From Synechococcus sp. A15-28 (GTDB lineage Bacteria > Cyanobacteriota > Cyanobacteriia > PCC-6307 > Cyanobiaceae), in assembly GCF_014280175.1 (NCBI RefSeq), contig NZ_CP047931.1, positions 420,001 through 452,000 on the forward strand: a stretch of DNA of 32,000 bases. Direction: 5' to 3'. This document shows positions 1 to 32,000 of this stretch, in pieces. Made by a program: the position numbers and the translations under genes. The first letter of the stretch is position 1. Each line of letters begins with the position of its first letter. The notes beneath the pieces were generated by a model, which worked only from the letters and a program-made list of their open reading frames with translations, did no database searches and had not been told where the DNA came from.

Positions 1-1544
1 TGGACCAGTCCGCCGGAGACCTGTCCATCGGCCTTGGGCAGGCCGGGCCGGAGAGCTTCCGGCGCATGTTGCAGGAGGCGCTGCGGGATCAGACGGACTG
101 TCTGGTGGTGGTGAAGGTGCACCCGGATGTGATCCGGGGCCGCGCCCGGGGCCATTTCCGCCGTCAGGATCTGCAGCACCCGCGCATCCGCCTCTGCGCT
201 GACGGATTGCACCCTGCCGCCCTGTTAGAGCAGGCCCAGGCGGTGTATGTGGTGACCTCCCAGATGGGGTTTGAGGCGCTGTTGTGGGGACGGACCGTCC
301 ACTGCTTCGGCATGCCTTTTTATGCCGGGTGGGGACTCACCGTGGATCGTTTGCCGGCTCCGGCCCGTCGGGGAGCGTCGGTGCCGTTGGCGGCGGTGGT
401 GCATGCGGCGCTGGTGGAGGGCACCCGCTGCGTGGACCCCCATCGGCATCAACCCTGTCAGATCGAGACGCTGATGGACGCCATCGGCCTGCAACGTCGG
501 CAGCAGGGGGCGGATCCCCTGCGGGTGCAGGCCTTTGGCTTCACTCCATGGAAGCAACGCAGCCTCAAGCGCTTTCTGGCCGGCAGTGAGCTGCGCTTTC
601 GCCTGCCGCGGGCGCTGCCGGGGCCGCGGGCGGAGGCCGTGGCGGTGTGGGGCCGGCGGGCTCGACCGCGTCTGCTGGCGACGGCGCGCCGTCGGGGGCT
701 GCCGCTGCTGCATGTGGAGGACGGTTTCCTGCGCTCGGTGGGCCTGGGGGCCGATCTGATCGACCCCATCTCCTGGGTGGTGGACCGCCGCGGCATGTAT
801 TACGACGCCACGGAGGCCAGCGATCTGGAGCAGCGGCTGGCCACAGGAATCTGGAGTGAGCCGCAGTTGCAGCGGGCCGAGGCCTTGCGCCAGCAGCTGG
901 TGGCGCAGGCCATCACCAAATACAACCTCCCAGGGGGCGGATGGCAGCGCCCCGACGCTGCCAGGCGGGTGGTGCTGGTGGTGGGGCAGGTGGAAAGCGA
1001 CGCTTCCATCCGCTATGGCGCTCCGGGGCACTCCAGCAACCTGGCACTGCTGCAGGCGGTGCGTGCGGCGGAACCGGAAGCGTTCCTGGTGTACAAACCC
1101 CATCCCGACGTGGTGGCGGGTCTCTGCCGCTCCGGTGATGGGGAGCAGCGGGCGGCCCAGGTATGCGACTGCTTGCTGCGCGATGGCTCGATCCATGCCC
1201 TGTTTGAGCAGGTGGATGCCCTGCATGTGCTCACCTCCCTGGCAGGGTTTGAGGCGCTGTTGCGGGGAGTGGAGGTGCATTGCTGGGGACTGCCCTTTTA
1301 TGCGGGTTGGGGGCTGACCCAGGATCGGTTGTCCTCGCCCCGGCGGGGCCGGTCGCTGCCTTTGGCGGCGTTGGTGCATGCCGCCTTGATTGATTACCCC
1401 CGCTACGTCAGCCGCCGCAGCGGTTGGTTCATCACTCCAGAGCAAGCCATTGAGGAGCTAGTGGCATGGCGGGATGCACCTCCAGCCCGCCGCACCCTGG
1501 TGCAGGCCCTGTTCCGACACTGGGGGCGTCTGTTCAATCGTTAG
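1..1544 (+). CDS. kpsC: KpsC-like capsule polysaccharide biosynthesis protein (beta-Kdo transferase family), 5'-partial. It shows the end of one Capsule_synth domain plus a complete second one.
   Basis: The frame is open from the window edge (codons in phase from nt 3), so the ATG at 66 is internal. Two copies of the family signature are present: 'VKVHPDV...TSQMGFEALLWGRTVHCFGMPFYAGWGLTVDR' and 'YKPHPDV...TSLAGFEALLRGVEVHCWGLPFYAGWGLTQDR'. A 'VLVVGQVESDASIRYG' motif is also present. These match my memory of KpsC/KpsS (Pfam Capsule_synth). Confidence 0.8.
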   Translation, partial: DQSAGDLSIGLGQAGPESFRRMLQEALRDQTDCLVVVKVHPDVIRGRARGHFRRQDLQHPRIRLCADGLHPAALLEQAQAVYVVTSQMGFEALLWGRTVHCFGMPFYAGWGLTVDRLPAPARRGASVPLAAVVHAALVEGTRCVDPHRHQPCQIETLMDAIGLQRRQQGADPLRVQAFGFTPWKQRSLKRFLAGSELRFRLPRALPGPRAEAVAVWGRRARPRLLATARRRGLPLLHVEDGFLRSVGLGADLIDPISWVVDRRGMYYDATEASDLEQRLATGIWSEPQLQRAEALRQQLVAQAITKYNLPGGGWQRPDAARRVVLVVGQVESDASIRYGAPGHSSNLALLQAVRAAEPEAFLVYKPHPDVVAGLCRSGDGEQRAAQVCDCLLRDGSIHALFEQVDALHVLTSLAGFEALLRGVEVHCWGLPFYAGWGLTQDRLSSPRRGRSLPLAALVHAALIDYPRYVSRRSGWFITPEQAIEELVAWRDAPPARRTLVQALFRHWGRLFNR

Positions 1545-2924
1545 ATGTTGTACTTAGTGCGACTATTTATAACGAATTTTTATAGGGTCTATTAGTTAGT
1601 TGATCGTCGACAAGGTTTTCTTCTTCTGCTTGTGGTGCTCTTTTGTTGTGAATTGTTGGCGTCGGGGTGTCTCGCGTCATTCAGATTTGCGGAAATGTCT
1701 GTCAATGTTGCTGCTTTAGGCGTGGCGAATGGCTAGAGGGGATATGCATCGAGATTGTTTAGTTGGTGCCAGAGAAATTTCTTTCAAGGAATCTGCGGAA
1801 TAATTTCCACTCTTCTTCTGTGAAAAAGGTGTGGCATTTGATGGCAAGATCAAGGCCACGTTCATTTAGTCTGGGGTTTGGGTTTTTGTTGCTGATTTTG
1901 AGTCTTGGGTCAGTGGATAGATTTTTGGCTTGTTCTGGTAACATTGCATTAAGTAAGTTCCTAAAATACTGTTGTGGCTGTTGGTTATTGCTTACAAGCT
2001 CGTATTCGAGTTGAATGATTTCTATCGATCTATGCGAAATAGTTTTCTCGGACAACCTATCGTTGATTTTGCTCAAGGATGACATTAGTGTGATCTTTTC
2101 TGCAAAGGAAAAGTCTCTCGTTTCGAGGAAGCTGTTCAGGCTTGCCGATGAGGGAAGATGATTGCCTTCCTTGACGTATTGATTGTGGCATGATCGAATA
2201 AATTCATCCTCGTTGCGTGTGATAAATATTATTTGCCACTGGATTGAAGCACTTTTGAGGGAGTTTTCCAGTACTTGCATGAGCCGCCTGGTTCTAGTTT
2301 CTGCGTACCGATAGAGTCCCTTTGTGTCCTCTCCATTTTCCTTGGAAGGAAGACTGATGTCAGGGTTGTGGAAAAGCCCGAAATGAAGTGTTCCAAAAAT
2401 AGCTTCGCATGATATTAAAATGGTATCTATCATTTCTTCATTGCCTTCGCATAGCTTATTGAGAATTTTCCGTGTGTTTTTTTGTAATTCTCGCGGTACC
2501 CTGTCACTTCCAGTATCTATGTGTTGCCATAGCTCGACCAAGTCGAATTTAAGGGTTCTTGGACCTATGTAAAGGACTCTATTTTCTTGTAAAATATTGC
2601 GGTTTTTTCTGCAGTTCAGTTGAAAGTAACTGGTGCCGGTTTTGTGTAAACCGCAATGGAGTACAATTCGACTGGGCTTGAGTTTGCTCAAGGGAATGAT
2701 TGACTTTCAGGGTGTGATTTTGGCTCGGTGAGAGCTGAGGCTTTTATTGGTAGTGAGTTTGATGAAGGGGCGTTCCGGGAGAGTTTGGATTGCCGCGTAT
2801 TGGCAGTGAAATAAAAGTCAATATTGTAGTTAATAGATTCAAAATATATATTTTGTGTTTTGAATGTGTCAAGATTGAAATAGTTTCAAGTAACGGCTTG
2901 GCCACGAGACGGGCACCGGCGCTG
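1545..2924. other. AT-rich islet inside the capsule locus, with visibly lower GC than both flanks. It carries one reverse-strand gene.
   Basis: Composition changes abruptly right after the kpsC stop (1544). It returns to high GC at about 2890-2925, where the KpsS-homologous frame begins. A/T runs and A/T-ending codons dominate in between. Confidence 0.75.
1759..2691 (-). CDS. Sulfotransferase-like protein (PAPS-dependent fold), probably acquired horizontally
   Basis: A 310-aa ORF in the low-GC islet. The N-terminal 'IVLHCGLHKTGTSYFQ' resembles the 5'-phosphosulfate-binding loop (PKxGTT type). 'IFITRNEDEFIRSCHNQY' resembles the 3'-phosphate-binding motif (RxP/xxRxxSxY type). The assignment is by motif only. 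Confidence 0.5.
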   Translation of the reverse strand: MSKLKPSRIVLHCGLHKTGTSYFQLNCRKNRNILQENRVLYIGPRTLKFDLVELWQHIDTGSDRVPRELQKNTRKILNKLCEGNEEMIDTILISCEAIFGTLHFGLFHNPDISLPSKENGEDTKGLYRYAETRTRRLMQVLENSLKSASIQWQIIFITRNEDEFIRSCHNQYVKEGNHLPSSASLNSFLETRDFSFAEKITLMSSLSKINDRLSEKTISHRSIEIIQLEYELVSNNQQPQQYFRNLLNAMLPEQAKNLSTDPRLKISNKNPNPRLNERGLDLAIKCHTFFTEEEWKLFRRFLERNFSGTN

Positions 2925-4910
2925 GTGCAGGTGCGCATCGAAGGACCGGTTCTGCTGCTGATGGGCCCGATCGGGCTGTTCTTTGCCCGTTTTAGCCGCT
3001 ACCTGCGGGGCTGCGGCATCCCGGTCACCAAGGTGCGTTTCCCGCTGCGGGAATTTGGCTTTCCGGCTGATGTTTGTGTGCCGTTCCGGGAGCCGATGGA
3101 GGCCTGGCGGCCCTTTCTGCGCCAGCTGCTGCAGGAGCGGGGCATCCGCCACATCTTTATGTATGGGGACTTCATCATTCCCCACCGGATTGCGATTGAA
3201 GAGGCCCAGGCCCTTGGGATTGAGGCCTGGGTGTTCGAGCTGGGTTACCTGCGGCCCAATTACGTGACCCTGGAGCGGGACCGGGTCAATGCTCGTTCCA
3301 ACCTCAACCAACCCGCGGTCTTCTATCGCCAGCTGCCGCCGGTGGATCAGTTGCCGCGAGACATCGTGCTGGACTCGGGTTGGCGTTGGCGCAAGGCCTG
3401 GAAGGCCCCCACCTTTATCCAGCACGCCTTCACCCGTTACCCGATCATCGAGGGGGAGCACAAACTGCAACCCACCCCTGGTTTTCTCTGGTGCCAGCTG
3501 CGCGGCAGCTGGCGCTACTGGCTGTACCGCTGGCAGGAGCGGAATCTGAAGCGGCGGCTGCTGGAGCACCTCTCGTTTTTCTTGGCGGTGCTGCAGGTCT
3601 CCAGTGATTCGCAGATCCAGCTGGGCTCGCCCTACCGCGGTATGCACGACTTCATTGAGGACGTGATCCGGTCTTTTGCGGCCCATGCCCACAGCTCCGA
3701 TCATCTGGCCTTCAAACACCATCCGCGGGACCGGGGCTACAACCACTACGGAAGCCTGATCGCTGTGCTGGCAGGGCGTTACGGCGTCAGTGGCCGGGTG
3801 CACTACTTCCACGACGGCCCCCTCAGCCGCTACCTGCGCACCTGCCGCGGGGTGATCACGGTGAACAGCACGGTGGGCCTTCAAGCCCTGTTCCATGCAG
3901 TGCCCACCAAAACCATGGGCAACACCTTCTACAACCTGGACGGACTGACGGACCAGAAGCCTCTGGATGATTTCTGGCGGGACCCCCAGCCCAGTGATCG
4001 GCCGCTGTTCTGGCGCTTCTATCACCACCTGGTGATGACCACTCAGGTGAATGGCAATTTCGACGGGGACTTCCCCTTCCGCATCACCTTCCCGATTGGC
4101 CAAGGGGCTCGCCAGCTGGATCCGCAGCCGCAGCTGCCGCCGCTTCGGCCACGGCCACGGATGAACTCCCTGCTGGTGCCGGCCCGGGTGCTAGCCCGCC
4201 TGGGTTGGGCCGCCGTGGGGTTTGTCTTGTACGGCCTGCAGTTGCCTGCGGTGCTGTTGCGGCGTGCGGACTTGGCGGCGCAACTGATGACCTGGGCCTC
4301 AGCTGTGGCCTTGCGGGCGCTTGGGGTGCAGGTGGTGGTGGATGACAGTCAGCCCAGCGAGCCGGCCGGGATGCCCCTGGTGCACATCTTCAACCACCGC
4401 AGCCCCTGTGATGGCCTGGTGATTCAAGGGGTGCTGCGCCTGCCGGGCATGACCACGGCTCAGTTGCATCTGAAATGGGTGTTGCCCGGATACGCGGCCG
4501 CAGCCCGCAACGCCGGGTCGGCCGTGTTGGATCACCGTCAGCCCAGTTCGCGCCTGGAAGGGATGATGCGGGCCTCCGCGTTGTTGCGCGACCACGGTCA
4601 GATCATGCTGGCCCCCAACGGCTCATTGGTGACGCCGATCGAAGAGCGGGTGTCCCCCAGCGCCTGGATGCTGGCTCAGCACTACGACGGTTGTGTGGTG
4701 CCCTGGCTGTTTCGCTATGACGGACTGGATGAGGCTGTGGGTGCCCGATACCGCCCCCTGGCGCTGCTGTTGAGCCGGTTGACGGCGCCGTTGGGAACGA
4801 TTCACTGCCGCCGGGGCCGGTCCCAGGATCTGGTTCTGCCAAAGGATCCCCGTGATCGGGAGGGGTTCAGCCGTGCTGTGCGGGCGTATTACCAGCAAGC
4901 ACAAGACTGA
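2925..4910 (+). CDS. kpsS: KpsS-like Kdo transferase fused in frame to a C-terminal PlsC/LPLAT-type acyltransferase domain
   Basis: The N-terminal ~390 aa carry KpsS-type motifs: 'VLLLMGPIGLFFARF', 'LQVSSDSQIQLGSPY', 'LAFKHHPRDRG' and 'VITVNSTVGLQALFH'. A Pro-rich linker (QPQLPPLRPRPR) and a hydrophobic segment (LLVPARVLARLGWAAVGFVLYGLQLPAVLL) follow. Acyltransferase motifs then appear: 'FNHRSPCDG' (HX4D block, nt 4392-4412), 'ARNAGSAVLDHR', 'LAPNGSL' and 'VVPWLF'. The track start at 2790 lies in AT-rich non-homologous sequence. I prefer GTG 2925 or 2931, but the start is uncertain. Confidence 0.7.
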   Translation: MQVRIEGPVLLLMGPIGLFFARFSRYLRGCGIPVTKVRFPLREFGFPADVCVPFREPMEAWRPFLRQLLQERGIRHIFMYGDFIIPHRIAIEEAQALGIEAWVFELGYLRPNYVTLERDRVNARSNLNQPAVFYRQLPPVDQLPRDIVLDSGWRWRKAWKAPTFIQHAFTRYPIIEGEHKLQPTPGFLWCQLRGSWRYWLYRWQERNLKRRLLEHLSFFLAVLQVSSDSQIQLGSPYRGMHDFIEDVIRSFAAHAHSSDHLAFKHHPRDRGYNHYGSLIAVLAGRYGVSGRVHYFHDGPLSRYLRTCRGVITVNSTVGLQALFHAVPTKTMGNTFYNLDGLTDQKPLDDFWRDPQPSDRPLFWRFYHHLVMTTQVNGNFDGDFPFRITFPIGQGARQLDPQPQLPPLRPRPRMNSLLVPARVLARLGWAAVGFVLYGLQLPAVLLRRADLAAQLMTWASAVALRALGVQVVVDDSQPSEPAGMPLVHIFNHRSPCDGLVIQGVLRLPGMTTAQLHLKWVLPGYAAAARNAGSAVLDHRQPSSRLEGMMRASALLRDHGQIMLAPNGSLVTPIEERVSPSAWMLAQHYDGCVVPWLFRYDGLDEAVGARYRPLALLLSRLTAPLGTIHCRRGRSQDLVLPKDPRDREGFSRAVRAYYQQAQD

Positions 4911-6132
4911 TGTTGTGACCGCCGAATCCGAAGGCATTCTTGAGCAGCAGACGTTGGCCTTGATCTGAAGAAAGCTGCACAGGGCCCTGTTTGGTGACGG
5001 CCAGCTCCACCTCAGGATCCAGGGGGTCGGCATTTAGGCTGCCGGGCAATACGCCATGGCGCAGGGCCTGCAGGGCCAGGATGGTTTCCACCGCACCGGC
5101 GCCCCCCAGTAGGTGGCCCAGCTGGCCCTTGGGGGCGTAAACCGGCAGATGATCGGCAGCACTGCCAAGGCTGCGCCGCAATGCTCTGGCCTCCGCCAGG
5201 TCACCGAGGCTGGTGCCGGTGGCATGGGCCTGAACACCGCAGAGGTCTGAGGGGTTCACCTTCGCCCGACGCAAGGCCTCGTCGATGGCACGGCTGGCCT
5301 GCAGCCCCTGGGGCTCGGGGGCGACGATGTGGTGGGCATCGCTGCTGCTGCCACTGGCCAGCAACCAGCCCAGGTCGGCCCCTGGAGGCGTGTCCTGTTG
5401 CCGCATCAAGGCCAGGACGCCGGCGCCTTCGGAGAGCACGAAGCCATCTCGACCGAGGCCGTAGGGCCGGGAGGCTTGATCAGGAGCGTCGTTGCGGCTG
5501 GACAGGGCGCGCATGGCTGCAAAGCCCACCAGCCCAAGTCGGTTCACCGGAGCTTCGCTGCCCCCGGCCAGCACCAGATCGGCGCGGTCGTCGTTGAGCA
5601 GCATCTGGCCCAGCATCAATGCTTCGGCGCCGGAGGCGCAGGCGGACACCGGGGTGTGGGCACCGCCGAGCAGACCGAGCTCAATGGCCACCTGGCCAGC
5701 GGCGGCATCGGGGATCAGCATCGGCACGGTGAGGGGGTTCACCCGGCTTGGTCCCCCCGTGCTGAGTTGCGTGTGTTGCTCGTGCATGGTGGCGAGGCCG
5801 CCGATGCCCGTGCCGATCACCACGGCGATGCGGCTTGGATCCAGGCCGGTGGTGATGGAGCTGGCCATGGTCCAGGCCTCCCGTGCGGCCACCAGGGCGA
5901 GCTGGGCGCAGCGATCGGAGCGGCGGCGGAGCAGGGGCGGCAGGCTGTTGAGGGCCCCCGTTGGGACGCAACCGGCCAGACGCACGGGCAGATCCTCGGT
6001 CCAGGGCGTCTGAAGGGTTTGAATGCCACTGCGGCCGGCGATCACCGCGTCCCAGGTGCTGTTGGCATCGGCCCCCAGCGGGTTGAGGGAACCCCACCCC
6101 ACCACTGCTGTTGGTTCAGCTTTGAGAGCCAT
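4867..6132 (-). CDS. Beta-ketoacyl-ACP synthase II-type condensing enzyme (FabF/FabB-like paralogue)
   Basis: Signatures include 'VVGWGSLNPLG', the active-site Cys context 'PVSACASGAEAL', the His contexts 'QAHATGTSLGD' and 'KGQLGHLLGGAG', and the C-terminal 'NAFGFGGHNISLVL'. I chose ATG 6132 (MALKAEP...), which overlaps the ACP stop by 17 nt. The track start at 6180 is less likely. Confidence 0.8.
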   Translation of the reverse strand: MALKAEPTAVVGWGSLNPLGADANSTWDAVIAGRSGIQTLQTPWTEDLPVRLAGCVPTGALNSLPPLLRRRSDRCAQLALVAAREAWTMASSITTGLDPSRIAVVIGTGIGGLATMHEQHTQLSTGGPSRVNPLTVPMLIPDAAAGQVAIELGLLGGAHTPVSACASGAEALMLGQMLLNDDRADLVLAGGSEAPVNRLGLVGFAAMRALSSRNDAPDQASRPYGLGRDGFVLSEGAGVLALMRQQDTPPGADLGWLLASGSSSDAHHIVAPEPQGLQASRAIDEALRRAKVNPSDLCGVQAHATGTSLGDLAEARALRRSLGSAADHLPVYAPKGQLGHLLGGAGAVETILALQALRHGVLPGSLNADPLDPEVELAVTKQGPVQLSSDQGQRLLLKNAFGFGGHNISLVLAGNTPAQHG

Positions 6133-6397
6133 CGCTCTGGCGGAGACTGGGGGATTCCAGGTGCTGCTGGATGTCCGCAACCGTGCGGAACCGGAGTAGT
6201 TCCTCTTCCTTGATCCGGATGCCGAAGTTGGTGTCTGCCTCGATCAGGATTTCGTAGAACCCAAGGGAGTCAATCCCCACGTCCTCCATCAGCCGGGCAT
6301 CAGGGGTGATCACGGCTGGATCGGCGCCGGAGATGCGGTGCAGCATCTCGATCAGCCGTCCCTGCAGCTCTTGCTTGTCAGGGCAGCTCTCACCCAA
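6116..6397 (-). CDS. Acyl carrier protein (dedicated, non-housekeeping)
   Basis: 93 aa with the phosphopantetheine attachment context 'EDVGIDSLGFYEIL'. It lies between the N-acyltransferase and the KAS genes. The only in-frame start upstream of helix I is TTG at 6397. Confidence 0.7.
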   Translation of the reverse strand: MGESCPDKQELQGRLIEMLHRISGADPAVITPDARLMEDVGIDSLGFYEILIEADTNFGIRIKEEELLRFRTVADIQQHLESPSLRQSDGSQS

Positions 6398-6442
6398 CGC
6401 ATGACCTCTCGGTGAGTAGTAAAGGTACCAGTGATGGTGGGA

Positions 6443-7354
6443 TTACTCGTCACCTCGGTACCAGCTGAAGCGTTGGTAGACGGGCTGGTGGGGCAGGTCG
6501 ATGAACAGGGCGAGCCGTTCTGGCGGCAACCGCCGCAGGTCGGCGGCCATCAGGATTTCAGTGATCTGGTTGAAGTCCAGGGCAAGGGACAGATCACAGA
6601 CTTCCGAGTGCATCAAGTTGAAGTACTGACGCAGCAGCACCGGTAATCGGAAATCGTCGGAGAGGGTCTGGCGGATCTCCTGCTCGAGGGCCTGGATGTG
6701 GCCGCTGGGATGGGGGGTGTCATCGGCGTGAATGCCTGGGAAGGGATGGCGTGGGGCCGGTAAGGGGGTGTTAAGGCGCCGGTAGGGCGGACGCAGCAGG
6801 GCGCTGAGGAAGGCGGCGTTCACCGCATCGCTGTAGGCGAAGTGGTTGTAGGAGACCAACCCGTGCAGCAGCTGGTAGCCGCTGCGGGCAGCGATCAACA
6901 GACCGCCGCGGAACAGGGCCATCAACGAATGGGGCTGCCGTTGGAAGCGTTCCGCCAGGGCGACCCTGCCGATCTCGAGATGGTTGGTGCGACTGGCCAG
7001 GTCCGCCTTGATGCCGGGGTAGACGTGTTCGAGGTAGGAGCCATCGCTGCCAGGCAAGGAGCTGGCACCGGCGGGGATGAATTGCAACCGGGCCGATCCG
7101 GCGAGGTCTCCACTGCTGCGTTCCACCAACAGAAGATGGTCGTAATGGGGATCGCGTCCGTCGAGGTCGCGCTCGTCACCGGACCCGCTCAGTTGCTTGC
7201 GATAAGTCGATTCTCGCAACCGTCCCACCGCGTCTGCCACCGGATCAAAGGCGGCCCCTGCGATCAGATGCAGGTCCAGGTCATCGATCGCCAGAAGTCG
7301 CGTGTCCGACGCCTCGGCCACAGCAGAGGGAATGGACGGACCAGACAGCGTCAT
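6443..7354 (-). CDS. GNAT-superfamily N-acyltransferase of the OlsB / N-acyl amino acid synthase ('putative hemolysin', Acetyltransf_5) type
   Basis: 'VGRLRESTYRKQL...DLDGRDPHYDHLLLVERSSGDLAGSARLQF' and 'LEIGRVALAERFQRQPHSLMALFRGGLLIAARSGYQLLHGLVS' match the OlsB-like pattern as I remember it (RLRyxVF...D.D.fD...HLlv.d...G..RL, then E.gR...). The ~300 aa length is typical for the family. Confidence 0.6.
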   Translation of the reverse strand: MTLSGPSIPSAVAEASDTRLLAIDDLDLHLIAGAAFDPVADAVGRLRESTYRKQLSGSGDERDLDGRDPHYDHLLLVERSSGDLAGSARLQFIPAGASSLPGSDGSYLEHVYPGIKADLASRTNHLEIGRVALAERFQRQPHSLMALFRGGLLIAARSGYQLLHGLVSYNHFAYSDAVNAAFLSALLRPPYRRLNTPLPAPRHPFPGIHADDTPHPSGHIQALEQEIRQTLSDDFRLPVLLRQYFNLMHSEVCDLSLALDFNQITEILMAADLRRLPPERLALFIDLPHQPVYQRFSWYRGDE

Positions 7355-7430
7355 TCGTGTTCCAATCTGTCTCAGCCAGCCGGCAGATTAGACCGACTCG
7401 TTCGAGCTTTCGTCGCTTCTCACTGCCTTG

Positions 7431-8519
7431 ATGCCTTTCCCTTCACGCCCTGCTGCTCTGGTCTGCACCCGGCTGATCGCGGGTCTGGCTGCCGCAGCAA
7501 CCCTGGCGGTTGTCCCGATCGCGGCATCGGCGGACTTACTGACTCGGGCCAGCGGGACCTCCAGCCTGAATCGGGAGGCCTTTCGCTATCGACTGGGTCC
7601 CGGGGACAGCCTGGCGATGTCGGTGTTCAAGATGGATGGCTACGAGGCCAAGGTGGAGGTGCTCAGTGACGGCACCATCAACCTGCCTCGCATCGGCACG
7701 ATCGAGGTTTGGGGGCTCACGCTCGAGGAGGCACGCCAGCGCATTACCGCGGCCTATGAGGTGTTCCTACGCCGGCCGATTGTTTATCTCGACTTGGTTA
7801 GTTCACGGCCGGTGAAGGTGACGGTCACCGGAGAGGTGGAGCGCCCCGGCGTGTTCAGCCTGCCGACCCAGGCAGAGGGGGGCTGGCCGACGCTGGTGGA
7901 TGTGGTGCAGAAGGCCGGCGGCGTCAGCGCCAGCGGTGATCTCTCCAGAATTGAGGTCTTGCGTCCCTCGGCCCGCCCCGAAGGCTCGATGCGTCGCTAT
8001 CAGTTTGATTACCTCACCGTGTTGCGTGAGGGGGGGCATGCCCCCAATCCGCTGATCTACGACGGCGACAGCATTCGCTTGTACCAGAGCGAAAGCGCTG
8101 ACAATGCTGATCTGATCACCACAGCGGCCTCCAACTTCGCCCCCGACACGATTCGTGTGAATGTGATCGGTGAGGTGGCCAAACCGGGCATTCAGCAGGT
8201 GCCCTCCAATGCCCCGCTGTCCCAGGCGATCTTTGCGTCGGGTGGAATCACCCGCCGCGGCAGCATCAGCACCGTGGAACTCGTCCGGGTGGATGGCGAC
8301 GGGGAACCGACGGTGAGGGTGATGAGCTTTGACCCCAGCGCTGTGTTGAGCAGCTCCACCAATCCCCCATTACGTCAGAACGATGTGATTGTTGTGAACC
8401 GCTCCGCTCTGGCCAAGGTGACCGATGGGTTGACCGACGCCTTCTCACCGTTGACGCCGATTGTGAACGCCGCCTCGATCTTCCGGATCCTCGGTTTGCC
8501 CACGGGATTGGGCAACTGA
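7431..8519 (+). CDS. Outer-membrane polysaccharide export protein (Wza/KpsD, OPX family)
   Basis: It has an N-terminal signal-like segment (AALVCTRLIAGLAAAATLAVVPIAASA). The Poly_export signature 'YRLGPGDSLAMSVF...VLSDGTINLPRIGTIEVWGLTLEEARQRI' is present, with SLBB-like repeats ('VKVTVTGEVERPGVF', 'IRVNVIGEVAKPGIQ'). ATG 7431 is preferred over TTG 7428. Confidence 0.8.
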   Translation: MPFPSRPAALVCTRLIAGLAAAATLAVVPIAASADLLTRASGTSSLNREAFRYRLGPGDSLAMSVFKMDGYEAKVEVLSDGTINLPRIGTIEVWGLTLEEARQRITAAYEVFLRRPIVYLDLVSSRPVKVTVTGEVERPGVFSLPTQAEGGWPTLVDVVQKAGGVSASGDLSRIEVLRPSARPEGSMRRYQFDYLTVLREGGHAPNPLIYDGDSIRLYQSESADNADLITTAASNFAPDTIRVNVIGEVAKPGIQQVPSNAPLSQAIFASGGITRRGSISTVELVRVDGDGEPTVRVMSFDPSAVLSSSTNPPLRQNDVIVVNRSALAKVTDGLTDAFSPLTPIVNAASIFRILGLPTGLGN

Positions 8520-8543
8520 GGATCGAAAGGTGCTGGTCGGGTG

Positions 8544-9839
8544 TTAAATCCCCAGACGCTCCCAGATCACTCCGAGGTTGGCCTGGTGCAGTTCGGTGCT
8601 GAAGCACTCTGCCAACTGCTCAGCTGAAAGCTTGCTGGTGACGTCCGCATCAGCCTCAAGATTGGCGCGGAAGTTGCCGCCGTCAGTGTTCCAGGCAGTG
8701 TGAGCTTTGCGCTGCACGATCCGGTAGGCCTCCTCTCGGCTCATGCCAGTGTCCACTAGCGCCAGCAGCACCCGCTGGCTGAACACCACGCCGCCATACA
8801 CGTTCATGTTGCGGCGCATGTTGTCGGGGTAAACCCCCAGACCCTTCACCACGCTTGTCATCTCCCGCAGCATGAAGTGAAGGGCCACTGAGCAATCGGG
8901 CAGCATCATCCGTTCGGTGGAACTGTGGCTGATGTCGCGCTCATGCCAGAGGGCAACGTTTTCCAGTGCTGCCACCACGTAGCTGCGCAGCACCCGGGCC
9001 AGGCCGCTGATCCGTTCGCTGCGAATCGGGTTGCGCTTGTGGGGCATGGCCGAGCTGCCCTTCTGGCCCTTGGCGAAGTTCTCTTCCACCTCGAGCACAT
9101 CGGTGCGCTGCAGGTTGCGGATCTCCGTGGCGAATCGGTCGAGGGAGGCGCCCACCAGGGCCAGGGTCTGCACGTAATCGGCGTGGCGATCGCGGGAGAT
9201 CACCTGGGTGCTGGCGGTGTCAGGCGTGAGGCCAAGGATTTCGCAGGTGATGGTTTCCACCTGGGGGTCGGTGTTGGCGTAGGTGCCCATGGCCCCACTG
9301 ATCTGACCGACGGCCACGTCCTGCTCCAGTCGCGCCAGGCGGCTGCGGTTGCGTTCGGTTTCCGCCAGCCAGCCGGCGATCTTGAAGCCGAAGGTGATCG
9401 GCTCGCCATGGATGGCATGGGAGCGGCCGATCATTTCCGTGCTCTTGTGCTCACGGGCGAGGCTGCGCAGGGCATCGGCCAGGGCATCCAGCTCTTGGCG
9501 CAGCAGGACCACGGAGCGCTTCAGTTGCAACGCCAGGCCGGTATCCAGCACATCGCTGCTGGTCATGCCCACATGGATGTGACGGCCGGCATCGCCAACG
9601 TGTTCGTTGACGTTGGTTAGAAAGGCGATCACGTCGTGACGCACCTCGGCTTCGATTTCGAGGATGCGTTCCACCTCGAAGCTGGCTTTGGCCTTGATCG
9701 TGTCCAGGCTCTCCTGGGGCACGCGGCCGAGGCGGCAGTTGGCTTCTGTGGCGGCGATTTCCACATCCAGCCAACTCTGAAACTTCGCCTGCTCACTCCA
9801 GACGGCACCCATTACGGGCAGGGTGTAACGCTCGATCAC
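8544..9839 (-). CDS. purB: Adenylosuccinate lyase
   Basis: '(V/M)IERYTLPVMGAVWSEQAKF', 'GMTSSDVLDT' and 'GSSAMPHKRNP' are classic PurB/fumarate-lyase signatures. GTG 9839 gives the canonical MIERY N-terminus. The track's TTG at 9860 is probably too long. Confidence 0.95.
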   Translation of the reverse strand: MIERYTLPVMGAVWSEQAKFQSWLDVEIAATEANCRLGRVPQESLDTIKAKASFEVERILEIEAEVRHDVIAFLTNVNEHVGDAGRHIHVGMTSSDVLDTGLALQLKRSVVLLRQELDALADALRSLAREHKSTEMIGRSHAIHGEPITFGFKIAGWLAETERNRSRLARLEQDVAVGQISGAMGTYANTDPQVETITCEILGLTPDTASTQVISRDRHADYVQTLALVGASLDRFATEIRNLQRTDVLEVEENFAKGQKGSSAMPHKRNPIRSERISGLARVLRSYVVAALENVALWHERDISHSSTERMMLPDCSVALHFMLREMTSVVKGLGVYPDNMRRNMNVYGGVVFSQRVLLALVDTGMSREEAYRIVQRKAHTAWNTDGGNFRANLEADADVTSKLSAEQLAECFSTELHQANLGVIWERLGI

Positions 9840-9861
9840 CGGCGCGCTCGGTTGGAACAAC

Positions 9862-10709
9862 CGCTCAACTCTATGAATCCGTTGGTCCCTATAAGCACCT
9901 CTGGGGCGGGTGACTAAGGAGTATCAGTGAAGCTGTCGGACAGAAGGCTAAGAATCTGTTGTTTGACGAAGCAAAGCGCTTAGCACCAATGAGTAGTGTC
10001 ATCAATAATGTTGTCAAAGGCAAGCTTTTCGACTTTGTTGAATGGCACATATCTAGTTCAGAGGCATTCATTAGCGGTTTGACTTGTCAATCTTGAATGA
10101 GTTGGCATTGATTTGTTTTCGAGTGTGGATGTAATGGATCATGGTTTCAATTACTGCCGAGACGGTGTGGCTCTTCGTCTTCTTGGTGAATAGTGATTCC
10201 TGTTGATATTCCCTAAGATTTGAGACAGTGTGGGCACACGCTGCAGCTACATTTTGCGAGCCAATTGACGCAAGATGTTGCTTTTTGTATTTGTGCTCAC
10301 GTGAAAATTCTCTGCCCGATGCGAAAGAGCTGTCTTGTTTGTTTGGTGGGGATCGGGCTTCTTCCTGAAATTATTTTGCTGTAGGAGTCAGTTCCAACTT
10401 TTCCGCATATGCAATCCTGCCTCAGAGTGCCAATCTTTTAATAGGAGGGGCGCTTGAGGTGTCTGTAATTAATTTTTGCTCTTAAGCACAGAGTGATTAA
10501 TGTGAAGACAAGGCAATGAAGTGGTTGTCATTGATAGGCAGTATTCAGGCATACTGCTTGATTTTTCAGGTGCTTCTGATGTCGGCAGACATAAATTGCC
10601 TGGGAATCAGATTGGCGATGGACCCTTGGATCGCAAAATATAAATGAGATTGTCGACGGACTTTGTTCAACGGGCCCATCCAAGATTTGAAGGTCTGCTG
10701 CTGAGCAAA
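9862..10709. other. AT-rich, ORF-poor islet between purB and glnB
   Basis: About 0.85 kb of visibly low-GC sequence in a high-GC genome. The track lists only one 60-aa ORF here (9889..10071, -). Confidence 0.7.
10074..10370 (-). pseudogene. Possible gene remnant: a 99-codon open frame with no usable start codon, continuing in other frames downstream
   Basis: My hand translation of the minus strand gives 'FQEEARSPPNKQDSSFASGREFSREHKYKKQHLASIGSQNVAAACAHTVSNLREYQQESLFTKKTKSHTVSAVIETMIHYIHTRKQINANSFKIDKSNR*'. There is no ATG/GTG/TTG before the late Met. Protein-like stretches continue in a different frame ('YVPFNKVEKLAFDNIIDDTTHWC*ALCFVKQQILSLLSDSFTDTP*'). No family was recognised. Confidence 0.2.
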
Positions 10710-11135
<426 letters not shown>

Positions 11136-11170
11136 TTAAGGTCTGTCTTGAGCGAGGACCTGTTCAACCT

Positions 11171-11560
11171 TTGACCCAGACGCCACAGTACGGCGAACGT
11201 GCGATCGCCGAAGCCGAGCTGATCTGCTTCGATAATCCCAGGCCTGGCCGGCCCTACGAGGTGTCGATCGAGCTGCCGGAGTTCACCTGCAAGTGCCCCT
11301 TCTCGGGCTACCCCGATTTCGCGGTGCTGCGCTTGATCTATCAGCCTGGTCCCCGGGTGGTGGAGCTCAAGGCCATCAAGCTCTACATCAACAGCTTCCG
11401 CGATCAGTCGATCTCCCATGAGGAGGTGACCAACCGGATCCTGGATGACCTGGTGGCGGCCACCGATCCGGTGTGGATGCAGCTGGAGGCTGATTTCAAC
11501 CCCCGCGGCAATGTCCACACGGTGGTGCGGGTCAGTCATGGGGCGCGTCAGGCCTGTTGA
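11171..11560 (+). CDS. queF: NADPH-dependent 7-cyano-7-deazaguanine (preQ0) reductase
   Basis: '[26 protein letters not shown]' and 'SHEEVTNRI' are QueF type-I signatures. The start is TTG as given by the track, and is uncertain. Confidence 0.9.
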
Positions 11561-11615
11561 GGGCCAGGGCTCTGTCAACCTCGATGTCCTCTCCCGATTG
11601 AAAAAATCAAGTTCT

Positions 11616-13563
<1,948 letters not shown>

Positions 13564-13653
13564 CGCCTGCTCGAGAAGCGCCTCGCTGGATTGGGCCAGA
13601 TCCGACAGCAGCAGCAGGGGGTCCAGTGGTGGCCATGTGTGAGTTGGAGCAGC

Positions 13654-14886
13654 CTATCGAGACTTCCGCGCCCGCCCGCCGATCAGACCGGTGGATTCCA
13701 GCGAGCAGCGCACCAGCAGCCCCAGGATCACCAGGCTGGACATCAACGAGTTGCCGCCGTAGCTCACCAGCGGCAGCGGCAGGCCAGTGGTGGGCATGGC
13801 GCCGGAGGCGACGGCGATGTTGAGGATCGACTGGCCCACCAGGATCGTGCAGCAGCCGATCGCCACCAGCTTGGTCTGGTTGCAGCGGCAGCGCAGAGCC
13901 ACCCGCAGGCCCACCCAGGCCACCAGCATCAGGAACAGCAGCAGCAGCAGCGAGCCCACAAATCCGAATTCCTCGGCGAACACCGCATAGATGAAGTCCG
14001 TGCTCTGAATCGGCAGGTATTGCAGCTTCTGGGTGGAGAGGCCATAGCCCTGGCCGGTCAGGCCACCGGAGCCGATGGCCAGCAGGCTCTGCACCAGCTG
14101 GTAGCCGTCTCCCATCGGATCAGCCCAGGGGTCGAGGAAGGACACCACCCGCAGCCGCTGGTACTCGTTGATCAGGATGCTGGCGGTGCCCAGGGCTCCA
14201 CCGGCGATGGCTGTGCCCAGCAGGCTGCGCCAGCGGATCCCTGAAGCAAGTGCCACCATCCACAAGGTCAGGCCGATCAGGGCGGCGGTGGAGAGGTTGG
14301 GCTGTTTGAGGATCAGCAGCAGCAACCCGCCGAAGCTGCCCAGCCACAGCAGCTTCTGATCCAGTCGCATGCGGCACCAGGGGGCGAACAGGTTGGCGGC
14401 CTGCAGCACTACAAACGGTTTCACCAGCTCGGACGGCTGGATCTGCAGCGGCCCCAGCACCAGCCAGCGACTGGCCCCGTTCACCGTGGTGCCCATCACC
14501 AGGGTGGCGGCAATCAGCAGGCAGCCCCCCCACAGGGCCGGGCCCGCCCAGCGCAGGCAGCGCCTGAGGTTGGCCGTCACCGCCAAGCTGAACAGGCTCC
14601 AGCTCGCGATCATCCACACCGCCTGACGCTTCACATAAAAGGCCCCATCACCGATCTCGCGGGCGGCCACCCACCAACTGGCCGAAGCCAGCACCAGCAA
14701 TCCCGCCAAGCTCCAGAAGGCAGCCAGGCCCACCAGTAACCGGGCTTCCGCCGGCCAAAGGGGCCAGGGCAGAGGCATCAGCCGCTGCAGCAGCCCGGGC
14801 CGTTGCCGAACCCGTTCACGGGCGGTGCGGCGACGGGGGACAGTGGCGGTGACCAACGAGGGCTGTTGCAACATTCGATGCCCCAT
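13654..14886 (-). CDS. ftsW: SEDS-family peptidoglycan glycosyltransferase FtsW
   Basis: 'RWLVLGPLQIQPSELVKPFVVL', 'DFIYAVFAEEFGFVGS' and 'GLPLPLVSYGGNSL' are FtsW/RodA signatures. Confidence 0.85.
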   Translation of the reverse strand: MGHRMLQQPSLVTATVPRRRTARERVRQRPGLLQRLMPLPWPLWPAEARLLVGLAAFWSLAGLLVLASASWWVAAREIGDGAFYVKRQAVWMIASWSLFSLAVTANLRRCLRWAGPALWGGCLLIAATLVMGTTVNGASRWLVLGPLQIQPSELVKPFVVLQAANLFAPWCRMRLDQKLLWLGSFGGLLLLILKQPNLSTAALIGLTLWMVALASGIRWRSLLGTAIAGGALGTASILINEYQRLRVVSFLDPWADPMGDGYQLVQSLLAIGSGGLTGQGYGLSTQKLQYLPIQSTDFIYAVFAEEFGFVGSLLLLLFLMLVAWVGLRVALRCRCNQTKLVAIGCCTILVGQSILNIAVASGAMPTTGLPLPLVSYGGNSLMSSLVILGLLVRCSLESTGLIGGRARKSR

Positions 14887-14954
14887 TGAGCCGCGTTATT
14901 GACGTTTTGCCAAGCCGTTGGTTGTCAACAAATCAAGCCTTGAAGCCCTTGGCA

Positions 14955-15155
14955 TCAGGCGGCCCGCAGCCGTTCGTGCTCCACTTCCCATTGCACAAAT
15001 TGCCCCCAGGCCTGCTGACGCACCCAGCAGCGACCGCCGCGACATTGAATCAATTGAAATGGCGGCAAGTCGGCGGGTTGGTTGTCCAGGGTCACGAAGG
15101 TTCCCGGCCGCAGCAGCGGCACCACCTTGGCGGGTTTTGGGTGGTGATCAGACAC
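14955..15155 (-). CDS. Small conserved-looking hypothetical protein (66 aa)
   Basis: A GTG-start ORF with genome-typical GC3-rich codon usage that does not overlap other genes. 'CRGGRCWVRQQAWGQFVQWEVEHERL' looks protein-like. No family was recognised. Confidence 0.4.
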   Translation of the reverse strand: MSDHHPKPAKVVPLLRPGTFVTLDNQPADLPPFQLIQCRGGRCWVRQQAWGQFVQWEVEHERLRAA

Positions 15156-15337
15156 GTCCAGGCGGTGGCTTGCAGCGATCCTCCCGGCGGATCAAGGGGC
15201 ACCGGATGGATCCCCGGTTTTCTTCGGGATCGGGGCGGTTTATGTGACGGAATGGCACAAATGCGCCCCGGCGGTGCGGAGCTGCTGACGTCATCGCGCC
15301 GGGTTTGCACACTTGGTGGCGAGCCAGACCCTCCGTT

Positions 15338-16240
15338 GTGGCGGCCACGATCTATCTGCACTGGACCGCCACTGGCTACGACTGGATCCGCCCCGGTCAC
15401 TACCACCGGATCATCGGCGGCGATGGCCGCGTGCATCGGCTGCATGCCCTCACGGCGGATTTGCTGGCCCACACCTGGCGGCGCAACAGCAACAGCGTTG
15501 CCCTGGCCTGCGCCTGCATGGGCGGTCAGCCCGACCCCTGGACCCAGCCGCCTACAGCGCCTCAGCTCCACAGCCTCTGCCTGGAGGTGGCGGCCATCGC
15601 CCGCAGCTGGGGCTGGAACGCTGATGACATCACGATCCAGTCAGTGATGACCCATGCGGAAGCCGCCTCCAACCGCGACGGCCGCTGGATGCATGACAAC
15701 TACGGACCGGTGATCTGGGGCGGCACCGGCGAGCGCTGGGATCTGCTGCAGCTGGAGCCCCATGGGCCCAGTGATGGCGGTGCGCAGTTGCGGCAACGCA
15801 TTGCAGCCTTGCTGTCTGCAGATGAGCCGGAGTCCTTTAAGAACGATCCGCTGGCCTTCCGTGGCATCACCAGCATCGAAGTCCGCGGTCAGGAGCTATC
15901 GGTGCAGATCGATGCCGATGGCCGCTCCTGGGGGCTGATGGCGGATCTGTTGCAGCGCTACGACCTTTCAGCCCACTGGGATGCCGATCAACGCCGTGTC
16001 TTGATCGCCGCTGCCGATGTGGCCCCCACCTACCGCGACGATGCCGTGCAGGCTGCTGTGGGCTGGCCCTTGGTGGAGATGGCTCTGCAGGGCGGTCAGT
16101 CCCCGGTGATCCTCACCGGCATCCTGCGCCCTTCTCTGGAGGGGGATCGCGCCTGGTGCCGCGTGCTGGAGTTCGCCGAGGAGTTTGGCATCAGCGTCAG
16201 CTTCGATCCGCTGGTCCTGGGGGAACGGCGCGGGGGCTGA
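15338..16240 (+). CDS. N-acetylmuramoyl-L-alanine amidase-like (Amidase_2/PGRP-type) protein with a repeated C-terminal domain
   Basis: 'TIYLHWTATGY' and 'HTWRRNSNSVALACACMGG' resemble the Zn-ligand His and the H..N..s.GI blocks of Amidase_2. The C-terminus has two similar segments ('IEVRGQELSVQIDADGRSWGLMADLLQRYDLSAHWDADQRRVLI' and 'ILTGILRPSLEGDRAWCRVLEFAEEFGISVSFDP'). These are reminiscent of copper-amine-oxidase-N-like stalk domains. The start is uncertain (TTG 15305 or GTG 15338). Confidence 0.5.
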   Translation: MAATIYLHWTATGYDWIRPGHYHRIIGGDGRVHRLHALTADLLAHTWRRNSNSVALACACMGGQPDPWTQPPTAPQLHSLCLEVAAIARSWGWNADDITIQSVMTHAEAASNRDGRWMHDNYGPVIWGGTGERWDLLQLEPHGPSDGGAQLRQRIAALLSADEPESFKNDPLAFRGITSIEVRGQELSVQIDADGRSWGLMADLLQRYDLSAHWDADQRRVLIAAADVAPTYRDDAVQAAVGWPLVEMALQGGQSPVILTGILRPSLEGDRAWCRVLEFAEEFGISVSFDPLVLGERRGG

Positions 16241-16291
16241 GTCCTGGGATTGCCCCGTAGTGTGATGAATCGGGTCGTTGTTCCACACGGG

Positions 16292-17107
16292 ATGGCCGCG
16301 AAACAGCGTCTTGATTTGGAGCTGGTGAGCCGCGGGCTGGTGGCCTCGCGGCAGCAGGCGCAGCAACTGATCCGCGCCGGCAAGGTGCGCGACGGCGCCG
16401 GCACCCTTTTGGACAAGCCCGGCACTGAGGTGGCGGCGGCTCTGGAGTTGCGGGTGGAGCAGCCCCCCCGCTTCGTGTCGCGCGGCGGCGAGAAATTGCT
16501 GGCGGGCCTTCAGGCGTTTCCGATCGCCACTGAGGCACGCGTCTGCCTCGATGGCGGCATCTCCACCGGTGGCTTCACCGATTGCCTGCTCCAGCACGGC
16601 GCCGCCAGGGTCTATGGCGTGGATGTGGGTTACGGCCAGACCGCCTGGAGCCTGCGCACCGACGACCGGGTGGTGCTGCGGGAGCGCACCAACCTGCGCC
16701 ACCTGCAGCCAGAACAGCTCTATGGAACGGGCGATCCCTGGCCCAGCCTGGCGGTGACGGATGTGTCGTTCATCTCGCTGCGGCTAGTGCTGCCGGCGTT
16801 GCGACGCCTGCTGCAGCCTGCGGATGGCTTTTGCCCAGAGGCTCTGGTGTTGGTGAAACCCCAGTTTGAGGTGGGAAAAGACCGTGTCGGCAAGGGGGGT
16901 GTGGTGCGCGATCCGGCGGCCCACCGCGATGCCATTGACACGGTTGTGGCCTCTGCAGCGGAGCTGGGCTGGCACGCCCAGGGGATCGTCGCCTCACCGA
17001 TCACCGGCCCAGCCGGCAACCACGAGTACGTGCTCTGGTTGTCGGAACAGGAGCCGTCTGAACTGCCGGATCTGGATCGATTTGTGGCGACCACCTTGGC
17101 CAGTTGA
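16292..17107 (+). CDS. tlyA: TlyA-family rRNA (cytidine-2'-O)-methyltransferase
   Basis: It has an S4-like N-terminus 'KQRLDLELVSRGLVASRQQAQQLIRAGKV', then 'FVSRGGEKL', the SAM motif 'CLDGGISTGGFTDCLLQHGA' and 'LVKPQFE'. ATG 16292 is preferred over the longer track start. Confidence 0.85.
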   Translation: MAAKQRLDLELVSRGLVASRQQAQQLIRAGKVRDGAGTLLDKPGTEVAAALELRVEQPPRFVSRGGEKLLAGLQAFPIATEARVCLDGGISTGGFTDCLLQHGAARVYGVDVGYGQTAWSLRTDDRVVLRERTNLRHLQPEQLYGTGDPWPSLAVTDVSFISLRLVLPALRRLLQPADGFCPEALVLVKPQFEVGKDRVGKGGVVRDPAAHRDAIDTVVASAAELGWHAQGIVASPITGPAGNHEYVLWLSEQEPSELPDLDRFVATTLAS

Positions 17108-17110
17108 TGG

Positions 17111-17143
17111 ACAACAAAAAAGCCCGGCCGCTGGGACCGAGCT
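17111..17143 (-). terminator. Rho-independent terminator of the apcABC operon
   Basis: The minus strand reads AGCTCGG-TCCCAGCGG-CCGGGCT followed by TTTTTTGTTG. That is a 7-bp stem including one G-U pair, with a 9-nt loop, about 24 nt after the apcC stop. Confidence 0.65.
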
Positions 17144-17166
17144 TCTTCGTTGATCGAGAGAATTGA

Positions 17167-17367
17167 TCAGTTGCCGACGTTGACCTGGCGGCCGCCGGTG
17201 CAGAGTTCCACCTTGATGATGCGGCCCCCTTGCTTCTGAATCCGCTGTTGCTCAGCGAACCAGCTGTCGTAGGGGACCCACTTGGTGAAAAAGGTGTTTT
17301 GCAATTCGCGCTGCGTCCGCACCTTTTCAGGACTGGGGATGCAAGCGGTGACTTTGAACAATCGCAT
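17167..17367 (-). CDS. apcC: Phycobilisome small core linker Lc7.8
   Basis: 'MRLFKVTACIPSPEKVRTQRELQNTFFTKWVPYDSWFAEQQRIQKQGGRI' is a canonical ApcC (CpcD-domain) sequence. Confidence 0.95.
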   Translation of the reverse strand: MRLFKVTACIPSPEKVRTQRELQNTFFTKWVPYDSWFAEQQRIQKQGGRIIKVELCTGGRQVNVGN

Positions 17368-17372
17368 GGGCC

Positions 17373-17861
17373 TCAGTTGCCCAGGCCGGAGCAGATGTAG
17401 TCGAAGTACACGCCCATTTCCTTGCCGGCATCAGGGCCGACCAGACCAGCGGTGACTTCCTTCATGGCCTGGATGGCCTGCACGGTGGCGCCGATGGGCA
17501 CACCCAGGGAGTTGTAGGTCTCCTTGAGGCCGTTGAGGACACGCTCATCGAGGATGGAGGTGTCGCCGGCGAGCATGGCGTAGGTGGAATACCGCAGGTA
17601 GTAGTCCAGGTCGCGAATGCAGGCGGCGTAACGGCGGGTGGTGTACATGTTGCCGCCGGGACGGGTGATGTCCGAGTACAGCAGAGCCTTGGCCACGGCA
17701 TCACGAATGATGGCGGAGGCGTTGGCACTGATGGTGGCGGCGGCGCGCACCCGCAGCTCACCGCTGGCGAAGTACGACTCGAGGTTGCTCATCGAAGCCG
17801 TGTCCAGGTACAGACCCTGAACGTCGGACATGTTGATGACGTTGGTGATGGCGTCTTGCAT
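17373..17861 (-). CDS. apcB: Allophycocyanin beta subunit
   Basis: '[10 protein letters not shown]...[10 protein letters not shown]...[28 protein letters not shown]' is canonical ApcB. Confidence 0.97.
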
Positions 17862-17897
17862 GGATCCTTGGGAAGGCGTGAGGGGATGTCAGCGGGG

Positions 17898-18383
17898 TCA
17901 GGCGAGGGCGCCCACCACGTAGTCGAAGTATGTGCCGGCTTCAGCGGCGTCATCGCCGGTCAGCAGACCCATGGCGACGGTCTTCATCTCACGCACAGCC
18001 TCAGCCATGGCCTCGAGGGGGGTGCCCAGGGAGCGATAGAGCTCCTTGGCGCCGATCACGCCGATCTCTTCGATCGGGGTCACATCACCCGCGACGATGC
18101 CGTAAGTCACGAGGCGCAGGTAGTAATCCATGTCGCGCAGGCAGGTGGCGGTCATCTCTTCGCCGTAGGCGTTGCCGCCGGGAGAGATGACGTCAGGGCG
18201 CTTCTGAAACAGCTGGCCGCCGGCCTGCTTCACAATCCTCTCGCGGCTCTCGCACAGAACCTGGGCCACGCGTAGACGGCGTTGTCCGCCGGTCACGAAG
18301 GCTTTGATCTGGTCGAGTTCGCCAGGGCTGAGATAGCGGGCTTCGGCGTCCGCGTTGATGATCGAGTTGGAGACGATGCTCAT
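17898..18383 (-). CDS. apcA: Allophycocyanin alpha subunit
   Basis: '[30 protein letters not shown]...[24 protein letters not shown]' is canonical ApcA. Confidence 0.97.
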
Positions 18384-18693
18384 GCAGTTCTGCCTCGAAA
18401 CAAGCGGCCGCCCGTAGGAGACCGGTATCCGGTGAATAAGGGGTGATCCCGGGGGATCGCGTCTCAGACTAAAGGCTGGGACAGGGGGTCGAGCGTCGGG
18501 AGCGAAGCTTGTTCACAACGGTCAACACTGGTCGTTGTGGCGGCGTTCCCTTGCGTTCGGCTGACGCATCCTGCACCGGCATCGCCCCGAGGTTTTTGCC
18601 CGGGTAACAGTTCTTCACGGCCCTGGTGTCTTGGTCAGACCCATTGGTGCAGCTGCGATCTTCGGGAATAACCTGCTGCCGTTTCCATGCATC

Positions 18694-18728
18694 AAAAAAG
18701 CCCGGATGAAGGGACACTTCACCCGAGC
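18694..18728 (-). terminator. Rho-independent terminator of apcE
   Basis: The minus strand reads GCTCGGGTGAAG-TGTCC-CTTCATCCGGGC followed by TTTTTTGATG. That is a 12-bp stem with two G-U pairs, starting about 40 nt after the apcE stop. Confidence 0.75.
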
Positions 18729-18768
18729 AAATTGATAACAATCACCACCGGATTGGTGTTGCTGACTG

Positions 18769-21666
18769 TCAGAGAGCGCCGTCGATGGGTGGGGTCAGGC
18801 CGGCATTGCCGCGGTAGAGGGCAGCCGTGCGCTGGATCGTGGCCTGGGCTTGGCCCTGGGGGCTGTCCATCCCCCCGATACGGGGAACGTCGTCACTGGA
18901 TTCCGCCAGTTTCAGCAGCTCTTCCACGGCCTTGGGTTGGCCGGATTCCGCCCGCACGATCAGGAACCGACTCACCTCAGCGGGACTGGCCGCACGACCG
19001 AGCAGAGCGAGGGCTGCTGCGGAGGCTGCCCGCAGCGGAGCCAGGGATGCGATCCGGTTCTGGAAGGCCTCGCCCATGGCGACGGCGGCCACAAAACCCG
19101 GCAATTCGATGTCCTGATTGCGCAGCCGTGATTCAGCACTCAGCAGGCGTTCGTTCTCCAGCGGAACCCGGTTGAGCAGCTGTCGGTAGGTCGCATCCAT
19201 CACCACCCGCAGCTCGCTTTCATCGCAGGGACGGTTCAGGGTGAGCTTTGCGGGCAAGCCGGCACGCAGCTTGAAGCCGTCGCTGCCCTGCAGGGTCAAA
19301 GCACCCGACATCGGCGTCAGGGCCGGGGGAACGGTGCTGCGGCTGCGGGAGGCCTTGCCTTGGATGGATTCGCCCAGGCGGATCTGCCGCAGGCTCTTGC
19401 CGAGGTCGGTGCCGCGGCTGAAGCTGCTGGCCATGGAGGTCCACCCTTCCGGGGCGCCCTGGGAGCGACCGGTGAGGTTGCGCCTGGTGACGCTTCCGCT
19501 GCTGCGGAATTCCTTCGACCCTTTCGGTTCGGGGCGACTGCCCAGCACGAAACCGGAGTTGTCGTAACCGAAGGTCGTGACCTCTTGTTTGAAAGTGGGG
19601 GTTCGGCGCACCGCCAGATCGCCAGGGGTGATGAACCGTTCGAAGGGAACGGTGTCCTCGCCGAAGCTCTCGTTGTATTCGCGGCTGTTGATCAGGGCAT
19701 CCACCACTCCGTAGAAACCCTTGCGGGCGGCGGTGTCGAACAGCGCATCGATCTCCCAGCGGCCGAAGGTGGGTCGTCCGAGCAGGCGACGGTGGATCAC
19801 CTCGATGGCTTTGGTGATATAGAGGCCACTCCAGTAACGGCGGCGGAAGGCGTCGGAACGGGCAACGGCGCGCACGAACTCCCGCAGGGAGATGTCGCCG
19901 TTTTCCAGCCGGGCTTCATCGGAGCCCATCCGTTCACCGGCGTAACCGGCATTGCCCAGCACCTGGACGTAAACGGCGTTGATCACCGCCTGAGTGCTGG
20001 ATTCGGTGTTGCGCACGCTGGGCTGACCGCCTCGCCGTGGGTTGACGTTGCCGCCGGTGGCGATCTGCTGCAGCCGCACGACCCGAGGTCCCACCTTGCG
20101 GGGACGGCTGCTGCGGAAGCTGGCGCTGTCCAGTTGTCCGGGGCTGTTGAGCCCGTTGCTCACCAGCAGGCGGCGGCTGTCGTAGCCGTAGGGAGCCGGG
20201 CGGGTCGCCACTGAGGCCGTTCCGCTGGGGAAGATGGCGCCGTACTGGTTGGCCACCGGATCGTTGCCACCGCCGTAGACGTGCTGATCGGCGAAGGGCT
20301 GGCGGTAGGAGGCGTAAAGGGTGACGTACTGGGGAGCGCCATCGAAGGGGGCGCTGAAGTTGAACAGCTTGCGGTTGGATCCCCAGCCGGCGCTTTCCTG
20401 CGCTTCGGTGCCGAGGTCCCGCAGGAACGGAACCGTTTCCTCGCCGAAGGTCTGGGCGTATTCGGCAGAGTTCACCAGCACATCCACCAGGCCGTTCAGG
20501 CCCTGGTCGCTGAGGATGGCGAAGGACTTGCGGAATTCCTCCAGGGAGCTGATGCCGCGACCGAGGAAATGGCGGTACGCCAGTTCCACCACGCGGCTAT
20601 TGACGAAACCATCGTGGAACTGCTGGCGGTATTCCTTGCTGCGGCCCAGGGCGCGGATGAATTCGCGCATGGAGATCTGGCCCTGCACCACCTGGCTGGC
20701 TTCCACCTGGCAAGGGGTCTGGGAGTAGCCCTTGGCGATGTCGCGTTCAAACACCTGGCGGTAGGCGCCGCGGATGATTTCCGCTTTTTCGGCCCCGGAG
20801 AGGCCAGGGCGCATCTCGAGCAACTGGCGACCTTCGGCGGCCAGCGCGTAGATCGCCGGCAGCTGCAGGCCCTGCTGCACGCTGCTGCCCTGGCGTTGCT
20901 TGGTGCTGGGGGTGGGAATGGCCAGCTCCTGGAGCAGCACGTTGAAGCAGTCGATCGTCAGCTGGCGGGCTTCCGGGCGATCCCGCAGCAGCTGGGCTGA
21001 AGCGGCACGCATCTCCTGCAACGCCACGTTGGTGGCCGTCAGAGAGCAGTTCTCAAGGAGGATGTCGCGAAGGCCGCGGGTGTTCACCGCCAGGATGCTG
21101 GGGTCACCGGCCACCAGGGCGTAGCCCACGTAGCGCAGGAACCAGCCCATGTCCCGCACGGACTTGCGCATGAAGGCGGGCCCGTATTTGGCCACGCTGA
21201 TGGCGTTGAAGCCGGTGGGCAGCACCACCCGCACATCGGCATCACCGCCAGCGCCTTCCAGCAGCCGGGTGAGGAAATTGCCGCGTTTGGTGTCGCCACT
21301 GCTGCCGGTGAACGTGCGTACCGATTGCTCGAACGCCACCTGGTCGGCGGCCAGGGGGGTGCCTTCCTGGCCGGTGGGACGGCCGGTCTCACCGGTGGTC
21401 AGCGGTGCTTCCAGGAACGACAGCGGAGTGCCGCCCACGAAAATGCGGTTGGCAGCGCGAGCCACGATGGCTTCGGCATTGGCCGCGATGATCCGCGAGG
21501 CCTCGATGCGGTCCTGACCGCTGCGGAAGAAATTGACCAGGTTCTCGAGCTCAACCCGCTCGGGAAAACGGTCCTGCTGCTCCGCCTGACGAACGCTGGA
21601 GAGCGGCAGCGTGTCGAAGAGCTGGGGAGACACGCGCGGGCTGCCGCTGCTGGCGGTCACTGTCAT
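18769..21666 (-). CDS. apcE: Phycobilisome core-membrane linker ApcE (LCM) with three REP linker repeats
   Basis: The N-terminal phycobiliprotein-like domain contains 'RIFVGGTPLSFLE', 'MGWFLRYVGYALVAGDPS' and 'LENCSLTATNVALQEM'. Three linker repeats are visible: 'YRQVFERD...ISMREFIRALGRSKEYRQQF', 'VYVQVLGN...ISLREFVRAVARSDAFRRRY' and 'TYRQLLNR...IELPGFVAAVAMGEAFQNRI'. I set the start to ATG 21666 (MTVTASSG...). The 46-codon upstream extension in the track is probably not translated. Confidence 0.93.
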   Translation of the reverse strand: MTVTASSGSPRVSPQLFDTLPLSSVRQAEQQDRFPERVELENLVNFFRSGQDRIEASRIIAANAEAIVARAANRIFVGGTPLSFLEAPLTTGETGRPTGQEGTPLAADQVAFEQSVRTFTGSSGDTKRGNFLTRLLEGAGGDADVRVVLPTGFNAISVAKYGPAFMRKSVRDMGWFLRYVGYALVAGDPSILAVNTRGLRDILLENCSLTATNVALQEMRAASAQLLRDRPEARQLTIDCFNVLLQELAIPTPSTKQRQGSSVQQGLQLPAIYALAAEGRQLLEMRPGLSGAEKAEIIRGAYRQVFERDIAKGYSQTPCQVEASQVVQGQISMREFIRALGRSKEYRQQFHDGFVNSRVVELAYRHFLGRGISSLEEFRKSFAILSDQGLNGLVDVLVNSAEYAQTFGEETVPFLRDLGTEAQESAGWGSNRKLFNFSAPFDGAPQYVTLYASYRQPFADQHVYGGGNDPVANQYGAIFPSGTASVATRPAPYGYDSRRLLVSNGLNSPGQLDSASFRSSRPRKVGPRVVRLQQIATGGNVNPRRGGQPSVRNTESSTQAVINAVYVQVLGNAGYAGERMGSDEARLENGDISLREFVRAVARSDAFRRRYWSGLYITKAIEVIHRRLLGRPTFGRWEIDALFDTAARKGFYGVVDALINSREYNESFGEDTVPFERFITPGDLAVRRTPTFKQEVTTFGYDNSGFVLGSRPEPKGSKEFRSSGSVTRRNLTGRSQGAPEGWTSMASSFSRGTDLGKSLRQIRLGESIQGKASRSRSTVPPALTPMSGALTLQGSDGFKLRAGLPAKLTLNRPCDESELRVVMDATYRQLLNRVPLENERLLSAESRLRNQDIELPGFVAAVAMGEAFQNRIASLAPLRAASAAALALLGRAASPAEVSRFLIVRAESGQPKAVEELLKLAESSDDVPRIGGMDSPQGQAQATIQRTAALYRGNAGLTPPIDGAL

Positions 21667-21772
21667 CGACGGATGCAAGCCGGATCGCGCCACGTTACGG
21701 CTGCCGGGATGAAGCCCAGCCGACCTATGAACAAAAGTTGTGAAAAGCTCGGCTTCACTCGATTTCTCCTGC

Positions 21773-22942
21773 ATGGCAGACCCTGGGATCAGGGACGCCG
21801 CCACTCCGGTGGTCAGCGCCTTCTACGACCGTTTTCCCTTTCCTGGCGATCCGTTGCAGGACGGCCCACCGCCTGGATACAACTGGCGTTGGTGCCACCA
21901 GAGCGTCCTCGCCGCCGTCCATGGGGTGCTGCCGGCGGGGTCGGAGCGGCCTCGCATCCTGGACGCTGGCTGCGGCACCGGGGTCAGCACCGATTACCTC
22001 TGCCATCTCAACCCGGGTGCCGACGTTCTGGGGATCGACATCAGCGCAGGGGCCCTGGCGGTGGCCCGGGAGCGTCTGCAGCGCTCCGGAGCAGCCGCCC
22101 AGGTGAGATCGCTGCGTCAGGAGCAGCGCAGCCTGCTGGATCTGGAAAGCGAAGGCCCGTTCGACTACATCAACTCTGTTGGCGTGCTGCACCATCTGGA
22201 TCAGCCGGAGTCGGGGCTGCGTTCCCTGGCTGGGTGTCTTGCTCCCGATGGCCTTCTCCATCTCTTCTTTTATGCCGATGCCGGCCGCTGGGAGATTCAT
22301 CGCACCCAGCAGGCCCTGACCCTGCTTGAGGTCGGTACCGGAAGCGACGGCCTGCGCCTCGGCCGGGAGCTGCTGGAGTCGCTGCCGGAGGGCAACCGTC
22401 TGGCGCGCCACCATCGCGAGCGCTGGGCGGTGGACTGCGCCGCTGATGCCAATTTCGCCGACATGTACCTGCATCCGCAGGAGACCAGCTACAACCTGGA
22501 CCGCCTGTTCGGCTTCATCGAGACGGCGGACCTGCACTTCGCCGGCTTCTCCAATCCGGAGATCTGGGATCCGGCTCGCCTGCTGCAGGGAGAGCTGCTG
22601 GAACGGGCCCGGGCCCTGCCGCAGCGGCAGCAATGGTTGCTGGTGGAACAGCTCGATCCAGACATCAGCCACTTCGAATTCTTCCTTTCGGCTGCCCCTG
22701 TTGCGGCTATGCCGCTCACTGATGAGGCTTTGAGGGCTGCCCATGGACTGCGCCAACCCTGTCTCTGGGGGGAGCCGGATCCGATCCTGGATCGCAACAT
22801 GCAGCCGCTGCAGCTGAGCGATGCGGAGCGACAGCTGCTGCGCAGCGTCCACGATCAATCGGACACTCCGCTGGGGGGGCTAGCGGAGCCAGCGGTGATC
22901 CGAGATCTCGCAGCCCGTCAACTGCTGCTGCTGAAGGCTTAG
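21773..22942 (+). CDS. cpcM: Class I SAM-dependent methyltransferase, likely the phycobiliprotein beta-subunit Asn-72 methyltransferase CpcM
   Basis: It has SAM motif I 'ILDAGCGTGVSTDYL', is about 390 aa long, and is transcribed divergently from apcE. The CpcM assignment rests on size, fold and phycobilisome-gene neighbourhood, not on an alignment. Confidence 0.5.
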   Translation: MADPGIRDAATPVVSAFYDRFPFPGDPLQDGPPPGYNWRWCHQSVLAAVHGVLPAGSERPRILDAGCGTGVSTDYLCHLNPGADVLGIDISAGALAVARERLQRSGAAAQVRSLRQEQRSLLDLESEGPFDYINSVGVLHHLDQPESGLRSLAGCLAPDGLLHLFFYADAGRWEIHRTQQALTLLEVGTGSDGLRLGRELLESLPEGNRLARHHRERWAVDCAADANFADMYLHPQETSYNLDRLFGFIETADLHFAGFSNPEIWDPARLLQGELLERARALPQRQQWLLVEQLDPDISHFEFFLSAAPVAAMPLTDEALRAAHGLRQPCLWGEPDPILDRNMQPLQLSDAERQLLRSVHDQSDTPLGGLAEPAVIRDLAARQLLLLKA

Positions 22943-22955
22943 CGCACGAAAACGC

Positions 22956-23327
22956 GTGATAGATTTCGCGCGCCATTTCAGGCAGCGCTTGGAGGATTTC
23001 TACCGTCTTCAGCGTCGTCTGCTGCTGGCCACCGTCCTGGTGTCCCTGGTCACGGTTCCGATCGTGGCTTTCACCATGAATCTCTCGGTGGCCGGCAGTG
23101 TGCTCGTGGGTGCGTGCGCCGGACTTCTGTACGTGCGTCTGCTTGCCCGCAGCGTGGCTCGGCTCAGTGACCAGTCCCGTGGACTGGGGCGTTTTCAGCT
23201 CATCGTTCCGACCTTGCTTGTGGTTGGTTCGGCCAAGCTGCCCCAGCTCGATCTGCTGCCGGCTTTCCTGGGATTCCTTCTTTACAAGCCCGCCCTGATT
23301 CTTCAGCACGTCTTCGACGACCGCTGA
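22956..23327 (+). CDS. atpI: ATP synthase protein I (cyanobacterial atp1 gene product)
   Basis: A small hydrophobic protein with about four predicted TM segments, immediately upstream of the subunit a gene. It uses a GTG start. Its position is typical of cyanobacterial atp1 operons. Confidence 0.7.
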   Translation: MIDFARHFRQRLEDFYRLQRRLLLATVLVSLVTVPIVAFTMNLSVAGSVLVGACAGLLYVRLLARSVARLSDQSRGLGRFQLIVPTLLVVGSAKLPQLDLLPAFLGFLLYKPALILQHVFDDR

Positions 23328-23351
23328 AGCTGAGCACTCCTCTCTGCACCC

Positions 23352-24077
23352 ATGGCTTTGCTGCCCTTTCCACTCCCGTTCGCTGAACTGGAAGTGGGCC
23401 ACCACCTGTACTGGCAGATCGGCGATCTGTACCTCCATGGCCAGGTCTTCCTGAGCTCCTGGATCCTGATCGGAATCCTGCTGGCGCTTGTTCTGGCTGG
23501 CACCCGCAACATGCAGCGCGACCCCCTGGGTCTGCAGAACCTGCTGGAGTTCCTCTGGAACTTCATTCGCGACATCGCCCGCGACAACATCGGCGAGAAG
23601 TACTACCGCGACTGGCTGCCGTTCATCGGCACCCTGTTCCTGTTCATCTTCGTCAGCAACTGGGGTGGCGCGCTGATCCCTTGGAAGATCATCGAGCTGC
23701 CCGAAGGTGAGCTCGGCGCTCCCACCGCCGACATCAACACCACCGTGGCCATGGCCCTGCTGGTGTCACTGGCTTATTTCTATGCCGGTCTGAGCCGAAA
23801 GGGCCTCCGCTTTTTCGAGCTGTACGTGGAGCCGACCCCGATCATGCTCCCGTTCAAGATCATCGAGGAATTCACAAAGCCTCTCTCCCTGTCTTTCCGT
23901 CTGTTCGGAAACATCCTTGCCGACGAATTGGCCGTGGGAGTTCTGGTGTACCTCGTTCCTCTGCTGGTGCCCCTGCCGGTGATGCTTCTCGGCTTGTTCA
24001 CCAGTGCGATTCAGGCTCTGATCTTCGCGACTCTCACCGCCTTCTACATCGGTGAAGGTCTGCACGAGGCGCACTAA
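23352..24077 (+). CDS. atpB: F0F1 ATP synthase subunit a
   Basis: '[38 protein letters not shown]' contains the conserved Arg of subunit a. This gene is called atpI in cyanobacterial and plastid nomenclature. Confidence 0.95.
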
Positions 24078-24104
24078 TTGCTCCGAATGCCTTTCGCCAT
24101 TTGA

Positions 24105-24494
<390 letters not shown>

Positions 24495-24563
24495 TCAGGG
24501 CGGGGGAGTCTTCACTCCCCCCTCTGAACCTCTTGTTTCGATCCCTTTCCAGCGCACCCTTCC

Positions 24564-25028
24564 ATGACCTGGCTTCTGCTCGCTGAAGCAGGTGTTCCGG
24601 AGGGAGGTCTCTTCGACCTCGATGCCACCCTTCCGCTGATGGCGGTTCAGGTGGTTCTCCTCACCTTCCTGCTCAATGTCCTCTTCTTCCGTCCGGTCGG
24701 CAAGGTCGTGGAAGACCGTGAGGGCTACATCTCCACCAGTCGCGCCGATGCCAAGCAGAAGCTTGCCCAGGTGGAGCAGCTTGAAGCCGATCTGGCTGAA
24801 CAGCTGAAAGGTGCTCGTCAGGCCGCTCAGGCCGTAATTAGCGAGGCCGAACAAGAGGATGATCGTCTGTACCGCGAAGCCTTGGCCGCGGCGGAAGCCG
24901 AAGCCAACCGCAGCAAAGACGAGAGCCGTCGCGCCATCGAAGCCGAGCGTGAATCCGCCCGCACCCAACTTCAGGGTCAGGTGGATCAGCTCAGCACCAC
25001 CATCATCAACCGACTGCTGGCTGCGTGA
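24564..25028 (+). CDS. F0F1 ATP synthase subunit b'
   Basis: It has one N-terminal TM segment followed by a long charged coiled coil. It lies between the c and b genes, as in all cyanobacterial atp1 operons. Confidence 0.85.
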
Positions 25029-25510
25029 TGACTCTGAATTTCAATCCCCTGGAGACCAATCTGGTCAACCTGGCCATCGTCATCGGCGTTCTGGTCTGGT
25101 TCCTGCGTGGTTTCCTCGGCGGCATCCTTGACCGTCGCCGCCAGGCCATCCTTCAGGAGCTTCAGGACGCCGAAGCGCGCCTGAAGACCGCCACCGAAGA
25201 GCTCAGCAAGGCCCAGTCGGATCTGGCTGCTGCCCAGCAGAAAGCCGACAAGATCCGTGTGGATGGAGAGGCCCGCGCGGCTGCCATCCGCAGTGATGGC
25301 GAACAGCGCACCATCGCTGCCATGGCTGCTGTCAAGCAGGGTGCAGCTGCTGATGCTGATGCCGAAGCAGCTCGTATTAAAGACACCCTTCGTCGTGAAG
25401 CTGCCCTGGCAGCCATCGACAAGGTGCTCAACGATCTGCCCTCCCGACTCGACGACCAAGCCCAGTCGAATCTGATCGACTCCACCATCAAAAATCTGGA
25501 GAACGCCTGA
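25028..25510 (+). CDS. atpF: F0F1 ATP synthase subunit b
   Basis: An N-terminal TM segment 'NLVNLAIVIGVLVWFL' is followed by a charged helical stalk. The ATG at 25028 overlaps the b' stop (GTGATG), and GTG 25025 is also possible. Confidence 0.88.
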   Translation: MTLNFNPLETNLVNLAIVIGVLVWFLRGFLGGILDRRRQAILQELQDAEARLKTATEELSKAQSDLAAAQQKADKIRVDGEARAAAIRSDGEQRTIAAMAAVKQGAAADADAEAARIKDTLRREAALAAIDKVLNDLPSRLDDQAQSNLIDSTIKNLENA

Positions 25511-26058
25511 TGCCTCTCCTGAATTCCCTCGCCACCCCCTACGCCGAAGCGCTGCTTCAGGTCACCGAGGCCCGTGGTGAATCCCAGGCGGTCGCCGACC
25601 AGTGCAAGCAACTGCTTGAAATCTGGGAGAGCTCCGCTGATTTCCGCGACGCCATGGTGTCTCCGGTCCTGGAGCCGGATGCCAAGAAAAAAGCTCTTCA
25701 GAGCCTGGTTGGCGAACAGGTAACTGAGTCACTGCTCAATCTGCTGAAGGTTCTTGCTGATCGCCAGCGCCTGTTGGCCTTTGATGCGGTGCTGCTCCGT
25801 TATCTGGAGCTCTACCGCGAGCAGCAGGGCATCACCCTGGCTGAAGTCCGCTCTGCCCAGACCCTCACCGAGGATCAGCAGGCGGCTCTCTCCAAGAAGG
25901 TGCAGGCGATGGCCGGCACCAACAAGGTCGACATTGACCTCAGTGTTGATCCCTCACTCATCGGCGGTTTCGTCGTGAGTCTCGGATCCCAGGTGATCGA
26001 CGCCAGCCTGGCTGGCCAGGTTCGTCGCCTCGGTCTGGCGCTCGCCAAAGCGAGCTGA
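25510..26058 (+). CDS. atpH: F0F1 ATP synthase subunit delta (OSCP)
   Basis: 'YAEALLQV', 'VDPSLIGGFVVSLGSQVIDASLAGQVRRL' is the OSCP C-terminal signature. The start overlaps the atpF stop (TGATG). Confidence 0.92.
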   Translation: MPLLNSLATPYAEALLQVTEARGESQAVADQCKQLLEIWESSADFRDAMVSPVLEPDAKKKALQSLVGEQVTESLLNLLKVLADRQRLLAFDAVLLRYLELYREQQGITLAEVRSAQTLTEDQQAALSKKVQAMAGTNKVDIDLSVDPSLIGGFVVSLGSQVIDASLAGQVRRLGLALAKAS

Positions 26059-27636
<1,578 letters not shown>

Positions 27637-27649
27637 GGGAGGAGCCGAC

Positions 27650-28600
27650 ATGGCGAATCTCAAGGAAATCCGAGACCGAATTAAGTCGGTCAAGAACACC
27701 CGCAAGATCACCGAGGCCATGCGTCTCGTGGCTGCAGCCAAAGTGCGTCGCGCCCAGGAGCAGGTGCTCCGCAGCCGTCCCTTCGCGGACCGGTTGGCGC
27801 GGATCCTGGAAAACCTCCAGTCCCGCATGCGCTTTGAAGATGCCTCCTCACCGCTGATGGAACAGCGCGATGTGGAGACCATGACCCTGGTGTCCGTCAC
27901 CGGTGATCGCGGGTTGTGTGGTGGCTACAACGCCAACATCATCAAGCGCACGGAACAGCGTTTCGCTGAGCTCACCGGCAAGGGCTTCAAGGTGAAGCTC
28001 GTGCTGATCGGCAACAAGGCCATCGGCTACTTCACCAAGCGTGATTACCCGGTGCAGGCCACCTTCTCCGGTCTGGAGCAGGTCCCCACCGCCGATGAAG
28101 CCAACACCATCTCCACCGATGTACTGGCCGAGTTCATGGGCGCCGGCACCGATCGCGTCGAGCTGATCTTCACCAAGTTCATCAACCTGGTGAGCTGCAA
28201 GCCGGTCGTGCAGACCCTGCTGCCCCTGGACCCCCAGGACATTGCCGATCCCGAAGATGAGATCTTCCGACTCACCACCAAGGACGGTCGTGTGACCGTG
28301 GAACCCGGTGCCGGCGCTGCCAACACCGAACCCAAGATCGCTTCGGACATCGTGTTCGAGCAGACCCCGGACCAGCTGCTGAATGCTCTGCTTCCGCTCT
28401 ATCTGCAGAACCAGATGCTGCGTTCATTGCAGGAATCTGCGGCCTCTGAACTGGCCAGCCGGATGACCGCCATGAACAACGCAAGCGACAACGCCAAGGA
28501 GTTGGCCAAAACCCTGACCCTTGACTACAACAAGGCCCGCCAGGCCGCCATTACCCAGGAAATCCTGGAAGTGGCTGGTGGTGCAGCCGCTGTGGGTTGA
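27650..28600 (+). CDS. atpG: F0F1 ATP synthase subunit gamma
   Basis: '[36 protein letters not shown]' and the C-terminal '[24 protein letters not shown]' are canonical gamma. This gene is called atpC in cyanobacterial nomenclature. Confidence 0.97.
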
Positions 28601-28621
28601 TCGTCGGTTCAAGTCAATCCA

Positions 28622-28648
28622 AGCCGGCCCTCATGGGTCGGCTTTTTT
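28622..28648 (+). terminator. Rho-independent terminator of the atp operon
   Basis: AGCCGGCCC-TCAT-GGGTCGGCT followed by TTTTTAA. That is a 9-bp stem with one G-U pair, 22 nt after the gamma stop. Confidence 0.8.
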
Positions 28649-28657
28649 AATGGAGCG

Positions 28658-29365
28658 ATGGCCCTCCAGCTCAATTCGCTCTTCCCGACCGTTGTCGCCA
28701 CGGCCCAGCTGACACTGGATCCGCTGGAGCTGGCAGCACAGCTGCAGACCCTGCTGGCGCTGAGGGGGGCAGCCACGGGTAACCCAAGCCCCGGTTGTGC
28801 CTGGACCGGTGACCTCAATGGTGTGTGGCAGTTGCATCGTCATCCCGATTTCCTGCGTTCGACTGATCTTGTGGTGGAGCAGGCCTGGGACTATCTGGCT
28901 GCGGTGGGTTTTGACCGTTCCCAGGTGGCCTTGCACCTGCAACGTTGCTGGCCTGTCCTCAGCGACTGGGATCAAGCAGTCGGACGCCATCACCACCCCA
29001 ATGCCCATCTCAGTGCCGTGCTGTATCTGACTGGGTCTGGTTCCTGTGAGGAGGGCGTGCTGCGTCTTCATGCCCCTGTCCAACCGAATGAGTTGGTGCC
29101 TGGTCTTGCGGCCGGCCACGGCGGTCCGATCGCGGCTGAGCATCCTTTCAACCTGTCCCACTGGGATATTGCACCCCATCCGGGGCTGCTGGTGTTATTC
29201 CCCTCTCGCTTGGACCACAGCGTGCTGGTCAATGGCGATCCGGAGCTTCTCCGCTGCTCGATCAGTTTCGACTTTGCCCTGACGGCCCCTGCCGATGGCC
29301 AGCCTCCGGAGTACTTAGCGCCCCACCCCACAGTCTGGACGCCCCAGTCAGCGAGGGTCAACTGA
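28658..29365 (+). CDS. Putative 2OG-Fe(II) oxygenase-family protein (conserved hypothetical)
   Basis: 'HHHPNAHLSAVLYLTG' and 'LLVLFPSRLDHSVLVN' resemble the metal-ligand blocks of the TIGR02466 / 2OG-FeII_Oxy_5 family as I remember it. No alignment was done. Confidence 0.5.
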   Translation: MALQLNSLFPTVVATAQLTLDPLELAAQLQTLLALRGAATGNPSPGCAWTGDLNGVWQLHRHPDFLRSTDLVVEQAWDYLAAVGFDRSQVALHLQRCWPVLSDWDQAVGRHHHPNAHLSAVLYLTGSGSCEEGVLRLHAPVQPNELVPGLAAGHGGPIAAEHPFNLSHWDIAPHPGLLVLFPSRLDHSVLVNGDPELLRCSISFDFALTAPADGQPPEYLAPHPTVWTPQSARVN

Positions 29366-29398
29366 GAGAATGCCAGCCCAATCCAGCTGAGTCCCGGA

Positions 29399-29728
29399 AT
29401 GTCCGAGGTGGCCACCTACACCGTCCACGCTGAGTTCGAGGGCACCACGCACAGTTTCAGCTGCCGTGAGGATCAAACCGTCCTGAATGCCGCAGAAGCA
29501 GCCGGCATCCCCCTGCCCAGCTCCTGCTGCTCCGGTGTCTGCACAACGTGTGCCGCTGTGGTCACGGAGGGACGTGTCGAGCAACCCGATGCAATGGGAG
29601 TGAAGGGGGAACTGCAGGAGCAGGGTTACAGCCTGCTGTGTGTGGCTTTTCCCCGGGCTGATTTGACCTTGAAGGCCGGCCAGGAAGACGCTCTCTATGA
29701 AGCCCAGTTCGGCCAATATCAGAAATGA
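29399..29728 (+). CDS. Plant-type [2Fe-2S] ferredoxin
   Basis: The Cys pattern 'SCCSGVCTTCAA' plus 'LLCVAFP' gives the CX4CX2C...C arrangement. Confidence 0.9.
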   Translation: MSEVATYTVHAEFEGTTHSFSCREDQTVLNAAEAAGIPLPSSCCSGVCTTCAAVVTEGRVEQPDAMGVKGELQEQGYSLLCVAFPRADLTLKAGQEDALYEAQFGQYQK

Positions 29729-29910
29729 GGCTGCGGCGTCTGGAACAGCAGTTGCCCTGGCCACAGACCATCCCCCCGCAGCAGTTGCGCCGTTGGGTGA
29801 TGCAACAGTTGGCTCCGCAAGCTCCTCTTTTGCGTTGGGCCATTACAGCGGTGACAGTCGACTCCAGCGGTGATCGCTGTTTGCAGGTGGAAGCGGTCGT
29901 TGAAGGATGA
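29725..29910 (+). CDS. Small hypothetical protein (61 aa), translationally coupled on both sides
   Basis: ATGA start/stop overlaps occur at 29725-29728 and 29907-29910. Codon usage is genome-typical. No family was recognised. Confidence 0.5.
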   Translation: MRLRRLEQQLPWPQTIPPQQLRRWVMQQLAPQAPLLRWAITAVTVDSSGDRCLQVEAVVEG

Positions 29911-30953
29911 ACACCTCTCCGCTGCCCGTGCTGATGGTGGTGCCGACCGGGATCGGTTGCTCGATCGGAGGGTTTGCCGGTGATGCGCTTCCCAGCGCCC
30001 GCTTGCTGGCGGCCGCCAGTGGTTGTCTGATCACCCACCCCAATGTGATGAACGGGGCGGCGCTGTACTGGCGCGACCCCCGCATCCACTACGTGGAGGG
30101 ATACGGGCTCGATCGCTTTGCTGTTGGCGACTGGGACCTCCGGCCGGTGCGGCGCCAGCGGATCGGCCTGCTGCTGGATGCCGGCATCGAAGCGGAATTG
30201 GCACAGCGACAGATTCAGGTGGCCGAAGCCTGCCGAGCCAGCCTTGGTCTGGAGATCGGTCCGGTGGTGACGACGGATCAACCCCTGGAGGTGCAGCTGG
30301 AGCAGGGCAGCAGTGGTTCTAGCTGGGGGCATCTGGGCCGTCCCGATGCCCTGCTCAGGGCTGGCGAGCGGCTCAGAACTGCTGGGGCCTCGGCCATCGC
30401 CGTGGTGGCCCGCTTCCCTGAAGACCCAGCCAGTGAAGAGCTGGCGGCCTACCGCGCCGGGAGCGGCGTTGATGCTTTGGCGGGCGCAGAGGCGGTGATC
30501 AGCCATCTGCTGGTGCGGCACCTGCAGATCCCCTGTGCCCACGCTCCCGCCCTGGCTCCACTGCCCTTGGACCCACAGCTGGATCCCCGGGCGGCCGGCG
30601 AGGAGTTGGGGTACACCTTCCTGGCCTGTGTGCTGGTGGGCCTCAGCCAGGCGCCGGATCTGCTGCCGGCCGGACAAGGTCCACTTCAGGCCGCTCAGTT
30701 GGGGGCAGTGGTGGCGCCGGAGGGCGCCCTCGGCGGAGAAGCCGTTCTGTCCTGCCTCGAGCGTGAGGTGCCGTTGATCACCGTGGCCAACCCCTCGGTT
30801 CTGGATGTGTCGGCTGAGGCCCTCGGTCTTGACCACGGCGTGCGGCAGGCGACCAGTTACGCCGAGGCCGCCGGCTGGCTGCTGGCGCTGCGGGAGGGAG
30901 TCGCGGCTGGTTCCTTGCAGCGGCCCCTGCCCCCGCTGGAGCGATTGACCTGA
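29907..30953 (+). CDS. Conserved protein of unknown function (I recall this N-terminal motif as DUF3326-type)
   Basis: The N-terminal motif is 'LMVVPTGIGCSIGGFAGDALPSARLLA'. The protein is 348 aa and its stop overlaps the next start (TGATG at 30951-30955). The family name is from memory only. Confidence 0.6.
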   Translation: MNTSPLPVLMVVPTGIGCSIGGFAGDALPSARLLAAASGCLITHPNVMNGAALYWRDPRIHYVEGYGLDRFAVGDWDLRPVRRQRIGLLLDAGIEAELAQRQIQVAEACRASLGLEIGPVVTTDQPLEVQLEQGSSGSSWGHLGRPDALLRAGERLRTAGASAIAVVARFPEDPASEELAAYRAGSGVDALAGAEAVISHLLVRHLQIPCAHAPALAPLPLDPQLDPRAAGEELGYTFLACVLVGLSQAPDLLPAGQGPLQAAQLGAVVAPEGALGGEAVLSCLEREVPLITVANPSVLDVSAEALGLDHGVRQATSYAEAAGWLLALREGVAAGSLQRPLPPLERLT

Positions 30954-31360
30954 TGCCCGGAGGCTTCGCCCTGGATCCAGGCCCCTGCCCCTGTGGAGGT
31001 GGTGAGTACAGCCGCTGTTGCGGGCCGTTCCACCGTGGGGAGCGGCGGGCGGAGACCGCCGAACAGTTGATGCGTTCCCGTTATTCCGCCTTCGCCAAAA
31101 GGGAGGTGGACTACCTGCGTCGCACCCATGGCCAGCCGGCGCCGCGCCGCGCCCTGCTCCAGGCCTGCCGTCAGACGACGTGGCTGGGCCTGACGATCCA
31201 TGCCGTCGATGGGGGTGGTGGGGATGATCTGGAGGGAACCGTTCGCTTTGAGGCCCGGCACCAGCAGGGGGTGCTGGTGGAGACGTCGCTGTTTCAGCGC
31301 CGTGGTGGCTCTCTCGCTGGGGAGTGGCTTTACATCCGCGCCCTTGAGCTGAACGACTAA
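30953..31360 (+). CDS. ychJ: YchJ-family (UPF0225) SEC-C motif protein
   Basis: 'CPCGGGEYSRCCGPFH' is the SEC-C metal-binding motif. 'AEQLMRSRYSAFA' is the YchJ signature. Confidence 0.8.
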   Translation: MPGGFALDPGPCPCGGGEYSRCCGPFHRGERRAETAEQLMRSRYSAFAKREVDYLRRTHGQPAPRRALLQACRQTTWLGLTIHAVDGGGGDDLEGTVRFEARHQQGVLVETSLFQRRGGSLAGEWLYIRALELND

Positions 31361-32000
31361 CGCAGGCAGGCCATCGGATGCCGAGGCGGAACCCCAAGGG
31401 CCTTGGCGACCCCTGGATGGCAGACGGATCCCTGCACGGTGTTCAGGCCGGAGAGCAGTTCCGGCCGTTCAGTGACGGCTTCCTCGAGGCCTCTGCCCGC
31501 AATACCAAGGATGTACGGAAGCGTCACGCTCACCAGGGCCTCGGTGGAGGTGAAGGGCACGGCCCCGGGCATGTTGCCCACGGCGTAGTGCTGCACCCCA
31601 TGGATGCAGACGGTGGGGTCGGTGTGGGTGGTTTCGCGGCTGGTGGCGATACAGCCCCCCTGGTCAATGGCCACATCGACGATCACCGAACCGGCTCGCA
31701 TCTGCTGCACCATCCCCTCATCCACCAGGGTTGGAGCCCGGCCTCCCGGCGTGAGCACCGCGCCGATCACCAGATCCGCCGTGGGTACAAGCCGCTCCAG
31801 CAGGCCGCGGCTGCTCACCACGCTCATTAATCTCCCGCGCCGGTCGGCCTCCAGGCTGCGCAGGCGTTGGGGAGAGCGATCCAGCAGCAGCACTTCGGCA
31901 TCCATGGCAGCCGCCGTGCGGGCGGCATTCCAGCCCACGGTGCCGGCCCCCAACACGACCACTCGTGCCGGTTGCACCCCGGTGCAGCCCCCCATCAACA
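31357..32000 (-). CDS. ald: Alanine dehydrogenase, C-terminal part (the 5' end lies beyond the window)
   Basis: The NAD-binding motif 'VVVLGAGTVGWNAARTAAAMDAEVLLLD' and 'AIDQGGCIATSRETTHTDP...HGVQHYAVGNMPGAVP' are Ald/PNT-family signatures. The frame is open to the window edge. Confidence 0.9.
   Translation of the reverse strand, partial: LMGGCTGVQPARVVVLGAGTVGWNAARTAAAMDAEVLLLDRSPQRLRSLEADRRGRLMSVVSSRGLLERLVPTADLVIGAVLTPGGRAPTLVDEGMVQQMRAGSVIVDVAIDQGGCIATSRETTHTDPTVCIHGVQHYAVGNMPGAVPFTSTEALVSVTLPYILGIAGRGLEEAVTERPELLSGLNTVQGSVCHPGVAKALGVPPRHPMACLR

Follow-up and report, generated by a model that had tools for sequence, protein, structure and literature searches.

A Kps-type polysaccharide locus of picocyanobacteria carries a KpsS–PlsC-like fusion next to an OlsB-like N-acyltransferase gene

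Introduction

The acceptor characterised for the β-Kdo transferase KpsS is (lyso)phosphatidylglycerol (PG), and the QXXXD and HP motifs of its partner KpsC have been defined (PMC10148158). In the Vi antigen system, a dedicated acyltransferase, VexE, builds a capsule anchor that is not PG (PMC8760489). VexE is a precedent for a dedicated acyltransferase working on a non-PG anchor. The system described here is a picocyanobacterial locus in which Kps-type genes stand among lipid-acylation genes, and no description of such a locus was found in the literature that we searched. The original prediction held that its product is built on a custom-made, possibly ornithine-lipid-like anchor, an interpretation that our analysis supports in part.

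Results

The window is the whole stretch of 32,000 nucleotides analysed, and the locus occupies its positions 1–8519. Pfam served for domain assignment and NCBIfam for equivalog models with their own cut-offs. The gene content previously read from the sequence is confirmed, with seven genes where they had been placed and in the order listed. HMMs and catalytic motifs back six of the seven; the exception is the low-GC orphan gene.

3–1544, plus strand: kpsC, 3' part (Capsule_synth, E = 1.4e-62)
1545–2882, no strand assigned: low-GC insertion of 1.3 kb between kpsC and kpsS (GC 0.38–0.43)
1759–2691, minus strand: orphan gene, 310-residue protein (GC 0.41, against 0.63–0.68 in the neighbours)
2898 (approximate start)–4910, plus strand: kpsS::plsC-like fusion (Capsule_synth, 1.8e-55; Acyltransferase PF01553, 5e-7)
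4867–6132, minus strand: FabF-like β-ketoacyl-ACP synthase (KAS), KAS II type (ketoacyl-synt, 6.4e-44; Ketoacyl-synt_C, 3.3e-30)
6116–6397, minus strand: dedicated acyl carrier protein (ACP) (PP-binding, 2.1e-10)
6443–7354, minus strand: OlsB/OlsF-family N-acyltransferase (Acetyltransf_5, 4.8e-11)
7428–8519, plus strand: OPX of Wza/KpsD type with signal peptide (Poly_export, 8e-19; SLBB, 9.6e-20; SLBB_2, 2.7e-14)
8544–9860, minus strand: purB (TIGR00928, 544 bits, above its cut-off)

The housekeeping gene purB closes the locus on the right in marine and Cyanobium-type genomes and is syntenic across loci of the marine architecture. Further core genes lie downstream (glnB, resB, ccdA, ftsW, apcAB, apcE and the atp operon) and homologues of the locus proteins carry the names Synechococcus or Cyanobium, which together confirm the proposed picocyanobacterial origin. 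The locus beside purB is a vertically conserved feature and no strain-specific island.

Because the left window edge cuts kpsC, 514 of about 665 codons lie inside, so that the identity of this gene call stands and its completeness does not. Reading frame 3 is already open at nt 3, and its product can be aligned with the 661–670-residue KpsC proteins of relative loci (L018, L083 and L170). Both glycosyltransferase modules retain the QXXXD (nt 6–20 and 987–1001) and HP (nt 117–128 and 1098–1109) motifs, and KpsC is, as judged from these features, a dual-module β-Kdo glycosyltransferase.

In the fusion protein, an N-terminal KpsS β-Kdo transferase is followed by two hydrophobic helices and, at the C-terminal end, by an acyltransferase domain of the PlsC family. 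It scores 277 bits against the KpsS equivalog model (cut-off 600; profile positions 14–387 of 390) and 30 bits against PF01553 (cut-off 23). QVSSD (nt 3594–3608) and HP (nt 3717–3731) mark the first half, and HX4D (NHRSPCD, nt 4392–4412) and PNGS (nt 4611–4628) the second. In the AF2 model (pLDDT 77), helices span residues 431–458 and 462–479 and the GT-B half matches the KpsC structures 6mgd and 6mgb. Both Pfam domains occur in nearly all of the listed matches among 422 homologues, and KpsS and a PlsC-like domain with intact HX4D share one polypeptide in at least 106 loci. The isolated PlsC-like domain matched no OlsA, GlsA or PlsC model of NCBIfam at E ≤ 0.1. While both domains of the gene call were borne out, its start codon is uncertain within 2898–2961 (TTG 2898, GTG 2925 or 2931, ATG 2961) because the low-GC insertion replaced the 5' end of the gene.

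On the opposite strand follow, in order of transcription, the olsB-like, acp and kas genes. The N-acyltransferase aligns through residues 37–284 with the C-terminal half of the OlsF model (1.1e-16; profile positions 318–568 of 570), scoring 60 bits against a cut-off of 620, and it matched neither the OlsB nor the GlsB equivalog of NCBIfam. All clade motifs (SYLEHVYPG, EIGR, VSYNHF, LPVLLRQY and DFNQITEILM) were located. Outside the picocyanobacteria, many of the nearest relatives are proteins of about 600 residues that are similar in their C-terminal half. Three such full-length relatives were scanned; all match OlsF and two also match GlsA in their N-terminal half, so that in these proteins the same two activities would make one acyloxyacyl aminolipid. 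The assignments to the KpsC/KpsS and OlsB/PlsC families are thus supported by Pfam and NCBIfam HMMs, and 'ornithine-lipid-like' is an analogy, since neither acyltransferase reaches the OlsB, OlsA or GlsA equivalog thresholds.

The ACP has its phosphopantetheine site DSL at nt 6263–6271 and reaches 46.7 bits with its best model (cut-off 84). Its stop overlaps the KAS start, fixed by a 421-residue gene call in L170, by 17 nt, and the 3' ends of the KAS and fusion genes overlap by 44 nt. With 381 bits against the fabF model TIGR03150 (cut-off 494), the KAS is a locus-specific FabF-like paralogue, and its triad is intact (Cys in ACASG, nt 5629–5643; His in HATGT, nt 5212–5226; His in GHLLG, nt 5104–5118). 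Catalytic residues are likewise intact in KpsS, both KpsC modules, the ACP and the PlsC domain.

The low-GC insertion is missing from the closest relative, L170, where the fusion is 93% identical and an empty gap of 20 nt separates kpsC from kpsS; no flanking repeats were found around positions 1545–2882. Its orphan protein yielded no Pfam match even at E = 10 and no PDB match by sequence or profile. None of its 153 homologues has a Pfam domain on record, and the few with a source name are hypothetical proteins of marine Synechococcus. For the AF2 model (pLDDT 84), Foldseek put adenylate kinases, zeta toxin and APS kinase at the top and sulfotransferases in places 29 and 43, with TM < 0.55 throughout, which points to a P-loop fold of NMP-kinase/sulfotransferase type. 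HKTGTS (nt 2629–2646) and R-x7-S (nt 2191–2217) resemble the PAPS-binding motifs. In L171 and L083, the homologue lies between a NeuB-fusion gene and a Sulfotransfer_2 gene, which in L171 is followed by a Sulfotransfer_1 gene; hhalign of the orphan protein against these L171 sulfotransferases was negative. The earlier label 'sulfotransferase-like' is therefore without support from Pfam, PDB profiles or hhalign, leaving the domain calls upheld for six of the seven genes; a sulfotransferase role is possible and unproven.

We compared the locus with its relatives. Two picocyanobacterial architectures share the core of KpsC, KpsS::PlsC, OlsB-like enzyme and OPX and differ in flanks and polymer genes, and every sufficiently long picocyanobacterial locus examined has the fusion with an adjacent OlsB-like gene. 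The OPX gene, divergent from the olsB-like operon, keeps its position in every locus reaching far enough. In the marine/Cyanobium architecture, KAS and ACP are present, purB lies downstream, and nonulosonic-acid and DUF6716 genes lie upstream; in close relatives, a NeuB fusion, a CMP-sugar synthetase, three DUF6716 glycosyltransferases and sulfotransferases occur just upstream of the equivalent of the window start. The freshwater architecture has kpsE/T/M and GT2 upstream and an inserted GT1. The transport genes kpsM/T/E, for which the original prediction suggested looking upstream, are thus present there in the freshwater type, and none was found within about 20 kb of the locus in marine relatives. 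Some 30 freshwater loci retain the OlsB-like gene and the fusion and have no KAS or ACP, which makes these two accessory to the module and breaks up the proposed unit of N-acyltransferase, ACP and KAS.

The proposed functional tie between the lipid genes and the Kps genes held up well. With or without ACP and KAS, the N-acyltransferase was never without KpsS (72 of 72 genome loci of sufficient reach), and a reciprocal metagenome scan seeded with the OlsB-like protein found KpsS/PlsC in all 35 loci with room. Since a single monophyletic group supplies most of the loci, part of this conservation is inherited synteny. In a neighbour-joining tree, the Kps-linked OlsB-like proteins form one clade, whose distant members (24–33% identity; contig GC 0.37–0.49) also adjoin KpsS, KpsC or the same PlsC-like domain. 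In L164/L165, the OlsB-like gene overlaps that of a KpsS 50% identical to ours; L166 has the order OlsB-like, ACP, KAS, KpsS, together with kpsT/M, OPX and KpsC; in L168 the OlsB-like gene shares an operon with a KpsD-like gene, Capsule_synth, CTP_transf_3 and NeuB; and in L169 a PlsC-like domain (35% identity to that of the window, NHESPFD) lies immediately upstream. The KpsS proteins of L164–L166 have no PlsC-like tail, and in a small marine subclade (L049, L096, L116 and L144) the tail is degenerate and without HX4D, so that two acyl chains should not be obligatory.

Discussion

Gene content, intact motifs, the KpsS::PlsC fusion and the constant OlsB-like neighbourhood over unrelated architectures are observed. 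We consider, at a probability of about 0.5, that the locus represents the core, conserved among picocyanobacteria, of a Kps-type (group-2-like) surface-polysaccharide system whose chain-start enzymes are hard-wired to a lipid-acylation module, and a dedicated lipid-anchor module would, at the same even odds, best explain the gene linkage. The OlsB-like and PlsC genes stay with initiation and export genes as polymer genes change, making a role in the anchor likelier than one in the polymer. We infer that the anchor lipid is the target of the acyltransferases, with acyl-ACP as donor and a phosphorus-free aminolipid as acceptor, in the following order. Where present, the dedicated ACP and FabF-like KAS would supply a special acyl-ACP, probably 3-oxo- or 3-hydroxy-. 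The OlsB/OlsF-family enzyme would move this chain to an amine, giving an N-acyl 'lyso' lipid, and the PlsC-type domain would attach a second chain through an ester bond, in the manner of OlsA and GlsA. The KpsS domain would then place the first β-Kdo on the N-acyl lipid, both KpsC modules would extend the Kdo linker, polymer-specific enzymes, in close relatives those of the upstream gene set described above, would build the chain, and an ABC transporter with the OPX would export the product. Known OlsB products are N-acyl ornithine, glutamine or glycine. Counting against an aminolipid anchor, they offer no obvious Kdo-accepting hydroxyl except the 3-OH, which the PlsC step would consume. The low OlsF score of the N-acyltransferase, the lack of any NCBIfam match for the PlsC-like domain, the loci that manage without a PlsC activity, the distance of kpsM/T/E in marine relatives and the shared ancestry of most loci also weigh against the main reading.

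An ordinary PG anchor with remodelled chains is a less probable reading, and we hold it to be unlikely. KpsS would use PG like its E. coli counterpart, the PlsC domain attached to it would re-acylate lyso-PG-Kdo or supply PG with a special chain made by ACP and KAS, and the OlsB-like enzyme would have a separate accessory job. Cyanobacteria make PG, and lysophospholipids are typical substrates of PlsC-family enzymes. KpsS and KpsC are genuine enzymes of the GT107 type and keep every motif, the characterised KpsS acceptor is (lyso)PG (PMC10148158), and no OlsA or GlsA model recognises the PlsC-like domain. Yet this account leaves unexplained the most constant partner, the OlsB-like gene, which is present even where KpsS bears no PlsC-like domain (L164/L165, L166), and PG has no amine to acylate.

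Somewhat less likely still, the acyltransferases could decorate the sugar chain, the OlsB-like GNAT N-acylating an amino sugar or nonulosonic-acid precursor with an ACP-made (hydroxy)acyl group and the PlsC-like domain O-acylating the polymer. N-acyl variants are common among nonulosonic acids, marine relatives carry a NeuB fusion and a PseF/NeuA-like cytidylyltransferase in the same locus, and the L168 operon has the OlsB-like gene directly behind NeuB and a further GNAT. However, the roughly 30 freshwater loci use GT1/GT2 instead, with neither NeuB nor a cytidylyltransferase inside 10 kb, and L164 is also without NeuB. Moreover, the scanned non-clade relatives with a curated match hit models of aminolipid synthases (OlsF, GlsB, OlsB) and no sugar N-acyltransferase model matched, while the fusion to the initiating KpsS and the membrane helices point to the membrane lipid end. 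That the acyltransferase pair makes a free aminolipid, for example of the outer membrane, and is merely co-inherited or co-regulated with capsule genes seems improbable: most loci are from one clade with strong synteny and the capsule–lipid link is a genomic one, but a single polypeptide carries both KpsS and the PlsC-like domain, the genes for the OlsB-like protein and KpsS overlap in L164/L165, whose low-GC context is unrelated, the linkage persists through complete flank turnover in five architectures, and every clade member with readable context has a Kps partner.

Phosphorus limitation, originally offered as the rationale for a custom-built anchor, loses some of its force, since freshwater Cyanobium-like genomes conserve the module just as well. 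If the dedicated lipid-anchor reading is true, it suggests that picocyanobacteria, abundant phototrophs of the ocean, attach a surface polysaccharide to a custom lipid and not to phosphatidylglycerol.

Gene content of the locus

The gene content of the locus was established by an ORF listing of the window combined with Pfam and NCBIfam scans. Seven adjacent genes joining capsule and lipid-building functions had been predicted at nt 1–8519, and these analyses bore the prediction out except for the label of the low-GC gene.

Genes of the capsule locus
3–1544, plus strand: kpsC; Capsule_synth 1.4e-62; QSAGD/VHPD and QVESD/PHPD, marking both GT modules
1759–2691, minus strand: low-GC gene; 310 codons, GC 0.41
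about 2898–4910, plus strand: KpsS::PlsC fusion; Capsule_synth 1.8e-55, PF01553 5e-7, NHRSPCD
4867–6132, minus strand: FabF-like KAS; both ketoacyl-synthase domains, Cys-His-His triad intact
6116–6397, minus strand: ACP; DSL site present
6443–7354, minus strand: OlsB-like N-acyltransferase; PF13444 (Acetyltransf_5) 4.8e-11
7428–8519, plus strand: OPX exporter; Poly_export, SLBB, SLBB_2; 363 aa

The 514 codons of kpsC within the window encode two beta-Kdo glycosyltransferase modules, each with the two defining motifs of retaining beta-Kdo transferases, the QXXXD nucleophile motif and HP (PMC10148158). The reading frame (frame 3) is already open where the window begins, and the protein aligns with the middle of the 661–670-aa KpsC of relatives, so that about 150 codons should lie upstream of the window. 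The KpsS domain of the fusion, a single beta-Kdo glycosyltransferase module, is complete, matching model positions 14–387 of 390 with QVSSD and HHPRD present, at 277 bits against an equivalog cut-off of 600. Two hydrophobic helices connect it to the PlsC-family domain, which scores 30 bits on PF01553 (cut-off 23) and has NHRSPCD as its catalytic HX4D motif, a pattern kept in 123 of 124 alignable loci, the lone exception being an ambiguous base. When searched in isolation, the PlsC-like domain (4170–4910) matched no NCBIfam model at E≤0.1, including OlsA, GlsA, OlsF-N and PlsC, and no PDB sequence at E≤10. Foldseek matched the whole fusion model to GT-B folds only and is thus uninformative on its PlsC half.

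The OlsB-like, ACP and KAS genes form a minus-strand operon that converges on the fusion gene. Residues 37–284 of the OlsB-like protein align with positions 318–568 of the 570-position OlsF model, that is, with the full N-acyltransferase domain, at 60.6 bits compared to a cut-off of 620. It matched neither the OlsB nor the GlsB model of NCBIfam at E≤0.01, and PDB sequence searches gave nothing meaningful. KAS and ACP both fall under the cut-offs of the housekeeping NCBIfam models; the KAS score on TIGR03150 (381 bits, cut-off 494) indicates that it should be a divergent FabF (KAS II) paralogue, distinct from the housekeeping enzyme. We ruled out that the two genes are the housekeeping FabF and AcpP, given their scores under the cut-offs, their linkage to the locus and their absence from the freshwater architecture described below. 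The 3' ends of the fusion and KAS genes overlap convergently by 44 nt (4867–4910), and between the ACP stop and the KAS start there is an overlap of 17 nt (6116–6132), which suggests translational coupling of ACP and KAS. OPX diverges from this operon and, with 363 aa, has the size of Wza and not of KpsD. No Pho-box-like element was detected in the 73-bp region between the OlsB-like and OPX genes.

Downstream, the window continues with core picocyanobacterial genes, namely purB, glnB, resB, ccdA, ftsW, apcAB, apcE, a methyltransferase gene and the atp operon. Within the latter, an ATPC RNA motif (RF01067, 75 bits, E=4e-13) was detected at 24093–24179 on the plus strand, just after the atpB/atpI-type gene (ATP-synt_A). 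The core region also contains three long ORFs with no Pfam match, 11108–11806 (minus), 14886–15647 (plus) and 29562–31397 (minus), some of which may be spurious in a genome of 63% GC. The window contains no tRNA.

A low-GC gene between kpsC and kpsS

A 1.34-kb segment (1545–2882) with a GC content of 0.38–0.43 and a single orphan gene lies between flanking genes of GC 0.64–0.68. In the closest relative, L170, kpsC and kpsS are 20 nt apart, from which it appears that the low-GC gene was inserted, or relocated from a lower-GC donor, between kpsC and kpsS in A15-28. No repeats were found at the borders of the insertion. Because the segment abuts kpsS and has taken the place of its native 5' end, the start codon of the fusion is uncertain, the only candidates being TTG, GTG or a late ATG. 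On its minus strand, the segment holds a strong sigma-70-like promoter (2872–2843, 11/12 matches).

The gene had originally been called sulfotransferase-like, a label that our searches failed to substantiate. The protein had no Pfam match even at E=10 and no PDB sequence or profile match; its family comprises 153 members, none with a Pfam domain on record, and the few with a source name are hypothetical proteins of marine Synechococcus. An AlphaFold model built on 12 family members (pLDDT 84, pTM 0.84) resembled P-loop NMP kinases, zeta toxins and APS kinase in Foldseek, all at TM-scores below 0.55, with sulfotransferases only at ranks 29 and 43. Aligning the family by hhalign to two sulfotransferases encoded next to a homologue in locus L171 was likewise negative (probability 0.1). 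The protein does contain the motifs HKTGTS and R-x7-S, which we take to resemble the 5'-PSB and 3'-PB PAPS-binding motifs. In L171, the homologue is translationally coupled to a NeuB fusion gene and followed by Sulfotransfer_2 and Sulfotransfer_1 genes. Together, the motifs and the operon context beside sulfotransferases in relatives are suggestive, and a sulfotransferase function is plausible but unproven.

Two architectures share a constant core

At E≤1e-10, the fusion had 422 homologues. Among the 120 listed homologues, both Pfam domains are present in nearly every one, and those with a source name come from Synechococcus or Cyanobium; their labels in public records are generic, either 'capsular biosynthesis protein' or '1-acyl-sn-glycerol-3-phosphate acyltransferase'. 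A genome scan with one genome per species retained 80 of 122 relatives, all 80 of them picocyanobacterial (marine Synechococcus, Cyanobium, Vulcanococcus, Aphanothece and 'Prochlorococcaceae' MAGs). Five MAG records titled Bradyrhizobium, Mesorhizobium, Sphingobacterium, Pseudanabaena or Bifidobacterium (L029, L040, L068, L072, L075) look like mislabelled entries. In a tblastn matrix of the window proteins against the 80 retained loci, the order KpsC, KpsS::PlsC, [KAS, ACP], OlsB-like, OPX, with the bracketed pair optional, was found in all 72 loci long enough to show it, the other 8 of the 80 contigs ending too early. A strain-specific genomic island was ruled out by this synteny across the clade, and a phage origin by viral collections containing no relative of the fusion or the OlsB-like gene.

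The loci fall into two architectures. The marine/Cyanobium type, to which the window belongs, has KAS and ACP and is followed by purB. Upstream of kpsC, it carries a PseF/NeuA/KdsB-like cytidylyltransferase, three DUF6716 glycosyltransferases (one with a weak Capsule_synth match) and a 750–770-aa NeuB synthase fused to CBS and AP_endonuc_2 domains. This block next to kpsC, which corresponds to the region upstream of the window, was located at L083 1–7875, L170 1–7267 and L171 3297–12533. Behind the NeuB fusion, L083 and L171 encode a homologue of the low-GC gene and then Sulfotransfer_2, with Sulfotransfer_1 in addition in L171. Judged by its gene content, the block predicts a sulfated polymer containing nonulosonic acid. 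The freshwater type comprises about 30 Cyanobium-like loci (L001/L002, L048, L050–L081) with a fusion about 52% identical to that of the window. It lacks KAS and ACP, has kpsE, kpsT, kpsM and a GT2 gene upstream and a GT1 gene between OlsB-like and OPX, and differs in its outer flanks. L068 is intermediate, being of the freshwater type but with KAS and ACP. A cytochrome P450 gene lies near freshwater loci (L001 20241–21578).

Only KpsC, KpsS::PlsC, OlsB-like and OPX are common to both architectures, implying that the acyltransferases travel with the initiation and export genes while the polymer genes are swapped. The acyltransferase domain itself has degenerated in one small marine Synechococcus subclade, for example in BS301-5m-G53 (L049, L096, L116, L144; also the protein homologues P0054–P0072), whose KpsS tail of ~245 aa no longer has the histidine of HX4D and gives no Pfam acyltransferase signal. 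OlsB-like, ACP and KAS are intact in this subclade wherever the contig reaches them (L096, L116, L144).

Genes for KpsE, KpsT and KpsM adjoin the locus in freshwater relatives, and the distant locus L166 has those for KpsT and KpsM alongside; none of the three was found in the 32-kb window or within about 20 kb of the locus in marine relatives. CMP-Kdo supply genes (KdsA/KdsB, KpsF/KpsU) are missing from the window. In relatives, the cytidylyltransferase beside kpsC reaches 123 bits on PseF versus up to 58 on KdsB models, and both it and the neighbouring synthase look like nonulosonic-acid enzymes. The GT107 enzymes of these loci might conceivably use CMP-nonulosonate.

Evidence that the acyltransferase genes belong to the capsule system

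The two parts of the locus could in principle be independent neighbours. Against this idea stands the fusion itself, a PlsC-like domain with intact HX4D joined to KpsS in at least 106 loci, as well as a reciprocal test. The original prediction had named lipid genes lying in genomes devoid of kps genes as the pattern that would separate the two parts. A metagenome scan seeded on the OlsB-like alignment yielded 80 loci, 35 of them with more than 2.5 kb beyond the gene; KpsS/PlsC was present in 35/35 of these and KAS in 34/35, and the separating pattern did not appear in this set.

We extended the comparison to distant OlsB-like relatives by an exhaustive search of 1.84 billion representative proteins. 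Beyond a few picocyanobacterial clusters, many of the nearest relatives are proteins of ~600 aa matching in their C-terminal half. Three full-length representatives scanned against NCBIfam proved OlsF-like, with a GlsB/OlsB-like N-acyltransferase half in 3/3 and a GlsA-like O-acyltransferase half in 2/3. In a neighbour-joining tree calculated without bootstrap, the standalone, Kps-adjacent OlsB-like proteins form one clade apart from these OlsF-like proteins, a split unaffected by some tip labels being displaced by one. Genomic context was read for four distant members of this clade, on contigs of GC 0.37–0.49. In L164/L165, an MsbA-like ABC transporter gene precedes an OlsB-like gene overlapping a KpsS gene, whose product is 50% identical to that of the window, and a single-module KpsC-like gene is also present. 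L166 has the order kpsT/M, OPX, OlsB-like, ACP, KAS, KpsS lacking the PlsC domain, a lipase-like gene and KpsC. Its interval between KpsS and KpsC (11688–14107) encodes a 372-aa alpha/beta-hydrolase (weak Lipase_3, thioesterase) and a cytochrome P450. L168 combines KpsD-like, Capsule_synth, CTP_transf_3, GNAT, NeuB and OlsB-like genes in one operon, and in L169 a gene end encodes a PlsC-like domain (35% identity, NHESPFD, FPSGSL) with OlsB-like directly after it. Genes for CysD (PAPS_reduct) and a CysN-like GTPase come after this pair (1779–3767; contig GC 0.37), apparently another link of the module to sulfation.

The association thus survives a complete turnover of its surroundings. As judged from these contexts, the constant pair is OlsB-like and KpsS, the latter usually with a PlsC-like domain, with KAS and ACP acting as optional suppliers. 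The trio of N-acyltransferase, ACP and KAS that the original prediction had treated as the functional unit accordingly gives way to this pair. Taking together the fusion, the constant core, the reciprocal test and the distant relatives, we conclude from comparative genomics that the lipid genes very probably belong to the capsule system, and mere neighbourhood of two independent gene sets appears improbable.

A candidate aminolipid anchor

Homology predicts that KpsS and KpsC assemble an oligomer of beta-Kdo on a lipid of the membrane and that OPX exports the product. Characterised pairs of an Acetyltransf_5 N-acyltransferase and a PlsC-family O-acyltransferase (OlsB/OlsA, OlsF, GlsB/GlsA) make acyloxyacyl aminolipids (PMC12971839). 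In the pathway we propose, the OlsB-like enzyme would N-acylate an amine from acyl-ACP, with the acyl chain of the marine type coming from the dedicated ACP and being extended by the dedicated KAS. The PlsC-like domain would then add a second chain, and KpsS, tethered to it at the membrane, would glycosylate the product. We estimate it as about an even bet that the anchor lipid is made or modified by the acyltransferases in some form. The specific reading, in which KpsS starts the Kdo linker not on PG but on a phosphorus-free N-acyl (acyloxyacyl) aminolipid made by OlsB-like and the fused PlsC domain, is tentative, with a probability of roughly 0.3. The loss of HX4D in the marine subclade (L049, L096, L116, L144) and the tail-less KpsS of L164–L166 indicate that the second chain should be dispensable. 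The rationale initially offered for such an anchor, namely phosphorus limitation in the ocean, is weakened by freshwater lineages keeping the module.

A counterpoint to the aminolipid anchor is the absence of an obvious hydroxyl for Kdo in classical ornithine and glycine lipids. The acceptor could instead be a PG anchor with remodelled acyl chains, in line with the (lyso)phosphatidylglycerol-poly-beta-Kdo anchor that KpsS and KpsC build in the group-2 Kps systems of E. coli and Neisseria. Those systems differ in that here KpsS has a C-terminal PlsC-type acyltransferase and the core always includes an OlsB-family N-acyltransferase, accompanied in some loci by a dedicated ACP and KAS. We regard a remodelled PG anchor as rather unlikely. 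Slightly less likely still is that the acyl chains decorate nonulosonic acid or amino sugars of the polymer. The NeuB-containing block of marine relatives would provide such a sugar; the acyltransferases are retained in both architectures while the polymer genes change. The reading we favour is an anchor role of the acyltransferases, within which the aminolipid anchor is the more tentative form.

Comparison with known systems

With group-2 Kps systems, the locus shares KpsS, a dual-module KpsC with QXXXD and HP motifs, an OPX exporter, kpsE, kpsT and kpsM next door in freshwater relatives, and variable polymer genes beside a constant core. The sialic-acid-type chemistry found in marine relatives is reminiscent of the polysialic acid capsules of K1 and serogroup B. 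Besides its acyltransferases, the locus differs in having no kpsF/kpsU, in kpsMTE being unlinked in marine genomes, in its short, Wza-like OPX, and in a KpsS scoring far under the equivalog cut-off.

Like OlsB/OlsA, OlsF and GlsB/GlsA, the locus combines an N-acyltransferase of the Acetyltransf_5 type with an O-acyltransferase of the PlsC family. The alignment of the OlsB-like protein with OlsF spans the entire N-acyltransferase half, and outside its clade, many of its closest relatives resemble OlsF in size and arrangement. However, the OlsB-like protein scores far under every equivalog cut-off and belongs to a separate clade of standalone proteins, and the O-acyltransferase is fused to a glycosyltransferase, unlike in OlsF, where it is fused to the N-acyltransferase. 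A 2026 review of aminolipids lists OlsB homologues in Nostocales and no aminolipid reported from cyanobacteria (PMC12971839).

The Vi antigen of Salmonella Typhi, also a capsule of the ABC-transporter type, has a VexE-dependent diacyl-HexNAc anchor, a non-PG lipid terminus that needs a dedicated, locus-encoded acyltransferase (PMC8760489). VexE is a precedent for a dedicated acyltransferase creating a non-PG capsule anchor. In contrast to our locus, which retains the Kdo transferases, Vi loci lack kpsS and kpsC, and VexE is an unrelated, TPR-containing acyltransferase.

Dedicated ACP/KAS/acyltransferase sets for glycolipids are known from rhizobia, namely NodF/NodE/NodA, AcpXL/FabF-XL/LpxXL and the rkp-1 K-antigen region with RkpF. 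In these sets, the acyltransferase of a surface glycoconjugate receives an unusual acyl chain from a locus-specific ACP and a FabF-like enzyme, and rkp-1 also has a KpsS-like gene. The picocyanobacterial locus differs in that it has no type I PKS/FAS, that ACP and KAS are optional, and that its acyltransferases are of other families.

Implications for picocyanobacterial surfaces

The PG-poly-Kdo terminus is treated as a conserved hallmark of KpsS/KpsC systems. A widespread lineage with a KpsS-acyltransferase fusion and a constant N-acyltransferase partner would show that the lipid end is variable, and would also point to the origin of the acceptor. As to cyanobacteria, Pereira et al. (2015) went no further than describing the distribution of KpsS/KpsC homologues as confined (PMC4594306). 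The literature searched contained no description of the fusion, of a capsule-lipid association, of GT107 fusions or of a capsule in marine Synechococcus, and a search for rkpF/rkpJ returned no description either. We interpret the locus as a system of the Kps type into which an acylation module of the aminolipid type is integrated, with no earlier description in the literature searched.

If the aminolipid anchor is correct, it would join PG-Kdo and the diacyl-HexNAc of Vi as a third type of anchor in ABC-transporter-type capsules; most marine Synechococcus and freshwater Cyanobium would have it, and it would represent the first aminolipid-type product in cyanobacteria. The locus belongs to the conserved genome of Synechococcus and Cyanobium, and together with the upstream genes for nonulosonic acid and sulfation it predicts a lipid-anchored, acidic and probably sulfated surface polymer, which would matter for phage adsorption, grazing, aggregation and carbon export.

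What the first reader, a model, noticed from the sequence alone, without database searches (positions are those of the whole stretch)
2925..4910. In-frame fusion of a KpsS-like Kdo transferase to a membrane-anchored PlsC/LPLAT acyltransferase domain
This is directly visible. About 390 aa of KpsS-type sequence run into a Pro-rich linker, then a hydrophobic helix, then about 200 aa carrying the acyltransferase blocks. These are NHRSPCD at nt 4392-4412, followed by 'GSAVLDHR', 'APNGS' and 'VVPW'. There is no intervening stop codon.

KpsS acts on the lipid acceptor, so a physically attached acyltransferase suggests that acylation or re-acylation of the acceptor is coupled to the first Kdo transfer. 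How the lyso-lipid terminus of group-2 capsules arises is, to my knowledge, unresolved.

One caveat: an internal ATG at 4161 (MNSLLVPARV...) could also give a separate acyltransferase product.
Basis: partly seen in the sequence, partly recalled or inferred. Interest (0 to 1): 0.7.

Follow-up and report, generated by a model that had tools for sequence, protein, structure and literature searches.

The report
Capsule Kdo-transferase fused to lipid acyltransferase
A marine Synechococcus capsule gene encodes one protein joining the enzyme that puts the first sugar on the capsule's lipid anchor to a lipid acyltransferase, a conserved but undescribed pairing that offers a way to test how the anchor's fatty acids are set.

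Summary
Window 2925-4910 (+) is one open 661-codon frame. Residues 9-379 are a KpsS-type beta-Kdo transferase. A disordered Pro-rich linker follows (about 391-416), then two long hydrophobic helices (417-465), then a PlsC/LPLAT-fold acyltransferase core with HX4D at nt 4392-4412.

It is not an assembly artefact. 116 full-length homologue clusters (49-93% identity) from marine Synechococcus, Cyanobium and freshwater picocyanobacteria share the architecture. Met413 (ATG 4161) is not conserved.

The same two proteins are separate but adjacent or overlapping genes in three other lineages, at least one of them proteobacterial. KpsS proteins linked to this acyltransferase form their own subfamily.

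Twelve fusion clusters have lost the catalytic motifs. All three examined carry an intact stand-alone copy immediately downstream. So the activity seems to be needed, and the fused domain probably also anchors KpsS.

In picocyanobacteria the gene sits beside an OlsB-like N-acyltransferase, and usually a private ACP and FabF-like synthase.

Best reading: a bifunctional enzyme coupling the first Kdo transfer to acylation of the capsule's lipid anchor. The chemistry is inferred, not shown. I found no paper describing it. I rate it a new variant of a known kind, of moderate interest.

The parts
66..1544 (+). KpsC-like two-module beta-Kdo transferase; the 5' end is cut by the window edge
   Evidence: PF05159 with 3 stretches, E=1.4e-62. 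The full-length 650-675 aa orthologue lies directly upstream of the fusion gene in about 45 loci.
1759..2691 (-). Low-GC (43%) 310-aa ORF of unknown family, inserted between kpsC and kpsS::AT. It is probably not part of the core module.
   Evidence: No match in Pfam, NCBIfam or PDB. In other loci its homologue lies about 9 kb upstream.
2925..4910 (+). The kpsS::acyltransferase fusion gene: 661 codons plus stop, with a probable GTG start
2925..4094 (+). KpsS-type beta-Kdo glycosyltransferase domain (residues 1-390)
   Evidence: NF050054 covers residues 9-379 at 277 bits, and PF05159 covers 77-379. Foldseek hits KpsC structures 6mgd, 6mgb, 6mgc and 8fux. HHPRDRG and LQVSSDSQ are present in all 116 full-length homologues.
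4095..4172 (+). Pro-rich variable linker (residues 391-416). It contains the non-conserved Met413 (ATG 4161).
   Evidence: pLDDT is below 50 for residues 402-411. Length and sequence vary, and Met413 is not conserved.
4173..4319 (+). Two long hydrophobic or amphipathic helices (417-444 and 448-465), a predicted membrane-embedding motif like the N-terminus of TmPlsC
   Evidence: Hydropathy maxima at 416-446 and 454-472, with Arg on both flanks of helix 1. Helices appear in both models. The alignment to TmPlsC 5kym spans 256-266 columns of a 232-241 residue chain.
4320..4907 (+). LPLAT/PlsC-fold acyltransferase catalytic core (residues 466-661)
   Evidence: PF01553 at 30.2 bits, above the cut-off of 23. 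The domain-only model has pLDDT 87 and pTM 0.85; its best PDB match is TmPlsC at TM 0.58-0.62.
4392..4412 (+). Block I, NHRSPCD (the HX4D catalytic dyad, His491/Asp496)
   Evidence: N490 and H491 are at least 90% conserved and D496 is invariant in alignment A1. The motif is present in 104 of 116 fusion clusters and 72 of 72 full-length stand-alone paralogues.
4611..4625 (+). Block III, APNGS (the counterpart of PlsC FPEGT; FPSGS in the divergent clade)
   Evidence: P564, G566 and S567 are at least 90% conserved and invariant in A2.
4867..6180 (-). FabF-like beta-ketoacyl-ACP synthase II, convergent with the fusion gene and overlapping its 3' end by 44 nt
   Evidence: PF00109 plus PF02801; TIGR03150 fabF at 381 bits, below its cut-off of 494. 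Syntenic in about 35 loci. Listed as fabF2 in island Syn_GI125.
6116..6397 (-). Dedicated acyl carrier protein
   Evidence: PF00550, E=2e-10. A DSL motif is visible. Syntenic.
6443..7354 (-). OlsB-like GNAT N-acyltransferase
   Evidence: PF13444, E=4.8e-11. Matches the OlsF C-terminal half (NF052615) at E=1.1e-16, 60.6 bits against a cut-off of 620. It lies next to the acyltransferase in every picocyanobacterial locus long enough to show it (the full-length and partly truncated ones; L001, L003, L011, L013, L025, L031, L036, L040 and L044-L049 end before it), and in L082.
7428..8519 (+). Outer-membrane polysaccharide export protein (Wza/KpsD-like OPX)
   Evidence: PF02563 plus SLBB domains. 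Syntenic.

Best explanation
The gene encodes one bifunctional, membrane-associated enzyme of a marine Synechococcus group-2-like (kps) capsule pathway.

The N-terminal KpsS module transfers the first beta-Kdo from CMP-Kdo onto the lipid acceptor at the cytoplasmic face of the inner membrane. The C-terminal module is a divergent LPLAT-superfamily acyltransferase. It sits in the same leaflet through a PlsC-like two-helix motif and uses an HX4D dyad to transfer a fatty acyl group onto that same anchor lipid, either before or after the Kdo is added. The donor is most likely the acyl form of the ACP encoded three genes away.

The fusion therefore does two things. It tethers KpsS to the membrane, and it channels the anchor between glycosylation and acylation, which would fix the anchor's acylation state.

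What is shown: the fusion, the two domain identities and folds, conservation of the catalytic motifs, the genetic linkage of KpsS with this acyltransferase family, and the conserved neighbourhood.

What is inferred: that the acyl acceptor is the capsule anchor, whether it is a (lyso)phosphatidylglycerol-type lipid, that the donor is acyl-ACP, the order of the steps, and the monotopic topology.
For: 1. Domains and fold. PF05159 and the KpsS model cover residues 9-379, and PF01553 is above its gathering score. The models have pLDDT 82 and 87. Foldseek matches the N-terminal half to KpsC structures and the C-terminal half to TmPlsC 5kym at TM about 0.6 over its whole length.

2. Conservation. 116 full-length fusion clusters share the architecture. 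All 116 have the KpsS motifs and 104 have HX4D plus PxGS.

3. Split forms in other lineages.
- L082 (30% GC, Prochlorococcus-like) has kpsS 7356-8588 and the acyltransferase at 8590-9348.
- L084 (a proteobacterial contig carrying a bc1 complex and SspB) has kpsS overlapping the acyltransferase.
- L085 shows the same overlap, inside a kpsF/kpsT/kpsM locus.

4. A linked KpsS subfamily. KpsS proteins linked to this acyltransferase are 45-53% identical to the window's KpsS half. KpsS from loci without the acyltransferase are 31-39% identical.

5. Dead copies are backed up. Twelve fusions have lost both motifs. In 3 of 3 examined, an intact stand-alone acyltransferase follows immediately. The activity is supplied in trans while the dead domain is kept.

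6. Neighbourhood. ACP, a FabF-like KAS and an OlsB-like acyltransferase are conserved next door.

7. Small, specialised family. Only 27 representatives score E<=1e-30 among 1.84 billion proteins, and most of those with readable context lie in kps loci.

8. Open question in the field. Current papers still write the anchor as '(lyso)phosphatidylglycerol' (PMC10148158, PMC11666461, PMC7694667).
Against: - There is no biochemical or lipid-structural data for any picocyanobacterial capsule.
- The acyltransferase is far from true PlsC: TIGR00530 scores 11 bits against a cut-off of 103. Block III lacks the Glu of FPEGT, so the acceptor need not be a glycerophospholipid.
- Inter-domain geometry is uncertain (pTM 0.53 for the full model), so channelling is not demonstrated.
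- The invariable OlsB-like neighbour in cyanobacteria hints at an N-acylated, non-PG lipid.
- E. coli, Neisseria, Psychrobacter and other KpsS systems work without any such acyltransferase, so it is an accessory function.
- Two relatives of the acyltransferase occur outside kps loci.
Confidence: 0.55

Rival explanations
1. The acyltransferase is the OlsA-like partner of the adjacent OlsB-like N-acyltransferase. Together with the private ACP and KAS they build an ornithine-lipid-type (N-acyl, then O-acyl) aminolipid. That lipid, possibly phosphorus-free, replaces bulk PG as the capsule anchor that KpsS glycosylates.
For: - The OlsB-like gene is adjacent in every picocyanobacterial locus that extends far enough (L001, L003, L011, L013, L025, L031, L036, L040 and L044-L049 end before it), and in L082. 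This holds even where KAS and ACP are absent.
- OlsF is a known fusion of the same two acyltransferase types, and the neighbour matches its C-terminal half at E=1e-16.
- A stand-alone paralogue weakly matches the OlsA model at E=0.0023.
- Synechococcus kps genes are reported as enriched in low-P and low-N waters (PMC10119275).
Against: - L084 and L085 carry kpsS-acyltransferase pairs with no OlsB-like gene in 11-14 kb, so the tightest linkage is KpsS to the acyltransferase.
- All OlsA, OlsB and OlsF scores are far below the curated cut-offs.
- KpsS needs a hydroxyl acceptor, which classical ornithine or glycine lipids lack.
- My one full-text search on the topic (OlsB, aminolipid, Synechococcus, capsule) found no paper linking these terms.
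Confidence: 0.2
2. The C-terminal domain is essentially a membrane anchor or scaffold for KpsS, and its catalysis is dispensable.
For: Twelve of 116 fusion clusters have lost HX4D and PxGS, yet keep an open 230-residue domain with the two hydrophobic helices and some conserved patches (LGVQVIVDDSQ, VPWFF).
Against: - 104 of 116 clusters keep both motifs across 49-93% divergence.
- Each dead copy examined is followed by a live stand-alone acyltransferase.
- Unfused lineages keep a catalytic acyltransferase next to kpsS.
- A two-helix anchor alone would be enough for tethering.
Confidence: 0.12
3. The acyltransferase acylates a sugar hydroxyl (the first Kdo, or another residue of the glycolipid) rather than the glycerolipid moiety. 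This would resemble mycobacterial PatA acylating the mannose of PIM.
For: PatA structures are the second-best PDB matches. LPLAT enzymes acting on glycosylated lipids are known, for example SqdA acylating lyso-SQDG from acyl-ACP (bioRxiv 10.1101/2022.08.18.504050). Block III differs from the glycerol-phosphate-binding FPEGT.
Against: The PatA matches are weak (TM 0.30-0.38, rmsd 10-13 A), while TmPlsC matches over its full length at TM about 0.6, including the N-terminal helices. No acylated Kdo linker has been reported, to my knowledge.
Confidence: 0.08
4. Two polypeptides are made: a KpsS, and a separate acyltransferase started at the internal ATG 4161. Alternatively, the fusion is a sequencing or assembly artefact.
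For: An in-frame ATG precedes the hydrophobic helices. Stand-alone acyltransferases with the same N-terminus exist elsewhere.
Against: - Met413 is replaced by E, L, S, I, V or R in homologues, and the linker has no conserved start.
- No promoter-like site lies between 3000 and 5200 on the + strand.
- There is no stop between the halves in 116 clusters from independent assemblies.
- GC3 is uniform across the gene.
Confidence: 0.04

Closest known systems
KpsS (LipB), the initiating retaining beta-Kdo transferase of E. coli, Neisseria and Campylobacter group-2 capsules (with KpsC in CAZy family GT107; the family number is from memory)
   Same: It is a single GT module of about 390 aa with near end-to-end coverage of the KpsS model. 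It keeps the conserved HHP and QVxxDxQ motifs. It lies next to a two-module KpsC and an OPX exporter. Related loci carry kpsF, CMP-Kdo synthetase and kpsM/T genes.
   Different: It scores 277 bits against the equivalog cut-off of 600. It belongs to a separate subfamily that always travels with an LPLAT acyltransferase, which here is fused to its C-terminus. Described KpsS proteins have no such domain or partner.
[quoted passage not shown]
   Same: It has the LPLAT fold, the HX4D dyad, counterparts of blocks II-IV, and an N-terminal two-helix membrane-embedding motif. The structural alignment spans the full length at TM about 0.6.
   Different: Sequence identity is only 16-18%. TIGR00530 scores 11 bits against a cut-off of 103. 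Block III reads APNGS or FPSGS instead of FPEGT. It forms a tiny, kps-linked family rather than acting as a housekeeping enzyme.
The OlsB/OlsA two-step ornithine-lipid pathway and the bifunctional OlsF
   Same: An OlsB-like GNAT N-acyltransferase and a PlsC-type O-acyltransferase are encoded side by side with an ACP. OlsF shows that such acyltransferases do get fused into bifunctional lipid synthases.
   Different: Here the PlsC-type domain is fused to a glycosyltransferase, not to the GNAT. All scores are far below the family cut-offs. Proteobacterial kpsS-acyltransferase pairs lack the GNAT.
VexE and the diacyl-HexNAc anchor of the Salmonella Typhi Vi capsule
   Same: An ABC-transporter-type capsule locus encodes its own acyltransferase-like protein dedicated to making the capsule's lipid terminus (review PMC12220298).
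   Different: Vi loci lack KpsS and KpsC, and their anchor is not Kdo-PG. From memory, VexE belongs to the LpxL-like branch. I made no sequence comparison.
SqdA, an LPLAT that acylates sulfoquinovosyl-(mono)acylglycerol from acyl-ACP
   Same: It is a precedent for a PlsC-type enzyme that completes a glycolipid by acylating a lyso-glycolipid using acyl-ACP.
   Different: It has an HX5D motif, belongs to a different pathway and taxa, and is not fused to a glycosyltransferase.

Membership tests
KpsS-type beta-Kdo transferase (Pfam PF05159 / NCBIfam NF050054) | Capsule_synth domain above the Pfam gathering score | tested here: met
   189.3 bits against a cut-off of 20, residues 77-379.
KpsS-type beta-Kdo transferase (Pfam PF05159 / NCBIfam NF050054) | Reaches the curated KpsS equivalog score | tested here: not met
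   277.3 bits against a cut-off of 600, although model positions 15-387 of 390 are covered. It is a divergent orthologue or subfamily.
KpsS-type beta-Kdo transferase (Pfam PF05159 / NCBIfam NF050054) | Conserved HP and QxxxD-type catalytic motifs of retaining beta-Kdo transferases (motif definition from memory of the KpsC/WbbB literature) | tested here: met
   HHPRDRG and LQVSSDSQ are invariant in A1 and present in 116 of 116 full-length homologues.
KpsS-type beta-Kdo transferase (Pfam PF05159 / NCBIfam NF050054) | Single GT module encoded beside a two-module KpsC and kps export and CMP-Kdo genes | tested here: met
   KpsC lies upstream and an OPX downstream in the window. KpsU-like, KpsF, KdsA and KpsM/T genes are present in related loci.
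KpsS-type beta-Kdo transferase (Pfam PF05159 / NCBIfam NF050054) | Transfers beta-Kdo from CMP-Kdo to phosphatidylglycerol | not testable with these tools
   Needs an enzyme assay.
LPLAT / PlsC-type acyltransferase superfamily (PF01553) | Domain above the Pfam gathering score | tested here: met
   30.2 bits against a cut-off of 23, residues 480-573. Stand-alone relatives score 35-44 bits.
LPLAT / PlsC-type acyltransferase superfamily (PF01553) | HX4D catalytic dyad (block I) | tested here: met
   NHRSPCD at residues 490-496. Conserved in 104 of 116 fusion clusters and 72 of 72 stand-alone copies.
LPLAT / PlsC-type acyltransferase superfamily (PF01553) | LPLAT alpha/beta fold with an N-terminal membrane-embedding helices | tested here: met
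   Foldseek to TmPlsC 5kym: E=2e-5, TM 0.58-0.62, 256-266 columns.
Bona fide PlsC (1-acyl-G3P acyltransferase, TIGR00530 / PRK15018) | Reaches the curated family score; block III is FPEGT | tested here: not met
   TIGR00530 scores 11.4 bits against a cut-off of 102.95. Block III is APNGS or FPSGS. It should not be filed as PlsC, despite the NCBI names on some homologues.
OlsA (lyso-ornithine lipid O-acyltransferase, NF052553) | Reaches the curated family score | tested here: not met
   No hit for the window domain. A stand-alone paralogue scores 17 bits against a cut-off of 300.
OlsB / OlsF N-acyltransferase (for the neighbour at 6443-7354) | PF13444 domain; curated OlsF or GlsB score | tested here: inconclusive
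   PF13444 is met (43.7 bits against 22.4). OlsF scores 60.6 against 620 and GlsB 14.7 against 300, so neither is met. It is a superfamily member with unknown substrate.

The most novel reading that the evidence does not exclude
Picocyanobacteria, and a few other lineages with the acyltransferase-linked KpsS subfamily, may not start their capsule on bulk membrane PG.

Instead, the OlsB-like N-acyltransferase, the KpsS-fused acyltransferase and the private ACP/KAS would make a dedicated anchor lipid that this KpsS subfamily has co-evolved to glycosylate. That lipid could be amide-linked and phosphorus-free, or carry an unusual fatty acid.

If so, this would be a third kind of lipid terminus for ABC-transporter capsules, after (lyso)PG-Kdo and Vi diacyl-HexNAc. 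It would occur in some of the most abundant phototrophs of phosphorus-poor oceans.
Probability: 0.2. Interest if true: 0.8.

Novelty: new variant of a known kind. Interest (0 to 1): 0.55.

Why it matters
The lipid end of group-2-type capsules anchors the polymer, is thought to be the export signal, and is bound by the KpsMT transporter (PMC11041684). Yet current papers still write it as '(lyso)PG' (PMC10148158, PMC11666461), and none of the papers I read says what sets its acylation state.

A natural KpsS-acyltransferase fusion comes with three useful comparisons: split versions, catalytically dead versions backed up in trans, and a private ACP. Together these give a concrete genetic and biochemical handle on that question.

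It also shows that the kps islands of marine Synechococcus carry a lipid-tailoring module that current annotation hides. Those islands were flagged as niche-adaptive in nutrient-poor waters (PMC7522525, PMC10119275). [quoted passage not shown]

Tried and rejected
- **Artefact or frameshift:** rejected, because the fusion is conserved in 116 clusters and about 40 genome loci.
- **Internal start at 4161:** rejected as the conserved mode. The Met is not conserved and there is no promoter-like site.
- **True transmembrane helix putting the acyltransferase in the periplasm:** judged unlikely. Arg residues flank both ends of helix 1, a second helix follows, and the TmPlsC match covers the N-terminal helices. 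This was not tested experimentally.
- **PDB sequence searches** for either half and for the OlsB-like protein found nothing useful.
- **My last homologue search,** with the proteobacterial acyltransferase P0224, gave only one relative. The spread outside cyanobacteria therefore remains poorly sampled, and the organisms behind L084 and L085 are unidentified.
- **Literature searches** found no description of the fusion. I searched combinations of KpsS with acyltransferase, PlsC and lyso-PG, then picocyanobacteria with capsule, then rkp genes, then OlsB with Synechococcus. The Willis & Whitfield 2013 papers are not held.
- **The Sinorhizobium rkp-1 precedent** (FAS/PKS-like genes beside a kpsS homologue, recalled from memory) could not be documented from the library, so I do not rely on it.
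- **The low-GC ORF 1759-2691** was not identified by any library.
Full report
**What is in the sequence**

Window 2925-4910 (+) is a single open frame of 661 codons. An upstream in-frame TTG at 2790 is possible, but GTG 2925 matches the start of several homologues.

- NHRSPCD is residues 490-496, nt 4392-4412.
- Met413 is ATG 4161.
- GSAVLDHR, APNGS and VVPW are all present.

Domain scans give the following:
- Pfam finds PF05159 (Capsule_synth) at residues 77-379, E=1.5e-55.
- Pfam finds PF01553 (Acyltransferase) at residues 480-573, 30.2 bits, above the gathering score of 23.
- The NCBIfam KpsS model is covered almost end to end (residues 9-379), but at 277 bits it is below the equivalog cut-off of 600.

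GC3 is uniform across the gene. The rest of the window carries ApcE, ATP synthase, ResB, FtsW and purB. With 63% GC, this identifies a marine Synechococcus chromosome. The closest genome locus is Synechococcus sp. AG-670-A05, at 91-93% identity.

**Structure**

An AlphaFold2 model of the whole protein was built from 32 aligned sequences and has mean pLDDT 82. It shows:
- a GT-B-like N-terminal half;
- a disordered linker (pLDDT below 50 at residues 402-411);
- two long helices, 417-444 and 448-465;
- a compact alpha/beta domain.

Foldseek against the PDB matches the N-terminal half to KpsC beta-Kdo transferase structures (6mgd, 6mgb, 6mgc, 8fux). It matches the C-terminal half to Thermotoga maritima PlsC, 5kym.

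A separate model of residues 413-661 is better (pLDDT 87, pTM 0.85). It matches 5kym over 256-266 columns with TM 0.58-0.62. The next matches are mycobacterial PatA chains, at only TM 0.30-0.38.

The PlsC alignment spans the whole PlsC chain. Helix 1 has Arg residues on both flanks. I therefore read the 'hydrophobic helix' as the PlsC-type two-helix motif lying in the cytoplasmic leaflet. That keeps both active sites in the cytoplasm, where CMP-Kdo and acyl-ACP are found. This topology is inferred.

**Is the fusion real and conserved?**

A search of 5.8 billion proteins returned 411 relatives. The best 120 include 116 full-length proteins of 628-711 aa with 49-93% identity. All 116 carry the KpsS motifs HHPRDRG and LQV(S/A)(S/T)D(S/T)Q. 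Of these, 104 carry both acyltransferase motifs, HX4D and P(N/S)GS.

A scan of one genome per species found the full-length gene only in picocyanobacteria: marine Synechococcus/Parasynechococcus, Cyanobium, and freshwater 'Prochlorococcaceae' MAGs. Outside them only the KpsS half matches, in Psychrobacter, Colwellia, Roseibium, Brevundimonas and others.

In the alignment the linker varies in length and sequence. Met413 is replaced by other residues in the homologues. No promoter-like site lies upstream of 4161. A single polypeptide is thus the conserved state. An assembly artefact is excluded.

**Neighbourhood**

tblastn of the window's proteins against 78 fetched loci shows a fixed gene order in about 40 picocyanobacterial loci:
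1. kpsC
2. kpsS::acyltransferase
3. on the opposite strand, a FabF-like KAS II, an ACP and an OlsB-like GNAT N-acyltransferase
4. a Wza/KpsD-like exporter
5. purB

Upstream, related loci carry CMP-Kdo synthetase and DUF6716 putative glycosyltransferases.

The most divergent freshwater clade (about 50% identity) keeps the OlsB-like gene directly after the fusion but lacks KAS and ACP. A weak GT1-like ORF takes their place.

Doré et al. list this island (Syn_GI125: fabF2, kpsS/lipB, kpsC/lipA, neuA). They report kps genes as enriched in low-P and low-N waters. They name kpsS only as 'capsular polysaccharide export protein' (PMC7522525, PMC10119275).

**The acyltransferase also exists unfused, and stays with kpsS**

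In some marine Synechococcus loci a stand-alone paralogue of 250-283 aa is inserted between the fusion gene and the KAS. It has its own N-terminal helices and intact motifs. I found 88 such clusters. All 72 of full length carry the motifs.

A profile of this family was searched against 1.84 billion representatives. It found only 27 proteins at E<=1e-30, so the family is small. The more distant members are informative:
- **L082:** a 30% GC contig whose member protein is named Prochlorococcus sp. SP3034. The gene order is kdsB-like, kpsF, kdsA, kpsC, then an unfused 410-aa kpsS. The acyltransferase follows 2 nt later, then an OlsB-like gene, an OPX, and kpsM/T.
- **L084:** a 41% GC contig with a cytochrome bc1 operon and SspB, hence proteobacterial. 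A 403-aa kpsS overlaps the acyltransferase gene.
- **L085:** a 36% GC MAG. It shows the same overlap, flanked by kpsF, kpsT, a large KpsC-like gene and kpsM.

KpsS proteins from these acyltransferase-linked loci are 45-53% identical to the window's KpsS half. KpsS proteins from loci without the acyltransferase are 31-39% identical.

Fusion in one clade, adjacency in others, and a co-inherited KpsS subfamily together make strong comparative evidence that the two activities act in one process. Two relatives lie outside kps loci, so the family is not exclusively capsule-linked.

**Dead domains**

Twelve of the 116 fusion clusters have lost both HX4D and P(N/S)GS. They still keep an open domain of about 230 residues with the hydrophobic helices.

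All three that I could examine in context (L040, L087, L088) are followed at once by an intact stand-alone acyltransferase.

I draw two inferences. The acyltransferase activity is required and can be supplied in trans. The fused domain has a second, non-catalytic role, most simply in anchoring or organising KpsS at the membrane.

**Mechanism I consider most likely (confidence about 0.55)**

KpsS adds the first beta-Kdo to the anchor lipid. The tethered LPLAT domain acylates that same lipid, before or after glycosylation. The donor is acyl-ACP, plausibly from the dedicated ACP/KAS pair. The fusion both tethers KpsS and couples the two steps.

It bears on why the field still writes '(lyso)phosphatidylglycerol' for the terminus (PMC10148158, PMC11666461, PMC7694667).

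None of the chemistry is shown here. The acyltransferase is not a true PlsC: TIGR00530 scores 11 bits against a cut-off of 103, and block III is APNGS or FPSGS rather than FPEGT. Its acceptor is therefore open.

**Rivals**

- **OlsB/OlsA-like aminolipid anchor (about 0.2).** It is supported by the invariable OlsB-like neighbour in cyanobacteria and by the OlsF precedent. It is weakened by the proteobacterial pairs that lack a GNAT, and by scores far below the family cut-offs.
- **Pure anchor or scaffold (about 0.12).** It is contradicted by motif conservation and by the trans-complementing copies.
- **Sugar acylation, PatA-like (about 0.08).** It rests on weak structural matches and on precedents such as SqdA.
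- **Separate translation from ATG 4161, or an artefact (about 0.04).** See above.

**Comparison with what is known, and novelty**

The N-terminal half works like KpsS and meets its structural and contextual criteria, though not the curated equivalog score.

The C-terminal half is a member of the LPLAT superfamily. It is not a member of the PlsC or OlsA families.

Dedicated acyltransferases in ABC-transporter capsule loci have a precedent in Vi antigen VexE (PMC12220298). That system lacks KpsS and KpsC.

I found no paper describing a KpsS-acyltransferase fusion or pairing. Databases do hold the architecture, under generic or misleading names.

I therefore rate it a new variant of a known kind. 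It is of moderate interest (0.55), mainly because it makes the question of anchor acylation experimentally approachable.

Noticed in passing
window 1759-2691 (-): A 310-aa ORF with 43% GC in a 63% GC genome is wedged between kpsC and kpsS::AT. In other loci those two genes are about 70-100 nt apart, and the homologue of this ORF (38-44% identity) lies about 9 kb upstream. It matches nothing in Pfam, NCBIfam or PDB. From memory only, the N-terminal GLHKTGTS resembles a sulfotransferase PAPS-binding loop.
   Followed up: partly
L040 8200-9705; L087 6001-8673; L088 864-3549: Twelve fusion clusters carry a catalytically dead acyltransferase domain. Each of the three examined is followed by a live stand-alone copy. 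Their KpsS halves are 95-99% identical to each other, but the dead domains are only 26-79% identical. In L040, the only locus measured, the dead domain and the stand-alone gene are about 41% GC against 54-59% for the flanking KpsS part and KAS gene; the stand-alone copies in L014 and L079 are also about 41% GC, beside live fused domains. This suggests a recombination boundary inside the gene, resembling a variable cassette.
   Followed up: partly
L039, L041, L042, L045 (e.g. L042 12024-14001); L082 9358-11418: The divergent freshwater clade and the Prochlorococcus-like contig lack the KAS and ACP genes. They have a 334-344 aa weak GT1-like ORF after the OlsB-like gene instead. The private ACP/KAS pair is therefore a later addition to a core of kpsC, kpsS, acyltransferase and OlsB-like genes.
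   Followed up: partly
L027, L034: These records are titled as Bradyrhizobium ivorense and Mesorhizobium carmichaelinearum MAGs, yet carry most or all of the picocyanobacterial locus at picocyanobacterial identity levels: L027 has all of it including purB at 84%, while L034 (56-73% across the locus) showed no purB hit. They are probably mis-binned or mislabelled contigs.
   Followed up: no
L086 4850-10392; L083 9001-9717: Relatives of the acyltransferase occur outside kps loci. One is in a Legionella-like contig (with U-box and Sel1 proteins), next to a Condensation-domain protein, an MFS transporter and an MMPL transporter. The other is in a 31% GC Prochlorococcus-like contig downstream of lexA. 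The family may have other lipid-tailoring roles.
   Followed up: no
window 4867-4910: The 3' ends of the fusion gene (+) and the FabF-like gene (-) overlap convergently by 44 nt. The listed FabF-like ORF also overlaps the ACP gene by 65 nt at its 5' end, so its true start is probably further downstream.
   Followed up: no
L082 8588/8590; L084 1854-1876; L085 3205-3254: In all three unfused lineages the acyltransferase gene starts in the +1 frame relative to kpsS. It either abuts kpsS or overlaps it by 23-50 nt. This suggests translational coupling and a simple one-step route between the split and fused states.
   Followed up: no

Follow-up and report, generated by a model that had tools for sequence, protein, structure and literature searches.

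A GNAT-fold N-acyltransferase, encoded together with an ACP and a KAS, belongs to the constant part of a family of picocyanobacterial capsule loci, of which the polymer-specific part varies. In the DNA analysed here, a stretch of 32,000 nucleotides from Synechococcus sp. A15-28 that we call the window, the three genes lie inside what appears to be, judging by its KpsC, KpsS-PlsC and Wza genes, a group-2-type (ABC-transporter-type) kps capsule locus. From the sequences of these proteins and their neighbours, the trio is more likely to build a special fatty capsule anchor than an ordinary membrane lipid.

The kps locus and its conservation

The features of the locus are compiled in Table 1. Reading of the sequence places the GNAT stop codon TAA at 6445-6443 and the TTG start of the ACP at 6397, which leaves a 45-nt gap, while the ACP stop codon TGA (6118-6116) and the KAS ATG (6132-6130) give an overlap of 17 nt. 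In the ORF listing the KAS starts at an upstream TTG at 6180; the ATG at 6132 is supported because gene calls in relatives repeat the overlap exactly, as in L003 (ACP 10932-11240, KAS 11224-12489). The 3’ ends of the KAS and kpsS-plsC genes converge and overlap by 44 nt (4867-4910). Inside the trio, scans of weak power gave no promoter-like site and no terminator-like site on the minus (coding) strand, the sole terminator-like match lying on the plus strand at 6187-6203. All three genes are under purifying selection, with dN/dS values of 0.06-0.15 against five relatives. The conserved order, the conserved catalytic residues, these dN/dS values and the scan without internal promoter or minus-strand terminator make the trio more than a chance association.

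Table 1. Features of the kps locus in the window
Feature	Position	Strand	Description
KpsC-like dual-module Capsule_synth glycosyltransferase	3-1544	plus	C-terminal ~510 aa; N-terminus precedes window start
310-aa ORF	1759-2691	minus	Within a low-GC insertion of ~1.4 kb (about 1545-2920) that separates kpsC from kpsS-plsC
KpsS-PlsC fusion	2790-4910	plus	N-terminal KpsS-like domain (beta-Kdo transferase family), C-terminal PlsC-type acyltransferase domain
FabF/KasA-like elongating KAS	4867-6132	minus	421 aa from ATG; Cys-His-His-Lys active site
ACP	6116-6397	minus	93 aa, TTG start; divergent, dedicated; GIDSLG phosphopantetheine site
N-acyltransferase (GNAT)	6443-7354	minus	303 aa; Acetyltransf_5 (OlsB / OlsF-C / GlsB / NAS) superfamily; stand-alone, capsule-linked clade
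Wza/KpsD-type OPX export protein	7428-8519	plus	Divergent from trio across 73 nt; Poly_export (68 bits) and SLBB domains

The group-2-type parts found in the window are KpsS, KpsC and OPX, and the locus ends at Wza, which is followed by purB. The KpsC-like frame is open from base 3 and matches Capsule_synth with 212 bits in three stretches; its orthologues in relatives measure 661-713 aa. The GC content is 43% at positions 2001-3000, compared with 63% for the window, and the 310-aa ORF of this region has no match in Pfam, NCBIfam or PDB and no tblastn match of at least 45 bits (E<=1e-5) in 83 related loci; the ORF is strain-specific and probably outside the core system.

The true start of the KpsS-PlsC protein probably lies about 30 codons beyond the TTG given in the ORF listing. 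Its KpsS domain (residues 122-424) matches Capsule_synth with 189 bits and aligns to positions 14-387 of the 390 in the NCBIfam KpsS model NF050054, with 277 bits against a cut-off of 600. Since KpsS and KpsC both score well below their NCBIfam equivalog cut-offs, the identity of the transferred sugar is uncertain. The PlsC domain matches PF01553 with 30 bits (cut-off 23), and its HX4D motif reads NHRSPCD, in which the His is kept in 78/78 sequences and the Asp in 77/78. Homologues of 645-700 aa contain both domains. Two amphipathic or hydrophobic helices lie between them. The AF2 model (pLDDT 89.9) finds its best PDB match in a genuine PlsC, that of T. maritima (5KYM, TM 0.58-0.63), and the match takes in the two membrane-binding helices at the N-terminus of that enzyme.

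The original prediction, made from the DNA letters, described three minus-strand ORFs with a 45-nt gap and a 17-nt overlap, divergent from a Wza-like exporter and next to a PlsC-type O-acyltransferase domain, so that both chemistries of the OlsB+OlsA type stand side by side. Coordinates and sequence agree with this description, and the exporter is the Poly_export and SLBB protein of Table 1. The reading of the neighbours was incomplete: the Wza gene had been recognised, but the fusion of the PlsC domain to KpsS and the kps context had been missed.

Our comparison set consists of 83 related picocyanobacterial loci, divided into a tier of at least 49% identity and a lower-identity tier of 32 loci, and each gene was counted only where the flank suffices. 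PlsC and KpsS adjoin the GNAT in 68/68 loci, as a single-frame fusion in all except one (67/68); KpsC is present in 61/61, and Wza lies upstream of the GNAT in 71/72. No informative contig carries the GNAT away from kps genes. The polymer-specific part comes in two types: type A has a PseF-like (not KdsB-like) cytidylyltransferase and three DUF6716 genes, and type B has a GT1-like gene, KpsM, KpsT and a GT2. KpsM and KpsT are adjacent in type B loci, as they are in the distant loci L091 and L096; they are not within the window, nor within the flanks retrieved for type A loci. The order GNAT-ACP-KAS is kept in all 43 loci of the upper tier; in the lower tier, 28 of 32 loci keep the GNAT and lack both partners. 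ACP and KAS are found together in only 47/75 loci and are accessory to the GNAT.

Distant relatives of the GNAT (24-31% identity, in genomes of 27-52% GC, and of limited independence since some contigs may be cyanobacterial) also adjoin a KpsS, KpsC or PlsC gene. The GNAT overlaps the KpsS gene in L084 and L093, precedes KpsS in L085, and adjoins a PlsC-domain homologue in L088; L086 reads KpsD, Capsule_synth, CTP_transf_3, NeuB, GNAT. L091 and L092 contain KpsMT, Wza, GNAT-ACP-KAS, KpsS and KpsC, and L096 contains KdsA, KdsB-KdsC, KpsF, GNAT, a separate PlsC of 235 aa, KpsS, KpsC, Wza and KpsMT. That PlsC is fused to KpsS in Synechococcus and stands as a separate gene between GNAT and KpsS in L096 argues that both act in one pathway.

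The three proteins

The GNAT matches Pfam Acetyltransf_5 (PF13444) over residues 46-144 with 43.7 bits (cut-off 22.4). The NCBIfam OlsF model (NF052615) covers it by its C-terminal half only (model positions 318-568), at 60.6 bits where the cut-off is 620. Neither the OlsB nor the GlsB models of NCBIfam match it at E<0.01; a distant member of its clade reaches 26-29 bits against these models, whose cut-offs are 300-350. The exosortase-associated acyltransferase model of NCBIfam gave no match either. The protein is a member of a separate clade of stand-alone proteins of about 300 aa, and the nearest relatives beyond this clade are OlsF-type aminolipid synthases of about 600 aa (E ~1e-17). In its AF2 model (pLDDT 93.2), the fold is that of acyl-ACP/CoA-dependent N-acyl transferases: the top Foldseek matches in PDB are CurA GNAT-L, MesI, BjaI, EsaI and the N-acyl amino acid synthase FeeM, and include CoA-dependent AHL synthases. 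Residues E127, R130 and G165 are invariant, E127 across 39 diverse sequences and E127/R130 in 92/92 loci, and E127 would be the catalytic Glu.

The ACP matches Pfam PP-binding (PF00550) with 41.1 bits, and the D, S and L of its DSL motif, which is expected to open helix II, are kept in 54/54 loci. It reaches the cut-off of none of the 16 ACP models, the AcpP equivalog TIGR00517 included (40.4 bits, cut-off 70.45); it is therefore regarded as a specialised ACP and not the housekeeping AcpP. Its dN/dS against the five relatives is 0.055-0.135. The KAS matches the N-terminal and C-terminal ketoacyl-synt domains of Pfam with 150.9 and 105 bits, contains the motifs SACASG, HATGT and GHLLG, and keeps the Cys/His/His/Lys residues in 50-52 of 52 loci. 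It falls below the cut-offs of both FabF models (TIGR03150, 381.4 bits against 493.75; NF005589, 374.8 against 387). Its similarity to Thermus FabF (291 bits), M. tuberculosis KasA (276) and Synechocystis FabF 1E5M (255) places it at approximately equal distances from the three, so that it is not a recent copy of the housekeeping gene.

These results bear out much of what had been predicted for the individual proteins, namely an Acetyltransf_5 HMM match for the 303-aa protein, a functional-type Ser in a DSL helix-II context (GIDSLG) in the ACP and a Cys-His-His triad in the KAS. The name OlsB-like given to the GNAT holds at the level of the Acetyltransf_5 superfamily; by NCBIfam models the protein is neither OlsB nor OlsF.

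A putative lipid anchor and its alternatives

In our preferred model, whose likelihood we put somewhat short of even, GNAT and PlsC would produce a lipid similar to ornithine lipid, with one N-linked and one O-linked acyl group, on which KpsS/KpsC would start the capsule and by which the capsule would be anchored; ACP and KAS would tailor its acyl chain. The GNAT would move a long acyl group, probably 3-hydroxy or 3-oxo, from acyl-ACP onto the amine of a small head group, the chemistry of OlsB, OlsF-C and GlsB. The KpsS-fused PlsC would then add a second, ester-linked acyl group at the membrane surface (OlsA/PlsC chemistry), and the KpsS domain of the same polypeptide would attach the first ulosonic-acid residue, which is Kdo in the E. 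coli model, to this lipid, the linker being extended by KpsC. Serotype-specific transferases would build the polymer, and KpsMT and Wza would export it, with the lipid as its membrane anchor. Where present, the private ACP and FabF-like KAS would provide the GNAT step with a particular acyl chain, by elongating or by channelling it. We infer every chemical step, including the type of acyl chain, from gene context and homology. The head group would have to offer a hydroxyl for glycosylation, as in Ser, Thr or homoserine, and the lipid would replace phosphatidylglycerol (PG) as the KpsS acceptor.

Several points count against the anchor model. It is weakened because characterised KpsS enzymes use PG and cyanobacteria make PG, so that a new acceptor is not required. 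An ornithine-lipid-type product with an esterified 3-OH would have no obvious free hydroxyl left to glycosylate, and the locus encodes no reductase that would turn the KAS product into a 3-hydroxyacyl group. The PseF-like cytidylyltransferase of type A loci and the KpsS/KpsC scores below cut-off count against its sugar step.

The capsule might instead be PG-based as in E. coli, with PlsC re-acylating or remodelling the (lyso)PG terminus and the GNAT, with ACP-KAS, N-acylating elsewhere near the reducing end, for instance an amino sugar or an aminoacyl substituent, for extra hydrophobic anchoring. Every KpsS system studied uses PG as acceptor (PMC12220298), the nearest structure to the PlsC-domain model is that of a true lysophosphatidate acyltransferase (5KYM), and a constant association with KpsS/KpsC suits any modification of the terminus. 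We nevertheless regard this as unlikely, given that free amino acids, and not sugars or phospholipids, are what the GNAT's known relatives acylate, that PG has no amine, and that the constant members of the locus include no aminoacyl-PG synthase or amino-sugar gene. A decoration of the polymer by GNAT, ACP and KAS appears quite improbable; here a short 3-hydroxyacyl group (3-hydroxybutyryl, for example) would be assembled on the private ACP and attached through nitrogen to the repeat unit, at one of its amino or nonulosonic sugars. Nonulosonic acids are often N-acylated, ACPs take part in some O-antigen decoration pathways, type A loci have the PseF-like enzyme, and NeuB lies beside the GNAT in L086; against this, the GNAT is kept across wholly different glycosyltransferase sets, including loci without nonulosonic-acid genes, 28 loci keep it without ACP and KAS, the KAS is of the FabF/KasA elongating type and not a short-chain initiator, and the GNAT is constantly accompanied by a membrane-type PlsC that forms one protein with the initiating transferase.

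The presence of both Acetyltransf_5 and PlsC chemistries would also suit a free aminolipid of the membrane, similar to ornithine lipid (OlsB + OlsA), whose genes would share location or regulation with the capsule but not its function. Aminolipids contain no phosphorus, and waters poor in N and P are where the cluster is enriched (PMC10119275). The fusion of PlsC to KpsS within a kps locus makes such a lipid less likely than a capsule acceptor or anchor, and we consider it very improbable: the O-acyltransferase is part of KpsS in nearly every locus, no informative contig has the GNAT away from the kps genes, the cluster occupies a variable genomic island that only some strains possess, unlike a bulk membrane lipid pathway, and ornithine lipid was not detected in cyanobacteria (PMC12971839). 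We give the least credence to a system resembling the NAS enzymes of PEP-CTERM/exosortase EPS loci, or FeeM and its dedicated ACP. The Foldseek matches to FeeM and AHL synthases point in this direction, as does the parallel with the FeeM synthase, which adjoins the private ACP FeeL, and Craig and colleagues reportedly linked NAS to EPS loci in 2011. Such a system leaves the constant PlsC partner and its KpsS fusion unexplained, the exosortase-associated model does not match, and the locus has no regulator or receptor gene.

Extended beyond this locus, the anchor model would mean that ABC-transporter capsules of picocyanobacteria and some other aquatic bacteria are built on an acyloxyacyl aminolipid of their own, possibly free of phosphorus, which an OlsF-like N-acyltransferase specific to the capsule would make together with the PlsC fused to KpsS, a generalisation that we offer more tentatively, doubting it more than we believe it. 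If true, this lipid would join (lyso)PG-poly-Kdo and the diacyl-HexNAc of Vi as the third type of lipid terminus of capsules; OlsB-family enzymes would for the first time be seen to prime a glycoconjugate, and cyanobacteria would have their first aminolipid.

Comparison with known systems

The gene block has already been catalogued as the Synechococcus kps capsule cluster (Doré 2020, 2023; PMC10119275 Dataset 6; PMC7522525), located on a variable genomic island and present in some strains only (PMC10119275, PMC7522525). The names used there, ‘acyl-CoA N-acyltransferase’, ACP-domain protein and fabF2, are generic and come without a lipid-anchor proposal (PMC10119275 Dataset 6; PMC7522525). OlsB homologues have been noted in Nostocales (PMC12971839). 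The novelty originally claimed was thus overstated. No aminolipid has been shown in any cyanobacterium.

With OlsB/OlsA, OlsF and GlsB/GlsA the trio shares the Acetyltransf_5 superfamily, a paired O-acyltransferase and a two-step N- then O-acylation, and the OlsF C-terminal domain is its best NCBIfam match. In contrast to these systems, its GNAT scores ten-fold under the OlsF cut-off, does not match OlsB, forms a separate stand-alone clade and always lies inside capsule loci, and its partner is a PF01553 PlsC fused to KpsS, not OlsA or the PF19576 domain of OlsF. The group 2 capsule systems of E. coli and Neisseria have the same locus logic, with KpsS-like, dual-module KpsC-like and OPX proteins, and KpsM/KpsT in the relatives. 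We know of no lipid-synthesis genes in the E. coli group 2 loci, which use a housekeeping phospholipid; here, KpsS carries PlsC, always with an N-acyltransferase and often with ACP and KAS. The KpsS/KpsC of E. coli and Neisseria build a poly-beta-Kdo linker on (lyso)phosphatidylglycerol (PMC12220298).

Capsule loci that make their own lipid terminus have precedents in VexE of the Vi antigen (PMC9597891; PMC12220298) and rkp-1 of the rhizobial K antigen (PMC4881576). VexE of Salmonella Typhi and Achromobacter is a capsule-locus LPLAT-superfamily, acyl-ACP-dependent acyltransferase, and its non-phospholipid terminus is needed for surface retention (PMC9597891). The Vi locus is likewise of the ABC-transporter type and encodes its own LPLAT-superfamily acyltransferase, but it lacks KpsS and KpsC, and VexE is a TPR-LPLAT closest to PatA and LpxM that acylates UDP-GlcNAc, whereas the present domain most resembles PlsC and has a GNAT N-acyltransferase as its partner. 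The rkp-1 region also belongs to a Kdo-type K-antigen capsule system with lipid-making genes, and differs by lacking the set of GNAT, ACP, KAS II and PlsC seen here. Its enzymes are a type I PKS/FAS and the oxoamine-synthase-like RkpG. In Sinorhizobium meliloti and S. fredii these fatty-acid-synthase-like genes (RkpA, FAS/PKS-like, and RkpG-J) are thought to make and modify ‘a specific lipid carrier’ (PMC4881576).

FeeM/FeeL and the NAS enzymes of PEP-CTERM/exosortase loci resemble the trio in having a GNAT-fold, acyl-ACP-dependent synthase, a dedicated ACP (in the fee cluster) and a linkage to EPS loci; unlike them, the GNAT described here has no NCBIfam sequence match to these enzymes, is not accompanied by exosortase/PEP-CTERM genes, and has PlsC, KpsS and KpsC as partners. 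The acpXL-fabF1XL/fabF2XL-lpxXL cluster of rhizobia, which provides the very-long-chain fatty acid of lipid A, differs by its additional dehydratase and dehydrogenase genes, by lipid A as its target and by the absence of an N-acyltransferase; in general terms it offers the same arrangement, in which a private ACP and a FabF-type KAS supply an LPLAT-family acyltransferase with a special acyl chain for a surface glycolipid.

Gene organization and capsule-locus setting

The three tightly packed minus-strand ORFs proposed to encode a GNAT-family N-acyltransferase, an acyl carrier protein (ACP) and a FabF-like ketoacyl synthase (KAS) were recovered in the ORF listing and in the sequence, with the predicted 45-nt gap between GNAT and ACP and 17-nt overlap between ACP and KAS; the gene calls of a relative (L003) contain the same overlap. 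The enzyme assignments hold at the superfamily level. The 303-aa GNAT matches Pfam Acetyltransf_5 (43.7 bits), the ACP matches PP-binding (41.1 bits), and the KAS matches both ketoacyl-synthase domains. The match of the GNAT to the NCBIfam OlsF model is confined to the C-terminal half (60.6 bits; cut-off 620), and the ACP and KAS fall below every housekeeping NCBIfam cut-off (AcpP, 40.4 vs 70.45; FabF, 381 vs 494). The ACP serine lies in the expected DSL context (GIDSLG), whose residues are kept in 54 of 54 loci, as are the KAS triad of Cys (SACASG), His (HATGT) and His (GHLLG) in 50-52 of 52 and GNAT E127/R130 in 92 of 92. Compared with five relatives, each gene has a dN/dS of 0.06-0.15. Promoter, terminator and Rfam scans in and around the trio gave nothing useful.

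The original prediction also placed a PlsC domain next door. This domain is present, but it belongs to a 706-aa KpsS-PlsC fusion, and the capsule setting had been missed. The KpsS-like Capsule_synth domain of the fusion scores 189 bits (aligned to positions 14-387 of 390 of the KpsS model), and its C-terminus carries a PF01553 acyltransferase with HX4D. The upstream neighbour is a KpsC-like dual-module protein that runs past the window edge; a Wza/OPX exporter gene, purB and housekeeping genes follow the trio. Because the fusion, the KpsC-like gene and Wza/OPX flank the trio, it sits within a group-2-like kps capsule locus. The window is picocyanobacterial: it holds phycobilisome genes at 17.4 kb, and the closest loci come from Synechococcus single-cell genomes.

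Between kpsC and kpsS-plsC there is a ~1.4-kb segment of about 40-43% GC, compared with 63%, which looks like a recent horizontal insertion. It encodes a 310-aa protein with no match in Pfam, NCBIfam or PDB; tblastn against the 83 related loci gave it nothing reaching 45 bits, and the DNA of the ORF has no match in phage genomes. A sulfotransferase identity, considered from an HKTGTS motif, was supported by no tool.

Sequence searches against PDB chains gave only chance-level matches for the GNAT (best E 0.029, PaaC) and none for the PlsC domain, and folds were compared instead. The GNAT model (pLDDT 93.2, pTM 0.91) best resembles acyl-ACP/CoA-dependent GNATs, namely the CurA loading domain, AHL synthases and the N-acyl amino acid synthase FeeM. 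A LuxI-type quorum-sensing identity, raised by these matches, was rejected, as sequence similarity favours OlsF-type enzymes and no regulator is present. Two long helices open the PlsC-domain model (pLDDT 89.9), for which Thermotoga PlsC is the closest match (5KYM, TM 0.58-0.63); PatA matches clearly less well, and LpxM is not among the matches listed. Thermus FabF, KasA and Synechocystis FabF all lie at much the same distance from the KAS, so a recent duplication of the housekeeping fabF was rejected.

Coordinates of the features in the window and in the related loci
Locus	Feature	Position	Strand
Window	KpsC-like gene	3-1544	+
Window	Low-GC insertion	about 1545-2920	
Window	310-aa ORF	1759-2691	-
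Window	kpsS-plsC fusion	2790-4910	+
Window	Trio	4867-7354	-
Window	KAS (ATG 6132-6130)	6132-4867	-
Window	ACP (TTG start 6397; stop 6118-6116)	6397-6116	-
Window	GNAT (stop 6445-6443)	7354-6443	-
Window	Wza/OPX	7428-8519	+
Window	KAS/kpsS-plsC 3' overlap	4867-4910	
L001	KAS/kpsS-plsC 3' overlap	12445-12488	
L057	GNAT/plsC 3' overlap	10812-10855	
L014	Stand-alone PlsC paralogue	12486-13178	
L019	Stand-alone PlsC paralogue	12430-13134	
L057	~330-aa protein	8888-9880	
L001	Split KAS or KpsC	11224-12488	
L002	Split KAS or KpsC	12445-16477	
L093	HepA/MsbA-type exporter	8029-9873	
L084	HepA/MsbA-type exporter	274-2130	
L091/L092	P450 and lipase/thioesterase-like genes	11688-14107	
L089	Asp/Arg-hydroxylase-family gene	1291-1980	

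Distribution in picocyanobacteria and distant relatives

The window proteins were compared by tblastn with 80 loci from a genome scan and three from exact look-up. All are picocyanobacterial; a few MAG titles disagree, yet those contigs show the same purB-wza synteny. The wza-GNAT-kpsS-plsC-kpsC block occurs on four contigs (L029, L049, L078, L082) from MAGs titled Bradyrhizobium ivorense, Mesorhizobium carmichaelinearum, Pseudanabaena sp. and Sphingobacterium thalpophilum, with purB also on L029 and L082 (81-84% identity); these bins are probably mislabelled or contaminated.

All 68 loci with 4.5 kb or more of sequence beyond the GNAT on its downstream side have PlsC and KpsS domains, as a single uninterrupted frame in 67; KpsC was found in 61 of 61 and Wza in 71 of 72. 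ACP and KAS accompany every GNAT at least 49% identical to that of the window (43/43) and only 4 of 32 in the 33-43% tier. From these counts, the constant unit is therefore GNAT, KpsS-PlsC, KpsC and Wza, and the ACP-KAS pair is accessory. Two architectures surround it: type A, that of the window, has a PseF-like cytidylyltransferase and three DUF6716 glycosyltransferases after KpsC, and type B has a GT1-like gene before the GNAT and KpsM, KpsT, a 410-aa protein and GT2 after KpsC. The GNAT is thus part of the conserved section of the locus, which is not polymer-specific.

Several variations accompany these architectures. In the window and in relatives the KAS and kpsS-plsC 3' ends overlap convergently by 44 nt, and in type B loci, which lack ACP-KAS, the GNAT 3' end overlaps the plsC end instead, also by 44 nt; no space is left for terminators, and the two transcripts would overlap in antisense. 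In two marine loci (L014, L019) an extra PlsC-domain paralogue, encoded on its own between KAS and kpsS-plsC, shares 43-45% identity with the fused domain. Next to the GNAT of type B and distant loci (L057, L091, L093, L095, L096) lies a ~330-aa protein whose sole match, a faint one, is to Glycos_transf_1 (27-57% identity between loci); it is absent from type A loci having ACP-KAS and may be a further constant partner of the acyltransferase. On some long-read metagenome contigs KAS or KpsC is split into two ORFs, which could be assembly frameshifts or real pseudogenes.

An exhaustive HMMER search returned 16 representatives at E<1e-30, followed at about 1e-17 by hundreds of ~600-aa OlsF-type proteins, and a rough neighbour-joining tree, built without support values, separates a stand-alone ~300-aa clade from the OlsF-type clade. 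Distant members of the stand-alone clade (24-31% identity; contigs of 27-52% GC) were inspected singly. On every contig long enough to inform, this clade is linked to kps genes; the contigs of two proteins, P0215 and P0258, are too short for such a reading. One lineage carries PlsC fused to KpsS, another carries it as a gene of its own between GNAT and KpsS, which is classic evidence of a shared pathway.

Gene content of distant loci carrying a stand-alone GNAT
Locus	Genes
L084/L093/L094	HepA/MsbA-like ABC exporter; GNAT; overlapping KpsS (51% identical to window KpsS domain); KpsC-like gene
L085	GNAT, then KpsS
L086	KpsD; Capsule_synth; CTP_transf_3; NeuB; GNAT
L088	PlsC-domain homologue (35% identity) immediately upstream of GNAT
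L091/L092	KpsMT; Wza; GNAT-ACP-KAS; KpsS; P450; KpsC
L095	KpsT; KpsM; Wza; GNAT; ACP; KAS; KpsC
L096	KdsB-KdsC (above cut-off), KdsA-type and KpsF-type genes, GT1-like, GNAT; then separate 235-aa PlsC, KpsS, KpsC, rml genes, Wza, KpsM, KpsT

At L093 and L084, which come from an organism of 42% GC, the exporter preceding GNAT-KpsS is a fused HepA/MsbA-type ABC protein, not KpsMT, and a MAPEG-family membrane protein gene follows the pair, a setting that hints at another transporter flipping a lipid-linked product. The L091/L092 locus (49% GC; MAG label Synechococcus sp. WH 8007) has two genes between kpsS and kpsC, one for a cytochrome P450 and one weakly resembling lipases/thioesterases, possibly further lipid-tailoring enzymes. 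On its short contig (L089), P0215 is followed by a gene of the Asp/Arg-hydroxylase family, to which the lipid hydroxylases OlsC and LpxO belong.

A candidate route to the capsule lipid terminus and its alternatives

Comparative genomics points to the trio as the lipid-building module of a capsule locus that would make its own lipid terminus. In the proposed route, the GNAT would N-acylate a small amine from acyl-ACP, the PlsC domain would add an ester-linked chain at the membrane, and the KpsS domain of the same protein would glycosylate the resulting lipid, with KpsC extending the linker before polymer assembly and export; where present, ACP-KAS would supply a tailored chain. The parts and their conservation are observed directly; from them we infer the chemical steps, the nature of the head group and that the lipid replaces phosphatidylglycerol (PG), and the mechanism as a whole is offered tentatively, at somewhat below an even chance.

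The PG anchor might instead be retained and remodelled by the GNAT, ACP, KAS and PlsC genes, which we consider unlikely. Decoration of the polymer with N-acyl groups is quite improbable, given that the GNAT has a PlsC partner and is kept in loci whose sugar genes differ. The original prediction of a cyanobacterial ornithine-lipid pathway, with a free membrane aminolipid as product, is very improbable: PlsC is fused to KpsS and the distribution is island-like, varying between strains, and we reread these genes as a lipid module of the capsule locus. A small N-acyl amino acid signal is the most doubtful product.

Relevance and relation to known capsule systems

Marine Synechococcus and their relatives are among the most abundant phototrophs. 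The tethering mode of a capsule decides whether polysaccharide is kept on the cell, where it may shield from phages and grazers, or enters the water as dissolved or gel carbon, and in model bacteria the lipid terminus is the recognition signal for the KpsMT exporter. If the proposed route is true, the known chemistry of capsule anchoring would extend to a terminus that an OlsF-like enzyme and a KpsS-PlsC fusion produce, and OlsB-family acyltransferases would gain a new biological role. The system is directly testable, and some kps-carrying strains, such as WH8102, are presumably genetically tractable.

The kps cluster itself is not new. Doré et al. described a 12-gene kps cluster in Synechococcus clades III and WPC1 (PMC7522525) and a niche-linked island, with enrichment of capsule gene clusters in iron-replete waters that are poor in nitrogen and phosphorus (PMC10119275). 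Their Dataset 6 places on island Syn_GI125, in order, kpsD, an "acyl-CoA N-acyltransferase" (CK_00002156), an ACP-domain protein (CK_00002157), fabF2 (CK_00009077), kpsS, kpsC and neuA (PMC10119275); the passages searched discuss neither the PlsC fusion nor a lipid-anchor role. A phylum-wide EPS survey remarked on the odd KpsS/KpsC distribution in cyanobacteria. Reviews of aminolipids cover the OlsB/OlsA, OlsF and GlsB pathways (PMC11631085; PMC12971839); that of 2024 does not mention cyanobacteria (PMC11631085), and that of 2026 reports homologues of OlsB from Nostocales while recording no ornithine lipid for the phylum (PMC12971839). In known systems, KpsS moves beta-Kdo to PG and KpsC extends it (PMC12220298). 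The recognised exception is the Vi antigen, whose diacyl-HexNAc terminus is produced by VexE, an LPLAT enzyme that uses beta-hydroxyacyl-ACP (PMC12220298; PMC9597891). In rhizobia, the rkp-1 genes are believed to produce "a specific lipid carrier" for the K antigen (PMC4881576).
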